Of a stretch of 64,000 bases of DNA, positions 1 to 64,000 are shown in pieces (position 1 is the stretch's first letter; each line of letters begins with the position of its first letter). Under the pieces are notes generated by a model. That model saw nothing but the letters and a program-made list of their open reading frames with translations. It was not told the DNA's origin and did not search any database. Origin of the DNA: an uncultured Spirochaetales bacterium (GTDB lineage: Bacteria; Spirochaetota; Spirochaetia; CAYRYS01); the NCBI GenBank assembly GCA_964428555.1, contig CAYRYS010000003.1, forward strand, positions 95 to 64,094. The letters are read 5' to 3'. A program made the translations under genes and the position numbers.

Positions 1-191
1 AAGTGGTCAGGTCATATTTTTTTAATTTTCAATGTAAAAAATCTCGTGCAAATTACACCGCATTTGTAAAATACACATGGAGTTTACAGGGTAAATGAAG
101 CGTACACCTTCCATAAAATACCTGCAGGAAAGAAAAATGAACGCAATTATAAAAAGATGAACTGAAAATTCAAATTGATTTGTATGGTAAA

Positions 192-220
192 TTGATGTTT
201 CTCAGTAGAAAGGGTATATT
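192..220 (+). promoter_or_regulatory. Putative sigma-70 promoter: TTGATG (192-197), 17-nt spacer, TATATT (215-220), about 20 nt upstream of the first CDS
   Basis: Read directly from the sequence. Spacing is near consensus. AGGAAAAG lies before the ATG at 240. Confidence 0.35.
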
Positions 221-239
221 ACACTTGTAGGAAAAGCTA

Positions 240-680
240 ATGAATCAGATATTTTACAAACAAGGGCTCCGCTTTACTTGTCAACAATGCTCGCAATGCT
301 GCAGGCACGATCCTGGCCACGTTTTCCTCTCAGAAAACGATGTACTCGCATTAATGGAACACCTGGAATTGGAACTCAAGGAATTTCTTAATTCATATTG
401 CAGAGTAGTAGATTTGAGCGGGATAAAGCGACTGAGCCTTATTGAAAAAGATAACTATGACTGCATTTTCTGGGAAGATGGAGGATGCATTGTATATTCA
501 GCCAGACCGCTCCAGTGCAGAAGCTATCCGTTTTGGCATGGAAACCTATATTCCAAGCAGGCATGGGAGCAGCTTTCCCGTTCTTGCCCTGGTGTGAATA
601 CCGGGTATAATCATTCAGAGCAGGAAATTAACGCCTGGCTGAATAAACGCCGGGGTGAACCATTGATAGATGTTGACTGA
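240..680 (+). CDS. YkgJ/UPF0153-family cysteine-cluster (CxxCxxCC) putative Fe-S or zinc-chelating protein
   Basis: N-terminal TCQQCSQCC (C-x2-C-x2-CC) plus a second Cys cluster CIFWEDGGC...QCRSYPFW, typical of the CxxCxxCC family. 146 aa. Confidence 0.6.
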   Translation: MNQIFYKQGLRFTCQQCSQCCRHDPGHVFLSENDVLALMEHLELELKEFLNSYCRVVDLSGIKRLSLIEKDNYDCIFWEDGGCIVYSARPLQCRSYPFWHGNLYSKQAWEQLSRSCPGVNTGYNHSEQEINAWLNKRRGEPLIDVD

Positions 681-699
681 ATAATAAGGGAGTTTGCTA

Positions 700-1641
700 A
701 TGAATGTAAGATTCTGGGGAGTTAGAGGGTCAATTCCAACACCGTTAACACCTGAGAGATTAAAACGCAAAATCGCAGCAGTTGTTCAGAGGATACGGCC
801 TGGAGATCTTGAATCACCCGAATCCCGCGAAATATTCATGAGCAAACTCCCAAACTATATATTCGGTACAATTGGTGGCAATACTCCGTGTATCGAGGTC
901 TCTCTAAGCGATGGGTCTGAGATAATCTTTGACGGAGGTTCTGGACTCAGGGAATTGGGTGCATACCATAAGCAGCTGAAGCAGCCGGTAAAAGAGTATC
1001 ATATTTTCTTCTCTCATTTTCACTGGGACCATATCCAGGGGATACCGTTTTTTGCTCCAGCATATGATCCAAGTGTAAAAATAACATTCTACAGCCCAGT
1101 GGACGACTTTGAGCTGTATATCCGGTCACAAATGAAGCTTCCCTATTTTCCTGTAAGCATGAAGGTAATGTACGCGGATATTAAGTTTGTACAGCTTACC
1201 AAACAGCCGATGAATATTGGTGCAGGCCAGGTCTATTGGAAAGGGGTGAATCATCCTGGAGGGTGTTTTTCTTACAAAGTAGCAGAACAGCACAGCAGCA
1301 TGATCTATTCAACAGATACGGAGCTGAATGAGGAAGATTTCAACAAGACAAAGGAAAATATATCATTTTACAGAGATGTTGATGCAATGATTTTAGATTC
1401 GCAGTATACACTTGGAGAGGCAATCGAAAAGTTTAATTGGGGACATACCTCCTACAGTATGGCTGTGGACTTTGCTGCTGAGTGGGGAATACGGAACCTG
1501 TATCTTTTTCATCATGAGCCATTGTACGATGATCAGAAAATTGAAAAAATACTGCAAAGTGCAGGTTGGTATTTAGAGCATATTGACCAGACAATTGTAA
1601 ATATCCGGCTTGCTGTAGAAGGAGAAGAATTTCAGGTTTAG
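700..1641 (+). CDS. MBL-fold metallo-hydrolase (metallo-beta-lactamase superfamily)
   Basis: HFHWDH (HxHxDH) zinc-binding motif. The ORF track begins at a TTG at 694, but the ATG at 700 has a better-spaced GGGAG RBS at 686-690. Confidence 0.65.
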   Translation: MNVRFWGVRGSIPTPLTPERLKRKIAAVVQRIRPGDLESPESREIFMSKLPNYIFGTIGGNTPCIEVSLSDGSEIIFDGGSGLRELGAYHKQLKQPVKEYHIFFSHFHWDHIQGIPFFAPAYDPSVKITFYSPVDDFELYIRSQMKLPYFPVSMKVMYADIKFVQLTKQPMNIGAGQVYWKGVNHPGGCFSYKVAEQHSSMIYSTDTELNEEDFNKTKENISFYRDVDAMILDSQYTLGEAIEKFNWGHTSYSMAVDFAAEWGIRNLYLFHHEPLYDDQKIEKILQSAGWYLEHIDQTIVNIRLAVEGEEFQV

Positions 1642-1644
1642 TCT

Positions 1645-1812
1645 ATGGACGATTTTAATCTTACAACAAACGAATTAAAAAATTTATATAGATTTCTGAA
1701 AGCCAATGAGCTTGGACTTAATAATTCGATGTATCCGTTGCTTGTACGCCTTGAGCGGTACTTGTATGCTTTGCTGTCAATTGAAGAAATAGAAAATCTT
1801 AAACAAAACTGA
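1645..1812 (+). CDS. Small 55-aa hypothetical protein (MDDFNLTTNELKNLYRFLKANELGLNNSMYPLLVRLERYLYALLSIEEIENLKQN), below the ORF-track size cut-off
   Basis: The ATG lies 4 nt after the upstream stop (TAG 1639-1641). The ORF ends 11 nt before the next ATG, and AAGGGG follows its stop. It fills the whole intergenic gap with no internal stop. It is predicted helical. Confidence 0.35.
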   Translation: MDDFNLTTNELKNLYRFLKANELGLNNSMYPLLVRLERYLYALLSIEEIENLKQN

Positions 1813-1823
1813 AGGGGTTTCGA

Positions 1824-4800
1824 ATGAAACGGATTTTATTCTTTATGCTTCTTTTTGCTTACTTTATCTCAATGGGGTTTTCCCAGTATTTGCCGCCGGA
1901 CGGTACAAACGAGTTGCTGGAAGTAACCTCGCCGCACATTCTTTCGGCTGGGGAGCATGTGACTTCTTCCTATCCTCCTATGACAGATATAATTAATCCG
2001 TCTTCTTCAGCACTTATCCAGAGAACTATACTAGACTTAAGCTTCATCGGAATTGCAGGACTTGCTGATAATCCGGGGTATCACGGATCGGTTGTAAATA
2101 TGGGGCTGTCTATACCCACTCCTGCAGGAGTTTTTTCAGGAAGCGGCCATTTTCTTACTGCTTCACCGGATGGTTTCGGTTTGGGAACCCTCGGGGGTGT
2201 TCATGCATCATTTTCAAAAGATTTATTTCCAAGTTTTCTAGTAGGCGCAGGTACAAATGTATTCTTCGGATACAATACAAGCTTTGATTGGCGCTGGGAC
2301 CTTGATCTTGGTTTTACCCATATATTGGGTGATATAGGATTCATGAAGGATTTTGTCTGGGCTGGCGCATTCCGCCATGCAGGTAAATGGTTTGATCCTG
2401 TGGAATCCAGAAGTGCTTATCCTGCTGCATTTACACCTGCTGTGGGTGCTGCGTTTTCACCGCTGCTGACAGATGATTTCGAGCTTAGATTTTCTAGTGA
2501 CCTGGTATTTCCTTCATTCCAGGATGTAGGCCTTACATACGGTATGGAGTTTTCTTTTCAGGACTTTGTCGGGTTCCGTCTCGGCGGAGGTATAACGCTT
2601 CAGGAACTGTTAAACAGCAGCCTTACTCCAAGATCTGTTCCTTTGTCAGGCGGGATATTTGTAAACATTACTACTAATTTTTCTGAAGATGTAGAGTTTT
2701 TAAGAATATCTGAACGCGGATGGAATAGAAGTGAAGTTAGAAGCCACATAACAGCAGCACCGCTGAGAAATGGCTTATGGGCTTTCGGCGCTGGACTGAA
2801 TATTCCCCTTGGTGTTCTTGATTCACAGCCACCGCAGATTACTCAGGAGATACAAAGCGAATTTATCTCTCCCAACAATGACGGCTCCTTAGACACATTA
2901 GTTATACCTATAGATATCCGGGACCAGCGGTATATCCGCGGATATACATTGTATATATATAACAGCGAAGGAGCCGTGGTGCGGGAAATTGAGAATAAGG
3001 ATGAACGGCCGGAGAACCTGAATTTCCGCAATATTATTGACAGGTTCCTTTATGTGAAAACCGGTCTATCGGTACCTGACCAGCTGCGTTGGGACGGTAT
3101 TGGCGGTGACGGGCAGGTTGTCTCTGACGGTAACTACACCTATGTTCTTGAAGCGTGGGACGATAATGGAAATGTGCAGCGCACAGATCCGGTAGAATTT
3201 ACCGTAGACAGCACAGCTCCTCAAATTACGGTTGAACAGCCGCAAGCCCTGGACCTCATCATTTCTCCCAATGGCGATGGAAATAAAGACACCCTTGTTC
3301 TGGAGCAGGATGGTTCAGTAGAACAGAGTTGGCAGGCAGTTATTTCCAATGTTGATGGCGAACCTGTCCGCACCTTCGAATTTGAAGAAGCGTCTCCAAG
3401 TCAGATTGTTTGGGACGGAACTGATGACTCCGGAGTTTTGGTGCCTGACGGTGTGTATCAATACCGGATAACCAGTACAGATAGAGCACTGAATTCAAAT
3501 GCTGCTGTTGTAGAAAATATTATTATTAATACGCAATCAACACCGGTAACTGTAACAATTGACAGAGCGCATTTTTCACCGAACGGAGATTCTGTTCAGG
3601 ATACTGTTGAATACACACTGAACATTCCAGTGCGTACCGGAATAACAAGCTGGCAGCTGGTTATTGAAGATAGTGACCAGAGAGCTGTTCGTTCATATGA
3701 AAGTACAAGCGAGCCTCCGGAAACGATCGTGTTTGACGGCAGGGACGATGATGGCGATTTGCTCCCTGAAGGGCGATACAGAGCTGAGCTTTCGGTTTTC
3801 TACCAAAACGGGAATTCACCGGTTGAAAACTCTGCATACAGTACGCTTGATATTACAGATCCTGAAGCGATGGTAACTGCGAATCTAGAAGTATTCAGTC
3901 CAAACGGCGATGGGAATAATGACACAATATCCTTTTTCCAGGAGACTTCCAGAGAAGAAGAATGGCGTGGGGAAATTTCCAATGACGAAGGTGAGACTGT
4001 ACGGACGTATGAATGGATGAACAGGCCGGACATGCGGATTGTTTGGAATGGTAGAGACTCGGACGGGCTTCTTATGCCTGACGGAGAGTATAGTTTTTAT
4101 CTTATCTCTACTGACAGAGCCGGAAATACAGGGAGTTCTCAGCCGGTAAGATTTACCCTCACAACAGAAGAAACCGAGGTATTCTTATCAACAGGCAGTA
4201 GGGCATTTTCTCCAAATGGTGATGGAGTAAATGACAGACTGAATATTGTTCCTCAGATCCGCACCGAGCTTGATATAGTGCGTTACAATATGAGTGTTTT
4301 TTCTCAAGAAGGAGAGCTGGTCCGTGAATACACAGGCAGGTCCGCTCCTCCTGAGCAAATTGTATGGGATGGTCTGACAGGGGGTGGCCAGCTAGTAGGT
4401 AATGGGACCTATTACAGTACCATAGAAATTGAAGATATCGGCGGAGCGGTTAAGACAGCGAGAAGCGAAGAATTTATTGTGGACATAACAGTTCCGAGAA
4501 TTACTGCTTCAGCGAATTACCGGCTCTTCTCTCCGGACGGCGACGGGTTTAAGGATGCTATTCGGATTACCCAAGAATCCAGCAGTGAAAACCGGTGGAA
4601 TGCCCGGATAGAGGATTCAGAAGGAGAAACAGTACATCAGATGGTATGGGAAGGTAATGCTCCTTCTTTTACTTGGGATGGTACTGATGCTGAAGGTAAC
4701 CTTTTGCCCAATGGCAGCTACACATATACGATATCCACAACAGATATTGCTGGGAATAGTGCAGAAGCACAGATTGAGAATATCCGCATTGATATACGGC

Positions 4801-5855
4801 CGACAACCATATTCATTACAGTAGATAAAGACGGCTTTTCCCCCAATGGCGATGAGTATCTGGATACAATGGAGATTAGTACCATGCTGAACCTCCAAGA
4901 AGGGATAGAGAGTTGGTCGTTAGAAATCCTCTCTGAGGCTGATGATGAGGTCATACGTACATGGACCGGAGAAAACAGTGTACCCCCTGAAACAATTACA
5001 TGGGACGGATTAAGCGATGAAGGTTCCTATGAACAAGGGATGATGTATGCTCAGCTGAGTGTGGTGTATCTTAAAGGGAACCGACCGCAGGAACACACCC
5101 AGCCATTTTTGCTTGACATTTCAGAGCCGGATGTTGATCTTTCTATAACACCAAAGCCGTTCTCTCCTGATAATGACGGAGTGGATGATGAACTGACAAT
5201 AAGCATAGATGTAGATGATCTTTCACAAATCTCTGAATGGGAGCTGGTTATTATTGACCCATATGGAGAAGAATTTACAAGGTATGAAGGCGGTTCTGCG
5301 CCTGCACAGGAGATCATCTGGGACGGACGGTCTGCAACCGGCGAATTGGTAGAAACTGCACGGGATTATGAGATGTATTTCGAAATAACCGATGCTCTTG
5401 GCAATACCGCGAGAATCGAAGATGATATTCCTGTCGATATTCTTGTAGTTCGCGACGGTGATAGGTTGAGAATTGCGATAACAAATATTACATTTGATGG
5501 AGGTGTGTCGTCATTGAATAGCAGTGATCCTGAGGATATGGCCACAAATGAACGCGTACTTGCGCGGCTGGCTGAGATCCTGAACAGATACAGCAGGTAT
5601 CAGATTCGGATTGAAGGACATGCCAGAAGAATTAATAATGACGATCCGGCTGCAATAGAACAGGAAGAGGAAAATATTCTTGCTCCGCTTTCCCTTGCGC
5701 GGGCGGAAACAGTACGGCAATATCTTATTGAACTGGGAGTTGATCCAAACCGGCTTACTGCTGTTGGACGCGGGGGACGGGATCCCTTGCATCCTCATAC
5801 AGATCCGGAAAATGCTTGGAGAAACCGAAGAGTAGAATTTATATTGGTACGGTAA
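1824..5855 (+). CDS. Giant envelope protein, 1343 aa: signal peptide, ~310-aa Gly/aromatic-rich beta-barrel-like N-domain, eight tandem FlgD-Ig-like domains, C-terminal OmpA peptidoglycan-binding domain
   Basis: Signal peptide MKRILFFMLLFAYFISMGFSQ. Eight repeats carry FSPNGDGxNDT and WDGxDxxGxxVPDGxYxY...TDxAGN (FlgD Ig-like signature). The C-terminus has RIEGHA...APLSLARAETVRQYL...GVDPNRLTAVGRG...NRRVEFILV, an OmpA-family signature. Confidence 0.8.
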   Translation: MKRILFFMLLFAYFISMGFSQYLPPDGTNELLEVTSPHILSAGEHVTSSYPPMTDIINPSSSALIQRTILDLSFIGIAGLADNPGYHGSVVNMGLSIPTPAGVFSGSGHFLTASPDGFGLGTLGGVHASFSKDLFPSFLVGAGTNVFFGYNTSFDWRWDLDLGFTHILGDIGFMKDFVWAGAFRHAGKWFDPVESRSAYPAAFTPAVGAAFSPLLTDDFELRFSSDLVFPSFQDVGLTYGMEFSFQDFVGFRLGGGITLQELLNSSLTPRSVPLSGGIFVNITTNFSEDVEFLRISERGWNRSEVRSHITAAPLRNGLWAFGAGLNIPLGVLDSQPPQITQEIQSEFISPNNDGSLDTLVIPIDIRDQRYIRGYTLYIYNSEGAVVREIENKDERPENLNFRNIIDRFLYVKTGLSVPDQLRWDGIGGDGQVVSDGNYTYVLEAWDDNGNVQRTDPVEFTVDSTAPQITVEQPQALDLIISPNGDGNKDTLVLEQDGSVEQSWQAVISNVDGEPVRTFEFEEASPSQIVWDGTDDSGVLVPDGVYQYRITSTDRALNSNAAVVENIIINTQSTPVTVTIDRAHFSPNGDSVQDTVEYTLNIPVRTGITSWQLVIEDSDQRAVRSYESTSEPPETIVFDGRDDDGDLLPEGRYRAELSVFYQNGNSPVENSAYSTLDITDPEAMVTANLEVFSPNGDGNNDTISFFQETSREEEWRGEISNDEGETVRTYEWMNRPDMRIVWNGRDSDGLLMPDGEYSFYLISTDRAGNTGSSQPVRFTLTTEETEVFLSTGSRAFSPNGDGVNDRLNIVPQIRTELDIVRYNMSVFSQEGELVREYTGRSAPPEQIVWDGLTGGGQLVGNGTYYSTIEIEDIGGAVKTARSEEFIVDITVPRITASANYRLFSPDGDGFKDAIRITQESSSENRWNARIEDSEGETVHQMVWEGNAPSFTWDGTDAEGNLLPNGSYTYTISTTDIAGNSAEAQIENIRIDIRPTTIFITVDKDGFSPNGDEYLDTMEISTMLNLQEGIESWSLEILSEADDEVIRTWTGENSVPPETITWDGLSDEGSYEQGMMYAQLSVVYLKGNRPQEHTQPFLLDISEPDVDLSITPKPFSPDNDGVDDELTISIDVDDLSQISEWELVIIDPYGEEFTRYEGGSAPAQEIIWDGRSATGELVETARDYEMYFEITDALGNTARIEDDIPVDILVVRDGDRLRIAITNITFDGGVSSLNSSDPEDMATNERVLARLAEILNRYSRYQIRIEGHARRINNDDPAAIEQEEENILAPLSLARAETVRQYLIELGVDPNRLTAVGRGGRDPLHPHTDPENAWRNRRVEFILVR
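2840..5350 (+). repeat. Eight tandem ~100-aa (~300-nt) FlgD-Ig-like domain repeats inside the giant OmpA-family gene. They are diverged at nucleotide level.
   Basis: The motif xFSPN(G/N)DG recurs at roughly aa 349, 450, 555, 660, 765, 865, 975 and 1080, each followed by a WDG..D..G..V.DG.Y motif. Confidence 0.7.
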
Positions 5856-5862
5856 GGAAAAA

Positions 5863-6885
5863 ATGAAGAAGATAATTATTTTAGTAATCGCGGCAGTGAT
5901 AGTTGCAGCTGTCGCGATTGTAGGAACAGTTACAGTTTATAGCTTTTTAGAACCTACTGGTAATTTGCATTCACCCTTGATATTTGAAATTGAACAGGGC
6001 CAAGCCCTGAATACTATTGCCGCAAGGCTGGAATCAGAAGGTGCTATCCAGAGCAGCTTGGCCTTGCGTGTATATGCAAGGCTGAAAGGGACTTCTGCGG
6101 ATTTTAAGGTAGGTACATATAGGATACAGCCTGAAATGGGTCTTGTGGAAGTCCATGATCTGCTTATATCAGGTAGACAGATGCTGCTGCGAGTCACAAT
6201 CCCGGAAGGAAAGACCTTGTCAGAAATAGCACGGATTATGGATGAAGCAGGTATTGTGAGTGCTGAGGAATTTACTCAGGCTGCTATGAACCAGGGTATT
6301 CTTCAGGAATTTGACATTCCAGGCAGAACAGCAGAGGGATTTCTTTTTCCGGATACCTATTATTTTGCAGAGAATTATCCTGCCCTCGAAGTTGTCAGGC
6401 ATTTAATAGTAAGGTTTTTCGAGAATATGGAGGATATATACCCGGATTATGTGCTTCTGGATAGAAGCGAGTTGTATGATGCTGTAGTATTAGCCTCGAT
6501 TATTGAACGTGAATATGCATTTGCAGAAGAAGCTCCGATTATTGCCTCTGTTTTTCTTAATCGGCTCGAAAATAACCAAAAGCTTGAATCCTGTGCAACA
6601 GTTGAATATTTTATTACAGAGGTAGAGGGAGAACCGCGTCCGGAAAGGATTACTGATTATCATTACCTGCGGCAATCTGAGTATAACACCTATTTGAATC
6701 AGGGGCTGCCCCCGGCACCGATTGCAAGTCCGGGAAGTGTGGCTTTGGATGCAGTTTTTCATCCTGGAGAGACAGATTACCTGTATTTTGTTGTAGATCC
6801 GGATAATGAATCGCGGCATCATTTTTCAAGAACCTGGGAAGAGCATCAGAGAGCATCAAGGAGATATCTCAGAAGCAGGAGCTGA
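5863..6885 (+). CDS. mltG: Endolytic murein transglycosylase MltG (YceG family)
   Basis: N-terminal TM helix, FPDTYYF and LASIIEREY motifs typical of YceG/MltG, ~340 aa. Confidence 0.75.
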   Translation: MKKIIILVIAAVIVAAVAIVGTVTVYSFLEPTGNLHSPLIFEIEQGQALNTIAARLESEGAIQSSLALRVYARLKGTSADFKVGTYRIQPEMGLVEVHDLLISGRQMLLRVTIPEGKTLSEIARIMDEAGIVSAEEFTQAAMNQGILQEFDIPGRTAEGFLFPDTYYFAENYPALEVVRHLIVRFFENMEDIYPDYVLLDRSELYDAVVLASIIEREYAFAEEAPIIASVFLNRLENNQKLESCATVEYFITEVEGEPRPERITDYHYLRQSEYNTYLNQGLPPAPIASPGSVALDAVFHPGETDYLYFVVDPDNESRHHFSRTWEEHQRASRRYLRSRS

Positions 6886-6897
6886 TAAAAAAAATAC

Positions 6898-8667
6898 ATG
6901 AGGATTCCTGATAATAAAATCGCCGAAATATCTGAACGTACGGATATTATTGATATAGTGAGTAATTATGTAACTTTGAAGCGTTCAGGAAGCAGGTATA
7001 CTGGGCTCTGTCCTTTTCATGAGGAAAAGACCCCTTCTTTTTCCGTAACACCGGAACGGAATATGTATTATTGTTTTGGGTGTAAAAAAGGTGGGAGTGT
7101 TTTTAACTTTCTTATGGAAATGGAGGGGATAAACTTTCCCGAGGCAGTAAAGCGTTTAGCAGAGAAAGCCGGCGTTCCTTTGGAGCTTTCAGAACAGGAT
7201 TTCTCAGAGGTCAGTGAATCAAAATCAATACTTGACCTTCTGGGACGTGTCGCAAAAAGTTTTCATTATCTCCTTGTAAATGATAAAAGGGGAAATACAG
7301 CCAGGGAGTATTTGAAAAGCAGAGGAATACCTGAAGAGGTATGGGAAAAATATGATATTGGATATGCTCCTTCAGGGGGAAGCTGGTTATATCAGTTCTT
7401 GAAAAAAAAGAATTATTCAGATGAATTGCTAAGAAAAAGTGGACTTTTTTCATCGAAAAATCCGGGGCGTTCTCTTTTTCAGCATAGGCTTGTGTTTCCT
7501 ATCACTGATAAGCAGGGAAGGGTTATTGGCTTTGGGGGTAGACTCCTTGGCAAGCAGGGCCCGAAATATATAAATTCACCGGAATCCCCTGTATTTCAAA
7601 AGCGGCGGAACCTGTATGGATATAGGAATGCAGCTGATAGAATTCGTAGGACAGGACAGTGTTATATTACTGAAGGGTATTTTGATGTGATTGCGATGCA
7701 CATGGCTGGAATCGAAAATGTGTGTGCACCCTTAGGCACTGCATTAACAGAGGAGCAGATATTTATTATAAAGCGTTTAGCGGACAAGGTAATACTTGTG
7801 TTTGATGGAGATAAAGCAGGGCTTCACGCTGCTGAAAAATCTATTTATCTCTGTGAAAAATGCAGTATAGATTCAGAGGTTTGTATATTGCCGGAAAATA
7901 TGGACCCAATGGATATTCTGCAAAAAGAAGGTCCGAATGCGTTGAAAAAATATGTAAAATATTCTATAAATAGCTTTAAGTTTTTGGTAAATTCACTAAT
8001 AGAACGGTATAATTATAGAGAACCAGGGGGCAGACAGGCAATTTTACAATCAGTATTTCCATATATTGATATAGTTAATTCAGAGGTTAGGAAAGAGAGT
8101 TTTTTTCAGGAATTGGCAGATGCCCTTATGGTGGAACAGCGATCGATAATTCTGGATTACTATTCAAGGGGTAAGAAAAACAATACTCATGACTCAATAA
8201 ATAAAAGGGAAAAAGAGGAAAGAGCGGTTACTATGACTCCTGAGCTTTTTTTAATGACTGCGGTAACTGCAAATAAATCGCTTTTTTCTTTTGTAAGAAG
8301 TATTATTAACTCCGACGACCTTTCTGACGAAAATGCAATAGAGGTATATTGTGCGTTGGAGGAATGCTATAGAAACGAAGAAGAATCTATTGATTCTTTG
8401 TTTGCAAGAATGGATAACAAGTCTGTGGTAGAATTTATTCAGGGAAAAATGTCTTCAGAGGAATTCTCCCAAAATCCGGAAAAACTGGTAAAGGATTCAG
8501 TGAATAGACTGAAGGAAAAAAGCCTGAAAAAGAAACAGCAAGACCTTATTGCCAAGATCAAGAAGCTTGAAAAAAGCAATCAGGATAATGATGAATATAA
8601 GGACCTGGTGTTAGAAAAAATGTATTTGGATAATGAACTTAAAAAATTAGAGGGTAGGAAAGCATGA
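6898..8667 (+). CDS. dnaG: DNA primase DnaG
   Basis: CHC2 zinc finger [11 protein letters not shown]...CFGCKKGG, a Toprim region ([11 protein letters not shown]), and a C-terminal helicase-interaction region. It has a 4-nt ATGA overlap with rpoD. Confidence 0.9.
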
Positions 8668-10409
8668 TTGATGTGCAGTATAATTCTGCAATTACAAAAC
8701 TACTAGAATATGCAAAAAAGAAGAAAGTCATTAATTATGATGAAATTAATGACTTTCTTCCAGAGGATATAACCAACACTGACAAGATCGAAGATGTCCT
8801 CGCCTTGCTTGAAAAAAACAATATTCAAGTAGAGGAAGAGGGTCTGGATCTTAATGACGAAGATGAAGAAGAAGAGCAGGAACAGAAAAAAAAGACTGAA
8901 AAAAAGAAAAAAGTAGTACAAAGTGAAAAAGATGGCGCAATTGATGACCCGATTCGCCTGTATCTACGTGAAATAGGAAAAGAGAACCTTCTTACAGCTG
9001 AACAGGAAGTAGAGCTTTCTAAGCAAATGGAAGAAGGAGAAAATATTATAAAAGCAATAATCCGAAACTCCGGTATTATTATTCCAGAATTCTATTCTCT
9101 TGCGCAGAAGGCTTTTTCGAAAAAAGATCCAAGGGAAATGGGGTTAACTAAAAAACAGATTTCTGAACATCTTGCTGAAAAGCGGAGATTGAACCACTTT
9201 TACAGGGATGCAATACGCGAGGTCATCCCAAGCATAAAGAATTACATTGAATTAAAGCAAAAGATTGTAGACACTGGTGGTGATGTTTTAACTGATGAAA
9301 AGCTTGCAAAAAGACGCAATGAGCTTCTAGTGGTAATGAAGGATATTGACATCCATCAGGAAGAAATACTCAGTTTTTCAGAAAAATTTACCAGTGCAAG
9401 CCGAAAAATCCGAAAAAACCAGAAGGAACAGGAAAAAATAGAAAAACGGCTTCGTGTTGGAAGCATGAGAGAGCTGAGAAGCCTAGGCAGAAAGCTTGCA
9501 ATGAGCGAAGAGTGCAGACGTATTGAAGAAGATCTTGCTCTTTCTGCTGACGAAATAAAAGAAAAGATCCGGCAAATCCAAATGAACGAGAAAAAGCTGC
9601 GTCAGCTGGAGATCGAATTTGAGCACTCTATAGAAGAAATTGTAGACATGACCGAGGAGATTGCCCGCGGTAGAGACCTTATGAAAAGCGCGAAGGACCG
9701 CCTAATTAAGGCAAACCTTCGTTTGGTTGTGAGTATTGCCAAAAAATATACGAACCGTGGACTTCATTTTTTTGATCTGGTACAAGAAGGCAATATCGGG
9801 CTTATAAAAGCGGTTGAAAAGTTTGAATATAGAAAAGGATATAAATTTTCTACCTATGCTACATGGTGGATACGGCAGGCAATTACCAGGTCAATTTCGG
9901 ACCAGGCAAGAACAATCCGTGTTCCAGTACATATGATCGAACAGATAAATAAGGTCGTACGCGAATCCAGGCAGCTCATGCAGGTATTAGGCCGCGAGCC
10001 CAGCGACGAAGAGATTGCAGAACGCCTTGGCTGGACAGTTGCTAGAGTAAAGGCAGTAAAAAATGTAGCAAGAGAACCAATATCTCTTGAAACACCTATC
10101 GGTGAAGAGGAAGACAGCCTGCTTGGTGACTTTATCGAAGATAAGGACGTGGAAAATCCTGCAAGTCAAACGGCTTTTAAATTACTCCAGGAACAGTTGA
10201 AAGATGTGTTGGAAACACTGCCGCCGCGTGAACAGGAAGTACTTAAAATGCGGTTTGGTTTAGAAGATGGCTATTCTCTGACCCTCGAAGAGGTCGGATT
10301 ATATTTTAATGTTACGCGAGAAAGAATTCGTCAGATAGAAGCAAAAGCCCTCAGAAGGCTGCGTCATCCTAAACGCAGTAGAAGGCTGAAAGATTATCTA
10401 GAACAGTAA
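8664..10409 (+). CDS. rpoD: RNA polymerase sigma factor RpoD (sigma-70)
   Basis: Region 2 [14 protein letters not shown]. Regions 3 and 4 are present ([18 protein letters not shown]). An acidic then lysine-rich insert follows region 1.1. Confidence 0.95.
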
Positions 10410-10420
10410 GGGGTTATAAT

Positions 10421-11455
10421 ATGATGCATAATGTCCTTGAAAAATTACGTGATTTACAGGATGTACTGTCAAAAAAATTCGAAGTTGAACAGGAAATTAA
10501 TGATATACCAAAAGCGCTTTCAACAAAAACTGAGCTTTTGAATCGACTAAAAAAAAGTTATATAGAGCGGAATGAAAAATACGACCGGTTGAAGAAAAAG
10601 ATTTCGAGCCTTAGGATTCGGATGGATGATGCAATTTCTCAAAGAGAAGCCTATGAAAAGCAGTATTCAGAAATTAAGACGCAGCGTGAATATGAAGCTC
10701 TGGATAAGGAAATTAAAGATGCAACTGAAAAAGAGCAGCATTTACGCCGTGAACTCCAAAAAGAGGAAAAGAACCTTGAGGAGTTGACAAAAATACTTGA
10801 GCGTGAAGAAGCGATGATCCAGCAGCAGGAAGAAGAGTTGAAAAAAGAGCAGGCTAATGTTGAAGAAGAAACTGGAGAAAAGCGCGACCTACTGAGGGAT
10901 TTGGAGAACCAGGAGGAAAAGATTACTCCCGGCCTGGATGAAGAGATGATCTTCAAGTTTGAACGGATTATCCGAAGTAAATCCGGTCTCGGAATTGTTC
11001 CGATCCGCGGCGGCGTATGTACAGGCTGTCATATGATCCTCCCTGCGCAGTTTGTGAATGATGTAAGAAGCGGGAAGGGTATCCTGTTTTGTCCATACTG
11101 TTCCAGAATCCTTTTTTATGAACAGGAAGAACAGATCGAAGAAAATATGTACTTTAACGAGGAAGACGCAGGAAGTCTTGCTGACCTTGAAGATTTTGAT
11201 GACGAAGACTTTATTGATGAAGAAGAGCTCGTTATTACAGACTTTGATGCTGAGGATGAAGAAGATGAAAATCTTGAAGATGAGATGGGTGAAGAGCTCG
11301 ATGAAGAAGACCTTGGAGAGGAAGAACTCGAGGATGAGGGTATTGCAGATGAAGAGCTTGATGATGAAGAGCTTGATGACGATGATGTAGAAGGAATAGA
11401 AGACGAAGAAGATGACCAGACCGAGGATGATGACTTAGAGGAGGAAGAGGATTAA
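10421..11455 (+). CDS. COG1579-type coiled-coil / C4 zinc-ribbon protein with a ~110-aa poly-acidic C-terminal tail
   Basis: Long coiled coil, then CTGCHM...CPYCSRIL zinc ribbon. The tail is almost entirely D/E. Confidence 0.7.
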   Translation: MMHNVLEKLRDLQDVLSKKFEVEQEINDIPKALSTKTELLNRLKKSYIERNEKYDRLKKKISSLRIRMDDAISQREAYEKQYSEIKTQREYEALDKEIKDATEKEQHLRRELQKEEKNLEELTKILEREEAMIQQQEEELKKEQANVEEETGEKRDLLRDLENQEEKITPGLDEEMIFKFERIIRSKSGLGIVPIRGGVCTGCHMILPAQFVNDVRSGKGILFCPYCSRILFYEQEEQIEENMYFNEEDAGSLADLEDFDDEDFIDEEELVITDFDAEDEEDENLEDEMGEELDEEDLGEEELEDEGIADEELDDEELDDDDVEGIEDEEDDQTEDDDLEEEED

Positions 11456-11469
11456 AAAAAGAATGAAAA

Positions 11470-11848
11470 AGCAGGTCGGGTTATCGCTGCAGCAGATGGT
11501 TGCTGCAGAGGAAAGTCCGGGCTCCCAAAGAGCATAATGCCGGGTAATTCCCGGGGCTTGTATTCGAAAAGAATAGAGGTACAGAAAGTGCCGCAGAAAC
11601 CAGACCGCCTGCCTGGTTAGTCGAAAGATTACCAAGCAAGGTAAGGGTGAAAGGGTGAGGTAAGAGCTCACCTGTCTGTTAGTAATAGCAGATGTATGGT
11701 AAACCTCATTAGGAGCAAAGCCAAGCAGCGGATGCACTGCTCTTTGTGAAACCGCGGGTAGGCTGCAAAAACCGTATGGGAACATACGGTGTAAGATAGA
11801 TGATAACCAAGGTATTACCTTACAGAACCCGGCTTACAGACCTGCTTT
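11470..11848 (+). ncRNA. rnpB: RNase P RNA (rnpB), bacterial type A
   Basis: Conserved blocks GGAAAGTCCGGGCTCC, ACAGAAAGTGCCGCAGAAA, AGGGTGAAAGGGTGAGGTAAGAGCTCACC and the 3' CAGAACCCGGCTTACAGACCTGCTT that pairs with the 5' AAGCAGGTCGGG (P1), by comparison with E. coli M1 RNA. Boundaries are +/-5 nt. Confidence 0.85.
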
Positions 11849-11877
11849 TCCATTCAGTCTTTTATATATAAAATGCT

Positions 11878-12822
11878 ATGAATTACCCGAATTCTAGATT
11901 CCAGTTTAGATCTCGAAAAAAGAAGAAGAGTAGAAAGCTGCTCATTCTGATAGCAGGAAGTATTCTGCTATTTGTAACAGTTATTTCTGTCTTTGTATTT
12001 CGAGACTCCATTCCCTTTATTCAAACAAATGAAGCAGAAGATGTTGATTTATTAGCATTGTGGAACGAGGGTAACTATACTCTTATTATCGAAGAGTGTA
12101 ATACCATTCTAATTGAAGAACCTATGAATGGGACTGCACTTGTTCTTAGCGGTTTTTCTTATTTTTATCACGCCCTTTCTCAAAATTCTTTAGAAGAAAA
12201 AATCCGCTTGCTGGATATATCAATTGCACACCTTAGAAAGTCAGAACTTGTGGCTGAAGCACCCCTCGCTAGGCAGGTAGATTATGTCCTTGGAAAAGCA
12301 TACTATCTAAAGGGTAAGTTTTATGCAGATTTAGCGATACAGTATCTTGAGACAGCACTGGAGTCCGGGTTCATTAATGACGACTTGTACGAGTATCTTG
12401 GACTTTCATATAGCCAAATAGGAGACTATGAAAATAGTATTCACTATTTTCTTTTAGCATTGGAAGAAAACGAGAGTGATCTGCTATTTCATACTCTTGG
12501 CCGCACTTACTATATCATGGAGAATTTCGGTGCTGCAGAGGAATATCTTACACGTGCTGTTGAAATAACTGAAGATCCGGAATTAGAGGAGAAATGTGTT
12601 TCTCTTCTTGCTGAAATCTATATGAATAGTGAAGAATATGAGCGTGCTGAAGAGCAGTATAGAAGACTGCTCGAGATTGACCCTCGTTCAGCTGATGTTC
12701 ATTTTTACTTAGGTGAACTCTACGAGGAGATAGGGGATACGGTCCGTGCCCGATATGAATGGAGAGAAGCTTTAAGAATAAATCCAGATCATTACGGAGC
12801 CCGCTTGCGTTATTATCAATAA
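11878..12822 (+). CDS. TPR-repeat protein with N-terminal basic segment and single TM helix
   Basis: KKKKSRKLLILIAGSILLFVTVISVFVF membrane anchor. TPR-like 34-aa periodicity (YYLKGKFYADLAIQYLETALE and others). Confidence 0.55.
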   Translation: MNYPNSRFQFRSRKKKKSRKLLILIAGSILLFVTVISVFVFRDSIPFIQTNEAEDVDLLALWNEGNYTLIIEECNTILIEEPMNGTALVLSGFSYFYHALSQNSLEEKIRLLDISIAHLRKSELVAEAPLARQVDYVLGKAYYLKGKFYADLAIQYLETALESGFINDDLYEYLGLSYSQIGDYENSIHYFLLALEENESDLLFHTLGRTYYIMENFGAAEEYLTRAVEITEDPELEEKCVSLLAEIYMNSEEYERAEEQYRRLLEIDPRSADVHFYLGELYEEIGDTVRARYEWREALRINPDHYGARLRYYQ

Positions 12823-12897
12823 TGTAATAATAATAGTGTAATATCGGCTTTTAAAAACGGCTTTTAATAGAAAGTTATTACTGGGAGGTAATATTAT

Positions 12898-13938
12898 ATG
12901 GGGTTGGGAAAATTTTTTGATGCCTTTTCTGCGGACATAGGAATAGATCTTGGTACTTGTAATACCCTGGTTTATGTCCGCGGAAAGGGAATTGTAATCT
13001 CGGAACCGTCAGTTGTTGCTGTAGAACGAGGTACAAAAAAAGTAGTTGCTGTCGGAGCTGAAGCAAAAAGAATGCTTTGGAAGACCCCGGGCGATATAAT
13101 TGCAATACGGCCTTTGCGGGATGGTGTTATTGCTGACCTGGAGACCACTGAAAAAATGATTAAGTACTTTATCACGAAAGTACTGCCTCGGAGCTGGTTT
13201 GTTAAACCGAGAATGGTAATCGGTGTACCAAGCTGTATAACAGAGGTTGAGCGGCGTGCTGTTGAAGAGAGCGCGTTTAATGCTCGGGAAGTTAAGGTCA
13301 TTGAAGAATCGCTTGCTGCTGCAATTGGAGCAAATATACCAATCTTTGAACCGGCAGGACATATGGTATGTGATATCGGAGGCGGTACGACTGAGATATC
13401 AGTTATTTCGCTCGGCGGTATGGTAGTAACTAATGCGATCCGCCTAGGGGGCGATGAGTTCGATGAAGCAATAATTAAACATGTACGGACTGTTCATAAC
13501 TTAATTATAGGGGAGCAGACAGCAGAAAATTTGAAAGTGACTATTGGAAATGCATCGCCTGATAAAAAGATTGAGAAAATGGAAATAAAAGGCACAGATG
13601 CTATTACCGGACTTCCCAGAAGACTTGAAATTGATAGTGTTGAGGTCAGAGAGGCCTTGCAGGAACCCATCAATGCGGTTATAGAAGAGATAAAGCGGAC
13701 ATTAGGGCAAACACCGCCGGAGCTTGCAGCAGATATTGTGGAACGCGGCATTGTAATGACTGGTGGAGGATCGTTATTAAAAGGATTTCCAAAACTCATT
13801 GCAAAAGAAACAGGCGTTCCTGTTATATTGGCTGAAAATCCATTGTATTGTGTTGCTCTTGGTGCAGGAATGTATTATGATCATGCAAAAGGTGCGAATA
13901 ACGCCAATAGAAATATATATAACAAGCTAAATGTATAA
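12898..13938 (+). CDS. mreB: Rod shape-determining protein MreB
   Basis: [35 protein letters not shown] actin-fold motifs. GGGAGG RBS. Confidence 0.95.
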
Positions 13939-13948
13939 AACATAGAGA

Positions 13949-14803
13949 ATGTTACAACTACGCGGTTTTTTTCAAAAGCATAGAACAGGCCTGGTCTTTG
14001 CAGGACTGCTCTGTGTTTCATCAATAAGTATGGTATTCTCCACAAACACGGTATCTTTTCGTCCGGATGAGATAGGGCTCAGTATTTTCTCATTTTTCCA
14101 GCAGACTGTATCCGGGGTTACTAACTGGTTTTCAGAAACAATTTATTCTATTCAAGAGCTTGCAGAACTCCAGGAAGACTATGAAGAGCTTCAGGATAGG
14201 GTTTTCGAGATGCAGACCTATGAAACAGAGCTGGAGGAGCTTCGCCTGGAAAATGAGCGCCTGAGTGAGTTGCTGAATTTTTCTGAATCTATTGAGTTCG
14301 ATCACATTGCTGCACAGATTATTGCAAAAGACCCTGAAAATATATTTAACTCAATACAATTGAACCGCGGGAGAGTGCATGGAATTCAGCCTGGCATGCC
14401 TGTTATTGCGTATTATGATGGGTATCAGGGACTTGTTGGCAGAATTAGAGATGTAGGGTTATACACATCAATCATATTGCCGGTGTATGATAGCGGATCT
14501 TATGTTGCTGCACGGCTTCAAGAGACCAGATACGAGGGAATGGTAAATGGAAGCGGTATTTCAGAGGATCAGCTGTTTATGCAGTATGTAAGAAAACAGG
14601 CAATAGATAATATCGAATACGGAGATTTAGTTGTTACTTCAGGAATGAGTTCTGTATTTCCTGAAGGAATATATATCGGACGGGTCCGAGCAATCCAGGC
14701 CAGGGATTACGAAACATCCCTTCATATTCAGGTTGAGCCTGTAATCGATTTCCGGAGGCTTGAAAACGTGTTTATTTTGAGAGTATTAGATAATGAGAGC
14801 TGA
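13949..14803 (+). CDS. mreC: Rod shape-determining protein MreC
   Basis: Lies between mreB and mreD. N-terminal TM, coiled coil, then a beta-rich domain. Overlaps mreD by 11 nt. Confidence 0.8.
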   Translation: MLQLRGFFQKHRTGLVFAGLLCVSSISMVFSTNTVSFRPDEIGLSIFSFFQQTVSGVTNWFSETIYSIQELAELQEDYEELQDRVFEMQTYETELEELRLENERLSELLNFSESIEFDHIAAQIIAKDPENIFNSIQLNRGRVHGIQPGMPVIAYYDGYQGLVGRIRDVGLYTSIILPVYDSGSYVAARLQETRYEGMVNGSGISEDQLFMQYVRKQAIDNIEYGDLVVTSGMSSVFPEGIYIGRVRAIQARDYETSLHIQVEPVIDFRRLENVFILRVLDNES

Positions 14804-15299
14804 GTATGTTTTATCCACATTAATAATATTTGCTGCTATTGTTATACAAAGCACAATTCTCAGATACGTTTCTTTTCAAGGAATTACACCTGATATTGCG
14901 TTAATTTGTTTAGTTTTCATTTCTTTACGTAAGGGAAGTCAAGTAGGACAAGTAAATGGATTTATCGGAGGCATTCTCGAGGATTTTCTGAGTCTTGCAC
15001 CTTTGGGGTTTCATGCATTTCTGAAAACAACAATAGGTTTTTTATATGGACTGTTAAAGGGTGCTGTTATCGTAGATCCGATATTTGTCCCAATTCTGAT
15101 GGTTTCTGTTTCAACCTTTATTAAAACAATTATCTCTGGTTTTTTAATAGTTCTGTTAAATCTGGATATTACAGTAAGCGGTCTGTTTCAATACGGATTT
15201 TTTCTTGAGCTCGGATTTAATGCAATATTGACCCCATTTTTGTTTGCTTTATTAGGATTGGTACCTATATACAAAAAAACAAGGCAGGAAGGGTTGTAA
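14793..15299 (+). CDS. mreD: Rod shape-determining protein MreD
   Basis: Small polytopic membrane protein of 168 aa lying between mreC and PBP2. Confidence 0.75.
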   Translation: MRAEYVLSTLIIFAAIVIQSTILRYVSFQGITPDIALICLVFISLRKGSQVGQVNGFIGGILEDFLSLAPLGFHAFLKTTIGFLYGLLKGAVIVDPIFVPILMVSVSTFIKTIISGFLIVLLNLDITVSGLFQYGFFLELGFNAILTPFLFALLGLVPIYKKTRQEGL

Positions 15300-15303
15300 T
15301 AAA

Positions 15304-17154
15304 ATGCCCAGAGGCTTTGGTAAAAAACAAGAAACTACAATATCAAAAAGACGGACAATCGTATTAGGCATACTCATAATATTCACTACAGTCATATATC
15401 TTGGTTTTCTGTACAATCTTCAAATAACAAAGGGTATGGAATTTCTGCAAAGGGCAAGACAGGTCTCAAGAAGGACTATTCCAATTCCGGCTCAGAGAGG
15501 AGAAATCTTTGACAGAAATTTTGATACTCCTCTTGTTACTAATATTGACTCCTATGCTGTGGATATAATCCCTGCAGAAGTACCCCAAGGTCAATTTGAA
15601 GAGCTTTTTCAATCTCTTGCAGAGATACTGGAGATGGAAGTTCAGGCAATCCGCGATGCTGTACCTCCTTCGAACTATCATTTATACCAGTCAGTGGAAA
15701 TAAAAAGCGGTGTCGATTTCGAAACCATAGTCTACATTGCTGAACATATTCAAGACTTCCCAGGAGTAGGGTGGCACAGTAAGCCTATCCGGAGCTATGT
15801 AGAAACCGGATCTATTGCTCATGTACTCGGGTATGTTGGAGATATTACCAGGGAAGAGCTTCAGGTTCTATACAACGCAGGGTATACGAGTGGTTCAGTT
15901 ATTGGGAAAAGCGGAATTGAAAGGCGCTATGACCAGATCCTGAGAGGAGAAGATGGTACCAGATACAGAACTGTAGATGTTACAGGCAGGAGAGTAATAG
16001 AGGATGAAATCTTGGAAGAGGTTCCCCCAGTACTCGGGAATGACCTTGTATTGACAATAGACAGGCATACACAGCGTCTTGCAGAACAAGCCCTCGGTGA
16101 AAGGATCGGTTCGGTGATAGTATTGAAACCCTCAACTGGTGAGGTGCTGGCTATGGTTTCTTATCCATACTATAATCCGAACCAATTTTATACAGAAAAT
16201 GGTAACCATGTCTTTCGTGAGCTTTCTCTAAACCCTTATTCACCTTTTCTTAATAGAACAATACAATCCCTGTATCCTCCAGCTTCAACTTTCAAGATTA
16301 TTATGTCCCTTGCAATGCTGGAGGAAGAGGTTCTTACTGCTGATCAAGAAATAACCTGTGATGGAAGCATTACTCTGGGTGACCGCCGCTTTAATTGCTG
16401 GCGGCAAAGCGGGCATGGACCTGTTGCTTTATTAGAAGCATTTGCGCACTCCTGTAATATATATTACTATACTGTTGGCCGGGAATACCTGGGAATAGAA
16501 AGAATTGCAGACTATGCAAATAGATTCGGCTTTGGTCTGCCCACTGGTATTGACCTTCCAGGAGAACTTTCCGGACTTGTTCCTACTCCGCAGTGGAAAG
16601 AACGTTCCTATAATTCTCCTTGGGTAGGGGGAGATACGGTAAATACTTCGATAGGCCAGGGGTATCTTTTGGTTACACCGCTTCAAATAGCCAACGCTGT
16701 TGCTATGATTGCAAATGACGGTGTAGTCTACAGGCCGCATCTTGTAAGTGAAATACGTGACCCAATATCTAATGAGGTTATCCATGAGACTGAACCGGAG
16801 GTGCTGTTGAGTCCGCCATTTCGGGAAGAAATGCTGCAGCAGGTGCAGGATGCAATGCGGATGGTTGTCACTGAGGGAACAGCACAATTTGTCATTACCA
16901 CTGATGCAGTAGAGTCTGCCGGAAAGACAGGTACAGGACAGGTCGCGATTGAGGAGAATTTTCACTCCTGGTATGTTTCATATGCACCGTATGAGGCTGA
17001 GAACCCGGAAGATCAAGTTGTTATTGTTACCCAAATTGAAGCAGTAAATGAATATGAGTGGTGGGCGCCTAAAGCAACTAATATTATTCTTCAAGGAATA
17101 TTTGCTGGACAAACATATGAAGAAGCAGTTGAATCAATGAGCCTGTGGTATTAG
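15304..17154 (+). CDS. mrdA: Penicillin-binding protein 2 (peptidoglycan D,D-transpeptidase MrdA)
   Basis: Transpeptidase motifs STFK (ASTFKII), SCN (HSCNIYY), KTGT (GKTGTGQ). Sits next to rodA. Confidence 0.9.
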   Translation: MPRGFGKKQETTISKRRTIVLGILIIFTTVIYLGFLYNLQITKGMEFLQRARQVSRRTIPIPAQRGEIFDRNFDTPLVTNIDSYAVDIIPAEVPQGQFEELFQSLAEILEMEVQAIRDAVPPSNYHLYQSVEIKSGVDFETIVYIAEHIQDFPGVGWHSKPIRSYVETGSIAHVLGYVGDITREELQVLYNAGYTSGSVIGKSGIERRYDQILRGEDGTRYRTVDVTGRRVIEDEILEEVPPVLGNDLVLTIDRHTQRLAEQALGERIGSVIVLKPSTGEVLAMVSYPYYNPNQFYTENGNHVFRELSLNPYSPFLNRTIQSLYPPASTFKIIMSLAMLEEEVLTADQEITCDGSITLGDRRFNCWRQSGHGPVALLEAFAHSCNIYYYTVGREYLGIERIADYANRFGFGLPTGIDLPGELSGLVPTPQWKERSYNSPWVGGDTVNTSIGQGYLLVTPLQIANAVAMIANDGVVYRPHLVSEIRDPISNEVIHETEPEVLLSPPFREEMLQQVQDAMRMVVTEGTAQFVITTDAVESAGKTGTGQVAIEENFHSWYVSYAPYEAENPEDQVVIVTQIEAVNEYEWWAPKATNIILQGIFAGQTYEEAVESMSLWY

Positions 17155-17164
17155 GAATACGAGA

Positions 17165-18475
17165 ATGAAATCGAAGAGTATATTAAATATAGATATATTG
17201 CTGATACTGGCAACCATAATTCTCATGATAATCGGAATACTCTTTATATATTCCAGCGGCGTAACGTCTACTGGAGTGGTATTTTCCAATGAATATATTA
17301 AACAGATAGTTTGGGTTATTACCGGAATTATTATCATGTTTACTATTGCATTCTTCGATTATCAGTATTTTTTTGATTGGTCGCCGATTATATACGGATT
17401 AATTGTTCTGTTGCTGGTTCTAACGTTATTTTTTGGAGCTATAGTTAATGGAGCACGGTCATGGCTACAGATAGGCGGAATAGGAATACAACCTTCAGAA
17501 TTCATGAAAATTGCTGTGATAATTTTTCTTGCCAGGTATTTATCTACTTCTGCACAGGAGATACATAAGATACAGCAATTTCTTATTGCTTTTGCAATCA
17601 TTATGGTGCCGGTCCTTTTAATTCTACTGCAGCCGGATATGGGTACTGCCCTAGTATATCTTCCTATTTTCTTCTTTATGACATTTGTTTCCGGTGCAAA
17701 GGTGCGGCATATCCTGTTTATCTTTTTTACAGGTTTGCTTACTATAGTGTTGGCTATGGTACCATCCTGGGTACAGTTTATCCACGGAGAAACAATCAAT
17801 TGGCTTGCCTTTTTAACAGAAAGGTCCTTGACGATTATTGTTGCACTGTCATTTCTGCTTATGACAAGTATCGCTGGAATAGGTTTTCTTGTATTCAAGC
17901 GAATATATTTTTATTGGATTACCTATGTGCTTTCTATAGTTACCCTTTCATTTTTCTTTGCAATCGGGGCTCAGATGGTACTTCAGGATTATCAAATAAT
18001 GCGGCTCATAGTTTTTTTAGACCCGGAAGTTGATCCCAGGGGTGCAGGGTGGCATATTATTCAATCTGTGACTGCAGTCGGATCAGGAGGCTTCCTTGGT
18101 AAGGGATTTCTCCAAGGCACACAAAGCCATTATCGTTTCCTTCCTCAACAAAGTACTGACTTCATATTTTCTGTAATCGCAGAGGAGTGGGGGTTTATTG
18201 GAGGAATCTTAGTCTTTACCCTTTTTCTGATAATATTAGTCCGTGGTCTCGTTATTGCAGGTACTGCACAGGATAAATTTAGCGGATACATTGCTGCAGG
18301 CTTAGTTGGCATGTTCTTTTTCCATTTTGTCATTAACATTGGTATGGCCATGGGCATTATGCCAATTACCGGGATTCCTCTTCTTTTTATAAGTTACGGC
18401 GGATCATCCTTGTGGACTGCATTGGTAGGGGTTGGTATTCTGGTAAACATAGCAATGAAAAAAAACCGCATCTAA
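17165..18475 (+). CDS. rodA: Peptidoglycan glycosyltransferase RodA (SEDS family FtsW/RodA)
   Basis: Polytopic SEDS membrane protein. Immediately follows mrdA. Confidence 0.85.
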   Translation: MKSKSILNIDILLILATIILMIIGILFIYSSGVTSTGVVFSNEYIKQIVWVITGIIIMFTIAFFDYQYFFDWSPIIYGLIVLLLVLTLFFGAIVNGARSWLQIGGIGIQPSEFMKIAVIIFLARYLSTSAQEIHKIQQFLIAFAIIMVPVLLILLQPDMGTALVYLPIFFFMTFVSGAKVRHILFIFFTGLLTIVLAMVPSWVQFIHGETINWLAFLTERSLTIIVALSFLLMTSIAGIGFLVFKRIYFYWITYVLSIVTLSFFFAIGAQMVLQDYQIMRLIVFLDPEVDPRGAGWHIIQSVTAVGSGGFLGKGFLQGTQSHYRFLPQQSTDFIFSVIAEEWGFIGGILVFTLFLIILVRGLVIAGTAQDKFSGYIAAGLVGMFFFHFVINIGMAMGIMPITGIPLLFISYGGSSLWTALVGVGILVNIAMKKNRI

Positions 18476-18534
18476 TAGTGTACGTAAATTAATAAAAAGA
18501 TCAGCATCCCGGATACTTATAAAGGAGAATCACA

Positions 18535-20937
18535 TTGTTGTCTAACAAGTTATTAGATATTGAAATGCCTGGCAGATACGTAGGCGGCGAATATGGCTCA
18601 CGATGTCTGAATTTTACGCCAAGACTAAGAATTGCAATATGCTTTCCTGATCTATACGAAATAGGAATGTCTAATCAAACTATTAAGCTTTTGTATAACC
18701 TTCTGAATCAAATACCAGGCGTTTATTGTGAGCGTGTTTTTGCACCTGCAGATGATTTCAGGGCGCTTTTGAAAAATGAGAATAAAACACTTTTTACATT
18801 GGAGACTGGTACACCGATATTGGAAATGGATATTCTTGCTTTCACTGTTGGTTATGAGCTGAGTGCAACGAATATTCTCAATGTACTGGATGCAGGCGGT
18901 ATTTCTGTTCAGAAGCAAAATAGAACAAGCAAGGAACCGATAGTAGTTGCCGGCGGGACTGGACTGACGAACCCTAAGCCCTTTGCGGACATATTTGACG
19001 CTGTATTTATTGGAGAAGCTGAAAAAGAGTTTTCTGATCTCATTCAAAAATTAGCTGACTGTAAAGCCGATGGTTTTTCACGGAAGGAAATAATAGATCT
19101 AATAATATCTTCAAAACACATATGGCATTCCGGAAAAAAAGAGCCGACATCCAGAGCAATCTGGTCGGATTTTGGAAAAAAAAGTATACAATGGAAGTAC
19201 CTGCCGGTTCCTAATGTTTCTGTTGTTCAGGACCACGGAGTTATTGAGGTAATGCGGGGGTGTCCTAATGGCTGCCGATTTTGCCATGCCGGGTTTTTCT
19301 ATCGCCCGATGCGGTGTAAAGATTTTACCGGAATTATTGAAGAATCAGATTATTTAATAAACGAGGCAGGGTATAGAGAGATTACCCTTTCATCTTTGTC
19401 TACAGGAGATTATCAGAGTATTTATGAACTTATGCAGATACTTAACAGCCGGTACAAAGATAAGCATGTTTCCTTTTCTCTTCCTTCTCTAAGGTTAAAC
19501 TCATTTACAATCAGCCTGCTGGAAGAAGTGTCTAGTGTGCGAAAGAGCGGATTAACATTTGCTATAGAGACTGCAGATAAAAAATGGCAACACGCAATCA
19601 ATAAGGATATAAGTAAAGAAAAAATACTGGAGATAATAGAAGATGCAAAAAAACGGGGATGGAAGCTTGCTAAGTTCTATTTTATGATTGGTTTACCTGT
19701 TGCAGATGAAATGCAAGAAGCAGAAAGAATCGTTGAGTATCTTCTGGATATAAAAGCAAAAACAAAGATAAAGATTAATACAAATATCGGTACTTTTGTG
19801 CCAAAACCGCATACTCCATATCAATGGGACAAGCAGCTCACCCTTGAACAGTCAAAGAGTGCTTTGCAGTATATCAAAAATACGCTAAAAGGATCAGGTA
19901 TTAAAGTGAACTATCATGAGCCTTTTCAATCCTACCTTGAAGGTATTATTTCCCGGGGAGATGAGAAAGTCTCAGGGATAATAATTAAAGCTTTTGAAAA
20001 CGGGGCTTCTTTTGATGCCTGGGAGGATAAGCTGAACAAGCCTGTATGGCAAGATGTGTTAGCAGGCGAAAATGCCCAGGAGTATATAAATGAACGGGAT
20101 GTTGAACAAATGCTTCCATGGGATGATATTGATTTGGGCGGTACCAAAAAATACCTGATCAAGGAAAAGCAGAAAAGCAGGAAAGGGGAGTTAACTTCTG
20201 AATGCAGCCTATCGTGTTCGCATAATTGCGGTATCTGCAGAGGCGATAATACCTTGCAGTTAACGGAAGAAACAACAGAAGCAGAACATAAAATTACAAA
20301 GGAAGAGCAGGGAAATGTTCTATACCGTCTACTCATTGAATATGAGAAATCGGGCAAAGCAGTGTTCTATTCACACTTAAACACAATGAAAATATTTGAG
20401 CGTGCCTCGCAGCGGGCAGGGCTCCCTGTTTCTTATACAAAAGGGTTTAATCCGAAACCAAGGATCGAATTCGTACATCCATTGTCTCTTGGAGTAAAAG
20501 GAGTTAAAGAAATTGCTGGTATCATCGTATACCAGCAGAATGATGAAGATATAGTTATAGAATCTTTGAATGATGCTTTGCCCCAGGGGGTTATAGTAAG
20601 AAAGGTGAAGTGCGAAGAGTATCAAAGAGAAGACGGAAAGAAGCAAAAGTCTTTAATGGCACAGTATTATGGAGCTCGGTATCAAATACACTTAATTAAT
20701 GACACTACTAAGGAATTCCAGGAGAAGTGGGAAGTCCATGCAAGGAATGGTGAGACTATTGTAGCGCAAGAGGGTGAGGATACTGTGCAGGTCCTTTTGG
20801 AGAATGATAAAAACAATGGTAGGGGCCTTATTTCTCTGGTAAAAAAGATGTATGCCCACAATTGGTGGGCAGAAATGGATATAATCCGGAAAAGTGTATT
20901 AAAAAGCATACATGGTGAACCGAATTATTACATTTGA
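18535..20937 (+). CDS. Fused radical SAM protein: TIGR03960-like B12-binding-domain radical SAM core plus a TIGR03936/DUF2344-like C-terminal domain
   Basis: CPNGCRFCHAG (CxxxCxxC), an extra CSLSCSHNCGICRG cluster, a C-terminal KGFNPKPRIEF region. TTG start with AGGAG RBS 7 nt upstream. Confidence 0.65.
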   Translation: MLSNKLLDIEMPGRYVGGEYGSRCLNFTPRLRIAICFPDLYEIGMSNQTIKLLYNLLNQIPGVYCERVFAPADDFRALLKNENKTLFTLETGTPILEMDILAFTVGYELSATNILNVLDAGGISVQKQNRTSKEPIVVAGGTGLTNPKPFADIFDAVFIGEAEKEFSDLIQKLADCKADGFSRKEIIDLIISSKHIWHSGKKEPTSRAIWSDFGKKSIQWKYLPVPNVSVVQDHGVIEVMRGCPNGCRFCHAGFFYRPMRCKDFTGIIEESDYLINEAGYREITLSSLSTGDYQSIYELMQILNSRYKDKHVSFSLPSLRLNSFTISLLEEVSSVRKSGLTFAIETADKKWQHAINKDISKEKILEIIEDAKKRGWKLAKFYFMIGLPVADEMQEAERIVEYLLDIKAKTKIKINTNIGTFVPKPHTPYQWDKQLTLEQSKSALQYIKNTLKGSGIKVNYHEPFQSYLEGIISRGDEKVSGIIIKAFENGASFDAWEDKLNKPVWQDVLAGENAQEYINERDVEQMLPWDDIDLGGTKKYLIKEKQKSRKGELTSECSLSCSHNCGICRGDNTLQLTEETTEAEHKITKEEQGNVLYRLLIEYEKSGKAVFYSHLNTMKIFERASQRAGLPVSYTKGFNPKPRIEFVHPLSLGVKGVKEIAGIIVYQQNDEDIVIESLNDALPQGVIVRKVKCEEYQREDGKKQKSLMAQYYGARYQIHLINDTTKEFQEKWEVHARNGETIVAQEGEDTVQVLLENDKNNGRGLISLVKKMYAHNWWAEMDIIRKSVLKSIHGEPNYYI

Positions 20938-21797
20938 CCTTTGATTTTGTTCCAAATTACGTCCATTTTTGGCATGTTTTCTGTATTTAGTTCTGTATTA
21001 GTTTGCTGCATTTCAGTCTCCATTTTGCGAAAGCGGTTTTCAAACTTTTTGTTTGTCCTGTGGAGTGCGAGCTCGGGGTGTATTTTGTAATATCTTCCTA
21101 GATTAATTGCAGAAAAAATGATGTCTCCAAGCTCTTCTTCCTGTTTTTCTTTGTCCTCTGTTTCGAGCGCTTCTTTAAACTCGAGTATCTCTTCATTGAG
21201 CTTACCGAAGATGCCCTCACTGTATTTCCAGTCAAAACCGACTTTTGAAATAGCCTTTTGGATCTTGTAGCTGCGTTCTATTGGCGGTGCAGACTTTGGT
21301 ACAGAATCCAGGATTGAAGTAGGGCTGCTGTCTTGGTTTTTTTTCTGTTTTTCCTGGTTCTTTACATTGTCCCAAAGCTTGATTACCTCTTCAGGATTGT
21401 CTGCATTTGAGTTGCTGAAGACATGGGGGTGCCGCCGAACGAGCTTGTCAGTAAGATTATTCAGTACATCACAGATGGTAAATTGCTCTTTTTCTTCGTA
21501 AATTGAAGTAATCATAGCGGCGAGCAAAAAAAGGTCTCCAAGTTCTTCTTTGGTGTTCTCTGTATCTTTGTTTTTGATTGCATCAATGCATTCGTATGCT
21601 TCTTCAATAATGTTCGGAAGGAGGGATTCGGGTGTCTGTTTTCTGTCCCAGGGGCAGCCGTCAGGACTTCTGAGTTTTTGTATCACTCTGTAAAGTCTGG
21701 TAAAAGCGTCTTGAGTGGACTCTGGTTTGTTATTTTGGGTGTGCATTTTGGAAAACTCCATTAAAGTAGACAGAATATATATTATCAGAAGTAACAA
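20928..21797 (-). CDS. mazG: Nucleoside triphosphate pyrophosphohydrolase MazG (tandem MazG domains)
   Basis: DGCPWDRKQT and RHPHVF motifs, a second EExGD-type module. Convergent 10-nt overlap with the radical SAM gene. Confidence 0.85.
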   Translation of the reverse strand: MLLLIIYILSTLMEFSKMHTQNNKPESTQDAFTRLYRVIQKLRSPDGCPWDRKQTPESLLPNIIEEAYECIDAIKNKDTENTKEELGDLFLLAAMITSIYEEKEQFTICDVLNNLTDKLVRRHPHVFSNSNADNPEEVIKLWDNVKNQEKQKKNQDSSPTSILDSVPKSAPPIERSYKIQKAISKVGFDWKYSEGIFGKLNEEILEFKEALETEDKEKQEEELGDIIFSAINLGRYYKIHPELALHRTNKKFENRFRKMETEMQQTNTELNTENMPKMDVIWNKIKGQM

Positions 21798-21803
21798 AAG
21801 GGT

Positions 21804-22085
21804 TTATTTTTTATCACTTACCTTTGTCAGTATCCATAAAAGAAATAATGCTGTCAGGATTGGAGGAAATAAGTTAACCGAATTATTAAAGTTCGCAAGA
21901 TATTCAATTATATCCTGAAATAGATAATCAATGACTCCCCCAAGATATGCACCGATAACACCGACAATAAGAGCACCAAAGAAATTACCAAGCAGAGGCT
22001 TCTTTAGTACATATCGAAAGTATAATGCTGCTGCAAAACCAATTATAAAATAAATAAGTCCAATGTTAAAGTAATATGCTATCAT
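21804..22085 (-). CDS. Small membrane protein (GlsB/YeaQ/YmgE-like, two TM helices)
   Basis: 93 aa, two hydrophobic helices with GxxxG-like glycine spacing (GALIVGVIGAYLGG). Confidence 0.4.
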   Translation of the reverse strand: MIAYYFNIGLIYFIIGFAAALYFRYVLKKPLLGNFFGALIVGVIGAYLGGVIDYLFQDIIEYLANFNNSVNLFPPILTALFLLWILTKVSDKK

Positions 22086-22097
22086 GCTTGTCCCTTC

Positions 22098-22871
22098 CTA
22101 ATACGGTGAATACGGTAATTCTGTATATCCTATATATTTAGCTAAACTATAAATTTCAGTAGATAATTCAAATCTTCCGTATACTGCTACAAAGAATGAG
22201 ATACCAATAATAATATCATCGTAACTCTCTGGAAGAATGTTTTCTATGTCCTCGTCCTCATAGGAAAGATCCTCTGGTAGAAAACCCTCCTGAACGATTT
22301 CTTCTGTATCAGTAGTCTGGATATGACGGACCAATGATATAGAATTCGAAAGATAAGATGCAGTAAAAGCCCCTGTCTCAGGATCAAGATTGACGGTAAT
22401 ATTAAAAGAAGTGTTTCTTTCTGCAGGAAGTATCTGAATAGCCGGTCTTGTATCGTCTATCGGTTGGCCTGGAGCTGTTGCCCGCGCGAGTCTGCGGTAT
22501 TTGAATTGACTGGATGTAAGCTGTTCTACTGTTCGGTTTTCACTTCCAGTGGGAATGAGGCTTGGATCAGTATCCGGATTGTCTATTGTGGTGGGATCAT
22601 AAAAACGATAGTAGATCTCATATCCTAAAAAGTTTTCCGGTATATTATCAGGATTATTTTCAAACACGCACCGTTCATTTACACGCGAGAATTCATCGGA
22701 AACAGCTTGCACTTCTTCTAAATACGGGGTGTACTCAAGTCCGCAGGTTGTGAGAAATAATACTGAAATACAGATTGCAAAGAATAAGGGAAAACCTCCC
22801 CTATTCTTTGTTCTGTTGTGTGTCTTCGGATTTTTCCGGCTCAAGTGGTTCAATACTGTCAATAAGCTCAT
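22098..22871 (-). CDS. Hypothetical lipoprotein
   Basis: Lipobox FLTTC after a hydrophobic stretch. No recognisable catalytic motifs. Overlaps the 3' end of the cyclase gene by 71 nt. Confidence 0.5.
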   Translation of the reverse strand: MSLLTVLNHLSRKNPKTHNRTKNRGGFPLFFAICISVLFLTTCGLEYTPYLEEVQAVSDEFSRVNERCVFENNPDNIPENFLGYEIYYRFYDPTTIDNPDTDPSLIPTGSENRTVEQLTSSQFKYRRLARATAPGQPIDDTRPAIQILPAERNTSFNITVNLDPETGAFTASYLSNSISLVRHIQTTDTEEIVQEGFLPEDLSYEDEDIENILPESYDDIIIGISFFVAVYGRFELSTEIYSLAKYIGYTELPYSPY

Positions 22872-25221
22872 AAATTAATACCGGTTTATTCTTTCCTTTT
22901 ACTCGGATGTTGTCAAGCTCTCTGACAATGAATTTGTCCTTAACAAGCCCATAAGTGTACTCGCTAATAATGATATTTGTTTTGTACTGTTTGTTGGTTC
23001 CTTCAAGGCGAGCCCCAAGGTTTACATTGTCTCCCATGAGTGTGTAGTTCATTCTTCCAAGAGATCCCATGTTTCCAACTGTCATAATTCCGGAATTAAG
23101 ACCAATACCAATATCAATACGCTTTTCAGGCGGCCAGGATTCATTCAGTTCATTGAGCACTTTCATCTGTTTTAAAGCACATTTACATGCAAATAACGCA
23201 TGGTCTTCCTGTGGAAGCGGTGCTCCCCAGAAACACATTATCTCGTCTCCAACATACTTATCAAGAGTACCGCGAAATTCTAGTATAAGGTCTGTCATTG
23301 CAGTTAAGTAAAGGTTTAGATGATTTACTAACTCCTGCGGTGTCAAGCTTTCAGAGAGCGTGGTAAATCCGCGAATATCTGAGAAAAGTACTGTAAGCTC
23401 CTTATCCACTCCCCCAAGTTCCGGAGGATTTTCGAGTATCTGATCAACAACCTGAGGGCTTACATATTTGCCGAACATATCACGAATTCTCCGTTTATCC
23501 CGCTCTTCAGTCATTACCCTAAATACTACAACAGAAAGAAAAGTGAAAAATACTGCCATTGCGGGCGTAGTAAAGTTCAGGATGTATGCTTGGAAATCAA
23601 ACACCAAAGTAATGGTAATAAAAAGCACCAAAATAAGCACGACTGAAAGAATCAATGATATAAGCGTAGAACTCCTGGAAGTCATAAATGCAATGAGCAT
23701 GACAAATCCGAAAAGAATAAGAAAATCGACCCACCAGGGAGCGTAATCAAGAAAACGATCCATAACAATGGTATTGAGCGCATTTGCGTGGATCTCAATA
23801 CCATACATTAAGCCATAGGGTGTCGGTTTTTCATCTTCGGCAATACCTTTGGCAAAGGGACCTACCATTACCAGTGTGTTTCCAAGGAGTTTTGTCCGCG
23901 GCCACTGGCTTGGAGCTGGAGACGGTACACGGGAAGCGTATCCTGAAAATGAACGGACCGGAAAGGTCTGGTATCCGTCAGAAGAAGATGGCATTCCCAT
24001 AAAATTTACAATCATCTGGCCAGATTCGTTAATCGGGATGTTTATTTCTTCCAGCACCCTTGTTTGTGCTGGGGTTATTACATTCCCTTCACTGTCCATT
24101 TCCGCAGGTACCTCTGTTATTTCATAGGGTACCCATTGTTGGGTTTCAATATCAAAATGCTCAGGGCTTGGAATTGTAATTGACTCTCCAAGCACTACAG
24201 TTACATCATCAAGGCTTTTATTAAAGTATTCCAAAGCAAGTGATAAGGTAATAGCAGGTACCAGACGGTCTCTGTATCTCCGTATTACATAATAATAATC
24301 ATCAGGTACTCCGTCTCCATCAGTATCCTCAGTTTTTAATGGTGCGAATTCCTGCATATCCCGTCTTACCTGGGCTAAAACTTCCGGAGTCAGAGGATGC
24401 GGTATGTGGCGCTCAAAACCATCTGAATCAATCCATGCTAGGCGCTCAAAATCTCCATAGTTTACTGCAGTGTTAACAGTTAACTCCTCAAGGCGAAATC
24501 GTTCGACAAGTTCTGAAGATTTTGCAATAAGCGGCTGTCTTCTGTAAACTTTATCTGCATCTTCCACGTAGTTTGCATGGCCGTATCCGTTTGTCGCTTC
24601 AGCATATGGAACTAGGGGCGGCTGAAGCCCGTGAAAGGCACGCATGTTTTCCCAATCGCCGTATACATTTTCTATGTATCCATACTGTTCATAAAGGGTG
24701 TGTTGACGCCGGAACATCTCTTCTTCTGTACCCGGAGGCGGAGGATTATTGCTGAGAACGGTTTCGAGAAAGACTCTGCCGCTATTTTCAATACTTTCAA
24801 CAAGGAGGGCATCGTTGTATGCATTGTCAGCAGGTTCAATGTAGAAAATATCCAGGAAAACTGCCCGTTCCCGCTCTTCCTGGTTCTGGATCCGTGCAAG
24901 CGAGTCTAGAAGGTTTGCCCATCTATACCGAGGGAATGGCCATCTGCCAAACCTGCTTAAACTGTTAAAGTCTATCCCAACGATGAGAATGTCTTCAGAT
25001 ATGTTGGGGTTTCTTTCCTGTATTGTTACACCTTCCTGAAGGCTTCTTGAACGGAAGAGCATTTTCAAATTAAAATGTAAATCCAGGACTTTGAGTTCCA
25101 AATTGGCTGGTATGGTTGTGTAATGCGTAAATAGCGTAAAAAGGACTACAATAAAAAGTCCAATAATTAGTCCAAAATACTTTGTTTCAAATATCTTAGC
25201 TCGTTTTTTTGTTTTTGCCAT
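22801..25221 (-). CDS. CHASE2 sensor domain-containing class III adenylate/guanylate cyclase
   Basis: N-terminal TM, a large extracytoplasmic domain, a triple TM block, then a cyclase domain with FSDIRGFTTLSE, GDEIMCFWGAP, YTLMGDNVNLGARLE. Confidence 0.85.
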   Translation of the reverse strand: MAKTKKRAKIFETKYFGLIIGLFIVVLFTLFTHYTTIPANLELKVLDLHFNLKMLFRSRSLQEGVTIQERNPNISEDILIVGIDFNSLSRFGRWPFPRYRWANLLDSLARIQNQEERERAVFLDIFYIEPADNAYNDALLVESIENSGRVFLETVLSNNPPPPGTEEEMFRRQHTLYEQYGYIENVYGDWENMRAFHGLQPPLVPYAEATNGYGHANYVEDADKVYRRQPLIAKSSELVERFRLEELTVNTAVNYGDFERLAWIDSDGFERHIPHPLTPEVLAQVRRDMQEFAPLKTEDTDGDGVPDDYYYVIRRYRDRLVPAITLSLALEYFNKSLDDVTVVLGESITIPSPEHFDIETQQWVPYEITEVPAEMDSEGNVITPAQTRVLEEINIPINESGQMIVNFMGMPSSSDGYQTFPVRSFSGYASRVPSPAPSQWPRTKLLGNTLVMVGPFAKGIAEDEKPTPYGLMYGIEIHANALNTIVMDRFLDYAPWWVDFLILFGFVMLIAFMTSRSSTLISLILSVVLILVLFITITLVFDFQAYILNFTTPAMAVFFTFLSVVVFRVMTEERDKRRIRDMFGKYVSPQVVDQILENPPELGGVDKELTVLFSDIRGFTTLSESLTPQELVNHLNLYLTAMTDLILEFRGTLDKYVGDEIMCFWGAPLPQEDHALFACKCALKQMKVLNELNESWPPEKRIDIGIGLNSGIMTVGNMGSLGRMNYTLMGDNVNLGARLEGTNKQYKTNIIISEYTYGLVKDKFIVRELDNIRVKGKNKPVLIYELIDSIEPLEPEKSEDTQQNKE

Positions 25222-25265
25222 GCTTTAACCCCCCAGGAAAGCAGTGGAAGCAGGGGGAAAGCCCC

Positions 25266-25970
25266 CTACTCCTGGTCAATATAACCGGACACGGTTAAAT
25301 AAATTATACGGTTTTCGGCAATATTTGTCCAATGACTTTCCGGATATCCGTCAATTAGTCTTGTGTATGCTATCTCAGCCTCTTCCCACTCTTCCTGTGA
25401 TTCATGCAGTCTTCCGACATTCATGAGTGCACGGGTGTTCTGAGCAACTGCTTGAGGAAAATCTGCGAGAAGACTTTCAAAAGCTGCAATTGCATTATCA
25501 GCTTCTTCGAGATTCTCATATGCTGCTGCAATATTAAACTGAGCAATCGGTGCTAAATATGTTTCCGGATATCTGTCAATAAGCTGTGTAAACCCTGTGA
25601 TCGCTTCTTCATAGTTTTCCTGGTTAAAATCCAGATTTGCTTGGATAAACATAGCCTTCTGAGCAGCAAAAGTATTAGGATATGTTTCTAAGATACTTTC
25701 TGTGCTTTCAAAAATCTCCTCTGCAATGGCTGTCTTTTCATCTTCGTCCGTTGTATCGATCCATGTGATAAACTGCTCATTCACAGCTTCAATATGTTCA
25801 GCTGCTTCCTGACTTCTTGACTTCTGCAATTCAGAATAAACGCCGAAAACAATGAAGAATACAACCATAAACACAAAGAGTCCGATAAGTAAAAATCTGT
25901 GTTTATAAATACCTGATGACAATGCTTGGATTAGTTTTTCTTTCGGTGACTGTTCGTGAGTATTCACCAT
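25266..25970 (-). CDS. TPR-repeat membrane-anchored protein (YfgM-like architecture)
   Basis: N-terminal TM FLLIGLFVFMVVFFIVFGVY followed by TPR repeats. AAGGAG RBS. Confidence 0.55.
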   Translation of the reverse strand: MVNTHEQSPKEKLIQALSSGIYKHRFLLIGLFVFMVVFFIVFGVYSELQKSRSQEAAEHIEAVNEQFITWIDTTDEDEKTAIAEEIFESTESILETYPNTFAAQKAMFIQANLDFNQENYEEAITGFTQLIDRYPETYLAPIAQFNIAAAYENLEEADNAIAAFESLLADFPQAVAQNTRALMNVGRLHESQEEWEEAEIAYTRLIDGYPESHWTNIAENRIIYLTVSGYIDQE

Positions 25971-25985
25971 CTTCAGTAATCTCCT

Positions 25986-27494
25986 TTATTTGGTTATTTC
26001 GAGTTCTCGTATCAGTCTGGACAGATATGTCCTCTGGATACCGAGGTCTTTTGCAGTCTCGGTTTGGTTCCATCCATGCTGATGTAGACTTTTTCGTATG
26101 AAATTCCGTTTGAATATATTAACCGCTTCTTTTAGCCCTGCGCCTTCGTATGCTGTGTCACCGCTGCTGCTTGATGATGAGAGCACTAAATCCGATGAAT
26201 GGATCAAACTGTCAGAAGCAATGACAACAGCCCGTTCTATCGCGTTTTCAAGCTCTCTAGCGTTTCCAGGCCAGGAGTAGGAAATAAGTGTTTCCATAGC
26301 CTCGTCAGTGAAGCCCTGGATTTGTTTTTTAGACTCCCGCGAATATGATTTCAGAAAGTAATCAGCAAGCGCCGGTATGTCGTCAGGACGCTCTCTAAGT
26401 GCCGGGATGTGAAGAGGAAGGACATTGAGCCTGTAATATAGGTCGCTTCTGAATTGCCCGTCCTCCACAGCCTTTTCTAAGTCTTTATTTGTTGCTGCAA
26501 TTATTCTAACATCCACTACCGTAGATTCACTGGCACCTACTCTTTCAAAGGTCTTGTTCTGTATTGCGCGCAAGAGTTTTGCTTGAAGAGAAAGTGGTAT
26601 TTCTGCGATCTCATCTAAGAATAGCGTTCCGCCGTCTGCAAGCTCAAAGCGTCCGCGCCTGTCGGATGAGGCGTCAGTAAAGGCACCTTTTACGTGTCCA
26701 AAAAGCTCGCTTTCGAGTAAGGCGTCAGGCAGTGCTGCACAGTTTACGCGGATAAACGGCTGGCCTGCACGTCTGCTTTTTAGATGGATCTGCTCAGCAA
26801 AGAGTTCTTTTCCGACTCCACTTTCGCCGAGTATCAGAACAGATGTATCTGTTTTTGCTACTTTTTCAACGATTTGAAGTTTTTCATTAATCACATTGCT
26901 TTGTGAGATAAACGGGTGAAAACCCTTTTGCTTTTGTACCTGATCCTGAAGCTGATATACTTCCTCTCTCATCTTCTGGTAAGTTTGTGCGTTTTCAATT
27001 GCAATGGCAGCTTGTGTAGCAAAAATCTCAGACCATTGGAGGTCTTCCTGATTGAATGTCTTGCCGGTTTTTTTGTTTATTAGCTCAATAACCCCGATAC
27101 AGCGGTCTTTCATGCGCATCGGTACCGCGAGGATTGAATTTGTAGGAAACCCTATTGTTTTGCTGATATCAGAAAAGAAGCGGGGTTCGGATTCTACATC
27201 GTTCACTAATAGGGAGGTATTATTCTGTGCAACCCACCCTGCAATGCCTTCTCCCGGATTGAGGGAAAAGTGTTTAACATCTGATCCCTTGGATCCAAGT
27301 GCAATTTCAAAATAGAGCTTATTATTTTCAGGGTTTAATAGAAGAAGTGACGATGCCTCCCCTTCTGTCAGCCGCATCGCAGACTCAAGTATCCGTGTTA
27401 GCAGCACTTTTACGTCTGTATACTGAGAGTTAATCAGAGCATTAATCTCTATAAGAGTCTCAAATTTATTTCTGTCAATGTCAGATTGAAACAT
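25986..27494 (-). CDS. Sigma-54-dependent transcriptional activator with N-terminal GAF domain and C-terminal Fis-type HTH
   Basis: GAF region, then AAA+ GESGVGKE, ESELFGH (GAFTGA-type), an arginine finger region, and a C-terminal HTH ETAKDLGIQRTYLSRLIRE. Confidence 0.9.
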   Translation of the reverse strand: MFQSDIDRNKFETLIEINALINSQYTDVKVLLTRILESAMRLTEGEASSLLLLNPENNKLYFEIALGSKGSDVKHFSLNPGEGIAGWVAQNNTSLLVNDVESEPRFFSDISKTIGFPTNSILAVPMRMKDRCIGVIELINKKTGKTFNQEDLQWSEIFATQAAIAIENAQTYQKMREEVYQLQDQVQKQKGFHPFISQSNVINEKLQIVEKVAKTDTSVLILGESGVGKELFAEQIHLKSRRAGQPFIRVNCAALPDALLESELFGHVKGAFTDASSDRRGRFELADGGTLFLDEIAEIPLSLQAKLLRAIQNKTFERVGASESTVVDVRIIAATNKDLEKAVEDGQFRSDLYYRLNVLPLHIPALRERPDDIPALADYFLKSYSRESKKQIQGFTDEAMETLISYSWPGNARELENAIERAVVIASDSLIHSSDLVLSSSSSSGDTAYEGAGLKEAVNIFKRNFIRKSLHQHGWNQTETAKDLGIQRTYLSRLIRELEITK

Positions 27495-27544
27495 AGCAGT
27501 AAAGACATATGCCCTTCATTAAATATAGATGCTTTACATCGAAA

Positions 27545-27579
27545 GCAGAAAAATACCCTTTACAATACTTGTAAAGGGG
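27545..27579 (-). terminator. Rho-independent terminator downstream of rpsA
   Basis: Perfect 9-bp stem CCCTTTACA/TGTAAAGGG with a 5-nt loop. Followed on the minus strand by UAUUUUUCU. Confidence 0.6.
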
Positions 27580-27602
27580 CGAATATCCGAAAAACAATAC
27601 TA

Positions 27603-29309
27603 TTACAGATTGTCCTTATCGTCTTTTTTTAGCAGATCACCCAAAGTTGCTTTTGGTTCTTCATCATCATCATGAATATATTTTGAAAGTTCTTCTCTCT
27701 GGATCTTGTTCTGATATTCCCGAATAGAAAGGGAAAGTTTTTGACGGTTTGGATTTATATCCGATACCACAGCCTTTACCTTTGAACCTGGTTCATACTT
27801 TGCAAACGCTTCTTCAATGGTCGCAATAGCCGGGTCGCTTAACTGGTTTTTGTTGATTAAACCTTCGATGCCCCCAGGGACTTTTACAAACATTCCGAAA
27901 TCAGTAATTGTAGTAACTTCACCTTCTATTATGCTTCCTTTTGGATAAGATCGTGCAAAACCTTTCCATGGATCATCTGAAAGTTGTTTTACCCCAAGCT
28001 GAATACGGTTGTTTTCTTTATTTATTGAGATAACTACAACTTCTTGTTCTTCACCTTCTGTTAATACAGAATTTGGACTTTTTATACGCTGGGTCCAGGA
28101 TAAGTCATCAACGTGCAGGAAGCCGTCTATGCCTTCCTCTAGTTCGAGAAATGCACCTGCGTTTGTAATCTTTTTCACAACACATTTCATCCGCTTGCCT
28201 ACAGGATACTTTTCTTCGATGTTTTCCCAAGGATTCGGATAAACCTGTTTCAAACCGAGAGATACTCTACCCTGCTGTATATCGTATCCGAGAATTTTTG
28301 TTTCAACTTCATCTCCAATAGCCAGTATTTCCTTCGGATGGGAGATGCGCTTAACCCATGAAAGTTCAGAAATATGAGCAAGTCCTTCTATGCCTTCTTC
28401 GAGTTCAATAAATGCGCCGAAATCGGTAAGTTTTGTAACTTTTCCTTTTACAACATCCCCTTCATTGTACCGGTCTTCAAAGTGAAGCCATGGGTCTTCT
28501 GTAAAATGCTTCAGCGATAGGTTGATCCTCTGTTCTTCAGGATCCAGCCGGATTACCTTTAATTGGATTTTCTGACCTTTTTTAACGAAATCTTTAGGCT
28601 TGGTCACGTGGCCCCAGCTCATATCGTTGATATGCAGTAATCCGTCAAAACCGCCGAGATCAATGAATGCACCAAAAGAAGTAAAGCTTTTAACTGTACC
28701 TTCTACAGTATCGCCAATAGTAACATTGTTGAAGAAATATTCTCTGTTTTTTTCGATTTCTTCTTCCAGCAGGTTTCTTCTGGATAGAATGATGTTTACT
28801 TTACCTTCATTGTAAAGGCGCTCAAGGTAGAACCTTGATTTCATACCTACATACTCTTCTGGTTTTTCAATCCTGCTGATGTCCATTTTTGACATTGGGG
28901 TAAACGCTGATACACCATTGCCAAGGTCTACTTCGAAACCGCCTTTAATATTTTTTGCAACGGTTCCTTCAACAGGCTCTCTGTTCTGGAATGCGTTTCT
29001 GAGGTCTTTCCAAAAGACTTTAGCATCAGCTTTACGCTTGGAAAGGATAACCTCACCTCGCTTGTTTTCTTTATTGATTAAAACAACATCAACTGTTTCA
29101 CCGATTTCAGGTTTTTTATCAAATTCGGAGACGGGGATCTTTCCTTCAGACTTATAGCCGATGTCAATGAAAACCTGCTCATCATTGACTTGGACTACAG
29201 TTCCTTCAATAAGTTGCCCCTCTTCTAATTGCTCTAACTGTTTGAGGTATTCTTCTTGTAGTTCAATTTGGTTAATGCCGTTTGAAATGGGCTCCTTCTC
29301 ACTCATCAC
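27603..29309 (-). CDS. rpsA: 30S ribosomal protein S1
   Basis: Six tandem S1 domains (repeated GxV.G.V....FGAF..L..GL.H.S.), 568 aa. Confidence 0.95.
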   Translation of the reverse strand: MMSEKEPISNGINQIELQEEYLKQLEQLEEGQLIEGTVVQVNDEQVFIDIGYKSEGKIPVSEFDKKPEIGETVDVVLINKENKRGEVILSKRKADAKVFWKDLRNAFQNREPVEGTVAKNIKGGFEVDLGNGVSAFTPMSKMDISRIEKPEEYVGMKSRFYLERLYNEGKVNIILSRRNLLEEEIEKNREYFFNNVTIGDTVEGTVKSFTSFGAFIDLGGFDGLLHINDMSWGHVTKPKDFVKKGQKIQLKVIRLDPEEQRINLSLKHFTEDPWLHFEDRYNEGDVVKGKVTKLTDFGAFIELEEGIEGLAHISELSWVKRISHPKEILAIGDEVETKILGYDIQQGRVSLGLKQVYPNPWENIEEKYPVGKRMKCVVKKITNAGAFLELEEGIDGFLHVDDLSWTQRIKSPNSVLTEGEEQEVVVISINKENNRIQLGVKQLSDDPWKGFARSYPKGSIIEGEVTTITDFGMFVKVPGGIEGLINKNQLSDPAIATIEEAFAKYEPGSKVKAVVSDINPNRQKLSLSIREYQNKIQREELSKYIHDDDEEPKATLGDLLKKDDKDNL

Positions 29310-29325
29310 TATTATAATACTCCTG

Positions 29326-29970
29326 CTAATTTGTTTCGATATTACGGATTTTCCTTACTACTTTCTCACAAACTTCATCTATGGTCAAGTCCGAAGTGTC
29401 TAAATATATTGCATCTTTGGCGATTTTAAGATTTCCGACTGCCTTATTTCTGTCTATTTTATCTCTTTCAGCAATGCTTTTACGGATACTGTCCATTGAC
29501 ATTTCACTGGTGCCTTGCTTGAACCGCCTTCTTGCACGCTCTTCAATAGAGGCGTCAAGAAATATCTTATATTCTGCATCCGGGAATACCACTGTTGCCA
29601 TGTCGCGTCCTTCTGCAACAATGTCCCGTTTTTGGGCAATTTTCTGAATTTCGTTGTTAATATGGGTACGGATCTCCGGTATGGATGATACAATTGCAAC
29701 TTTTGCATCGATTTTATCTGTATGTAAGTGTTCTTCAACATCCTCGCCGTTAATGTGGAGTCTGCTGTCAACAATAGTAAATTCGCAGTTTTTTGCAGTC
29801 TTAATCAATTCGTTCTGGCCTCTATCAGACTTATTTTGTTCAATTATTTTATATGTAACACCTCGGTAAAAATTACCCGAATTGAGATAAAAGTAATCTA
29901 AACTTTCAGCAATTCGTTTTGCGATTGTGCTTTTCCCGACACCTGCCGGTCCGTCAATTGCAACTACCAT
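29326..29970 (-). CDS. cmk: Cytidylate kinase
   Basis: P-loop AIDGPAGVGKST. Sits beside rpsA, the classical cmk-rpsA linkage. Confidence 0.9.
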   Translation of the reverse strand: MVVAIDGPAGVGKSTIAKRIAESLDYFYLNSGNFYRGVTYKIIEQNKSDRGQNELIKTAKNCEFTIVDSRLHINGEDVEEHLHTDKIDAKVAIVSSIPEIRTHINNEIQKIAQKRDIVAEGRDMATVVFPDAEYKIFLDASIEERARRRFKQGTSEMSMDSIRKSIAERDKIDRNKAVGNLKIAKDAIYLDTSDLTIDEVCEKVVRKIRNIETN

Positions 29971-29973
29971 TTA

Positions 29974-30696
29974 CTACTCCTTTTTATTGGAAAAAAACCA
30001 ATCTACTTCGCTTTTTGTGAGTTTTCTGCATTTTCCAGGGGGAAGGTCCCTAATATTTACGCATCCGATCCGCACCCTATGAAGCCGATGGATCTTCTGA
30101 TTAAAGTGATAAAACACGTTACGTATTTCACGATTTTTTCCTTCAGTTAAAATTATATAAGCCTTTGTAGGTGTTTTTTGGGAAATGTTCTTGCATTGAT
30201 ACTTTTTACCTTCAATTATTATACCATTTGTGAAAGCTTCTATTATTTTCTGGTCGATTGCTTTCTTTGTCTCAACCATATATTCTTTTTCAAAGTCGTT
30301 TGAAGGATGAATCACTGTATCCGAGAAATAGCCGTCATTTGTATAAAAAATCAATCCTGAGGATAGAAAATCGAGTCTTCCAACATGGAATACCCTTCTG
30401 TTTGTATACTGCTTCACAAGGTCAGCTGTGACTGGTCTGTTTGTGGGATCCGAATTAGCAGTAACTACCCTAGGAGGCTTGTGAAGCGCTAGGTACACCT
30501 TTTTCTGTTTCCCGCCGATCGGTGCTCCGTCAACAAGAATTTCTTCATCTCCGGTGACCTTTGTGCCAAGCTCTGTAACTATTTGAGAATCGACGGTGAC
30601 TCTGCCTTCCTGGATAATTGCTTCGCATTTTCTTCTTGAATCTACCCCGCACCTTGCTAAATATACGTGGAGCCTAACTGGTTTTTGTTCATCCAT
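29974..30696 (-). CDS. Pseudouridine synthase, RsuA/RluB family (S4 domain plus catalytic domain)
   Basis: N-terminal S4-like RLHVYLARCGVDSRRKCEAII. Catalytic HVGRLD motif. Confidence 0.85.
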   Translation of the reverse strand: MDEQKPVRLHVYLARCGVDSRRKCEAIIQEGRVTVDSQIVTELGTKVTGDEEILVDGAPIGGKQKKVYLALHKPPRVVTANSDPTNRPVTADLVKQYTNRRVFHVGRLDFLSSGLIFYTNDGYFSDTVIHPSNDFEKEYMVETKKAIDQKIIEAFTNGIIIEGKKYQCKNISQKTPTKAYIILTEGKNREIRNVFYHFNQKIHRLHRVRIGCVNIRDLPPGKCRKLTKSEVDWFFSNKKE

Positions 30697-31237
30697 TTAA
30701 TTCGAACCTCTCGCTTTCGGTTTCGCTTAACTTCGGCAGGTCTGCAATACTGTTTAATTTAAAGTATCTGAGGAAGGTTTTCGTTGTACCGTATTGGGTC
30801 GGCTTGCCAGGAGCATCTTTTTTTCCCACTTCTTTGATCAGGTCTTTATGAAGGAGCGTACGGATCATATTATCTGCTGAGACTCCCCGAATACTTTCTA
30901 TTTCGCTTTTTGTAATTGGCTGGGAATAGGCAATAATTGAGAGTGTTTCGATTGCAGCCTTAGAGAGTTTGTTGTCATTCTTTTTACCGTATCTTGATTT
31001 TAGCTGATCCCACAATTCCTGCTTTGGAACAAGAAGAAAACCGCCGCCTATTTCCACTAACTCAATCCCATGTTCGCTGGCAGTATAATGTTCCTTCAGG
31101 TCTGCTAAGACCTGAATCACAACATCCTGAGATAGCTGTGAAACTGAGGAAAGAATTTTCAAGTCAACAGGTTCTGCTTCGAGAAAGAGAATAGATTCTA
31201 TAATAGATTGTTCTTTACTCAGATTCATACTCCTCAT
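30689..31237 (-). CDS. scpB: Segregation and condensation protein B (ScpB)
   Basis: Winged-helix ScpB signature (IESILFLEAEPV, LSIIAYSQPITKSEIESIRGV). Follows scpA. Confidence 0.85.
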   Translation of the reverse strand: MRSMNLSKEQSIIESILFLEAEPVDLKILSSVSQLSQDVVIQVLADLKEHYTASEHGIELVEIGGGFLLVPKQELWDQLKSRYGKKNDNKLSKAAIETLSIIAYSQPITKSEIESIRGVSADNMIRTLLHKDLIKEVGKKDAPGKPTQYGTTKTFLRYFKLNSIADLPKLSETESERFELNG

Positions 31238-31976
31238 CTACCTGTGTTTTATCTGCTGCAATTATGCGGATGTCTCCGAAAAGTTTGTTCTGCATAATCT
31301 TAATTGACCGGAATTTAACTGAATCCAGAACTGCGAGAAACGCGCAGACTACATCCATCACAGATTCCGGATTTTTTATGAGATCTAAAAAGGAGCATTC
31401 CTTCTTTTCCTCTAAAATCTCATTAAGAAGACTGACCTTTTCGTTTATAGACACCTCTTCATAAAGGTTAATGATCCTTTCCGGTGTTAAATCCTTTACA
31501 AGCTTGGAAAAGTTTTTTAACAGGTCCCATACATCTATGTCAATCCATAATTGATCATCTTCAGGAAAAGGGAGGGATCTTTGGTCTTTTGTGCGTTCCA
31601 GGTTTAGATCTGCTGCTTTTTCTTGTTCCATCATTAGTTCTGAGAGTTTCCTGAATTTTTGATACTCAATGAGTTTTTCTACAAGCTCCATACGAGGGTC
31701 TTCTATGTCTTCCATGTCAACTTCAACAGGGAGGAGCATTCTGGATTTTATGTATAAAAGCGTGGATGCCATGAGATAGAATTCAGTAAGGTTGTTCAGA
31801 TCTTCGTGTGCGATATACGAGAGATATGATAAATACTGCTCAGTTATTTCAGAAATGGGTATATCGTATATGTTTACTTCACTCTTTTTTATCAGAAACA
31901 GAAGAAGGTCTAATGGGCCTTCGAACTGACCGATCTTAAAGTGCTTTTTATCCTGTTTGTCTGGAGTATCTGCCAT
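31215..31976 (-). CDS. scpA: Segregation and condensation protein A (ScpA)
   Basis: N-terminal FEGPLDLLLFLIKK motif typical of ScpA. Confidence 0.85.
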   Translation of the reverse strand: MADTPDKQDKKHFKIGQFEGPLDLLLFLIKKSEVNIYDIPISEITEQYLSYLSYIAHEDLNNLTEFYLMASTLLYIKSRMLLPVEVDMEDIEDPRMELVEKLIEYQKFRKLSELMMEQEKAADLNLERTKDQRSLPFPEDDQLWIDIDVWDLLKNFSKLVKDLTPERIINLYEEVSINEKVSLLNEILEEKKECSFLDLIKNPESVMDVVCAFLAVLDSVKFRSIKIMQNKLFGDIRIIAADKTQVDEEYESE

Positions 31977-32010
31977 GAAATGAACCTACACCAATAAAAG
32001 AATGTATTCA

Positions 32011-32034
32011 AGAAGCAAATACAACTTTGCTTCT
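32011..32034 (-). terminator. Intergenic hairpin between folK and scpA; possible weak terminator or attenuator
   Basis: Perfect 9-bp stem AGAAGCAAA/TTTGCTTCT with a 6-nt loop. A U-rich stretch begins 8 nt downstream on the minus strand. Confidence 0.3.
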
Positions 32035-32133
32035 TACCCTGTTGTAATTTGCAATTTACAATGCTTAGTCCGCTGAAATCCGTATTTATGAAGCAGTTTG
32101 CAGCTGTGTTTTGATTCTACGGAAATTCGCTCA

Positions 32134-32673
32134 TTAATCAGTATACCATTTTAAGGAGTTGAGAAAAATGCCTTGGCTGTCAAGCTGAGCAAGATAATAG
32201 AAAAAAGGTTTATGAGTAACAGGATCTTCTAATAATGGTGAAAGTCTGAGCAAAGGTATGAGCACGAATTTTCGCTCGTACATGCGGGGGTGCGGAATTT
32301 CCAGGGATTTTTCCTGTATTACTCTGTCACTGTATAGAAGCATATCCAGGTCTATTGTACGGGGTCCAAATCTTCGTTCTGGATTTCGGTCTCTTCCTAT
32401 TTTGTATTCTATAGAATGAAGGTGCTGTAATAGCTCTTTTGGCGGTAAATGAGTAGTTCCGAAAAGCACCCCATTAATAAAAGCGGACTGCCGGGTATCG
32501 TACATTGGAGCAGTCCTATACAGTGGTGAGAGACAGGAATTTTCTATAATACCGGAGAGCGAACGAACTGCAGCAAAAATATTCTGCTCGCAGTTCCCTT
32601 GGTTTGACCCAAGGGAGATAAATACGGATACCCTATTCTCTTCGTCAAAAGAATTAGAAGAGTTCTTTATCAT
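32134..32673 (-). CDS. folK: 2-amino-4-hydroxy-6-hydroxymethyldihydropteridine diphosphokinase (HPPK)
   Basis: ISLGSNQGN near the N-terminus, [23 protein letters not shown]. Confidence 0.85.
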
Positions 32674-33745
32674 TTGCTTTGGCCTTCTCTTTGCCGGATG
32701 AACTCTCCTTAGTTTCTTCTGTGGGAAAGAGGATCACCCGAAGTTTCTTTTCAAGTTCTTTGGCAATATCCGGGTTTGTTTCAATAAATTGTTTTGCATT
32801 ATCTCTGCCTTGGCCAATCCGTTCTTCTCCGTAAGAATACCAGCTGCCGCTTTTCTGAATCAAGTTGTGCTGAACCGATGCATCTAAGAGGCTTGCAGAC
32901 CAGGAAATACCTTTTCCAAAAACAATTTCCAGTTCTACTTTTCTGAATGGAGGTGCGACCTTGTTTTTTACAATTTTTACTCTGACCCTGTTTCCTGTTG
33001 CATCATCAGTGCCTTTTGATATTGTTTCAATTCTCCGTACTTCAAGCCGAACTGAGGAATAAAACTTTAAGGCTTTTCCTCCGGTGGTTGTTTCGGGATT
33101 ACCGAACATGACGCCGATCTTCATACGGATCTGATTGATAAAAACAAGACAGCACTTGGATTTAGAAATCGTACCTGTAAGCTTCCGCAGGGCTTGACTC
33201 ATAAGTCTTGCCTGAAGACCCATATGGGAGTCTCCCATGTCTCCTTCGATTTCAGCACGGGGGGTGAGTGCAGCTACAGAGTCTACAACCACAATATCCA
33301 CAGCTCCTGAGCGCACAAGGCTTTCAGTTATTTCCAATGCCTGTTCTCCAGTGTCCGGCTGTGACACCCATAACTCATCTGTATTAACTCCGAGGTGTTT
33401 GGCATATGCTGGATCAAGTGCGTGTTCTGCATCTACAAACGCAGCTATGCCTCCATTCTTTTGCGCCTCTGCGATTGCATGGAGAGCAAGAGTGGTCTTT
33501 CCAGAAGACTCAGGACCGTAGATTTCAATGATACGGCCTTTAGGATATCCGCCGATACCGAGTGCTGAGTCCAATAGGATAGAACCTGAGGGAATTGTTG
33601 CAATATCCATGTTCTTAACACCGGTACCGAGTTTCATTATTGAGCCTTTACCGTACTGTTTCTCTATTTGCGACTTTGCAGCCTCCAAGGCTTTTAGTTT
33701 TTCTTCTCTGGCATTGTTTGTCTGAGGTGTCTCTTTTTTTGCCAT
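32654..33745 (-). CDS. recA: Recombinase RecA
   Basis: Walker [43 protein letters not shown]. Confidence 0.97.
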
Positions 33746-33822
33746 TACGGCCTCCTATTACGTATTCATTCTGCGTATTCAGAAAGCATAAATTAAGGAA
33801 AATACTATCCGATACTATATAT

Positions 33823-34479
33823 ATGTACAGGTATTTTTTTCTCTTGCTTTTCCTTTTTCACGTTTTTTTTGTAAATAGTGAAGATTTACAGAATTTTGTG
33901 CAATCCTCTTCTGAATATGAAAATACCATAATAGTCCAGTTAATAAAAGAGTCTAATTTCCATGACCAGTGTATTATTTTTGAGAATCTTCCTTTTCGTG
34001 AAGATTGGAATTTTCGTGAAATATTGCGAGAGCTTTCAAGCAGAATGTACACTATTCCGGAACCTAGGAAAGAGCACTTATTAATGCTTTTTTATGTATC
34101 AATGAATCAACAGATAGCTTCAGGTCGCGGAAATATTGCTACTGAGTCACAGTTTTTCCTTAATGATGTAGCCACAGGATTTCCTGGATTTCATGACCAC
34201 TATCTCAGGGCTGCGGTCATGGATTTCTGCAGATATAATTACCAGAGTACACAGCTGCTGGATATTGCGGGAGAGGCAGGAGAATACCTTGCTGAGGTTT
34301 ATACTTCAGGTATTCACGATCTTGATATTCCTGGTTTAGAATTAGAGGTTTTATCCTTTTTACGGTTGGCTGATGAGATTGACAGTGTAAGCTACTATCC
34401 GTATTTCACTATAATTTTGGAAAATACTTCATCAGAGCGGATTGCAGATGAAATACATGAAATAGTTACTGATAATTAA
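33823..34479 (+). CDS. Hypothetical secreted protein (218 aa)
   Basis: The ATG at 33823 gives signal-peptide-like MYRYFFLLLFLFHVFFVNS. The ORF-track start at 33640 would run antisense over the recA start. No motifs recognised. Confidence 0.45.
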   Translation: MYRYFFLLLFLFHVFFVNSEDLQNFVQSSSEYENTIIVQLIKESNFHDQCIIFENLPFREDWNFREILRELSSRMYTIPEPRKEHLLMLFYVSMNQQIASGRGNIATESQFFLNDVATGFPGFHDHYLRAAVMDFCRYNYQSTQLLDIAGEAGEYLAEVYTSGIHDLDIPGLELEVLSFLRLADEIDSVSYYPYFTIILENTSSERIADEIHEIVTDN

Positions 34480-34925
34480 AAGACTTTTTCGCTGTCTAAT
34501 AAGATAGTAACTGGTCCTGTATTGACTGAGGTTATTTGCATATAGCTTTGAAAGATCCCTGTTTGCGGCGGGAATCCGAGGTTTGAGCAAAACTCTAAAA
34601 AACGCTCATACAGGTATTCTGCTTTCTCAGGAAGCTCAGCTTTGTTATAAGAAGGGCGTCTGCCTTTTCTTGCGTCAGCTTGGAGCGTAAATTGTGATAC
34701 TACAAGCAGTTCAAGGCCTAGGTCTTTGAGGGAGAGGTTCATTTTTCCATTGCTGTCTTCGAAGATGCGAAGGTTTATAATTTTGTCAGCAAGGTACTTT
34801 GCCGATTTTTCTGTGTCCCCTTTCTGGACGCCCAGGTAAACTAATAAGCCGTCGGAAATATTGCCTGTTTCTTCTCCCTTTGATATAACACTTGCTTGAG
34901 AAACCCTTTGTACAACAGCACGCAT
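34476..34925 (-). CDS. dtd: D-aminoacyl-tRNA deacylase
   Basis: MRAVVQRV...GLLVYLGV...SQFTL motifs, ~149 aa. Confidence 0.9.
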   Translation of the reverse strand: MRAVVQRVSQASVISKGEETGNISDGLLVYLGVQKGDTEKSAKYLADKIINLRIFEDSNGKMNLSLKDLGLELLVVSQFTLQADARKGRRPSYNKAELPEKAEYLYERFLEFCSNLGFPPQTGIFQSYMQITSVNTGPVTILLDSEKVF

Positions 34926-34931
34926 TTATTA

Positions 34932-36023
34932 TTATTCGCTCCTTTCCGAGAGCCGGTGAAGCGAGACTCCGCGAAGACGGATTGACGGTGAGTCTCCGTA
35001 TAACTCTATTTGAGCAAGGATTTCATAGGGTAATCCTTCGTGCAGGGTCGTTGCAAATTCAAGATACACTGGAACCACGCCTTCGAGAAGGCGTTCATCT
35101 TCGTATCCTACAAGAAAGTCAAAGCGGATTGCATCTTCACCAATTGTAAGATTACTCAATCTTCCGGACCAGCGGATATAACAGCCGTCATGCAACAGGG
35201 GGTTGGATTCTACTGTTTCATAGGAAAAGTTTCTTCCGAAGGTGGAGAAATTCGGCTCATTCAGGTGGTCAATGAAACCAGTTACATGATCTTTAATATT
35301 TTCATTTGCATTTGAGAGAAGTATCCGGTTTACCTCCCGCCGTACAAGGTTGTCGTGGTATTGGTCAAAGAGCCGTTGTATTTCCTGCAGCTTGTTTTCA
35401 AGTTCCTGGTCTGAAAATATGAATTGAAATGTCTCTGAATAGTTTGTAATCTCGCCTGCAAGGATCTGTTCAGTAATTTCAGGACCGCTTCTATGGCGGT
35501 CTGTAGATTCTATAAGCTCTGGTATGTAACGTATGCCGAATGGCACAGAACTTCCTATTATTACCAACAGAAGAAAGAGAAATATATATTTACCGGGTAT
35601 ATATACCGGCAGTTTGGGAAAAAAGCGTTTAAAGTGCTTGCTTTCTATGAACTCATATATTGCACCGTTTTCAGGCATTCTTCTAATAGTGTTTAGAGCT
35701 TTTTGGGCTTGGTTGTTTTTAGGGGCGTCCTCAAGAACATTAAGCAGTATCCGTACTGCTTCCTGAATATTTCTTCTTTTTAACGCAACTGCTGCTATTC
35801 CAAGGCGTGCATCAATATCTTCAGGTTTAAGGTTTAGGGCTCTTCTTAAATAGGAATCTGCGCCTCCGTAGTCCAAGGTGTACAGGCAGGATGTTCCCAA
35901 AAGATAAAAAAACTGGAAGCTTTCTCTAAAACGGAAAACCTGAGGTTCGAGTATGCGGATAACTTCAGCAAATTGTCTCCGCTTAAAAAGCTTCCTTGCC
36001 TTATTGAGTGTGTTATCTTTCAT
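34932..36023 (-). CDS. TPR-repeat protein with a central TM helix and C-terminal extracytoplasmic domain
   Basis: N-terminal TPRs (LGTSCLYTLDYGGADSYLRRALNLKPEDIDARLGIAAVALKRRNIQEAVRIL), TM IFLFLLLVIIGSSVPF. The C-terminal domain is unknown. Confidence 0.5.
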   Translation of the reverse strand: MKDNTLNKARKLFKRRQFAEVIRILEPQVFRFRESFQFFYLLGTSCLYTLDYGGADSYLRRALNLKPEDIDARLGIAAVALKRRNIQEAVRILLNVLEDAPKNNQAQKALNTIRRMPENGAIYEFIESKHFKRFFPKLPVYIPGKYIFLFLLLVIIGSSVPFGIRYIPELIESTDRHRSGPEITEQILAGEITNYSETFQFIFSDQELENKLQEIQRLFDQYHDNLVRREVNRILLSNANENIKDHVTGFIDHLNEPNFSTFGRNFSYETVESNPLLHDGCYIRWSGRLSNLTIGEDAIRFDFLVGYEDERLLEGVVPVYLEFATTLHEGLPYEILAQIELYGDSPSIRLRGVSLHRLSERSE

Positions 36024-36029
36024 GGCATG

Positions 36030-37088
36030 TTAATTATTGCCGTTCTCCACTTTGTTTTCAAGTTCCTCAATGAGGTTTTCGAGTACTTCTATCTCAGATT
36101 CTGTAATTTCTCTATCAAGACTGAGGAGGCGGTCTATCTGATTTATAATGTCTCTAACGCGTATAAGATCTGTACGGATAGTGTTTTCCGGTGTTGCATC
36201 CTCTGCGCTTGATTCGTTAGATCTTTCATGTAGAGCATGTAGCTCTTCATTGGACGTTTCAGCTGTGCTCGCAGAGAAGCCACTGGTATTGAAATTTCCG
36301 ATAGCAAGGGTAATTTCTCTAGAAGAGCCTGATGCAACTGTGGTTGGATTAAAGTACACAGCTGCTGCTGAATCATTGATAGAATATGGGAGTCTGGAAA
36401 AATTACGAGTAGTATTTACATCATAGGACCATGGTGTGTCATCCAGTCTTTTCCAGTTTGCGAAAACAACTCTATCTGGGCGTGTAATTCCTTCTCCTGA
36501 AAGAGATTGCATGAAACCAATATCGCTGTTTTCCTCTTTGGAAACCCATAATCCTGTGGATGAGTTGGCATTGATTGAATATTCTCTGTTTATGGTCTGC
36601 ATTTCTGAACCCACAAAGAAGTGGTTGTTCTCATCCTCCCCAAGATAGGTGTCAAATAAATACCGTGCTCCGATCGAAAGTGGTTGTTCAGAAACATTCT
36701 CAATAGTAATGGTGATTAGTACCCCATTGGCCAAAGAAGAATTTGCCGAGCGGATTAGCTGGAAACTTTGCGTAACTGTTGCTTCAGTGGACTGCCAGGA
36801 AATTTGGGCACCATTAACCGTTTCCTCAACGGACTGGCGAAAGCTTCCTGACTCTCCCATTCTGTAGACACGGTTTTCAATCAGTACGCTAAGTACTGTA
36901 GTACGAGGATCTTGAGTCAAAAGCAAAGGGGTATACTGATTTCTGCTTACATTTTCAAGATAATAGATGCTGAAACGACCGGTGTTTTCATGGATAATGA
37001 GCTTGATTCTGCCTTCACTGATCTCCAGTCCTGATAATTGCAGCGAGAACAACAAAGCTAATATGCATAATAAAAAGACTCGTTTCAT
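36030..37088 (-). CDS. Hypothetical secreted protein with C-terminal coiled coil
   Basis: Signal peptide MKRVFLLCILALLFSLQLSG, a beta-rich N/S/T-rich body, and a C-terminal heptad region (EIEVLENLIEELENKVEN). Confidence 0.5.
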   Translation of the reverse strand: MKRVFLLCILALLFSLQLSGLEISEGRIKLIIHENTGRFSIYYLENVSRNQYTPLLLTQDPRTTVLSVLIENRVYRMGESGSFRQSVEETVNGAQISWQSTEATVTQSFQLIRSANSSLANGVLITITIENVSEQPLSIGARYLFDTYLGEDENNHFFVGSEMQTINREYSINANSSTGLWVSKEENSDIGFMQSLSGEGITRPDRVVFANWKRLDDTPWSYDVNTTRNFSRLPYSINDSAAAVYFNPTTVASGSSREITLAIGNFNTSGFSASTAETSNEELHALHERSNESSAEDATPENTIRTDLIRVRDIINQIDRLLSLDREITESEIEVLENLIEELENKVENGNN

Positions 37089-37089
37089 T

Positions 37090-38154
37090 TTAATTCTCCA
37101 GTTCGTTTGCTAGTTGGTTGAGAAGCTGTGCACGAACGTCAAGGGCGCGTGCCTTTAAGGCAAGCAATTCATCATTATAGCTGTCAGTGTCAGTTGTTTG
37201 AGTTGAAGTATCTTCTGTGTCTGATCTGCTTGACTCTTGAGATCGGCTTTGTGTATCTGTGGTTTGAGCCTGATCCTGCACCTGGGCAAGAGATGATTGT
37301 GTCTGCCGTAGAGACTGATTTGCTGTTTCGAGCTGAGACTGAAGGTTTTCAATACTGCTTTCTAAACTGGAGACTTGGTCCTCTAAAACTTCAATTCTAG
37401 ACTCCCGTAATGAAATAGTGTTTCGAAGCTCCTGGATTAAAGAATCAGTATCTTGTTGTGCTAATGTTGACAAGCGGCGTTGGTAGGAAGCAATAGCCTG
37501 TTCATAGGTACGCTCTCTTCTCTGATATTCTTCCTGTGCCTGGATTGCTTCTTCATGGCTCCAATTTAGGAGTTGCAATAGCTGCTCTTCCCTCCTAGAA
37601 AGATCTATTAAGGAAATCTTATAGTTTGCAGCCTCAACCTTAAAGCTTTCAGGATAGTTTTGTACAACTTCATGAAAAACAAGGCGTGCTTCATCAATGC
37701 GGCCAAGCTCAAATAGGCTTTCTCCGATCCAGTAAAGGGCATTTGCAGCAAAGGGGCTCTGAGGATAGTCTTCTAAAAATGCACGTAAAGACAGGATTGC
37801 AGATTCATAATTATCCTGAAGATAAAGAAGTCTGCCCTGCTGATACAGCGCTTCAGGATAATTAGGGTTATCCTGGTAATTATTGAGAAAAAACGCCAAG
37901 TTCCGTTCAGCTTCGTTATATTGGTGCAGTGCTAGATAAGATTTTGCTATCCAGAAATAGGCACTTCCATGATACTCCTGAACAGAGGAGTCTAATACGA
38001 TCTCCCGGAAACTAAGGAGTGCTTCAGAATACTGGGAATTCTGGAAATAGTTCAAACCTTCCTGCATATTTTCGGGAATAGCAGGTGTTTGTGCTGCAAT
38101 GCAGAAGCTGAGAAAGAGGAAAATTAGTATAAAAATGTGTTTAATATTCTTCAT
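37090..38154 (-). CDS. Secreted TPR protein (YbgF-like) with a long C-terminal coiled coil and a Q/S/T-rich tail
   Basis: Signal peptide, TPRs (ALYQQGRLLYLQDNYESAILSLRAFLEDYPQS...ANALYWIGESLFELGRIDEA), then a ~150-aa coiled coil. Its stop lies 1 nt from the next gene. Confidence 0.55.
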   Translation of the reverse strand: MKNIKHIFILIFLFLSFCIAAQTPAIPENMQEGLNYFQNSQYSEALLSFREIVLDSSVQEYHGSAYFWIAKSYLALHQYNEAERNLAFFLNNYQDNPNYPEALYQQGRLLYLQDNYESAILSLRAFLEDYPQSPFAANALYWIGESLFELGRIDEARLVFHEVVQNYPESFKVEAANYKISLIDLSRREEQLLQLLNWSHEEAIQAQEEYQRRERTYEQAIASYQRRLSTLAQQDTDSLIQELRNTISLRESRIEVLEDQVSSLESSIENLQSQLETANQSLRQTQSSLAQVQDQAQTTDTQSRSQESSRSDTEDTSTQTTDTDSYNDELLALKARALDVRAQLLNQLANELEN

Positions 38155-38253
38155 GTGTAAATCCTACCCTTTTTATATTCGACTTCTTCTAAGTATAACT
38201 CAAGTGTATATCCTGCAATAGATAAAAAATCCATGAATATAGAGACTAATACA

Positions 38254-38916
38254 CTATTGTTTGCCGCGTAGAAGACGAACCTCTTTTTGAGGGTCCTCAG
38301 CTTTAAAAAATGCTGAACCTGAAACAAGAACATCAGCACCCGCATTGTGCAGGTCCGCTGCTGTAGAGGTGTTAACACCGCCGTCAACTGAAATGGTAAA
38401 ATCAAGGTTATGCGACTTACGGTAGCTATCTAGTTCGCGTATTTTTTCCACGCATTGGGGGATAAGTTTTTGCCCTCCGAATCCCGGATTTACTGTCATT
38501 ACGAGGATGAGATCGATAAACGGAAGCATCTCTTTTACAGCACTAACGGATGTGGAAGGTACAATAGAAATACCTGCGTTTACTCCAAGCTCTTTAATGT
38601 TCTGCATAATTCTATGCAGATGTACCTCTGACTCATAATGTACAGTAATAGAATCAGCTCCGGCATTTACAAAATCCTGGAGGAATCTGCTTGGGTTTTC
38701 GATCATAAGGTGGACATCCAGTGGAAGTACTGTATGTTTTCGAAGGTCTTCAATGAATTTTGGGCCAAAGGTAATATTCGGAACAAAGTGACCATCCATG
38801 ACATCAAGATGGATCCAGTCTGCATCTGAATATTCTATCCGTTTAATCGCGTTTTCAATATTGGAGAAATCTGCGGAAAGTATTGATGGTGCTATAATAA
38901 TTCTATCTCTTTTCAT
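38254..38916 (-). CDS. rpe: Ribulose-phosphate 3-epimerase
   Basis: IAPSILSADF, HLDVMDGHFVPN, TVNPGFGGQK motifs. Confidence 0.95.
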   Translation of the reverse strand: MKRDRIIIAPSILSADFSNIENAIKRIEYSDADWIHLDVMDGHFVPNITFGPKFIEDLRKHTVLPLDVHLMIENPSRFLQDFVNAGADSITVHYESEVHLHRIMQNIKELGVNAGISIVPSTSVSAVKEMLPFIDLILVMTVNPGFGGQKLIPQCVEKIRELDSYRKSHNLDFTISVDGGVNTSTAADLHNAGADVLVSGSAFFKAEDPQKEVRLLRGKQ

Positions 38917-39165
38917 AATGCTATAATATATGATTTAACCTGTTATTTGCAATGAATTGTTGCCTAAAATCGCTATATATTCGCGGTTTTTGTAAATGAA
39001 ATCCAAAGCTTTTGATTTGTAAAAACAAACCAGAGAAGATACAAGTCTGATTTTATTGGAGATTAGATACCAAACTTTACCAAATATTAGGCTAATATCA
39101 ATTAATCTTCAGGTGATTGTAGGATTTTCATAGTTTGAATTGCATTAACAGAACTTTTCATCTGC

Positions 39166-39195
39166 TTGTCACGCTAGGTTAAAACATGATATACT
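39166..39195 (+). promoter_or_regulatory. Putative sigma-70 promoter TTGTCA-18nt-TATACT upstream of the 39225 gene. An additional extended -10 TGTATAAT lies at 39207-39214.
   Basis: Read directly in the divergent intergenic region. Confidence 0.3.
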
Positions 39196-39224
39196 GTGTA
39201 CAAATTTGTATAATATAGAGAAAT

Positions 39225-40178
39225 ATGCAGGATATACAACCGAACTCAGAGAATGAGAATATACAGAAAAAGCTTCTGTCTGCTTACGAAAAGATGAAAG
39301 AAGCAAAATATACAGAAGCAATCAATCTGCTTGATAATGCCTTATCAATCGATTTCGAGCACTGCGAGACTCTGTCTGCCCTTAAGTGTGCGAACTTCTG
39401 GAAGGACCGCCAGGAACAAGCTGAGTCAATCCGTGATTTATTTGATAAGGGGGAATACCTAATTGCACAATGGGACAAGTTTGAAAGCTTTATTGAACAG
39501 ATAGGCGGCGCTTCTGACCAATGTGTTATTGCAATTAAGCATAGTGTGTTCGGACAGGCGCTCCAGGCGTATGAACACTTAATTCAGGAAAGCGGGGGTA
39601 TTGATCCTGAGATATACATGCGTGCAGGAAGGTGTTACAAGGCTATTGGTAACTATGAAAAAGCACTTGAATGCTATGAAAATGCAATGCAGCAGAAACG
39701 GGATGATGCGGGAATACTTGCTGAGCTAGCGGATGCGTATGCACTGGTTAATGAATTGCGTTTTTCCAAAGCTTTTTTTCGAGAAGCCTTTTATCTCAAC
39801 CCACAGGGGATTGATTTGAGTAAACTTGAATCAGGAATGATCGGAAGGCTGATCGAAAAGGTAAAAGAAAGAGGATTTACAGGACAGGAAATTGCTGAGT
39901 GGATACCAGTTTATGGTGTTCTTTTCGGTGTTTTCAATATAAAGCGTGAACTCAGGCCAATTGAGCTCGGAAAACTTAAACAATCTATATATGCACTTGA
40001 AACTGAAGTGCGTGAAGGTCGTGAAAATGCCGGGTTTCTTAAACCCAGGCTTATTAACAGATATTTTTGGCTCATTGATCATTATATGGCCAAAAAAGAA
40101 GATAGAAAAAAGATAGAAGAAGTTTTACTCAAACTACAAGAAATTGACCCTGCAGTACATAGGGACTATACGAATTAA
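39225..40178 (+). CDS. Hypothetical TPR-like helical protein (317 aa)
   Basis: TPR-like repeats (YMRAGRCYKAIGNYEKALECYENAMQ, LAELADAYALVNELRFSKAFFREAFYLNP). No catalytic motifs. Confidence 0.45.
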   Translation: MQDIQPNSENENIQKKLLSAYEKMKEAKYTEAINLLDNALSIDFEHCETLSALKCANFWKDRQEQAESIRDLFDKGEYLIAQWDKFESFIEQIGGASDQCVIAIKHSVFGQALQAYEHLIQESGGIDPEIYMRAGRCYKAIGNYEKALECYENAMQQKRDDAGILAELADAYALVNELRFSKAFFREAFYLNPQGIDLSKLESGMIGRLIEKVKERGFTGQEIAEWIPVYGVLFGVFNIKRELRPIELGKLKQSIYALETEVREGRENAGFLKPRLINRYFWLIDHYMAKKEDRKKIEEVLLKLQEIDPAVHRDYTN

Positions 40179-40203
40179 TTTTTTGCTACCAGGAGATGAG
40201 GGA

Positions 40204-42891
40204 ATGGCTGAAGGTATTGTAAAGAACATACAGGAACAGTTAAATGAAGAGAAATGGACACGGGCAACATTAAATAGCTATACAATAAGCAATTTTAAAG
40301 AGCTAGACGAGATTATTAATGAAACCTTTGAGTCTGACCAGGAAGATGAGGTAAAAGATATTTGCGATGAACATCTGGCGCATACGAAGAACAGTATCAT
40401 TGCATTGTATATTTCCGGCATTATTGCCCTGAGCAGACAAATTGTGGATGATGCTAATCTTATACGTCTTATTCACATTTTTATGGATAATCATAAATGG
40501 AAAATCGTTGAATTCCTATGTAAACGAATTCTCGATTTCGGGGAAAACAGATACGCCTTACGTACACTTGCCGAGTGCTATAATAATGAAAGTCAAGAAG
40601 ATGAAATGTACGAAGTCTGGGAACGTCTTATCCGGGTAGATTATGAAGAAACTGAAATTGTCAGACACCTTGCAGAACGGAAAGAAGAAGAAAATGATAT
40701 TGAAGGCGCAATTGAATATTATAAAAAAGCAATACACCGCTATATAAACAAAAAGCAGTTTGCAGCGGTAAAGGATATATGGGCAAAGCTCATTGAGTAC
40801 TGTCCTGAAGAAATAGATTTTTTCTACCATATTGAAGCAAAAATCGCGAAGGTCTTAAGTGAAGACAGAGCAGCCCAGCTGCTTACTGATCTCTACCCTG
40901 TGTATAAGGAAAAAAAGAAGTGGTCAACAAGTGTGGAAATACTGAAAAAAATACTGGAGTATGATCCGAAAAACACTTGGGCAAGATCGGAAATTGTTTT
41001 CTGCTACAGGCAAATGCATGCTGATCACAGCCAGCTGGAAGAATATATTAAGCTTTCAAATCTGAACCAGAACTGGAGAAATGTTCATGATGCGATTGCT
41101 GATTTTGAAAAGCATATTTCTTTTGATAAGGGAAATTTTGTTTATCACCGTACATGGGGAATCGGGAGAATATCCTCTATTGAAGATGATACAATTGTTG
41201 TAGATTTTGCCAGAAAACGTGGACACGAAATGTCTCTAAAAATGGCAGTAAGCGCATTGACTGTGCTTGCAAAAGAGCATATTTGGGTGCTGCGTAGTGT
41301 ACTGAAAAAGCAGAAACTTCACGATAAGGTGAAAAAGAATATTGCCTGGGCGCTGAAGATGATTATAAAGAGCTTTGATAATGAAGCTGATATGAAGCGA
41401 ATAAAAACAGAGCTTGTTCCAGGAGTACTTACTCAAGGAGAGTGGTCATCTTGGAGCACTGAAGCCCGTAAAATACTAAAAACAAATCCTGCTTTTGGCA
41501 CGCACCCGGAAAAACCGGATAAATACATGGTACGTAATAAGCCCATGTCTTTTGAGGAAAAACTCTATAATAAGTTTAAGGCGGAGCGAAATTTCTTTGG
41601 CAGGATTAGTACATTACAGGAATTTATTGGCTATAAGAATGCAGATGTTGACTCAGAGTATTTCGCGGAAATGTTCTCCTATTTTACTACATTTCTAAAA
41701 TCATACTCCACTGTAAATGAGAATATTATTTGTTCCTTTTTAATAGTTAATAAGATTGTTAATATTTATCCATATTTAGGCAGAGAACTGAATGTAAACT
41801 TCAGAGAACTGTTTCAGCAGATAAAAAGTGTTGAAGACATTTTCCAAAAAATTGAAAATACTGAGCTAAAAAAGGATTTTCTTGCACTCATCCGGAGAAA
41901 TGTAGCTTCCTGGCCTATGTTTTTTATACAGCTGTTCCCTTACTATATGTCACGGTATATTATCGATACATTAAAAGAAGGGGGCAAGCAGGAAGAGCTT
42001 AAAGAACTCGTTATTAGAATGTACGATAATTACCGCGAATTCCGTGAACCCTTTGTATGGCTTGTACGGAATGTACAGGAAGAAGAATGGTTTCAAGAGA
42101 TTAACATTCCGTTTGAAAAACTTCTCATCTGTATGATCCATCTTCTGGATATTACTTTTAGGGAGATAAATAACAGACGGGATGTAAGTCTAAATAGGAA
42201 GATTAATAAGCAGATACAAACCTATCTGTTAAAAGAAGACCACCTGAAGAACTATATTGCTCAAGCAGATGAAGAGGCTATTACTAGGCTTTATACCCTT
42301 GTAAGTGACATTAAAGACCTTGATGCTGCATTGAAAATCGAACTTCGCCATACAATTATTGAGAGGTTCCCGGATTTTAAATTCCTCGGCGAAGAGGAGA
42401 AGGAAAGTGTTAGCAGGAGACTCCTTGTTACAGCAGAGAGCTATGAAAGAAAACAATCTGAGCTTCGGCACATCCATGAAGTAGAAGTACCGGAAAACTC
42501 CAAAGAAATTAGTGAAGCACTCCAGCATGGAGACCTTCGTGAGAATGCCGAATATAAAGCAGCAAAGGAAAAACAGGACATGCTGAACAATGCGGCTGCA
42601 AAGCTGAAAGAAGAGATTGAAAAAGCACAGATATTCGATAAGAAGAGCATTGATACTTCGAAGATTTCATTTGGAACTGTTGCTAAACTAAAGAATCTTG
42701 ACTCAGGTGAATCCGAGGAATATACACTTCTGGGACCATGGGAATCTAATCCGAATGAAAATATTATCTCCTATCTTTCGCCACTGGGTAATGAATTATG
42801 GGGACACACTCAGGGCGAGGAACTGGAATTCGTAATAAATGAAAGGAAATTTCATTATCTCATAGAGAAAATATCTCAGGCAAAACTTTAA
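40204..42891 (+). CDS. greA: Long-form transcription elongation factor GreA: ~750-aa N-terminal extension of unknown function plus a C-terminal GreA/GreB module
   Basis: The C-terminal ~150 aa carry LQHGDLRENAEYKAAKEKQDML (Gre coiled-coil) and an FKBP-like domain ISYLSPLGNELWGHTQGEELEF. ATG at 40204 with a GGAGATGAGGG RBS. The track start at 40144 overlaps the upstream gene. Confidence 0.7.
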   Translation: MAEGIVKNIQEQLNEEKWTRATLNSYTISNFKELDEIINETFESDQEDEVKDICDEHLAHTKNSIIALYISGIIALSRQIVDDANLIRLIHIFMDNHKWKIVEFLCKRILDFGENRYALRTLAECYNNESQEDEMYEVWERLIRVDYEETEIVRHLAERKEEENDIEGAIEYYKKAIHRYINKKQFAAVKDIWAKLIEYCPEEIDFFYHIEAKIAKVLSEDRAAQLLTDLYPVYKEKKKWSTSVEILKKILEYDPKNTWARSEIVFCYRQMHADHSQLEEYIKLSNLNQNWRNVHDAIADFEKHISFDKGNFVYHRTWGIGRISSIEDDTIVVDFARKRGHEMSLKMAVSALTVLAKEHIWVLRSVLKKQKLHDKVKKNIAWALKMIIKSFDNEADMKRIKTELVPGVLTQGEWSSWSTEARKILKTNPAFGTHPEKPDKYMVRNKPMSFEEKLYNKFKAERNFFGRISTLQEFIGYKNADVDSEYFAEMFSYFTTFLKSYSTVNENIICSFLIVNKIVNIYPYLGRELNVNFRELFQQIKSVEDIFQKIENTELKKDFLALIRRNVASWPMFFIQLFPYYMSRYIIDTLKEGGKQEELKELVIRMYDNYREFREPFVWLVRNVQEEEWFQEINIPFEKLLICMIHLLDITFREINNRRDVSLNRKINKQIQTYLLKEDHLKNYIAQADEEAITRLYTLVSDIKDLDAALKIELRHTIIERFPDFKFLGEEEKESVSRRLLVTAESYERKQSELRHIHEVEVPENSKEISEALQHGDLRENAEYKAAKEKQDMLNNAAAKLKEEIEKAQIFDKKSIDTSKISFGTVAKLKNLDSGESEEYTLLGPWESNPNENIISYLSPLGNELWGHTQGEELEFVINERKFHYLIEKISQAKL

Positions 42892-42904
42892 ATTGTAATT
42901 GAAT

Positions 42905-44725
42905 ATGAAAAAAAGTATATTATTTTTTTGTGTAGTCCTAACTATACTATCCGCCTTTCCTGTGGGTGCGACTGAAACTGAAATGGTCGTACTCCTGGAT
43001 AGATCGGAAAGTCTGTTCTCTTTATATGATGAGGTGATTGATTACCTGTTCTCCCGGATTTTACGCAATTATCTGGATTATGGGGATTCATTTCACCTCC
43101 TTACTTTTGCCGGCCACCCTGAGGTTGAAATTACACAGGATATAACTTCCAGAAGGGATATAGAACAGGCATTGTCCCAAATTATGCTGATACACCCCCT
43201 TGGACAGCATACTGACTTTGTCTCTGCTTTACAGTTTTTATACCAGTATACCTACTCGCTTAGCCCGGACAGCAGAAAAGTAATAATTGTACTATCTGAC
43301 GGAATTCATGACCCTCCCCCGGGTAGTCCCTTTGAATGGCAAAGAGAACAGGTACTCGAAGAACTTTCTGAGATAGCCTCTGATATCCGGGCACAGGGGT
43401 GGGAGTTTCATTTTATTCGCTTTCCCCTAGGAAGCGAGGTAGCTATTGAATCGAATGTTGAGGAAGATGTAGCAGTTGAATCGGATGTCGAAGAAGATGA
43501 AGTAAATGAAACAGGCAGCCTGCAAACACGTGAACAGAATTATCCGGAAGCCAGGGATGATGAACAAACGAATTATAGCACCAGCAGTGAAGATTCAGGC
43601 ACAGTGTATTCTGATAATGAAGATGAAACTCGGACTGGCAGTCCACGTTCTGAGGATCCTCCACAACAGGAAGGGTCACAGCAGCCTGAAAACACTGGGA
43701 CTGAGATTCAGGATGAACAGGAGAGTACTCAGAGTACAGAGGGCATACAGGCTGAAGAAAGCGGTCAACAGGACGATTTCTCAGAGGAATTCTCCGAATA
43801 TATGAATATTCCGTTAATCGAATATGCTGAGGAAGACCCTGAAGAGATAGCCTCCATTGCCTTAGCCGCTCTTGAACTTCAGTTTCCTGAAAACATAGGG
43901 CGGATCCCCTATTCTGCAGACCTTGAGTTTACACTCCTGAATTATGGAGAGGAAATACAGCTGGTTAGGCTCGAAGAGATTATATACGATCAACAGGATA
44001 TTCTTGAGCAACCTGTTTTTATTCGAGTTCCTGCAAATGAAACTCAAACCTTTCTTGCATCTGTGCAATTTCCAGAAGACCTACCTGCCGGACCGATTTC
44101 TCTTAAGCTCGAGACAGTATTCAGGGATAATGACAGGGTCTCTCCAACAGTAGGAAGAGTATCATTTATTCTTGATTCAGAGGCTGTACAAGCTTCAAGA
44201 ATCATGAACCATGCAGTACGAATTGCCCTTCCTGCTGTGTTTGTATTAGTAATTTTAGCAGTATTTATTCTCATGATCCGGCGGATCTTTAGTGAACGGT
44301 ATTCACTTATGGAAGGTGCGGCACATGAGACAATGAAAGAAGGACCGGATGAAAGGGGCGTTAGGCCATTGGAACTCCGTGTTGATGATCAAAATAGACA
44401 AATCGGAATGCGGAACATACATTACATTCCTGATGGAAATTCAATGTATGTGGGCTGTTCTGATCAGTTTATTATTTTTATTTATAAAGTACCTCACCGT
44501 ATTGCTGAAATACAGAGGCAGGATGAGCTGTTCATATTTAAACCGCTGAAGCAAGAATACTTTCCGGACATTGGGAATGAGCTTAAAGACTGTGTGAATG
44601 TTCCCATTAAAGTGAGAACAGAAGCTGGAAAAGAGTTTTATATACGGTTTATTCCTTATGTTTCTCAACTGGAAGAAATTAACCGCATACTCTCTTTGAC
44701 AAGAAAGCCAGGAAAGCAGATCTGA
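42905..44725 (+). CDS. VWA-domain transmembrane protein: signal peptide, periplasmic VWA, acidic linker, single TM, ~150-aa cytoplasmic domain
   Basis: MIDAS VVLLDRSESL plus IIVLSDG. D/E/S/T/Q-rich linker. TM ALPAVFVLVILAVFILMI. ATG at 42905 (the track's TTG is at 42899). Confidence 0.6.
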   Translation: MKKSILFFCVVLTILSAFPVGATETEMVVLLDRSESLFSLYDEVIDYLFSRILRNYLDYGDSFHLLTFAGHPEVEITQDITSRRDIEQALSQIMLIHPLGQHTDFVSALQFLYQYTYSLSPDSRKVIIVLSDGIHDPPPGSPFEWQREQVLEELSEIASDIRAQGWEFHFIRFPLGSEVAIESNVEEDVAVESDVEEDEVNETGSLQTREQNYPEARDDEQTNYSTSSEDSGTVYSDNEDETRTGSPRSEDPPQQEGSQQPENTGTEIQDEQESTQSTEGIQAEESGQQDDFSEEFSEYMNIPLIEYAEEDPEEIASIALAALELQFPENIGRIPYSADLEFTLLNYGEEIQLVRLEEIIYDQQDILEQPVFIRVPANETQTFLASVQFPEDLPAGPISLKLETVFRDNDRVSPTVGRVSFILDSEAVQASRIMNHAVRIALPAVFVLVILAVFILMIRRIFSERYSLMEGAAHETMKEGPDERGVRPLELRVDDQNRQIGMRNIHYIPDGNSMYVGCSDQFIIFIYKVPHRIAEIQRQDELFIFKPLKQEYFPDIGNELKDCVNVPIKVRTEAGKEFYIRFIPYVSQLEEINRILSLTRKPGKQI

Positions 44726-44729
44726 TCTG

Positions 44730-46106
44730 TCAGAGTTCCTCAAGTGCAGCTAATGCTGTTCTGCGCACCATTGGGTGGTATTCTTCAGATGTAAAGTTCT
44801 CCACTCTTGGTTTTAAACTAGAAAACCTATTTCTGCGAATTCCCCGAAGGCCGTGTATCTGGATAGTAAATTCTGAATGATCGAGCATCAAAGCGAAAAT
44901 GTCTTGAAGTCCAGATGCCTCTTCAAGAGAAAGGTATCTGCAAAGCACTTCTCTTAATCGGGATTCGTCTTCTTCCCAGACATTTTCCAATAGCTGTTCA
45001 AAAATAGGAATTGAATCTGAAAGATCATTATTTATAAGAGAACGGACAATTACTTCCCGTAAATGATCAGGCTTATCATCATCCAAAAGATACTCATGCA
45101 GGTATTCTATTGCTTGGGATGAATGGATCTGAGCAAGTGTTTCAATTGCAGACCTTCGAACAGATTCCTCTGGGTCGCGCTCCACTTTGTATTGCAGCAT
45201 CGGCACTGCTTCCTCAGCATCTTCTCTGCGTAACGCTTCAGAGGCGGCAAGCCTGACTCTGGCGTTTGAGTCCCGCATTGCCTGAAGAATGACTGGTATT
45301 ACCCTATCTTCAGAAAATTCTCCTAATGCTGCAATTGCGTATGCCCTGAGCATTGCGTCCCCTTCTCTGTATGCTTCAACAAGCGGATCAATTGCTTCAG
45401 GATTCCCTATCATCCCGAGAGATGTACAGGAAAATCTTCGCCATATAGCTTCTTCATGCGGGTTATCTAAGATATCGATTAATAAAAACAAGGCATCCTC
45501 CGTTTGTATCTCTCCAAACGCAAGGATAATATTTGATTTAATTTCATCCGTAATATCGTAATCATCGAACAGTTCGAATAAGTGTTCAACCGTTGACTCA
45601 TTACCAATAGTACCTAAGGCACGGATTGCTGCACTTGCAACAGCTTCATGTTCGAGTTCTGATACATTCATTAGCAGTTCACGGGTCTGGTCAGTTGCTA
45701 TTTCATTATCAGCAATATATGAGATAGAAGCCAGATACAACCGCGAATCAGATTCATTGAAATATTCGTAAGTCTGCAATACTTGGACTGGAAGGTCTAC
45801 CGCTTCGCTGTAGTCTATTGCAAGAAAAAAGCTCAGTATCTTTTCGCGAAGTTCAGAATTTCCGGTTTGCTGAAATAACTCTTCAAGTTCATTGTTTAAG
45901 GCCATCTCTCTTTCTGATTCTAAAGTGTCAATTAATTCAATAATTTGCGAATCAATACCATAGAGTATTGTTTCTCTCCACTCTTGAACAATGGACTGAA
46001 CCTCCTCGTCTTCTTCGTCGTCAGAGTCGTCTGACTGAGAAAATAAAGGGGTCTGCAGTAAGAAAAGGATCAGTACTAGTAAAATAGTATTATATTTCAT
46101 ATTCAC
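44730..46106 (-). CDS. Secreted HEAT/PBS-lyase-repeat protein
   Basis: Signal peptide MKYNTILLVLILFLLQTPLFSQ. Repeated ~30-aa units (VRLAASEALRR, VRRSAIETLAQI, AIRALGTIGN). The start is GTG at 46106 or ATG at 46100. Confidence 0.55.
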   Translation of the reverse strand: MNMKYNTILLVLILFLLQTPLFSQSDDSDDEEDEEVQSIVQEWRETILYGIDSQIIELIDTLESEREMALNNELEELFQQTGNSELREKILSFFLAIDYSEAVDLPVQVLQTYEYFNESDSRLYLASISYIADNEIATDQTRELLMNVSELEHEAVASAAIRALGTIGNESTVEHLFELFDDYDITDEIKSNIILAFGEIQTEDALFLLIDILDNPHEEAIWRRFSCTSLGMIGNPEAIDPLVEAYREGDAMLRAYAIAALGEFSEDRVIPVILQAMRDSNARVRLAASEALRREDAEEAVPMLQYKVERDPEESVRRSAIETLAQIHSSQAIEYLHEYLLDDDKPDHLREVIVRSLINNDLSDSIPIFEQLLENVWEEDESRLREVLCRYLSLEEASGLQDIFALMLDHSEFTIQIHGLRGIRRNRFSSLKPRVENFTSEEYHPMVRRTALAALEEL

Positions 46107-46121
46107 CTCGAACCTGGTTAC

Positions 46122-49888
<3,767 letters not shown>

Positions 49889-49892
<4 letters not shown>

Positions 49893-51178
49893 TGGCGTAC
49901 CTTTATTATCATCAACAAAAGTCCTATAAATAAAATTATAAAATTCGGAAGCCACATTGATAAAAATGGTGAAAAATCCATGCGGAGACCAAGTGTTTGC
50001 CCTGCTATGAGCATACCCCAATAAAATACTGAAATAAACAAGCCTATTCCAAAGCCAACAGAACGGCCGCTTCGCTTGGTAAACAATCCTGCAGGAAGCG
50101 CAAGAAAAAGAAATGTGAGACAGGCAGCAGGAACCGAGAATTTTTTATAAAACTCCAGGTTATATATACTTAAGCTTCTGTCATCTATCTCCTCACTTGC
50201 AGAAGAATAATACCGTCTGAAGGTATTTTCAATATCATTGTTAAGGGTCGGTTGCTGTGGGTCCTCAGCACGCATAGTATAGTGTTCATACTGCTGTATA
50301 AGTTCAAATTCAAGATTCCTTAACTCTATCTCATGAGAGGTGATCTGTTCATTCAGCGCAGCCTGCTTTTCCTGTATTGCGCGGTAGACATCCACAGAGC
50401 TCATTTCCCGGGGACCTGGATTCTGAAGAGAAAAGGATACATTTGACAAAAGAATATTATATATCATATTTGAAGATTCAAAGTATGAGAAATCATTTTC
50501 GGTTTCCGGATCAATGCTTTGGGAAAGAATGTCTTCCAAATTAAGGGAAATAACCCCGCTTTGTTCCTCGTTTTCTTCGAGAAAAGCCCTATCTGCAAGA
50601 ATGACCCGGTTCTCCTCTTCCCCGGTTTCATCAATAATGATCATGTTATTGATTTGATTCCCCTCAACTCTGCCGGTGATCAAAGTGCTATCTTCGTACC
50701 GCTTTACTGAATAGGATTCAAGTTCAAGCTCAGGCGCACTGTAAAGCAGCTCCCTGTACAAACGGGAGAAATTAATACTCCCAAGGGGCAGAAGATAGTC
50801 ATTAACAAAAAAGGATCCCACAGACAGCAGTGTTCCAGCGAATAAAATTGGAATAAACATTTTACGCAAAGGAATTCCGGATGCTCGGAACGCAAGTACT
50901 TCGTTATCAGAGGAAAATCGTCCCATTGCCATAAGTCCGCCAACCAGGGATCCGAATGGAGCTGAAAGTGCGATAATTGAAGGGAGTGAGTATACAATTA
51001 GAAGAAAGACATCGAAAAGAGCAACCTGTTTTTCCAGTATATCCTCAGCAAGAAGCAGTATTTGATTAATAAAGAATATAAAAAAGAAAAAGAGAAATGC
51101 TACAAAAAAGGAGAGGATAAATTCTTTCCATATGTACCGTGTTGTAATACTAAAAAAACGCATGCAAAAGCCTTTCAT
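49889..51178 (-). CDS. LptF/LptG-family permease (YjgP/YjgQ), paralogue of the downstream gene
   Basis: Same architecture as the downstream paralogue, with a SLVGGLMAMGRFSSDNEVLAFRASGI-like conserved segment. Confidence 0.7.
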
Positions 51179-52700
51179 CTAAGCGTACAATTCCAGAGTC
51201 CAAAGTAGCAAAATAAATATAAGGTGTGCAATATGTTATATCAGAAATCTGCAATCCAGGTAACCCTGAATTGAGTCCCATTTGTGCATGCAGCTGCCTA
51301 TCTGAGCCAATAACAAGTATTCCTGCATCCATTGTCGCAGCAAAGGTGTAATCTATGCCCCTAATTATTGAGACAATATCTTGTTGACCATCAGAACCAA
51401 GCTGTATTTGTTCTATGTTTTGATTGCCAACTTCATTGTAATATATACCGTGTCCCACTGTGGAGATCCACACTGTGCGGTCCGGATCAATGTAGTAATC
51501 AGATACATGGATGTTTGGCAGGGTGATATCTGCCCGCCCTAAATTTGTAAGGCTCAGGGAAGAGATATCTAGGGTATAGCTGCCTCTGCCCTGGGTCCCG
51601 ATAAAAAGAAGCTCCTGGTTAAACAGGCATAGTGCATCAATGGATCTAATATCTCGTCGGCTTGCAAGTACAGGAATCCATGCTCCTTGTTGATACAGCC
51701 AAAGCCCGTTGTCTGCAGTGCCTGCAAACAAGCCTGAGGGTGTGTATTCGATACTTCTTATTCTATTCGGGCTGGATACAGACGTATTGGGAAGAATATG
51801 AAAACTACCGCTTGACTTATTGTATGAAAACACATTTCTGTACTGTGCAATATATACATGGGTATTCGTAACACAGATATCTTCTACTGATTGTACATCA
51901 ATTGTATCTTGGCCATGTACAAATACCCGAGTGCTGTTGCTGCTTGTATCTATTCTGCCGATTTCTCCATTCCATGTCCCATACCAGAGGTCGGAGCCGT
52001 CGGCATCCAATATAGAATACTGAAGAGATTCTTCAGAGGAAGAAAAAACTCCTTCTTGGAATAAATACCTTTGTATTCGCCCCCTTATCCGTTGGTTGTC
52101 CAGCACCTGTGGATTCTGAGTTACAATCTGCAGCAAAGTCGGATTAATCTGCTCTGTAACAGCTTCAGTTAGAGAAAGCACAGCAGCCTCTGCGTAAGTC
52201 TCTTGTACTGCTGGGGGTGCTAAAAAAAAGTATGAAAGAAAGTGGCGTCTGCTTTGGCTGAAAAGGCCTTCTCTATATTCTATAGTTCCAAGGAAAAGAT
52301 AAAACTGAGGCCCAGTTGCTCTGCTGGAAAACCTGGAATCTAAAAACGAAGCTATCTCAAATGCCTCATCCTGGGGAAGCATCTCCAAGGCTGAGTTTCT
52401 CAGGTGAGAATAGGCCCTATCAATTTCATTTTCAGGATACATTTGGTATGACTCAATAAGAAGCTGCCGTACTGATTGATAATTTTCAGTCTCTGCGGCT
52501 TCTGCTAACTGTTGAAACAGTACAAGGGGTTCGGCCAGAGAGGATGCCTCTTCAGTAATACAGTCCTGTTGCCTGTTTTCTGGTGCATAGGTGTTTTGTT
52601 CTTCTGAAAGACCTACACAGCTGAGAAGTATAGAAAATAGAGTCAGGTAAAGACAATTGTGTGCAAGCCTAATGGCCTGTTGACCCAAAACCACCGGCAC
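51150..52700 (-). CDS. Lipoprotein with an N-terminal helical region and a C-terminal two-component-regulator-propeller-like beta-propeller
   Basis: Lipobox LLSCVG. Repeats of the form hydrophobic-GT..G.hydrophobic ([70 protein letters not shown]). Confidence 0.55.
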
Positions 52701-53106
52701 CTCTGGTTGTCTGTGATAGGGAATGCGTTTCTTTGAATTCTGCCTGTACTATAGGGGCAAAGATAATTTGCGCGATCCTCATACCCTTTTTGATGACAAA
52801 TTCGGTTTTGCTGAGGTTTACGAGGATAACTTTTACCTCACCCCGATAATCGGAGTCAATTGTACCTGGAGTATTGAGTACCGTTATTCCGTGCTTAATT
52901 GCAAAACCGGAGCGAGGCCTAACCTGTGCTTCATACCCTGTAGGGATTTCTAAAAAGAGTCCTGTTGGTATTAGTTTCCGCTCTCCAGGCTGTAAGGAAA
53001 TATCTTGATCATTTGAAGATAATAGGTCAGCCCCTGAAGAGAATTCGGTTGAATACACAGGTTTTAATGCAGAATCAAACTGGGCTTTTACTGGTATTTT
53101 TTTCAT
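52669..53106 (-). CDS. dut: dUTP diphosphatase
   Basis: [37 protein letters not shown]. Start taken at MKKIPV. Confidence 0.9.
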
Positions 53107-53116
53107 TATATTCCTC

Positions 53117-54418
53117 TTATTGTGTGCAAAGAAATGAGAACGTATCAATCGTCAGATATTTTTCTATCATATCATAAAGAAAGGGGCTTTGGATAGTATT
53201 TAGACAATCAATACTTTCTTTCAATGAATGGGGAGTGTCCCCGTGTATTATATGGTTTAAAAGAAAATGTATCCGGGTTTCGGTATCCTGATTACCAATT
53301 AAGAAAATACCTGATAAATGCTCTTTTGCAAAAAGAATTTCCTCCTCAGATGGAGGCTCAGTGTGTAATGTATTTATTTGATGTATTAGGGCATGTTTGA
53401 GAGTATCAGGCTTTTCCCGGTGTGCGCTAGACTGGATCGTAAAAAATGAGATATCAGAAAAAAAATGCCTCTGTGAACCTACTGAATAACAGAGCCCCTT
53501 GGTATTCCGAAGGTCTTGTTTTAATCTGGAACTCATAGTCTCTCCAAATAGTGTTGAAATTATGAGAAGGCCGTAAAACTCAGATATGGATACAGGTGTG
53601 GGAAAAGCAGTTCCTGCGATAATATGGGTGTTGCGGAATTGACACTTAAGTTCTCGATCAATTTTTACATATTCCGGAGCTGTCCGACTATTGCGCTTTT
53701 GTTTGGATTGCTGATACTTCCCGAGTACGGATTCTAACCCTTGGAATAGTGCCTGCAGGTCTACATCTCCGCAAGCAGTTATTACGCAGTTATCCGGTGA
53801 CCACACCTTTTCATGATACTGGTATGCTTTTTCCAAGGATACCTGCTGAATGCTTTCAAAAGTGCCTGTTATCGGTTGTGCAAGTGAATGACCTGATAAT
53901 ATAGAGTGAAAGAATTGGTTTTCTGTAAACTGCAGCTCAGAGTTGCTCTCTGATCCAATCTCATGAGAAATAATCTGTTTCTCTCGCTCAAGTTCAGCAT
54001 GATTAAATACTGGAGAAAAACACATCTCGCTGAGGATCGTTATTCCAGTAAGAAGGTGTTTAGACGGTATAGTAATAAAAACTCCGGTAAACTCCTTTTG
54101 GGTTAAACCGTTTATTACACCACCGAGTCCTTCTATTGCTTTAGCAATATTGTTATAAGGTATTCTCTTTGAATTGGTACGAAATAATAGATGTTCTAGT
54201 AAATGAGTAAGCCCCCTTTCTTCGGGGGCTTCATCTCGCGGGCCGGTAAGGAACCAGAAACCTATAGATACTGTTTCTATTCGGTCCCTTTTCTCAAAAA
54301 TTGCCCTAATATTGTTACTAAGCGTATGTCGAAAAATCAACGCTCTAGTGTCTGTCTCTTCTGTCGCGGTGTCTTCCATTGTCCCGCTTTTTCGTACCGC
54401 CGCTTTGACTTGAAGCAT
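53117..54418 (-). CDS. M16-family zinc peptidase (pitrilysin/insulinase-like)
   Basis: HLLEHLLF (HxxEH) zinc motif. The start is uncertain: M at 54418 or 54379. Both overlap the pnp 3' end. Confidence 0.75.
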
Positions 54419-56501
54419 CAGGATCTATTGCGTCAATGTAACTAAGATTCAGTCTTCCCATTCTGTCAATTTCTATGAGCTTAACAGGGATAATGTCCCC
54501 TTCTTTCATTACTTCATCTACAGACTGGATTCTGTGTTTTGACATCTTTGAAATATGACACAGTCCTTCTTTGCCGGGGAGTATTTCTATAAAAGCACCG
54601 AAATCCATGAGTCTTTTTACAGTACCTTCGTATACTCTTCCAACCTCTGGTTCTTCAATAAGGCTTCGAACCTTAGCTTCAGCTGCTTCGGCGCCTTCAA
54701 GGTTCTTTGCATAAATTGTAACAGTTCCGTCATCTTCAATATTAATGGTGGTATCCGTTTCTTCTGTAATGCTCTTCACCATTTTTCCGCCTGGACCAAT
54801 AATTGCACCAATTTTATCCTGATCAACCTTTAGGTTTATAATCTTTGGAGCGTATTGGGAAATCTCAGACCGCGGCTGTGAAAGGGTATCATTCATGATA
54901 CCGAGAATATGCATTCGCCCTGTTTTCGCCTGATCCAATGCCTTTTTCATGAGCTCAGTATCAATGTTCGCAATCTTTATATCCATCTGGAATGCGGTAA
55001 TACCGTTTTCTGTACCTGCGACTTTAAAGTCCATATCTCCTAAGTGGTCTTCTTCACCGAGAATATCACTAAGGACTACAGAATTGGAATTGTCGGTGAT
55101 AAGTCCCATTGCAATACCTGCTACAGGTTTTTTTAATGGTACACCGGAGTCTAGAAGCGCTAAGCTTCCTCCGCATACAGTTGCCATTGAAGATGAGCCG
55201 TTTGATTCAAGGATCTCCGAAACAACCCGGATCGTATATGGAAAGTCCTTCTTATCCGGGAGTACTGCTGCCAGTGCACGGTGGGCTAAGTGGCCGTGAC
55301 CGATTTCCCGTCTGCCAGTACCAAGTCTTCCTGTTTCTCCAACGGAAAACGGAGGGAAATTGTAATGCAGCATAAAATGCTCACGTGTATCTCCATCAAT
55401 GTTGTCAAGGATCTGCTCATCAAACACAGAACCAAGGGTTGTAATTGCAAGTGCTTGCGTTTCTCCTCTGGTAAATAGTGCAGAACCATGTGTTCTGTTC
55501 AGGATTCCTGTGTCGCAGGTGATTGGGCGGATATCAGTATTTGATCGTTCATCAGTACGCTTGTTATCTTCGAGAATACTCTTTCGTACGATGGTTGTTT
55601 CAAGTTCTTCAAGCAGGGTTTCAAAGGGCTTTTCATTTTCTTCTATAGCTAAAGTATCAGCAAAATGCTCTCGTATCTGACGCTTAACTTCTGAGACTGC
55701 TTTTGAACGATTGTGTTTGCCTTTAACAAAGTTTGCTTCCTTTATCTTATCGTATGCAAAGTCCCAGATTTCCTGCCTGTTCTCAAGTTCTTTCATAGTT
55801 TTTTGAGACAATGGGAGTTTTTCTTTCCCAGCAGCAGCTTTCAGCTCTCTTTGTATTTGGCAGAGATCTTTAATAACAGGGTGTGCTTTTTCAATAGCAC
55901 TGAGAAGAAGCTCTTCAGAGACTTCCTTAGCACCGCCTTCTACCATGGTGATGCCCTCTTCTGTTCCTGCTACAATGATATCCATTTCTGCGCGATCAAT
56001 CTGATCGAAAGAAGGATTAATCACTAGCTGATCGTCTACGTACGCAACTCTGGTTGCTGCAACAGGGCCGTTAAAAGGGATATCAGAGATGTAGACCGCA
56101 GCAGCAGAAGCTATCATAGCAATAATATCCGGTGTGTTTACCTGGTCAGTAGCAATTACTGTTGGTACAACCTGAATGTCCCGGGCAAACTCTTTGTAGA
56201 AAAGAGGACGCATCGGGCGGTCAATAAGCCGGGATACGAGGATTTCCTTGTCCTTTGGTCTTGTCTCTCTTTTAATAAAACCGCCAGGTATTTTTCCAGC
56301 GGCATAGTACTTTTCATTATATTCTACCTGAAGGGGGACGTAATCTAGTCCTTCGATTTCTTTATCTGAGCAGCATGCAGTTGCAAGTACTGCAGAGCCT
56401 CCAAGTTGCGCAAATACTGCTCCGTTTGCCTGTTTTGCCATTTTCCCTGTTTCTAAAACAAGCTCTTCATCCCCTATCTGGTATGTTACTCTATGTGTCA
56501 T
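54345..56501 (-). CDS. pnp: Polyribonucleotide nucleotidyltransferase (PNPase)
   Basis: Two RNase PH domains, a KH domain, an S1 domain, and a C-terminal basic tail. Confidence 0.97.
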   Translation of the reverse strand: MTHRVTYQIGDEELVLETGKMAKQANGAVFAQLGGSAVLATACCSDKEIEGLDYVPLQVEYNEKYYAAGKIPGGFIKRETRPKDKEILVSRLIDRPMRPLFYKEFARDIQVVPTVIATDQVNTPDIIAMIASAAAVYISDIPFNGPVAATRVAYVDDQLVINPSFDQIDRAEMDIIVAGTEEGITMVEGGAKEVSEELLLSAIEKAHPVIKDLCQIQRELKAAAGKEKLPLSQKTMKELENRQEIWDFAYDKIKEANFVKGKHNRSKAVSEVKRQIREHFADTLAIEENEKPFETLLEELETTIVRKSILEDNKRTDERSNTDIRPITCDTGILNRTHGSALFTRGETQALAITTLGSVFDEQILDNIDGDTREHFMLHYNFPPFSVGETGRLGTGRREIGHGHLAHRALAAVLPDKKDFPYTIRVVSEILESNGSSSMATVCGGSLALLDSGVPLKKPVAGIAMGLITDNSNSVVLSDILGEEDHLGDMDFKVAGTENGITAFQMDIKIANIDTELMKKALDQAKTGRMHILGIMNDTLSQPRSEISQYAPKIINLKVDQDKIGAIIGPGGKMVKSITEETDTTINIEDDGTVTIYAKNLEGAEAAEAKVRSLIEEPEVGRVYEGTVKRLMDFGAFIEILPGKEGLCHISKMSKHRIQSVDEVMKEGDIIPVKLIEIDRMGRLNLSYIDAIDPDASSQSGGTKKRDNGRHRDRRDRH

Positions 56502-56513
56502 GTATGATCCTTT

Positions 56514-56783
56514 TTATTTTCTTAGTTTAAGTTTCTTTATCAGTGATCTGTATTTATCAAGATCCTTTCTCTGTAGGTATTTTAAGAGTCTTCTTCTCTG
56601 ACCTACTAGCTGCAATAGCCCTCTTCGCGAATTATGGTCTTTTTTGTGTTCCTTAAAGTGCTCTGTAAGATCCTGGATACGTTTAGTAAGCAGTGCAATC
56701 TGGACCTCAGTAGAACCGGAATCCTTATCGTGAAGACCGTATTCATTAATAATTGTTTCTTTCTCAGTTTTTGTCAGGGACAT
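56514..56783 (-). CDS. rpsO: 30S ribosomal protein S15
   Basis: 89 aa, S15 signature ([35 protein letters not shown]). Confidence 0.95.
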
Positions 56784-57618
56784 TGTAATCTCCTTTTATA
56801 GCGTTTTCTGTGAATACTAACGATTCTATTTCTAAGCCTTTCCGGACATCCAACCGGATACTTAACTCTTCTCTATATATATAAATCTGCTCTTCAACTC
56901 CGCTTTTTCTCACAGCTGTTACCCTGTATATTCCCTGGGGCGGTAACACCTGAGAAAAATCGTGCGTTCTGTATGTGGTACTGCCTCCAGCAGCATTACC
57001 AGGCGCGTGGCGAAGGTCTAATGAATATGGCCTGGTTAAGAGCTGGTTTGCAAGAATAAGTTCACCCTTGGTAATGAGTGACCTGATTCTTGAGCTGCTC
57101 ACACGATCTCCGGCAAGTTGAAAAGGCTTTTCTATAACTACATCAATATTGTTACCAGTTAGGTATTCATTTACATCGGAAGCTGACATATGACTGTTTC
57201 TTCCGCAGTGAAAATTATCACCGATAACAACCATGGATATAGTATAAGCCTTGAGCAGATACTGCCAAAAAACTTCTCCTGTAAGTTTACTGAAATCAGG
57301 AGAAAAGTCAATGAGTATTATTCCCGCAATTCCTTCATTTCTAAAAATATTCAATCTCTGATCAAGTGAGGTAATAGCACCCGGAAAGTTCCAGGGGGCT
57401 ATTATCTCCCTTGGATTCTGTCTAAAGGTGCAGACCCAAGGAGCAGTATTTGACGGACCTTCTGCTACCCGGTGAATTAACTCTAAATGTCCGGCATGCA
57501 CACCGTCAAATACGCCGACTGTAAGGGAAATAGGCTCTTTGTATAATTGATCTGCAGTTGTTATCTCATTCCAGGTTATTACTTTCATACGCTTTACATA
57601 TTGAAAATATAATTCCAT
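56764..57618 (-). CDS. ribF: Bifunctional riboflavin kinase / FAD synthetase
   Basis: [13 protein letters not shown] (FAD-synthetase nucleotidyltransferase motif), C-terminal riboflavin-kinase region ([21 protein letters not shown]). Confidence 0.85.
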
Positions 57619-58466
57619 CTCCCCTTTTCACGTAATAAAACAGCTTGAAGCTCATTATCTTCTGTAAATGATCCATATCCCATATCTGTTAAACCTTTTT
57701 CATTGAAAACCTCATCTGAAATAGGCAGACCGTTTTTAAAAGATGAATACATTTCAGGTTTTATAGTGATATGAGCAAAATTGGGGAGTTTTTCTATTAC
57801 CTCCCTTGGCTGAAGAATATGCTGTTCCGGTTCAATAGCCTTAGGATGAACAGAATCCTTAATCGAGAAAGGACCTATAGCATCTCGTCTCAGATCTTGA
57901 ACAAAGCCGGCTGAACCTAATTTACGCCCAAGGTCTCTTGCTAATGAACGGATATAAGTGCCTTTTGAACACCGAATGGATACAGTAAGAACCGGCGGAT
58001 TGTAAGAAAGTATGGTAAAATCGTAAATCCGGATAATACGCTCAGGTATGTCCACTTCTGCACCGGATCTTGCATGCTGATACGCTCGTTTCCCATCAAT
58101 ATGTACTGCTGAGTATATCGGCGGTGTTTGCTTTATCTCTCCAATAAACGATTCCAATGCTTTTTCGAGGCTGTTGGTTTCCGGTACAGGACCGGTACGT
58201 ACTACCTTACCTTCTGGATCCAGTGTGTCAGTCTCTTCTCCAAATCGAATATCTGCTGTATAGGTTTTTTCCAGGTCCATAAAATAGGATGAAAGCTTGG
58301 TAAATTTGCCGCACAGGCATATGAGTACGCCTGTAGCGAACTGGTCCAGAGTACCTGCATGCCCGATTTTTTTGAGTTTCAGCTTTCTTTTCACAGAAAG
58401 TATTGCTTTTGAGGAGGTGACTCCCTTAGGTTTGTTCATAATGATGATACCGTGTTCCGGGATCAT
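57594..58466 (-). CDS. truB: tRNA pseudouridine(55) synthase TruB
   Basis: HAGTLD catalytic motif. Sits between rbfA and ribF. Confidence 0.9.
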   Translation of the reverse strand: MIPEHGIIIMNKPKGVTSSKAILSVKRKLKLKKIGHAGTLDQFATGVLICLCGKFTKLSSYFMDLEKTYTADIRFGEETDTLDPEGKVVRTGPVPETNSLEKALESFIGEIKQTPPIYSAVHIDGKRAYQHARSGAEVDIPERIIRIYDFTILSYNPPVLTVSIRCSKGTYIRSLARDLGRKLGSAGFVQDLRRDAIGPFSIKDSVHPKAIEPEQHILQPREVIEKLPNFAHITIKPEMYSSFKNGLPISDEVFNEKGLTDMGYGSFTEDNELQAVLLREKGRWNYIFNM

Positions 58467-58825
58467 TCTTCGTTTAAGTCCTTCAGTTTCTTATTGATTC
58501 TATAGCTGTGTTCTATACTCTGATCTGCTATGAATCGAAGCTGCGGAGTGTTTCTCGTGCGCAGCTTCTGCCCAAGCTCATGTTGTATGTATCCTGCAGC
58601 ATGGTTTAGCCCTTGTATCGCTTTTTCAAGTGTTTCCGGAGACTCAAAGCTGGATACCCATACTTTGGCAGATGTCAGGTCCTTTGCTGCTTCAACCCGT
58701 GTAACAGAAAGAAAGCTATGGACCCTGGGGTCTTTTATCTTCCCTCGTACAATCAGAAGACTTATTTCCTCCAGGATCATGCTTTCAATCCGTTTTAAAC
58801 GGTAATTAGGCATTACTGTCTCCAC
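58463..58825 (-). CDS. rbfA: Ribosome-binding factor A
   Basis: 120 aa, KH-like RbfA signature (PRVHSFLSVTRVEAAKDLTSAKVWVS). Confidence 0.9.
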   Translation of the reverse strand: METVMPNYRLKRIESMILEEISLLIVRGKIKDPRVHSFLSVTRVEAAKDLTSAKVWVSSFESPETLEKAIQGLNHAAGYIQHELGQKLRTRNTPQLRFIADQSIEHSYRINKKLKDLNEE

Positions 58826-61208
58826 CGAGTTTCTTTGCTATTTCGCGTATCTCGAAGACCTCAAATTGGTCTCCCACTTTAATATCATTATAGTTTTCGA
58901 TTCCAACACCGCATTCATAGCCAGCAGCGACTTCTTTTGCATCGTCTTTAAAGCGCTTCAAGCTGGATACCTTACCAGTGTAGATCTGAATTCCGTCGCG
59001 GATAATATGAACGCTGCTGTTCCGCTTAATTTTACCTTGCAGCACGTAAGAACCGGCAATAATACCGATTTTCGGTACTTTAAAGGTGTCGCGAACTTCG
59101 ACAAGTCCGATTGTCTCTTCTTTGTAATCCGGTTTGAGCATGCCTTCCATTGCATTTTTAATATCATCTACAACATCGTAAATAATATTATATTTGCGTA
59201 CTTCTACCTTTTCTTGTTCAGCGAGTTCTAGAGCCTTTGGTGTCGGACGTACATGGAAGCCGATAATAACTGCATTCGAAGCTGCAGCAAGGTTTACATC
59301 GTTTTCAACTATTGCACCTGCGTTAGCGTGAATTACATTGAGTTTGATTTCCTTTGTGCTAAGCTTTTCAAGTGCTGTTTGCAGCGCTTCAACAGATCCG
59401 TGAACATCTCCCTTAATGATAACCTTCAGTTCCTGTACTTCACCTTCCTGAATTGAATCATATAGGTTATCCAGAGTGACTTTCTTAACGTTCTGCGCCT
59501 CACTCAGTTTCTCTAACTCCTGCCGTTTTGAACCTACTTGTCGGGCAGTCTTTTCATTTGCAGTTACCTGGAATGGATCTCCTGCTGAAGGAATACCGGT
59601 AAAACCGAGTATCTCAACCGGTGTAGATGGCGGAGCCTCATCGACCTTATCACCCCTGTCATTAAACATAGCCCGTACCTTGCCGGAGTATACACCTGCA
59701 ACAAAAGCATCACCTATTCTTAGGGTTCCCCGTTCAATAATTACAGTGGAAACAATACCCCGTCCGTGATCGACCTTAGATTCAATAACTTTACCTTCTG
59801 CCCTACAATTGTAGTCTGCTGAAAGCTCAAGGAGCTCTGCCTGCAGCAGTACACTGTCAAGGAGTTCACGAATACCTGTACGCTTAAGAGCAGATATTTC
59901 ACAGAAAAGGGTACTTCCTCCCCAATCTTCAGGCATTAACCCATGGTCAGAAAGCTGCTGCTTTACTCTGTCCGGATTTGCTTCGGGTAAGTCAATCTTG
60001 TTTACTGCAACAATTATTGGTACTTCTGCTTCTTTTGCATGGTTTATCGCTTCTATCGTCTGGGGCATAACACCGTCATTCGCTGCAACCACAAGGATTA
60101 CAATGTCAGTTACCTGCGCTCCCCTGGCTCGCATAAGGGTAAATGCTTCATGGCCCGGAGTATCAAGAAAGACGAGATCACCCTCTGGAAGCGTCACTTC
60201 GTATGCTCCTATGTGCTGGGTAATTCCGCCGAATTCGCCTTCCACAACATTTGAAGCGCGGATCGCATCAAGGAGCTTGGTTTTACCATGGTCTACATGA
60301 CCCATAACAGTCACAATAGGAGGGCGCGATTTCGTGTTTTTATCCGACTTTTTGTCGCTTTCAATTATTGTTTCATCATAGAGGGAAACAATATTTACCT
60401 TACAATCGTATTCCGAGGCGAGTATCTCAGCTGTTTCTGCATCTATTTGCTGATTAATTGTTACCATCATGCCCATACCCATCAGTTTTCCGATAAGTTC
60501 AGAGGCTTTCAGTTTCATTTTTCTCGCCAGCTCAGAAACAGTAATTACTTCCATAATATCAATTTCTTTAGGTACAGGGTTTTTGCGCTGTACAGTCTTC
60601 TTCTTAGGCTGAAACAGCTTCTCTTCCTGCTCCTCTTTTTTGTTTTTCTGGTAGTAATCCCGCTTCTTTGTTTTAAACTTCTTACTTGAGGATTTTCTGT
60701 CGTCAGTAGGTGGCGGCGACGGTGCTACTGGCTTGCCTTTAAACCCGCGTTTACCACCGCTTGGGCGGCTGCTGTCTTTCGGCTTGCCATCTGGTCTTCG
60801 CTTCTGCTTGAATTTCTTGTCGCCTGGCTTGTTGTCGGAAGGGGGCCTACGCTGTCCGCCTCGATTATCGTTGCGGCCTTGGGGTGGTTTTCTCCCTTCT
60901 TCTCTTCTACCCGGTCTCTCTTGTTTTCCGACAGGCTTCTTCCTCTCTTGAGGTTGTTCAGTTTTTGCAGTGTCAGATTTTGCCTTTTCCTGTGAAGGCT
61001 TTTCACCAGTCTCTTCCTGCTGTTTGCCTGATTGTTTCTTTACCTTTACAACCCTTTTCGGCTTTTTGACGACAACAACCTTTTTCTTTTCCTGCTTTTC
61101 TTCAGCTTCTTGTTCGCCTTCAGCAGGGCTTTTTTGAGGTTTATCATCCTTCCGATGCTTTATTAGCGTTGTTTTTGGTTTTTTCTTTTTATCGAATTCT
61201 TCTGACAT
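58806..61208 (-). CDS. infB: Translation initiation factor IF-2, with a long basic low-complexity N-terminal region
   Basis: G-domain [22 protein letters not shown]. The C-terminal domains are conserved. The N-terminal ~215 aa are rich in K/R/P/G/E. Confidence 0.97.
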
Positions 61209-61228
61209 ATACCACCTTTAAATATCTA

Positions 61229-62692
61229 TTATTCCTCTTCAATTTCAAAACTCAATCCAACCCCACAATTCGGGCATTGAGTCATATCTACGGTAATTGC
61301 TGAACCGCATTCAGGGCATTCATACGCTTCTTCTTCGTATTCATATTCTTCAGACTCAGCTTCTGCTTCCTCCTCAGTTGCCTCAGGAGTATACTCTTCT
61401 TCAACAATTTCTATATTTTCATTTATAGTTTCAAGAAGCTGATCTACATCGTATTCTGTTAGCCCCTCAAAGCTGACTATATCTTCTTTTTCCATACCAA
61501 GAATTGATTCTATAAGTTCAATTCCATTTTCCTTAAGGATCTGAACAACCCGCTCGGAAACCCCGGGAAGCTCTGAGATGTTAGTAATCTCTTCTTCCTC
61601 AATATCACCGAACAGTGCTGAGACAGCTTTTTTGCTTTCTCGGGCAATATCCATTTCTTCAAACTGGGCTTCAGTTTTTACATCGATATTCCAATCCACG
61701 AGTCTGTTTGCTAACCTTACATTTAATCCTTGTTTACCAATTGCTAAAGACAGCTGGTTTTCAGGTACAACTGCAAGTGCCTGCTTTTTCGAATCATCTA
61801 GGATAACTACCTGGTTTACTTCAGCAGGTGATAAGGCGTTCTTTATAAAGAGCCTTGGGTCAACATCGTATTTTAGAATATCAATCTTTTCACCTTCAAG
61901 CTCTCGAACAATGGCCTGTATTCGAACACCTTTGAGGCCGACACACGCGCCGACTGGGTCAACGTCTTCCCGGTTGGAATACACTGCCAGCTTTGTCCGG
62001 TATCCAGGTTCCCGTACGATTTTAAATATTTCAACTGTATGGTCATATACTTCAGGTACTTCCAGTTCGAAAATCTTTTTTACAAATTCTGCGTGCGTTC
62101 TGGAAAGTACGATCTGGAGGCCGGAGGAAGATTTGTTCACTTCGTAAATAAGCGCTTTTATGCGGTCATTCGGTCTATAGACTTCTCTCGGAGACTGATA
62201 ACGTTTTGGTAATATTCCTTCTGTCTTTCCCAGATCAACAAAAATATTGCCATTTCTTTCCCGTTGGTAATATCCGATAATCATTTCCCCTACTTTATCC
62301 TTATATTCAGAATACAGGGTGTCTTTTTGAATTTCCCGAAGGGTCTGTTTTGCCTTCTGTTTAGCGCTTTGTACAGCAACGCGGTCAAATTCTTTGGGGT
62401 TTATTTCGATGAGCAGTTCATCACCAATTTCACATTCATTATTGTATTCTAGAGCATCTTCCAATTCTATCTCTGTGACTGGATCATAAATATCTTCTAC
62501 AATCTCTTTTCGTGCGTAAATAGTAACATCCTGACCATCTTCAGAGAACTGTACAACTGCGTTGTCCATGGTCCCGAATTTTTTCTTATAAGCAGCAAGG
62601 AGAAAGTCTTCAATTGTTCTCTTAACAAGTTCTTCAGAGATCCCTCTGTCTTGAACTAGCTGACGTATTGCCTCATATAATTCAGCTGACAT
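61229..62692 (-). CDS. nusA: Transcription termination/antitermination factor NusA, with an acidic C-terminal tail ending in a C4 zinc ribbon
   Basis: NusA N-domain, S1 and KH1/KH2 (GACVGLKGVRIQ, LAIGKQGLNVRLA), then an acidic tail and CPECGS...CPNCG. Confidence 0.95.
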   Translation of the reverse strand: MSAELYEAIRQLVQDRGISEELVKRTIEDFLLAAYKKKFGTMDNAVVQFSEDGQDVTIYARKEIVEDIYDPVTEIELEDALEYNNECEIGDELLIEINPKEFDRVAVQSAKQKAKQTLREIQKDTLYSEYKDKVGEMIIGYYQRERNGNIFVDLGKTEGILPKRYQSPREVYRPNDRIKALIYEVNKSSSGLQIVLSRTHAEFVKKIFELEVPEVYDHTVEIFKIVREPGYRTKLAVYSNREDVDPVGACVGLKGVRIQAIVRELEGEKIDILKYDVDPRLFIKNALSPAEVNQVVILDDSKKQALAVVPENQLSLAIGKQGLNVRLANRLVDWNIDVKTEAQFEEMDIARESKKAVSALFGDIEEEEITNISELPGVSERVVQILKENGIELIESILGMEKEDIVSFEGLTEYDVDQLLETINENIEIVEEEYTPEATEEEAEAESEEYEYEEEAYECPECGSAITVDMTQCPNCGVGLSFEIEEE

Positions 62693-62700
62693 TTCCTTTT

Positions 62701-63156
62701 CTAGCCCTCCTGTAGATTATCAAGTCGTGCCTTTTTGATTTCATGCAGCGGCACTGATACGATTTCGCCGTCAGGTTTCTCTATTGATAATACCTTATTC
62801 TCAGTTGAAACGATAACCCCTTTCTGCCAAGAATTATCATTTTCTTTCATTATCTTTACCGGTTCTCCAGTATAGACGGTAAACTCTTGAAAAAACTTAA
62901 TTTTTTTATTCAGTCCAGGAGAGCTTACTGTCAGGTATACTTCATTTGGAACTAGTGCTTCAATCCGCTGTTGAATGACTCTATGAACTTCGGAACAATC
63001 CTGTACCGATATTCCGTTAGAGCTATGAATAACCAGATTTGCATGAAAATTGTTATTTGAAATCCAATGGGTGAATTCTGCTACCTGGTATCCCAGACCT
63101 TGTATTACCGGCTCTAATTGTTTGTATAAATCGGACGGTTCATACCATTTTACCAT
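62701..63156 (-). CDS. rimP: Ribosome maturation factor RimP
   Basis: 151 aa lying immediately upstream of nusA. Confidence 0.85.
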   Translation of the reverse strand: MVKWYEPSDLYKQLEPVIQGLGYQVAEFTHWISNNNFHANLVIHSSNGISVQDCSEVHRVIQQRIEALVPNEVYLTVSSPGLNKKIKFFQEFTVYTGEPVKIMKENDNSWQKGVIVSTENKVLSIEKPDGEIVSVPLHEIKKARLDNLQEG

Positions 63157-63173
63157 AAATTATCTACCGCCAT

Positions 63174-63200
63174 AAAAAAAAGAGCCGTGGAACGACTCTT
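63174..63200 (-). terminator. Rho-independent terminator between comF and rimP
   Basis: On the minus-strand RNA: 8-bp stem AAGAGUCG/CGGCUCUU (one G.U pair), loop UUCCA, then a run of six Us. The plus-strand version has an A.C mismatch and no U-run. Confidence 0.5.
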
Positions 63201-63313
63201 CTTATAGTTTCTCTATAAGTTGTCAGAAATATATTACTAATATACAGTCAAAGTGTCAACATGCAAAGGAAAGACTGGATTGATAAGCTATGCAATTTAT
63301 ATAAAAGCAGTGT

Positions 63314-63970
63314 CTAGTCTCTGCATATGGATAGAGAGTATATTTTTTTTATGCCTTTTTCTTTTAGAATTCGTGCGCACTCATTCATTGTAGAGCCTGT
63401 GGTAAAAACATCGTCAAGCAATACAACTTGTTCAGGAAGCTCACCAATGCTCCTGCAGCAGTATTTCCCTTGTACATTTTCTGCTCTCTCTGTTGCGGTA
63501 AGGGTTTTTTGCTGCTTTGAGGTCCTTCTTACAAGAATTGCAATGACCCTTGCCTGGTAATCATGTTTTAATATTTTTGCAATATAACCAATAGGGTCCC
63601 AGCCCTTATTTTTACGCCTACTAATAGAACATGGTACAGGTACAATAGGTAAAGGATATAAATGGGATAAATATAACCTATAGAGCTTTTCTGCAAAATA
63701 ATGAGCAAGCGGTTTCCACCCTTGAATTTTATAAAGCAGGTAGAGTTCTTTTTGAATCCCTGTATAGGAATAAACAGTTCTATTTTTATCAAAATAGAAC
63801 TGTTTGTCCTTACAAAACATGCATTGCTCTATTTCTGAGATTAACGGGCCTCCGCATTTTTGGCAAATATTACCGGATATTTCTGTGGTTTGAGAAAGGC
63901 AATTGCTGCAGACAGGATATCTATCCTCTTGCGTTTTTGAAGAACCGCACAAAATACACTGGGTACTCAT
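63314..63970 (-). CDS. comF: ComF-family protein (ComFC-like: N-terminal zinc finger plus phosphoribosyltransferase-type domain)
   Basis: CILCGS...CSNC...CQKCG zinc finger. PRTase motif VVLLDDVFTTGSTM. Confidence 0.75.
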   Translation of the reverse strand: MSTQCILCGSSKTQEDRYPVCSNCLSQTTEISGNICQKCGGPLISEIEQCMFCKDKQFYFDKNRTVYSYTGIQKELYLLYKIQGWKPLAHYFAEKLYRLYLSHLYPLPIVPVPCSISRRKNKGWDPIGYIAKILKHDYQARVIAILVRRTSKQQKTLTATERAENVQGKYCCRSIGELPEQVVLLDDVFTTGSTMNECARILKEKGIKKIYSLSICRD

Positions 63971-64000
63971 CAGAAAAGTGAGAAGTTTTCCTGCTTTTTT

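Follow-up and report, generated by a model that had tools for sequence, protein, structure and literature searches.

Does the CHASE2 adenylate cyclase encoded close to a GAF-bearing sigma-54 enhancer-binding protein (EBP) in this spirochaete deliver the signal that the regulator reads? In the original prediction, the pairing of the two within a block of four genes suggested a self-contained cyclic-nucleotide (cNMP) circuit that feeds sigma-54 transcription. Within the window—the whole 64-kb stretch of DNA that was analyzed—the question concerns the following features:

25986..27494, minus strand: sigma-54 enhancer-binding protein (EBP), 502 aa, with GAF, AAA+, AAA lid, and a putative Fis-type HTH
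26991..27419, minus strand: GAF domain of the EBP, residues ~26–168 (PDB sequence and profile searches, Foldseek)
26172..26909, minus strand: AAA+ sigma-54 interaction domain and lid of the EBP, residues ~196–441 (Pfam)
25266..25970, minus strand: YfgM-family TPR protein, 234 aa (PF09976)
22801..25221, minus strand: CHASE2 membrane adenylate cyclase, 806 aa (Pfam CHASE2 and Guanylate_cyc)
22098..22844, minus strand: predicted lipoprotein, 248 aa from TTG 22844; the longest open reading frame starts at 22871 and has 257 aa (lipobox, identical NCBI protein)
21804..22085, minus strand: membrane protein of 93 aa with ~3 hydrophobic segments (tblastn, gene calls in relatives)
27556..27578, minus strand: terminator-like hairpin, a 10-bp stem and T-run in the 108-nt rpsA–EBP spacer (pattern scan and sequence)
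27603-29309, minus strand: rpsA, the invariant upstream neighbour of the EBP
29326-29970, minus strand: cmk, likewise an invariant upstream neighbour, beyond rpsA

The four open reading frames from the EBP to the lipoprotein lie at the coordinates originally given: 15 nt separate the first two and 44 nt the next two, and the last two overlap by 71 nt. Pfam recovers the domains assigned to the first three (GAF/sigma-54 EBP, TPR, CHASE2 cyclase), and a signal peptide with lipobox marks the fourth. These genes had further been presented as one co-directional block. The shared strand is real, but it carries little meaning, as the minus-strand run continues upstream through rpsA, cmk, rluB, scpB, scpA, folK, and recA. 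The four genes rather belong to the downstream end of an extended co-directional series—cmk, rpsA, EBP, TPR, cyclase, lipoprotein, and the 93-aa membrane protein—which is kept in dozens of Spirochaetota species. In essentially all spirochaete loci with enough upstream sequence, cmk and rpsA lie directly upstream of the EBP. At the other end, the 93-aa gene follows 12 nt past the lipoprotein gene, and mazG a further 6 nt past the 93-aa gene. The small protein has tblastn matches at the equivalent position in ~24 cyclase-bearing loci and gene calls in L001, L003, L005, and L086; its resemblance to YeaQ/YmgE-like proteins is weak (E 0.002). Rfam and tRNA scans gave no match in or near the block. 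That the block might generally form a transcription unit of its own was considered and rejected: across 59 related loci, the median distance between rpsA and the EBP is 18 nt, and hence the hairpin that follows rpsA here is not a general feature. The EBP–TPR gap is similarly short, with a median of 11 nt, and the spacing is loosest between the TPR and cyclase genes (median 58 nt).

The EBP has the architecture of GAF, sigma-54 AAA+, and (here putative) HTH domains that is also found in NifA, NorR, FhlA, and Aquifex Nlh1/Nlh2. Pfam assigns Sigma54_activat (PF00158) with 241.8 bits, AAA_lid_14 with 89, and GAF with 60, and HTH_8 falls slightly short with 21.4 bits versus a cutoff of 22, with PF02954 listed for many orthologues. 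All of 17 orthologues share the Walker A sequence GESGVGKE, the Walker B pair D294-E295, and R355. In both the PDB and NCBIfam, the top full-length match is NifA. A NifA identity was nevertheless rejected, with TIGR01817 at 418.7 bits versus an equivalog cutoff of 528.85, and the EBP misses every NCBIfam equivalog cutoff, those for NorR and FhlA included. The "Nif-specific regulatory protein" labels on its homologues are over-annotation.

The loop that contacts sigma-54 in the GAFTGA-type activators reads GAFTDA here (residues 270–275), a variant kept in the 17 aligned orthologues. GAFTDA prevails in most cyclase-bearing orthologues, with GAFTNA, GAFTSA, GAFTCA, or GAFTGA elsewhere. This variability of position 5 (D, N, S, C, or G) might suit an EBP-like regulator that works without sigma-54, either alongside sigma-70 or by repression, as for TyrR and perhaps VfmH; a pull-down with VfmH, itself a GAFTDA protein, gave no sigma-54 interaction (PMC10714721). 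The promoter searches point the same way. The original prediction saw no obvious target promoter in the window, and indeed the −24/−12 consensus with up to two mismatches gives 33 matches versus 42 expected. A weighted, GG/GC-anchored −24/−12 scan of the window and 85 related loci brought up no site with a conserved position; the one recurring match that was placed, in L054, lies ~4.3 kb upstream of the EBP and inside scpA. The gene rpoN is absent from the 64-kb window, and in the window and the 85 related loci neither rpoN nor a phosphodiesterase nor a −24/−12 promoter was found in or near the block. Nevertheless, independence of sigma-54 appears highly improbable. In the loop, F and T are conserved, as are Walker A/B and the arginine residues; both GAFTDA—for example in Desulfovibrio vulgaris DVU2106, whose regulon is assigned to a published study—and GAYTDA are among the loop variants listed as compatible with sigma-54 activation (PMC4641369); and sigma-54 regulons are reported in Spirochaetia (PMC12316311). 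According to one review (PMC12655853), Borrelia Rrp2 and Leptospira EbpA are the only spirochaete cases in which sigma-54 control is understood.

Whether this activator could be addressed by a cyclic nucleotide is decided at its GAF domain. The NKFDE motif marks cNMP-binding GAFs (PMC4411481, PMC11977230), and the original prediction would have fallen with a domain that lacks such residues. Here, N140, K/R141, F147, and D151 of the motif are conserved in 49 orthologues, and so are S49, I84-A85, and E137 among the orthologues. Sequence searches with phmmer against the PDB place Lcd1 (5w10) first with 2e-21, followed by PDE2A, PDE5, CyaB2, and PDE10A, with Nlh1 at 4e-6. The family profile again ranks cAMP-bound Lcd1 (5w10) first (E 8e-29), then PDE5, PDE2A, PDE10A, CyaB2, and PDE6, and gives the EBP-type GAF of Nlh1 an E value of 3e-7. 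On an AF2 model (pLDDT 78.6), the top Foldseek matches are 4mcw, 5w10, 2zmf, 1mc0, PDE5A, and 1ykd, with Nlh2 4g3v and 3k2n only at ranks 31 and 47. The domain hence resembles GAFs that bind cNMP far more than it does the solved EBP GAFs of Nlh1 and Nlh2. By these residues, rankings, and the modeled fold, the EBP GAF is assigned to the cyclic-nucleotide-binding GAF subfamily.

The closest solved relative, the GAF-GGDEF diguanylate cyclase Lcd1 of Leptospira interrogans (5W10), comes from the same phylum. Both GAF domains share the β1 serine, the I-A-x-G strand, GEGIAG, the F-x-T strand, and an N-[KR]...F-x3-D-L motif. They are ~29% identical in Foldseek structural alignments, and their outputs differ—a GGDEF enzyme in Lcd1, a sigma-54 AAA+ domain here. 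In Lcd1, the output domain becomes active once cAMP binds to the GAF domain, and a response to cAMP is also described for Tlr0485, a GAF-HD-GYP protein (PMC8846402). The NKFDE GAFs of Anabaena CyaB1/CyaB2 and mammalian PDE2/5/10 also bind cNMP and pass the signal on to the output domain through a C-terminal helix (PMC4411481). In the EBP, a long helix (residues 149–190) links the GAF to the AAA+ domain. However, CyaB1/CyaB2 and PDE2/5/10 possess tandem GAFs and enzymatic outputs, whereas the EBP combines a single GAF with a transcriptional ATPase. Outside the spirochaetes, the domain's nearest relatives occur joined to HD-GYP domains, to histidine kinases, and in a CyaB1/2-like GAF-GAF-cyclase; a GAF-GAF-cyclase from Nitrospinota is among the closest GAF relatives. 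GAFs of this type are very common: a search of 1.84 billion representatives gave 3,391 representative clusters at E<=1e-30. An architecture census of it is dominated by giant multi-GAF proteins and is informative for family size only.

Membership in the subfamily does not name the ligand. The pocket was mapped onto the contact residues of PDE2A GAF-B and onto the CyaB2 contacts quoted in PMC4411481. The equivalents of the PDE2A base contacts F438, D439, and T488 are A65, L66, and I114 in the EBP GAF, and because these positions differ, the identity of the ligand is unreadable from the sequence. The domain might thus sense another small molecule or none, in the manner of NifA, NorR, and FhlA, and the four genes might be unrelated neighbours in a housekeeping region, which is broadly syntenic in any case. 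Ligand prediction from GAF sequences is unreliable in general; the NKFDE residues themselves make no ligand contact (PMC11977230); and the fifth motif residue is a leucine (L152) and not a glutamate. The clade is also huge and includes multi-GAF proteins. The best Foldseek match of the EBP GAF, 4mcw—the GAF of an HD-GYP protein—is the sole top-ranked match not known as a cNMP binder, and it is not known to have a ligand. On the other hand, nearly all of the best solved sequence relatives bind cNMP, with E values ~20 orders of magnitude ahead of the EBP-type GAFs. Lcd1 binds cAMP with the same F-x3-D-L version of the motif, its fifth residue likewise a leucine, and with the same I-A-x-G strand. 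The nearest relatives outside the phylum sit on enzymes of cNMP or c-di-GMP turnover. We regard a ligand other than a cNMP, or none, as unlikely, and a cNMP-responsive GAF remains the preferred reading.

The candidate source of this cNMP is a cyclase with a first transmembrane segment, a periplasmic CHASE2 domain (~39–492, with large insertions), three further transmembrane segments, and a cytoplasmic class IIIb domain (~576–790). Hydropathy places the hydrophobic segments at 9–38 and 493–572. Pfam assigns CHASE2 (PF05226) to residues 27–510 with 131.6 bits (cutoff 26.3) and Guanylate_cyc with 87 bits; the CHASE2 domain is ~230 residues longer than the Pfam profile. For the catalytic domain, the nearest solved structures are Pseudomonas aeruginosa CyaB (3r5g) and 6fht (~E 1e-39). 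Its mean identity among 41 sequences is 79%, and D615, K655, D659, T727, N734, R738, and K775 are invariant in 41/41. We take D615 and D659 to be the metal-binding aspartates, K655 and T727 the substrate-binding Lys/Thr pair (Thr standing in class IIIb for Asp), and N734 and R738 the transition-state residues. Judged by these positions, the catalytic set of a class IIIb enzyme with the Lys/Thr adenylate signature is intact, and the protein is presumably an active adenylate cyclase.

CHASE2 had been described as a sensor with no known ligand, but CHASE2 cyclases of Sinorhizobium meliloti have a described signal, plant uL2, which is sensed via the outer-membrane protein NsrA (PMC13001267). This system—CyaD1/CyaD2/CyaK and Clr—is among the closest analogues of the arrangement considered here, as its CHASE2 class III cyclases convert an external cue into cAMP, which is read by a dedicated transcription factor (PMC13001267). 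It differs in two parts. The accessory envelope protein needed for perception, NsrA, is a β-barrel, whereas a YfgM-like TPR protein and a lipoprotein are found here; and the receptor Clr is a CRP-family factor that acts with the housekeeping polymerase, whereas a GAF-EBP would act with sigma-54 here.

Co-conservation, on which the original prediction was made to depend, is observed: the cyclase follows directly after EBP and TPR in 38 of the 49 species-level loci with enough flank. The order EBP–TPR–cyclase is kept even in L064, whose rpsA is only 49% identical to that of the window. This adjacency by itself is weak evidence, as the whole region is syntenic, rpsA and the TPR gene are equally tightly linked to the EBP, and the TPR–cyclase spacing is the loosest of all. 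Moreover, the cyclase was lost at least twice—in a clade of termite-gut Treponema and in L046—with EBP, TPR, and lipoprotein retained together. In these cyclase-less lineages, the EBP still bears the NKFD motif, S49, I84-A85, and E137; hence, it does not depend on the neighbouring cyclase.

Such losses can be accommodated by an EBP that is cNMP-gated but reads the general pool of cAMP (or cGMP) made by other cyclases, the CHASE2 neighbour being incidental and inherited with the synteny. The retained GAF residues, the tight EBP–rpsA linkage, and the wide TPR–cyclase gap all agree with it, and class III cyclases often occur in large numbers per bacterium, as with the 28 of S. meliloti (PMC13001267). 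We nevertheless regard an incidental cyclase as unlikely. The exact position of the gene is constant in 38 species over deep divergence, whereas the downstream flank varies. The conservation of the cyclase catalytic domain is unusually high, and so is that of the EBP, which is about 60–70% identical across species whose S1 proteins are 58–66% identical. Furthermore, GAF position 118 goes with the cyclase: it is S/T in 36/38 cyclase-bearing but 7/11 cyclase-less sequences, relaxed to S/A/L in the cyclase-less clade. By our own alignment, T118 presumably corresponds to the ligand-contact residue T492 of PDE2A GAF-B. In the cyclase-less sequences, only position 118 and position 5 of GAFTxA stand out. 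A more general relaxation of GAF evolution after cyclase loss was considered and rejected, since GAF and AAA+ identities resemble those of the equally divergent cyclase-bearing loci L053, L054, L058, and L062.

The two remaining products are envelope proteins by prediction. The TPR gene follows the EBP in nearly all spirochaete loci. Its product matches PF09976 (TPR_21) at residues 28–212 with 43.9 bits (cutoff 25.5), with additional matches to TPR_6, TPR_16, and YfiO. A short cytoplasmic N-terminal tail, one transmembrane segment (about residues 26–46, within a hydrophobic segment at 20–50), and a periplasmic TPR domain give it the layout of Escherichia coli YfgM, with its TPR-like periplasmic domain—a likeness at the family level only (PF09976). 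A juxtamembrane motif F-[LI]-x-[RK]-N-R is conserved. As far as its sequence tells, it is a YfgM-family envelope protein and not evidently a signaling part.

The fourth open reading frame is a predicted lipoprotein, whose N terminus combines a basic region, a hydrophobic core, and the lipobox FLTTC; the sequence reads ...KNRGGFPLFFAICISVLFLTTC and then G at the lipobox. The start is more likely TTG 22844 than 22871, which shortens the overlap with the cyclase gene to 44 nt, as NCBI uses this start in a metagenome-assembled genome (MAG) that encodes the lipoprotein with 100% identity along all 248 aa; the neighbouring gene order and product lengths in this MAG match those of the window as well. 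A word-based search found two homologues only, and a set of 41 was collected with the Cys-Gly start as a criterion. These follow the cyclase, or the TPR gene where the cyclase is absent. In 16 aligned homologues, Cys-Gly is invariant, and past the signal peptide the motifs CG[LI]E-Y-YL-P and YYR[IF]Y are conserved. The lipoprotein matches no Pfam or NCBIfam family, and its single-sequence AF2 model (pLDDT 35.7) is too poor to use.

Taken together, the cNMP circuit claimed at the outset keeps its main supports—synteny in 38/49 loci, a cNMP-type GAF, and an intact cyclase set—but loses its description as self-contained, given the repeated loss of the cyclase, the equally tight link to rpsA, the lack of a phosphodiesterase, rpoN, or −24/−12 site nearby, and a TPR protein that is not an evident signaling part. 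We infer, at roughly even chances, that the block pairs a sensor adenylate cyclase with a sigma-54 activator gated by cAMP through its GAF domain. Hereby, the periplasmic CHASE2 domain would sense an envelope or extracellular cue, and the cytoplasmic class IIIb domain would make cAMP, which would bind to the N-terminal GAF domain of the EBP. Binding might then lift GAF repression via the long helical linker, like in other GAF-regulated EBPs; in NorR, the AAA+ domain is kept repressed by the GAF domain up to the arrival of the signal (PMC2941729). The freed AAA+ domain would oligomerize and remodel sigma-54 RNA polymerase at promoters elsewhere in the genome. The cyclase would be one, non-obligatory input of the EBP, with the genes forming the distal part of a conserved co-directional cluster led by cmk and rpsA. 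The YfgM-like TPR protein and the lipoprotein, which accompany the EBP also where the cyclase is absent, might be sensing accessories or unrelated passengers.

The ligands known for GAF-regulated EBPs of the NifA/NorR/FhlA type are 2-oxoglutarate, NO-iron, and formate, and no cNMP is known among them. More broadly, the signals known for sigma-54 activators are phosphorylation, 2-oxoglutarate, NO, formate, aromatic compounds, and c-di-GMP (FleQ, VpsR). In the literature that was searched, no cAMP-gated sigma-54 activator was found. The EBP matches ribosomal protein S1 in its degree of conservation, and its gene mostly lies within ~20 nt of the rpsA stop codon; its orthologues in many Spirochaetales MAGs are 65–72% identical, and it is found in many free-living and host-associated spirochaetes. 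Alkalispirochaeta (OZ271854.1) and Gracilinema caldarium are examples of complete genomes with the locus. Due to this high conservation and wide occurrence, it is probably a central regulator in Spirochaetota. That it is the founding member of cAMP-gated EBPs, and a core regulator of the phylum fed in most lineages by a dedicated envelope-sensing CHASE2 cyclase, is a tentative proposal to which we give slightly less than even chances. If cAMP does gate the EBP, enhancer-dependent transcription would gain a new second-messenger input—a direct cyclic-mononucleotide route into sigma-54 control—and a defined output could be assigned both to the poorly understood CHASE2 sensor and to one class III cyclase out of the many that are orphans.

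The four minus-strand genes of the block lie at the coordinates originally predicted, with gaps of 15 nt and 44 nt followed by a 71-nt overlap.

27556-27578, minus strand: terminator-like hairpin (10-bp stem plus T-run), 3' of rpsA in the 108-nt rpsA–EBP spacer
25986-27494, minus strand: enhancer-binding protein (EBP), 502 aa; Pfam GAF, Sigma54_activat, AAA_lid_14, and borderline HTH_8
25266-25970, minus strand: TPR protein, 234 aa; Pfam TPR repeats and PF09976 (YfgM family), one N-terminal membrane segment
22801-25221, minus strand: cyclase, 806 aa; Pfam CHASE2 and Guanylate_cyc
22098-22871, minus strand: lipoprotein, 257 aa; signal sequence features, no Pfam match
21804-22085: membrane protein, 93 aa; fifth gene, co-conserved, 12 nt after the lipoprotein gene

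The reading of the fourth product as a lipoprotein is borne out by its N-terminus, where a basic N-region and a hydrophobic core lead up to the lipobox FLTTC and a Gly right after it. In the Spirochaetia MAG GCA_046542135.1, a protein of 248 aa with 100% identity is annotated from TTG 22844, which shrinks the overlap with the cyclase gene to 44 nt. Upstream, the minus-strand run goes on through rpsA, cmk, rluB, scpB, scpA, folK, and recA, and hence the co-directionality of the block is by itself unremarkable. The EBP stays under every NCBIfam equivalog cutoff, that of NifA included (418.7 versus 528.85), so that the "Nif-specific regulatory protein" labels on its homologues are over-annotations.

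The pairing of a cyclase with a GAF-bearing EBP had been proposed to form a cNMP circuit feeding sigma-54 transcription. In such a circuit, a cue received at CHASE2 would let the cyclase make cAMP, which would act on the GAF domain of the EBP and release the AAA+ domain through the linker (in the AF2 model, a long helix at residues 149-190)—and the freed AAA+ domain would drive sigma-54 transcription at distant promoters. Gene anatomy, GAF subfamily, an intact set of catalytic residues, and conserved adjacency are established here; we infer cyclase activity, ligand binding, the direction of control, and the coupling of these two particular proteins, and give the whole path an even chance.

The GAF domain provides the strongest evidence for this model. 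In a phmmer search of all PDB sequences with EBP residues 1-193, the GAF-GGDEF protein Lcd1 of Leptospira interrogans (5w10) ranks top (E 2e-21), followed by PDE2A GAF-B, PDE5 GAF-A, the GAF of the HD-GYP enzyme 4mcw, CyaB2, and PDE10A GAF-B, with the EBP-type GAF of Aquifex Nlh1 at E 4e-6. A family-profile search gives a sharper split (5w10 E 8e-29 versus Nlh1 E 3e-7). Foldseek with the AF2 model of the GAF (pLDDT 78.6) lists 4mcw, 5w10 ("Lcd1 GAF domain in complex with cAMP ligand"), 2zmf, 1mc0, PDE5A, and 1ykd, with the EBP-type GAFs 4g3v and 3k2n down at ranks 31 and 47. Lcd1 is a diguanylate cyclase activated by cAMP via its GAF, and the GAF-HD-GYP protein Tlr0485 is likewise cAMP-responsive (PMC8846402). 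Beyond Spirochaetota, the nearest GAF relatives share 40-46% identity; their fusion partners are HD-GYP domains, PAS-histidine kinases, and—on one contig from Nitrospinota—a GAF-GAF-class III cyclase with CyaB1/2 architecture; a full GAF-EBP is found on a Nitrospirae contig. The Nitrospinota locus (L071, 3201-4919 (+) and 12175-13959 (-)) thus holds this one GAF-GAF-class III cyclase and, 8 kb off, a CHASE2 cyclase; the GAF region of the CyaB1/2-like protein contains the stretch that matches the spirochaete EBP GAF.

The NKFDE motif is kept in most characterised cNMP-binding GAFs and sets them apart from other GAFs, with its residues not contacting the ligand (PMC4411481, PMC11977230). N140, K/R141, F147, and D151 are kept in all 49 scored orthologues, and the fifth position is Leu in both Lcd1 and the EBP. 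For ligand contacts, the phmmer alignment was mapped onto the contact residues of PDE2A GAF-B. On this mapping, conservation covers the side that faces ribose and phosphate (S49=S424, I84-A85=I458-A459, T118=T492, E137=E512), and the base-side positions A65, L66, and I114 are unlike F438, D439, and T488. Such a pattern would fit a cNMP binder of other base preference and does not give the identity of the ligand. That the GAF binds something else or nothing, to which the base side would lend itself, is rather improbable.

For the catalytic domain of the cyclase, P. aeruginosa CyaB and its class III relatives are the best matches. Across 41 sequences (window plus 40 orthologues), D615, D659, K655, Thr727, Asn734, and Arg738 are invariant. 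D615 and D659 are the metal aspartates, K655 is the substrate lysine, and Thr727 replaces the second substrate residue, which is the class IIIb signature. The plain reading of these residues would be an active adenylate, not guanylate, cyclase. Mean identity is 79% in the catalytic domain versus 50% in the CHASE2 region. Hydropathy, with one N-terminal segment and three after CHASE2, assigns CHASE2 to the periplasmic side and the cyclase domain to the cytoplasm. The CHASE2 match (22801-25221 (-), residues 27-510) spans 484 residues against a 257-position profile, hence about 230 residues of insertions in the periplasmic domain.

Same-length EBP orthologues (65-72% identity) are plentiful in Spirochaetales and Treponemataceae assemblies, and three related loci share the order recA-(folK)-scpAB-rluB-cmk-rpsA-EBP-TPR-CHASE2 cyclase-hypothetical (~240-280 aa)-hypothetical (~93 aa). 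A GAF-only profile, run against a single genome of each species, yielded 80 loci, which were analysed by local tblastn. Essentially all spirochaete loci with enough sequence on both sides of the EBP carry cmk-rpsA-EBP-TPR, and the predicted co-conservation extends to the cyclase, immediately downstream of the TPR gene in 38 of the 49 loci whose flank is long enough. The EBP-TPR-cyclase order reaches deep branches, e.g., locus L064 (rpsA 49% identical). The downstream flank changes between loci (mazG, radical SAM, gcpE, others), and the block is thus more stable than its surroundings. cmk and rpsA, separate in the window, form one fused ORF in ~22 of 55 related loci (e.g., L003, 5596-7980, 794-aa product).

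Ten of the 11 cyclase-less loci belong to one termite-gut Treponema clade; the other (L046) belongs to a different part of the EBP tree, hence the cyclase was lost at least twice. These loci read EBP-TPR-lipoprotein, and both the 'YYR[IF]Y' motif and the 'SCG[IL]E-Y-YL-P' start of the window lipoprotein recur in their ~250-aa protein. Three genes thus make up the conserved core, those for the EBP, the YfgM-like protein, and the lipoprotein, and the cyclase gene is inserted between the second and the third. By analogy with NsrA, the sensing partner of Sinorhizobium CHASE2 cyclases (PMC13001267), the YfgM-like protein and the lipoprotein may be helpers of CHASE2 sensing; their retention without the cyclase argues for another or additional role.

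Judged only by gap length, the EBP is tied to the ribosomal protein S1 gene as closely as to its downstream partners: median gaps are 18 nt for rpsA–EBP (59 related loci), 11 nt for EBP–TPR, and 58 nt for TPR–cyclase. Adjacency has hence to be weighed with caution, and the window's 108-nt spacer with its hairpin is atypical; the 18-nt median leaves no space for a terminator. A cNMP-gated EBP beside an incidental cyclase would suit this spacing, and we consider it unlikely. The T118 position, S/T in 36 of 38 cyclase-bearing versus 7 of 11 cyclase-less sequences, would be a modest hint of EBP–cyclase coupling—from essentially one clade, in which GAF divergence overall is not raised.

Walker A, Walker B, and the conserved arginines of the EBP are intact. 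The GAFTGA loop reads GAFTDA in 33 of 38 cyclase-bearing orthologues and mostly GAFTNA or GAFTSA in the cyclase-less clade. Position 5 of this loop (EBP residues 270-275, compared across loci L001-L068) tracks cyclase presence, being Asp in 36/38 cyclase-bearing and Asn/Ser in 9/11 cyclase-less loci, which may be simple phylogeny. The variants listed as retaining activation include GAFTDA and GAYTDA, and a regulon is assigned to the GAFTDA protein DVU2106 of D. vulgaris (PMC4641369); VfmH, also GAFTDA, was negative in a sigma-54 pull-down (PMC10714721). Sigma-54-independent action, as VfmH might suggest, is highly improbable for this EBP.

The 64-kb window lacks rpoN and is a housekeeping stretch (dnaG-rpoD, mreBCD-pbp2-rodA, recA, nusA-infB-rbfA-truB-pnp, lptFG, tgt, murJ). 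As foreseen, no -24/-12 promoter stands out in it, and none lies at a conserved position across 85 loci; hence, the targets would lie elsewhere. The window also holds a full-length bacterial class A RNase P RNA (11468-11852 (+), 270 bits) between zinc-ribbon and TPR protein genes. The 1343-aa product of 1824-5855 (+) combines three FlgD Ig-like domains and matches to CHU_C and Big_13 with an OmpA domain at its C-terminus; it is probably a large surface or periplasmic protein anchored to peptidoglycan. A 915-aa protein (40144-42891 (+)) ends in a complete GreA (last ~155 residues, N- and C-terminal domains), with no family match for its first ~760 residues. The recA-dtd spacer (33746-34475) measures ~730 nt versus ~100-165 nt in the related loci L001, L003, and L005, and houses a 279-aa plus-strand ORF (33640-34479) overlapping the recA 5' end. 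Neither this ORF nor those at 36030-37088 (-) (352 aa) and 51150-52700 (-) (516 aa) has a Pfam match; the 352-aa ORF is kept beside TPR proteins upstream of dtd in the same three loci.

The individual parts are all of familiar types, namely GAF-EBPs, cAMP-binding GAFs, and CHASE2 class III cyclases. One review lists as spirochaete EBPs the response regulator Rrp2 of Borrelia and, in Leptospira, the two-GAF, FhlA-like EbpA and the REC-bearing EbpB (PMC12655853). The literature searched yielded no cyclic-mononucleotide-gated sigma-54 activator. A cAMP-gated EBP fed by a CHASE2 cyclase is a plausible, if wholly inferential, reading of a widely conserved arrangement, and cheap to test.

Follow-up and report, generated by a model that had tools for sequence, protein, structure and literature searches.

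The window analyzed here is a stretch of 64,000 nt from an uncultured Spirochaetales bacterium (GCA_964428555.1, CAYRYS010000003.1:95-64094). On its minus strand, the list of open reading frames gave the order rpe, P1, P2, P3, dtd, with spacers of 99, 1, 6, and 6 nt (Table 1). Both this list and the TIGR01163 and TIGR00256 matches agree with an earlier sequence-only reading that placed a three-gene cluster between rpe and dtd; its spacings of 1, 6, and 6 nt were reproduced, and its rpe-P1 gap of 100 nt is corrected to 99 nt. A purine-rich, ribosome-binding-like stretch (AAAAAGGGTAGGA) closes the rpe-P1 spacer, 8 nt 5′ of the P1 ATG. The consensus scan for promoters and terminators was uninformative: it placed no site in the rpe-P1 spacer, and its counts differed from the shuffled expectation by no more than ~1.5 SD. 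Full-length homologs of P1, P2, and P3 (30–50% identity) were each found in 80 other genomes; thus, the three are real genes and not chance open reading frames. Their database names are everywhere "hypothetical" or "TPR protein."

Table 1 Features of the interval from rpe to dtd (positions counted from the first letter of the window)
Feature	Position	Strand	Basis
rpe (ribulose-phosphate 3-epimerase)	38254..38916	-	TIGR01163, 287.5 bits
rpe-P1 spacer, 99 nt	38155..38253	-	Sequence read
P1, exported CpoB-like TPR/helical-stalk protein, 354 aa	37090..38154	-	TPR models, PDB matches, synteny
P1 predicted signal peptide, ~aa 1-21	38092..38154	-	Hydropathy, N-termini of 40 orthologs
P1 TPR domain, YbgF/CpoB/BamD type, aa 30-180	37615..38067	-	TIGR02795, PDB matches
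P1 helical stalk, aa 181-295	37270..37614	-	Conservation profile, heptad scan, coiled-coil Pfam matches
P1 hypervariable T/S/D/Q-rich low-complexity spacer, aa 296-326	37177..37269	-	75 orthologs
P1 conserved C-terminal amphipathic helix, aa 327-354 (LL..K..AL.LK..YL..L)	37093..37176	-	Ortholog conservation
P2, exported protein of an uncurated spirochaete family, 352 aa	36030..37088	-	Family searches, AF2
P2 beta-supersandwich domain, galactose-mutarotase-like, aa 20-265	36294..37031	-	AF2, Foldseek, invariant columns
P2 C-terminal helices, modeled helical hairpin, aa 280-351	36036..36251	-	AF2, hydropathy/heptad profile
P3, bitopic inner-membrane protein, 363 aa	34932..36023	-	AF2, synteny, topology bias
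P3 cytoplasmic TPR domain, aa 1-135, conserved motif LEPQVFRFRE	35619..36023	-	Pfam TPR, Foldseek, topology
P3 single transmembrane helix, aa 144-171	35511..35594	-	AF2, hydropathy, K+R bias
P3 periplasmic domain, helical bundle + OB-fold	34953..35411	-	AF2 pLDDT >90, Foldseek
dtd (D-aminoacyl-tRNA deacylase)	34476..34925	-	TIGR00256, 179 bits

P1 starts with a hydrophobic signal segment, as expected of the secreted protein described in the sequence-only reading, and the N-termini of 40 orthologs show a cleavage site of the signal-peptidase-I type (…IAA/Q). No conserved cysteine was present in these N-termini and, therefore, P1 is not a lipoprotein; it is predicted to be a soluble periplasmic protein. 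All 43 orthologs tested matched TIGR02795 (best E 2.7e-36), with P1 itself scoring 100 bits (cutoff 90.1), a score built from two partial stretches. The best PDB sequence match was E. coli CpoB (6g5s, E 3.4e-14), and YbgF (2xev) was matched at E 1.3e-7. Like CpoB/YbgF, P1 is exported and soluble and has both a coiled coil and a TPR domain of the YbgF type. The domain order, however, is reversed: P1 has its TPR domain at the front (aa 30-180) and its helical part last (aa 181-354), whereas CpoB has its trimerizing coiled coil at the N-terminus and its TPR domain at the C-terminus, and the hypervariable spacer and end helix of P1 are additions that CpoB does not have. The full-length CpoB model NF008068 scored 53 bits (cutoff 383), with aa 113-183 of P1 aligned to positions 156-226 of the 263-position model. 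The description of P1 as YbgF-like, thus, holds for the TPR domain but not for the full-length model or the domain order.

In the 75 aligned orthologs, the TPR domain and the end helix were conserved. Downstream of the TPR domain, the alignment showed strong conservation over aa 181-228 (…LLKLLKWSHEE…REKTYEQAI..YQ.KL), a variable heptad-like coiled coil over aa 231-295, and a spacer with a column identity of 0.05–0.12 and gaps of up to 85%; no DNA tandem repeat was found in this spacer in the window. The heptad-like helical region extends over approximately aa 175-295, which is nearer 120 aa than the ~150 aa previously proposed for the coiled coil. The Q/S/T-rich segment reported as the tail of P1 is present (aa 299-325), but the protein ends in the amphipathic helix that comes after it. 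P1 was also considered as BamD/YfiO and rejected (TIGR03302, 47 bits, cutoff 81.4; no lipobox cysteine and signal-peptidase-I sites in the 40 N-termini).

P2 has an N-terminal signal segment, and its AF2 model (pLDDT 88, pTM 0.85) places strands over aa 20-265 and helices after them over aa 280-351, in line with the view of P2 as secreted and rich in beta structure. The coiled coil attributed to its end corresponds to helices that are indeed C-terminal, but these are modeled as an intramolecular hairpin, preceded by a low-confidence linker. Foldseek matched the model to the GH94 N-terminal module (E 9e-9), the P1 domain of YidC (3bs6, TM 0.59), and YphB (3nre, TM 0.56), with a probability of 1.00 and TM 0.55–0.59 to the single-domain targets 3nre, 3dcd, and 3bs6. 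As judged from the model, P2 carries the beta-supersandwich fold of the galactose-mutarotase superfamily. This fold is common to P2 and to the N-terminal modules of GH94, GH65, and GH149, the YidC domain, and YphB, and the GH94/GH65 modules share with P2 a helix pair after the sandwich. Sequence similarity to these proteins was undetectable (9–13% identity, no HMM match), and P2 is a stand-alone periplasmic protein without the (alpha/alpha)6 catalytic barrel of the enzymes that carry the GH modules. The galactose-mutarotase-like fold typically binds glycans; the homologous sandwich module of GH94/GH65 enzymes is itself not the sugar-binding catalytic domain.

The P2 domain contains 25 invariant residues, including DPRT, DTYLGE..HF, ANWKRL, LPYSINDS, H156, E151, E169, and D146. 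Polar and aromatic residues (D, E, H, N, W, K, and R) predominate among them, in sequences that are only ~40% identical. Searches for the family returned 825 homologs and, at E ≤ 1e-3, 2255 cluster representatives. None of 45 P2 members had a Pfam or NCBIfam match (Pfam tested to E ≤ 1). One natural fusion was observed, in which an RlpA-like DPBB domain (lytic transglycosylase/peptidoglycan-glycan-binding) is joined to P2 and followed by P3; the metagenome scan returned no second copy, and the fusion represents 1 of 396 family members, on a single metagenomic contig.

P3 has no N-terminal signal and was modeled with a pLDDT of 93.5. Pfam TPR families were matched by 48/48 P3 members, and the TPR domain resembled the consensus TPR (Foldseek TM 0.88). 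The K+R bias placed the N-terminus inside in 33 of 48 orthologs and was opposite in 6; together with the AF2 model, this agrees with a bitopic protein having cytoplasmic TPRs, a transmembrane helix, and a periplasmic domain, as the sequence-only reading had it. The periplasmic domain consists of a helical bundle (aa 205-278, conserved RDNLA.REINRLLLSNAS) and a five-strand OB-fold (aa 282-357, conserved W.G…FDFLVGY…LEG). No Pfam or PDB sequence match was found for this domain; Foldseek matched the OB-fold to 8txr_B, 4gop_B, and 4joi_B (rmsd ~2.7 Å over 81–92 columns), and it superposes on the OB folds of ExoVII, RPA, and Stn1 at ~2.7 Å. TTC5/Strap (PDB 4abn) also combines TPRs with a five-strand OB-fold, but in P3 the two parts lie on opposite sides of the membrane, and the likeness is at the fold level only. 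Searches of P2 and the P3 C-terminal domain against Pfam, NCBIfam, and PDB, run with single sequences, all alignment members, and profiles, returned nothing. Pfam and NCBIfam searches of P1, P2, and P3 gave no catalytic family, as anticipated; among well-characterized families, P1 could be placed at the domain level only, and P2 and the C-terminal part of P3 at the fold level only.

The synteny sample comprised 80 related Spirochaetota loci, with counts taken over informative loci. P1 was directly upstream of P2 in 77/77 and P3 was downstream of P2 in 73/73, so that the synteny check bears out the co-conservation of the trio. The three genes mostly overlapped or were ≤10 nt apart, with median gaps of −1 nt for P1-P2 (47 of 73 pairs overlapping) and 9 nt for P2-P3. 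By comparison, rpe was upstream of P1 in 61/70 loci (median gap 61 nt) and dtd was directly 3′ of P3 in 54/68 (median gap 10 nt). The trio is strictly co-inherited and translationally coupled, whereas rpe and dtd are frequent yet dispensable neighbors; the proposed operon is therefore upheld for its tight P1-P2-P3 core and not for its ends. The same order was found in a 'Treponema sp.' MAG, Breznakiellaceae, and Rectinemataceae, and the trio was seen in free-living and treponeme-like spirochaetes, always together. Homologs were confined to Spirochaetia among the matches seen. With a 'Treponemataceae' P2 as query, only Rectinemataceae-like metagenomic proteins were returned and no named Treponema homolog.

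The flanks of the trio vary among related loci, and no recurrent functional partner was found in the flanks of broken-synteny loci. The trio lies within a long syntenic housekeeping block with rpe, dtd, recA, and greA-like genes, and in 55 of 59 loci two conserved divergent neighbors, TPR317 and a GRAD-type long GreA, were located upstream at a distance of no more than 6 kb. Distance-matrix partial correlations were 0.45 for P1-P2 and 0.38 for P2-P3, compared with 0.08–0.10 with rpe. This mirror-tree signal gives weak, soft support to the trio and is confounded by similar evolutionary rates.

The reading that we favor for the trio is a periplasmic scaffold that would act on the cell wall or envelope. 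We tentatively propose that P1, P2, and P3 are subunits of a spirochaete-specific, inner-membrane-anchored cell-envelope module. P3 would be the anchor, coupled to a cytoplasmic partner via its TPRs, and the conserved end helix of P1 would dock onto the periplasmic domain of P3 and the P2 hairpin. P2 would bind a glycan of the periplasm, with peptidoglycan strands as the most likely ligand. The P1 stalk would keep the CpoB-like TPR domain off the membrane, and at this distance the domain may recruit or regulate envelope enzymes or outer-membrane partners. The module may thus act much as CpoB does in Tol-Pal, minus the Tol motor; CpoB in Tol-Pal coordinates wall synthesis or remodeling with the outer layers. 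The co-inheritance and coupling of the trio, the CpoB-type TPR domain, export signal, and conservation pattern of P1, the invariant residues of P2, the confident P2 and P3 models, the topology bias of P3, and the DPBB-P2-P3 fusion argue for the proposal. Counting against it, no peptidoglycan-synthesis or hydrolase gene directly adjoined the trio in any locus. On the same side, the TPR, OB, and beta-sandwich folds are generic, and the rarity of the fusion, the noncatalytic nature of the GH94/GH65 sandwich module, and the weak mirror-tree signal may be added.

To our knowledge, the coordination of wall growth, outer membrane, and flagella-filled periplasm in spirochaetes is poorly understood, and many spirochaetes have no Tol-Pal/CpoB arrangement that we would recognize. 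A bolder version of the envelope module, which we consider rather unlikely, is that the trio takes the place of CpoB/Tol as an unrecognized trans-envelope machine specific to spirochaetes. P3 would then link the periplasm with a cytoplasmic partner (cytoskeleton or divisome), P2 would define a new peptidoglycan-glycan-binding or glycan-processing family, and the length-variable stalk of P1 would be a spacer positioning the regulatory TPR domain in the flagella-housing periplasm. CpoB binds TolA and PBP1B-LpoB. No tol-pal gene was found in the window or the 80 related loci, where the neighbors are rpe, dtd, recA, and greA-like genes; P1 was never beside tolQRAB-pal and always beside P2 and P3. 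Outside Proteobacteria, CpoB proteins are mostly lipoproteins encoded beside tol-pal (PMC12204202), and P1 differs from them on both counts; this evolutionary survey of Tol-Pal contains no spirochaete data. The reversed domain order, the NF008068 score, and the missing tol-pal genes rule out P1 as a member of the CpoB/Tol-Pal family, and the Tol-Pal-like assembly suggested earlier is, in that form, not supported.

P2 could instead be a new enzyme acting on periplasmic or cell-wall polysaccharide (mutarotase-, lyase-, or hydrolase-like), with P1 and P3 positioning or regulating it. The composition of its invariant residues at such low overall identity is compatible with this, as are the presence of true enzymes in the galactose-mutarotase-like superfamily (the aldose 1-epimerases 3nre and 3dcd) and the joining of one P2 variant to a lytic-transglycosylase-type domain. 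Catalysis is nevertheless unlikely, given that no Aldose_epim, glycoside-hydrolase, or lyase HMM matched any of the 45 P2 members and that the best structural matches are the noncatalytic GH94, GH65, and GH149 N-terminal modules and the YidC domain.

The trio might also be part, or the assembler, of the spirochaete-specific periplasmic collar/stator scaffold, a flagellar motor accessory in which P3 would be anchored in the membrane close to the MS ring or stator and P1 and P2 would be periplasmic struts. The genes for the exported TPR proteins FlcA, FlcB, FlcD, and FlcE lie outside the flagellar operons, in housekeeping or dcw surroundings, and unassigned collar densities remain (bioRxiv 10.64898/2026.05.29.728556; PMC8609358 for the former). 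A collar role is thus conceivable for the trio, since known collar genes are likewise scattered among housekeeping genes. Like the trio, restricted to Spirochaetia among the matches seen, the collar TPR proteins of Borrelia, in which the collar was defined (FlcA, FlcB/BB0058, FlcD/BB0236, and FlcE/BB0298), are spirochaete-specific exported TPR scaffolds, but none is described with a P2-type beta-sandwich or a bitopic partner having cytoplasmic TPRs. In the comparison with NCBIfam collar and flagellar models, in which the FlcA C-terminal model represented the collar, no member of the trio matched above noise: P2 and P3 had no match and P1 matched weakly in 4 of 43 orthologs (FlcA_CTERM, best E 3.1e-8; cutoff 300 bits), a generic TPR similarity. 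No flagellar gene was found in the window or in any flank examined. The collar proteins as described have neither TPRs on the cytoplasmic side nor a beta-sandwich of the glycan type. The flagellar-collar-like assembly raised in the sequence-only reading, thus, gained no positive evidence, and we regard it as quite unlikely. FlcE/BB0298, described as a lipoprotein in the dcw cluster (bioRxiv 10.64898/2026.05.29.728556), was rejected on that description as a homolog of any member of the trio.

A transmembrane signaling device, in which the periplasmic domain of P3 and the co-sensors P1 and P2 would sense the condition of the envelope and relay it via the cytoplasmic TPRs, possibly to TPR317 and the GRAD-type GreA, is very unlikely. 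P3 has domains conserved on both sides of the membrane, its partial correlation with TPR317 was 0.37, and the two candidate targets lie nearby in most loci. However, no kinase, anti-sigma, HTH, or other output domain was present, the correlation signal is weak, and adjacency weighs little because the entire GRAD-to-recA block is syntenic across the class. That P1, P2, and P3 are unrelated structural proteins forming no complex and merely co-transcribed with housekeeping genes is highly improbable: the trio does sit in the housekeeping block, but its adjacency and order are strict while the neighbors come and go, its start and stop codons often overlap, and its evolutionary rates are similarly elevated.

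The envelope module has a possible counterpart for one subunit in T. pallidum. TP0470 (369 aa) is predicted to be periplasmic, with a nonlipoprotein signal peptide, and is described as a TPR protein with variable EAEEARRK repeats, having approximately four N-terminal TPR pairs (34-203), a long helix that includes a region of variable length, and a short segment at the C-terminus (PMC9531955, PMC10013896, and the supplement of PMC5956850). This architecture, as published, matches that of P1. The variable region of TP0470 is a perfect 24-bp tandem repeat, whereas the P1 spacer in the window has none. The neighbors TP0468 (650 aa) and TP0471 (469 aa) are all-TPR by published threading and resemble neither P2 nor P3; TP0468-TP0471 was rejected as a T. 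pallidum trio as regards P2 and P3, and TP0470 was retained for P1 alone, as a lead based on its architecture. If P1 were its ortholog, a function would be suggested for a clinically tracked, repeat-variable syphilis gene, for which the trio provides a possible context. The trio is a concrete candidate for envelope coordination or, alternatively, for a component still missing from the flagellar collar, and two domain families deserve curation: P2, with >2000 cluster representatives, and the C-terminal domain of P3.

With a profile of homologues of P2, the exported beta-supersandwich protein of the minus-strand trio P1-P2-P3 between rpe and dtd, relatives were found in 242 species-level genomes of the GTDB collection. 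Gene neighbours were counted by tblastn of the window proteins against the best 80 loci from these genomes, all of them from Spirochaetota (Spirochaetales, Sediminispirochaeta, "Treponemataceae"/Rectinemataceae and Ca. Thalassospirochaeta). P1, an exported CpoB-like TPR/helical-stalk protein, lay directly upstream of P2 in 77/77 informative loci, and P3, a bitopic TPR/OB-fold protein, lay directly downstream in 73/73. rpe was found upstream of P1 in 61 of 70 informative loci, and dtd directly after P3 in 54 of 68. The median P1-P2 gap was -1 nt (overlap in 47 of 73 pairs); the other median gaps were 9 nt (P2-P3), 10 nt (P3-dtd) and 61 nt (rpe-P1). At loci where wider synteny was broken, the flanks varied and the trio remained intact. 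Thus, the stable unit is P1-P2-P3, and its genes are very probably translationally coupled. The operon read from the spacing alone therefore stands for the trio, with rpe and dtd outside the stable unit. The synteny and co-occurrence analysis proposed in the sequence-only reading shows strict co-inheritance of the three genes, of which P1 and P2 encode soluble periplasmic proteins and P3 a bitopic membrane protein. A "Treponema sp." MAG and one 3.26-Mb genome had the identical P1-P2-P3 order, and further P2-family members occurred in Breznakiellaceae and termite-gut Spirochaetia. P1, P2 and P3 have evolved more quickly than the genes around them: their mean Kimura distances were 1.03-1.12, those of recA, rpe and dtd 0.26, 0.64 and 0.67. 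After recA and the GRAD-type GreA (GRAD-GreA) were regressed out, distance matrices correlated at 0.45 for P1-P2, at 0.38 for P2-P3 and at 0.08-0.10 with rpe, which we take as no more than soft evidence.

The trio is real and ordinary as a gene structure. As an uncharacterised module found throughout the spirochaete class, it contains two domain families that lack curation and a TPR protein of CpoB type whose architecture is inverted. All three proteins show interaction-type or ligand-binding-type folds, and the absence of a recognisable catalytic family agrees with the earlier remark that no catalytic motif was apparent. The known kind to which we rated the trio as related is that of periplasmic TPR-based envelope scaffolds. 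The most economical model, advanced tentatively, is an inner-membrane-anchored periplasmic scaffold, for which we infer assembly, ligand and partners as follows: P3 would be the anchor and the connection to the cytoplasm, P2 a glycan-binding element (the glycan probably being peptidoglycan) and P1 a CpoB-like adaptor on a length-variable stalk. So modelled, the trio would be functionally similar to CpoB within Tol-Pal, but with other partners and without a motor. The sequence-only reading had proposed a periplasmic scaffold that was either YbgF/Tol-Pal-like or flagellar-collar-like. The trio may conceivably be part of the spirochaete flagellar collar, since the known collar proteins, too, are TPR proteins that are exported and whose genes lie among housekeeping or dcw genes, and the collar still has unassigned densities; however, the trio had no match above noise to collar models and no flagellar neighbours, and FlcE, a known collar protein (Borrelia BB0298), is clearly a different protein. 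The CpoB-like envelope scaffold is the favoured model, if only as a tentative one.

In P1, the proposed adaptor of the scaffold, residues 30-180 formed TPRs of the YbgF/CpoB/BamD type. TIGR02795 reached 100 bits (cutoff 90.1), a score made of two partial stretches. Among PDB sequences, the TPR domain of E. coli CpoB matched best (6g5s, E 3.4e-14) and Xanthomonas YbgF came next. In each of the 43 P1 orthologues scanned, the top families were TIGR02795 and the CpoB model. The earlier description of P1 as YbgF-like thus holds for the TPR domain and fails for membership: CpoB itself was rejected as an identity, with 53 bits on the full-length equivalog model vs a cutoff of 383, and the TPR domain is N-terminal in P1, whereas it is C-terminal in CpoB. 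The TPRs were directly followed by a strongly conserved helical stretch (181-228), a variable, heptad-like coiled coil (231-295), a hypervariable low-complexity spacer with gaps up to 85% among 75 orthologues (296-326) and a conserved amphipathic helix at the C-terminal end (327-354). The N-terminus carried a signal-peptidase-I-type signal, and no cysteine was conserved among 40 orthologue N-termini; P1 is therefore predicted to be soluble in the periplasm rather than a lipoprotein. In a recent survey, cpoB adjoined tol-pal in about 70-75% of species, and CpoB outside Proteobacteria was mostly a lipoprotein (PMC12204202); P1 had no tol-pal gene nearby and shares neither trait. The T. pallidum protein TP0470 has a non-lipoprotein signal peptide, TPRs at residues 34-203, then a long helix, part of which is a repeat region of variable length, and a short segment at the C-terminus (PMC9531955, PMC10013896, PMC5956850 supplement). 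Its architecture, compared by published description only, is the same as that of P1, but its neighbours are neither P2-like nor P3-like. An envelope-remodelling role for TP0470 is its authors' suggestion, and a relationship to P1 may be treated as a lead.

P2, the putative glycan binder, had no Pfam/NCBIfam family, either for the window protein or for any of 45 aligned homologues, and no PDB sequence match. Its family is large (825 matches in a word-indexed search; 2255 cluster representatives at E ≤ 1e-3, 408 of these at E ≤ 1e-30), and every name encountered was "hypothetical protein". The alignment contained 25 invariant columns, with motifs QDPRT, YLFDTYLGE..HF, FANWKRL and LPYSINDSA. The AlphaFold2 model was confident (pLDDT 88, pTM 0.85). 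After a signal helix it has about 20 beta strands (20-265), which a linker of low confidence joins to long helices at 300-323 and 330-351. The coiled coil previously read at its end is replaced in the model by an intramolecular hairpin. By Foldseek against the PDB, the fold was a galactose-mutarotase-like beta-supersandwich. The top matches were the N-terminal module and helical linker of GH94/GH65/GH149/GH161 phosphorylases and cyclic-glucan synthase (E down to 9e-9), and the best single-domain superpositions were the YidC periplasmic P1 domain (TM 0.59) and aldose-1-epimerase-like proteins (TM 0.55-0.56). By these relatives, P2 is a stand-alone periplasmic form of a module usually accompanying or binding carbohydrate; it has no catalytic barrel. 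P2 may instead be a genuine enzyme, as its many invariant polar residues would allow, but the structures closest to it are non-catalytic modules.

An extra domain was present in exactly 1 of 396 P2-family proteins examined (P0442, L086:250-1626, JGI metagenome 3300005201): an N-terminal RlpA-type DPBB of the lytic transglycosylase kind (PF03330, E 8.6e-7, barely over the gathering score). RlpA-type DPBB domains bind and cleave peptidoglycan glycan strands. P0442 was followed by P3 after 5 nt, with no P1 within the 249 nt upstream. Because a further search found no second copy, the fusion is only a pointer. In some P2 orthologues, a long A/P/S/T-rich low-complexity insert separated the terminal helices from the beta domain (for example L083:8001-9377, 458 aa; L085:6280-7458, 392 aa, with GNPSPST repeats), mirroring the hypervariable spacer of P1; at L083, P3 was shortened to 292 aa.

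In the very confident P3 model (pLDDT 93.5), TPR helices (1-135) precede one TM helix (144-171), and beyond a linker lie a helical bundle (205-278) and a five-strand barrel (282-357). Foldseek related the N-terminal part to consensus TPRs and the barrel to OB-folds (ExoVII, RPA, Stn1); the C-terminal 190 residues had no Pfam or PDB sequence match. Both halves were well conserved. P3 had no N-terminal signal, and in 33 of 48 orthologues the residues preceding the TM helix were richer in positive charge than those following it (the reverse in 6), so the TPRs are probably cytoplasmic and the helical/OB domain periplasmic. That P3 signals toward the divergent pair of a 317-aa cytoplasmic TPR protein and GRAD-GreA is a faint possibility.

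Features of the trio locus and of the wider window
Feature	Position	Strand	Remark
rpe	38254-38916	minus	TIGR01163, 287 bits; unambiguous
P1	37090-38154	minus	354 aa (ORF list)
P2	36030-37088	minus	352 aa (ORF list)
P3	34932-36023	minus	363 aa (ORF list)
dtd	34476-34925	minus	TIGR00256, 179 bits; unambiguous
Cytoplasmic TPR protein	39225-40178	plus	317 aa; divergent, upstream of rpe
GRAD-type long GreA	40204-42891	plus	895 aa; HTH_GRAD, GRAD_C, GreA_GreB; divergent, upstream of rpe
218-aa ORF	33823-34479	plus	between dtd and recA
314-aa TPR protein	11878-12822	plus	directly 5' of the elongasome operon
mreB-mreC-mreD-pbp2-rodA	12898-18475	plus	complete elongasome operon
Big/FlgD_ig/OmpA protein	1824-5855	plus	1343 aa; adjoins yceG/mltG
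344-aa ORF	10421-11455	plus	no Pfam family; after rpoD
516-aa ORF	51150-52700	minus	no Pfam family; upstream of lptF/lptG

The coordinates, spacing, signal peptides, TM segment and T/S/D/Q-rich tail described earlier were borne out by the ORF list and sequence features; the spacers from rpe through P1, P2 and P3 to dtd were 99, 1, 6 and 6 nt, and recA lay further downstream of dtd. The rest of the window was housekeeping (mltG/yceG, dnaG, rpoD, mreBCD-pbp2-rodA, murJ, lptFG, tgt, pnp, infB and nusA), a content that shows a diderm with LPS transport and gives no specific functional clue. The pair of TPR protein and GRAD-GreA was kept beside the cluster in 55/59 loci, and the pair was followed by a VWA protein and a HEAT-repeat protein. 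The 218-aa ORF, convergent with dtd (4-nt overlap) and with a signal-peptide-like N-terminus, matched no Pfam or NCBIfam family and, by tblastn, none of the 80 related loci, and is therefore lineage-specific. The 1343-aa protein carries Big and FlgD_ig repeats, ends in a peptidoglycan-binding OmpA domain and may tether the outer membrane to the wall.
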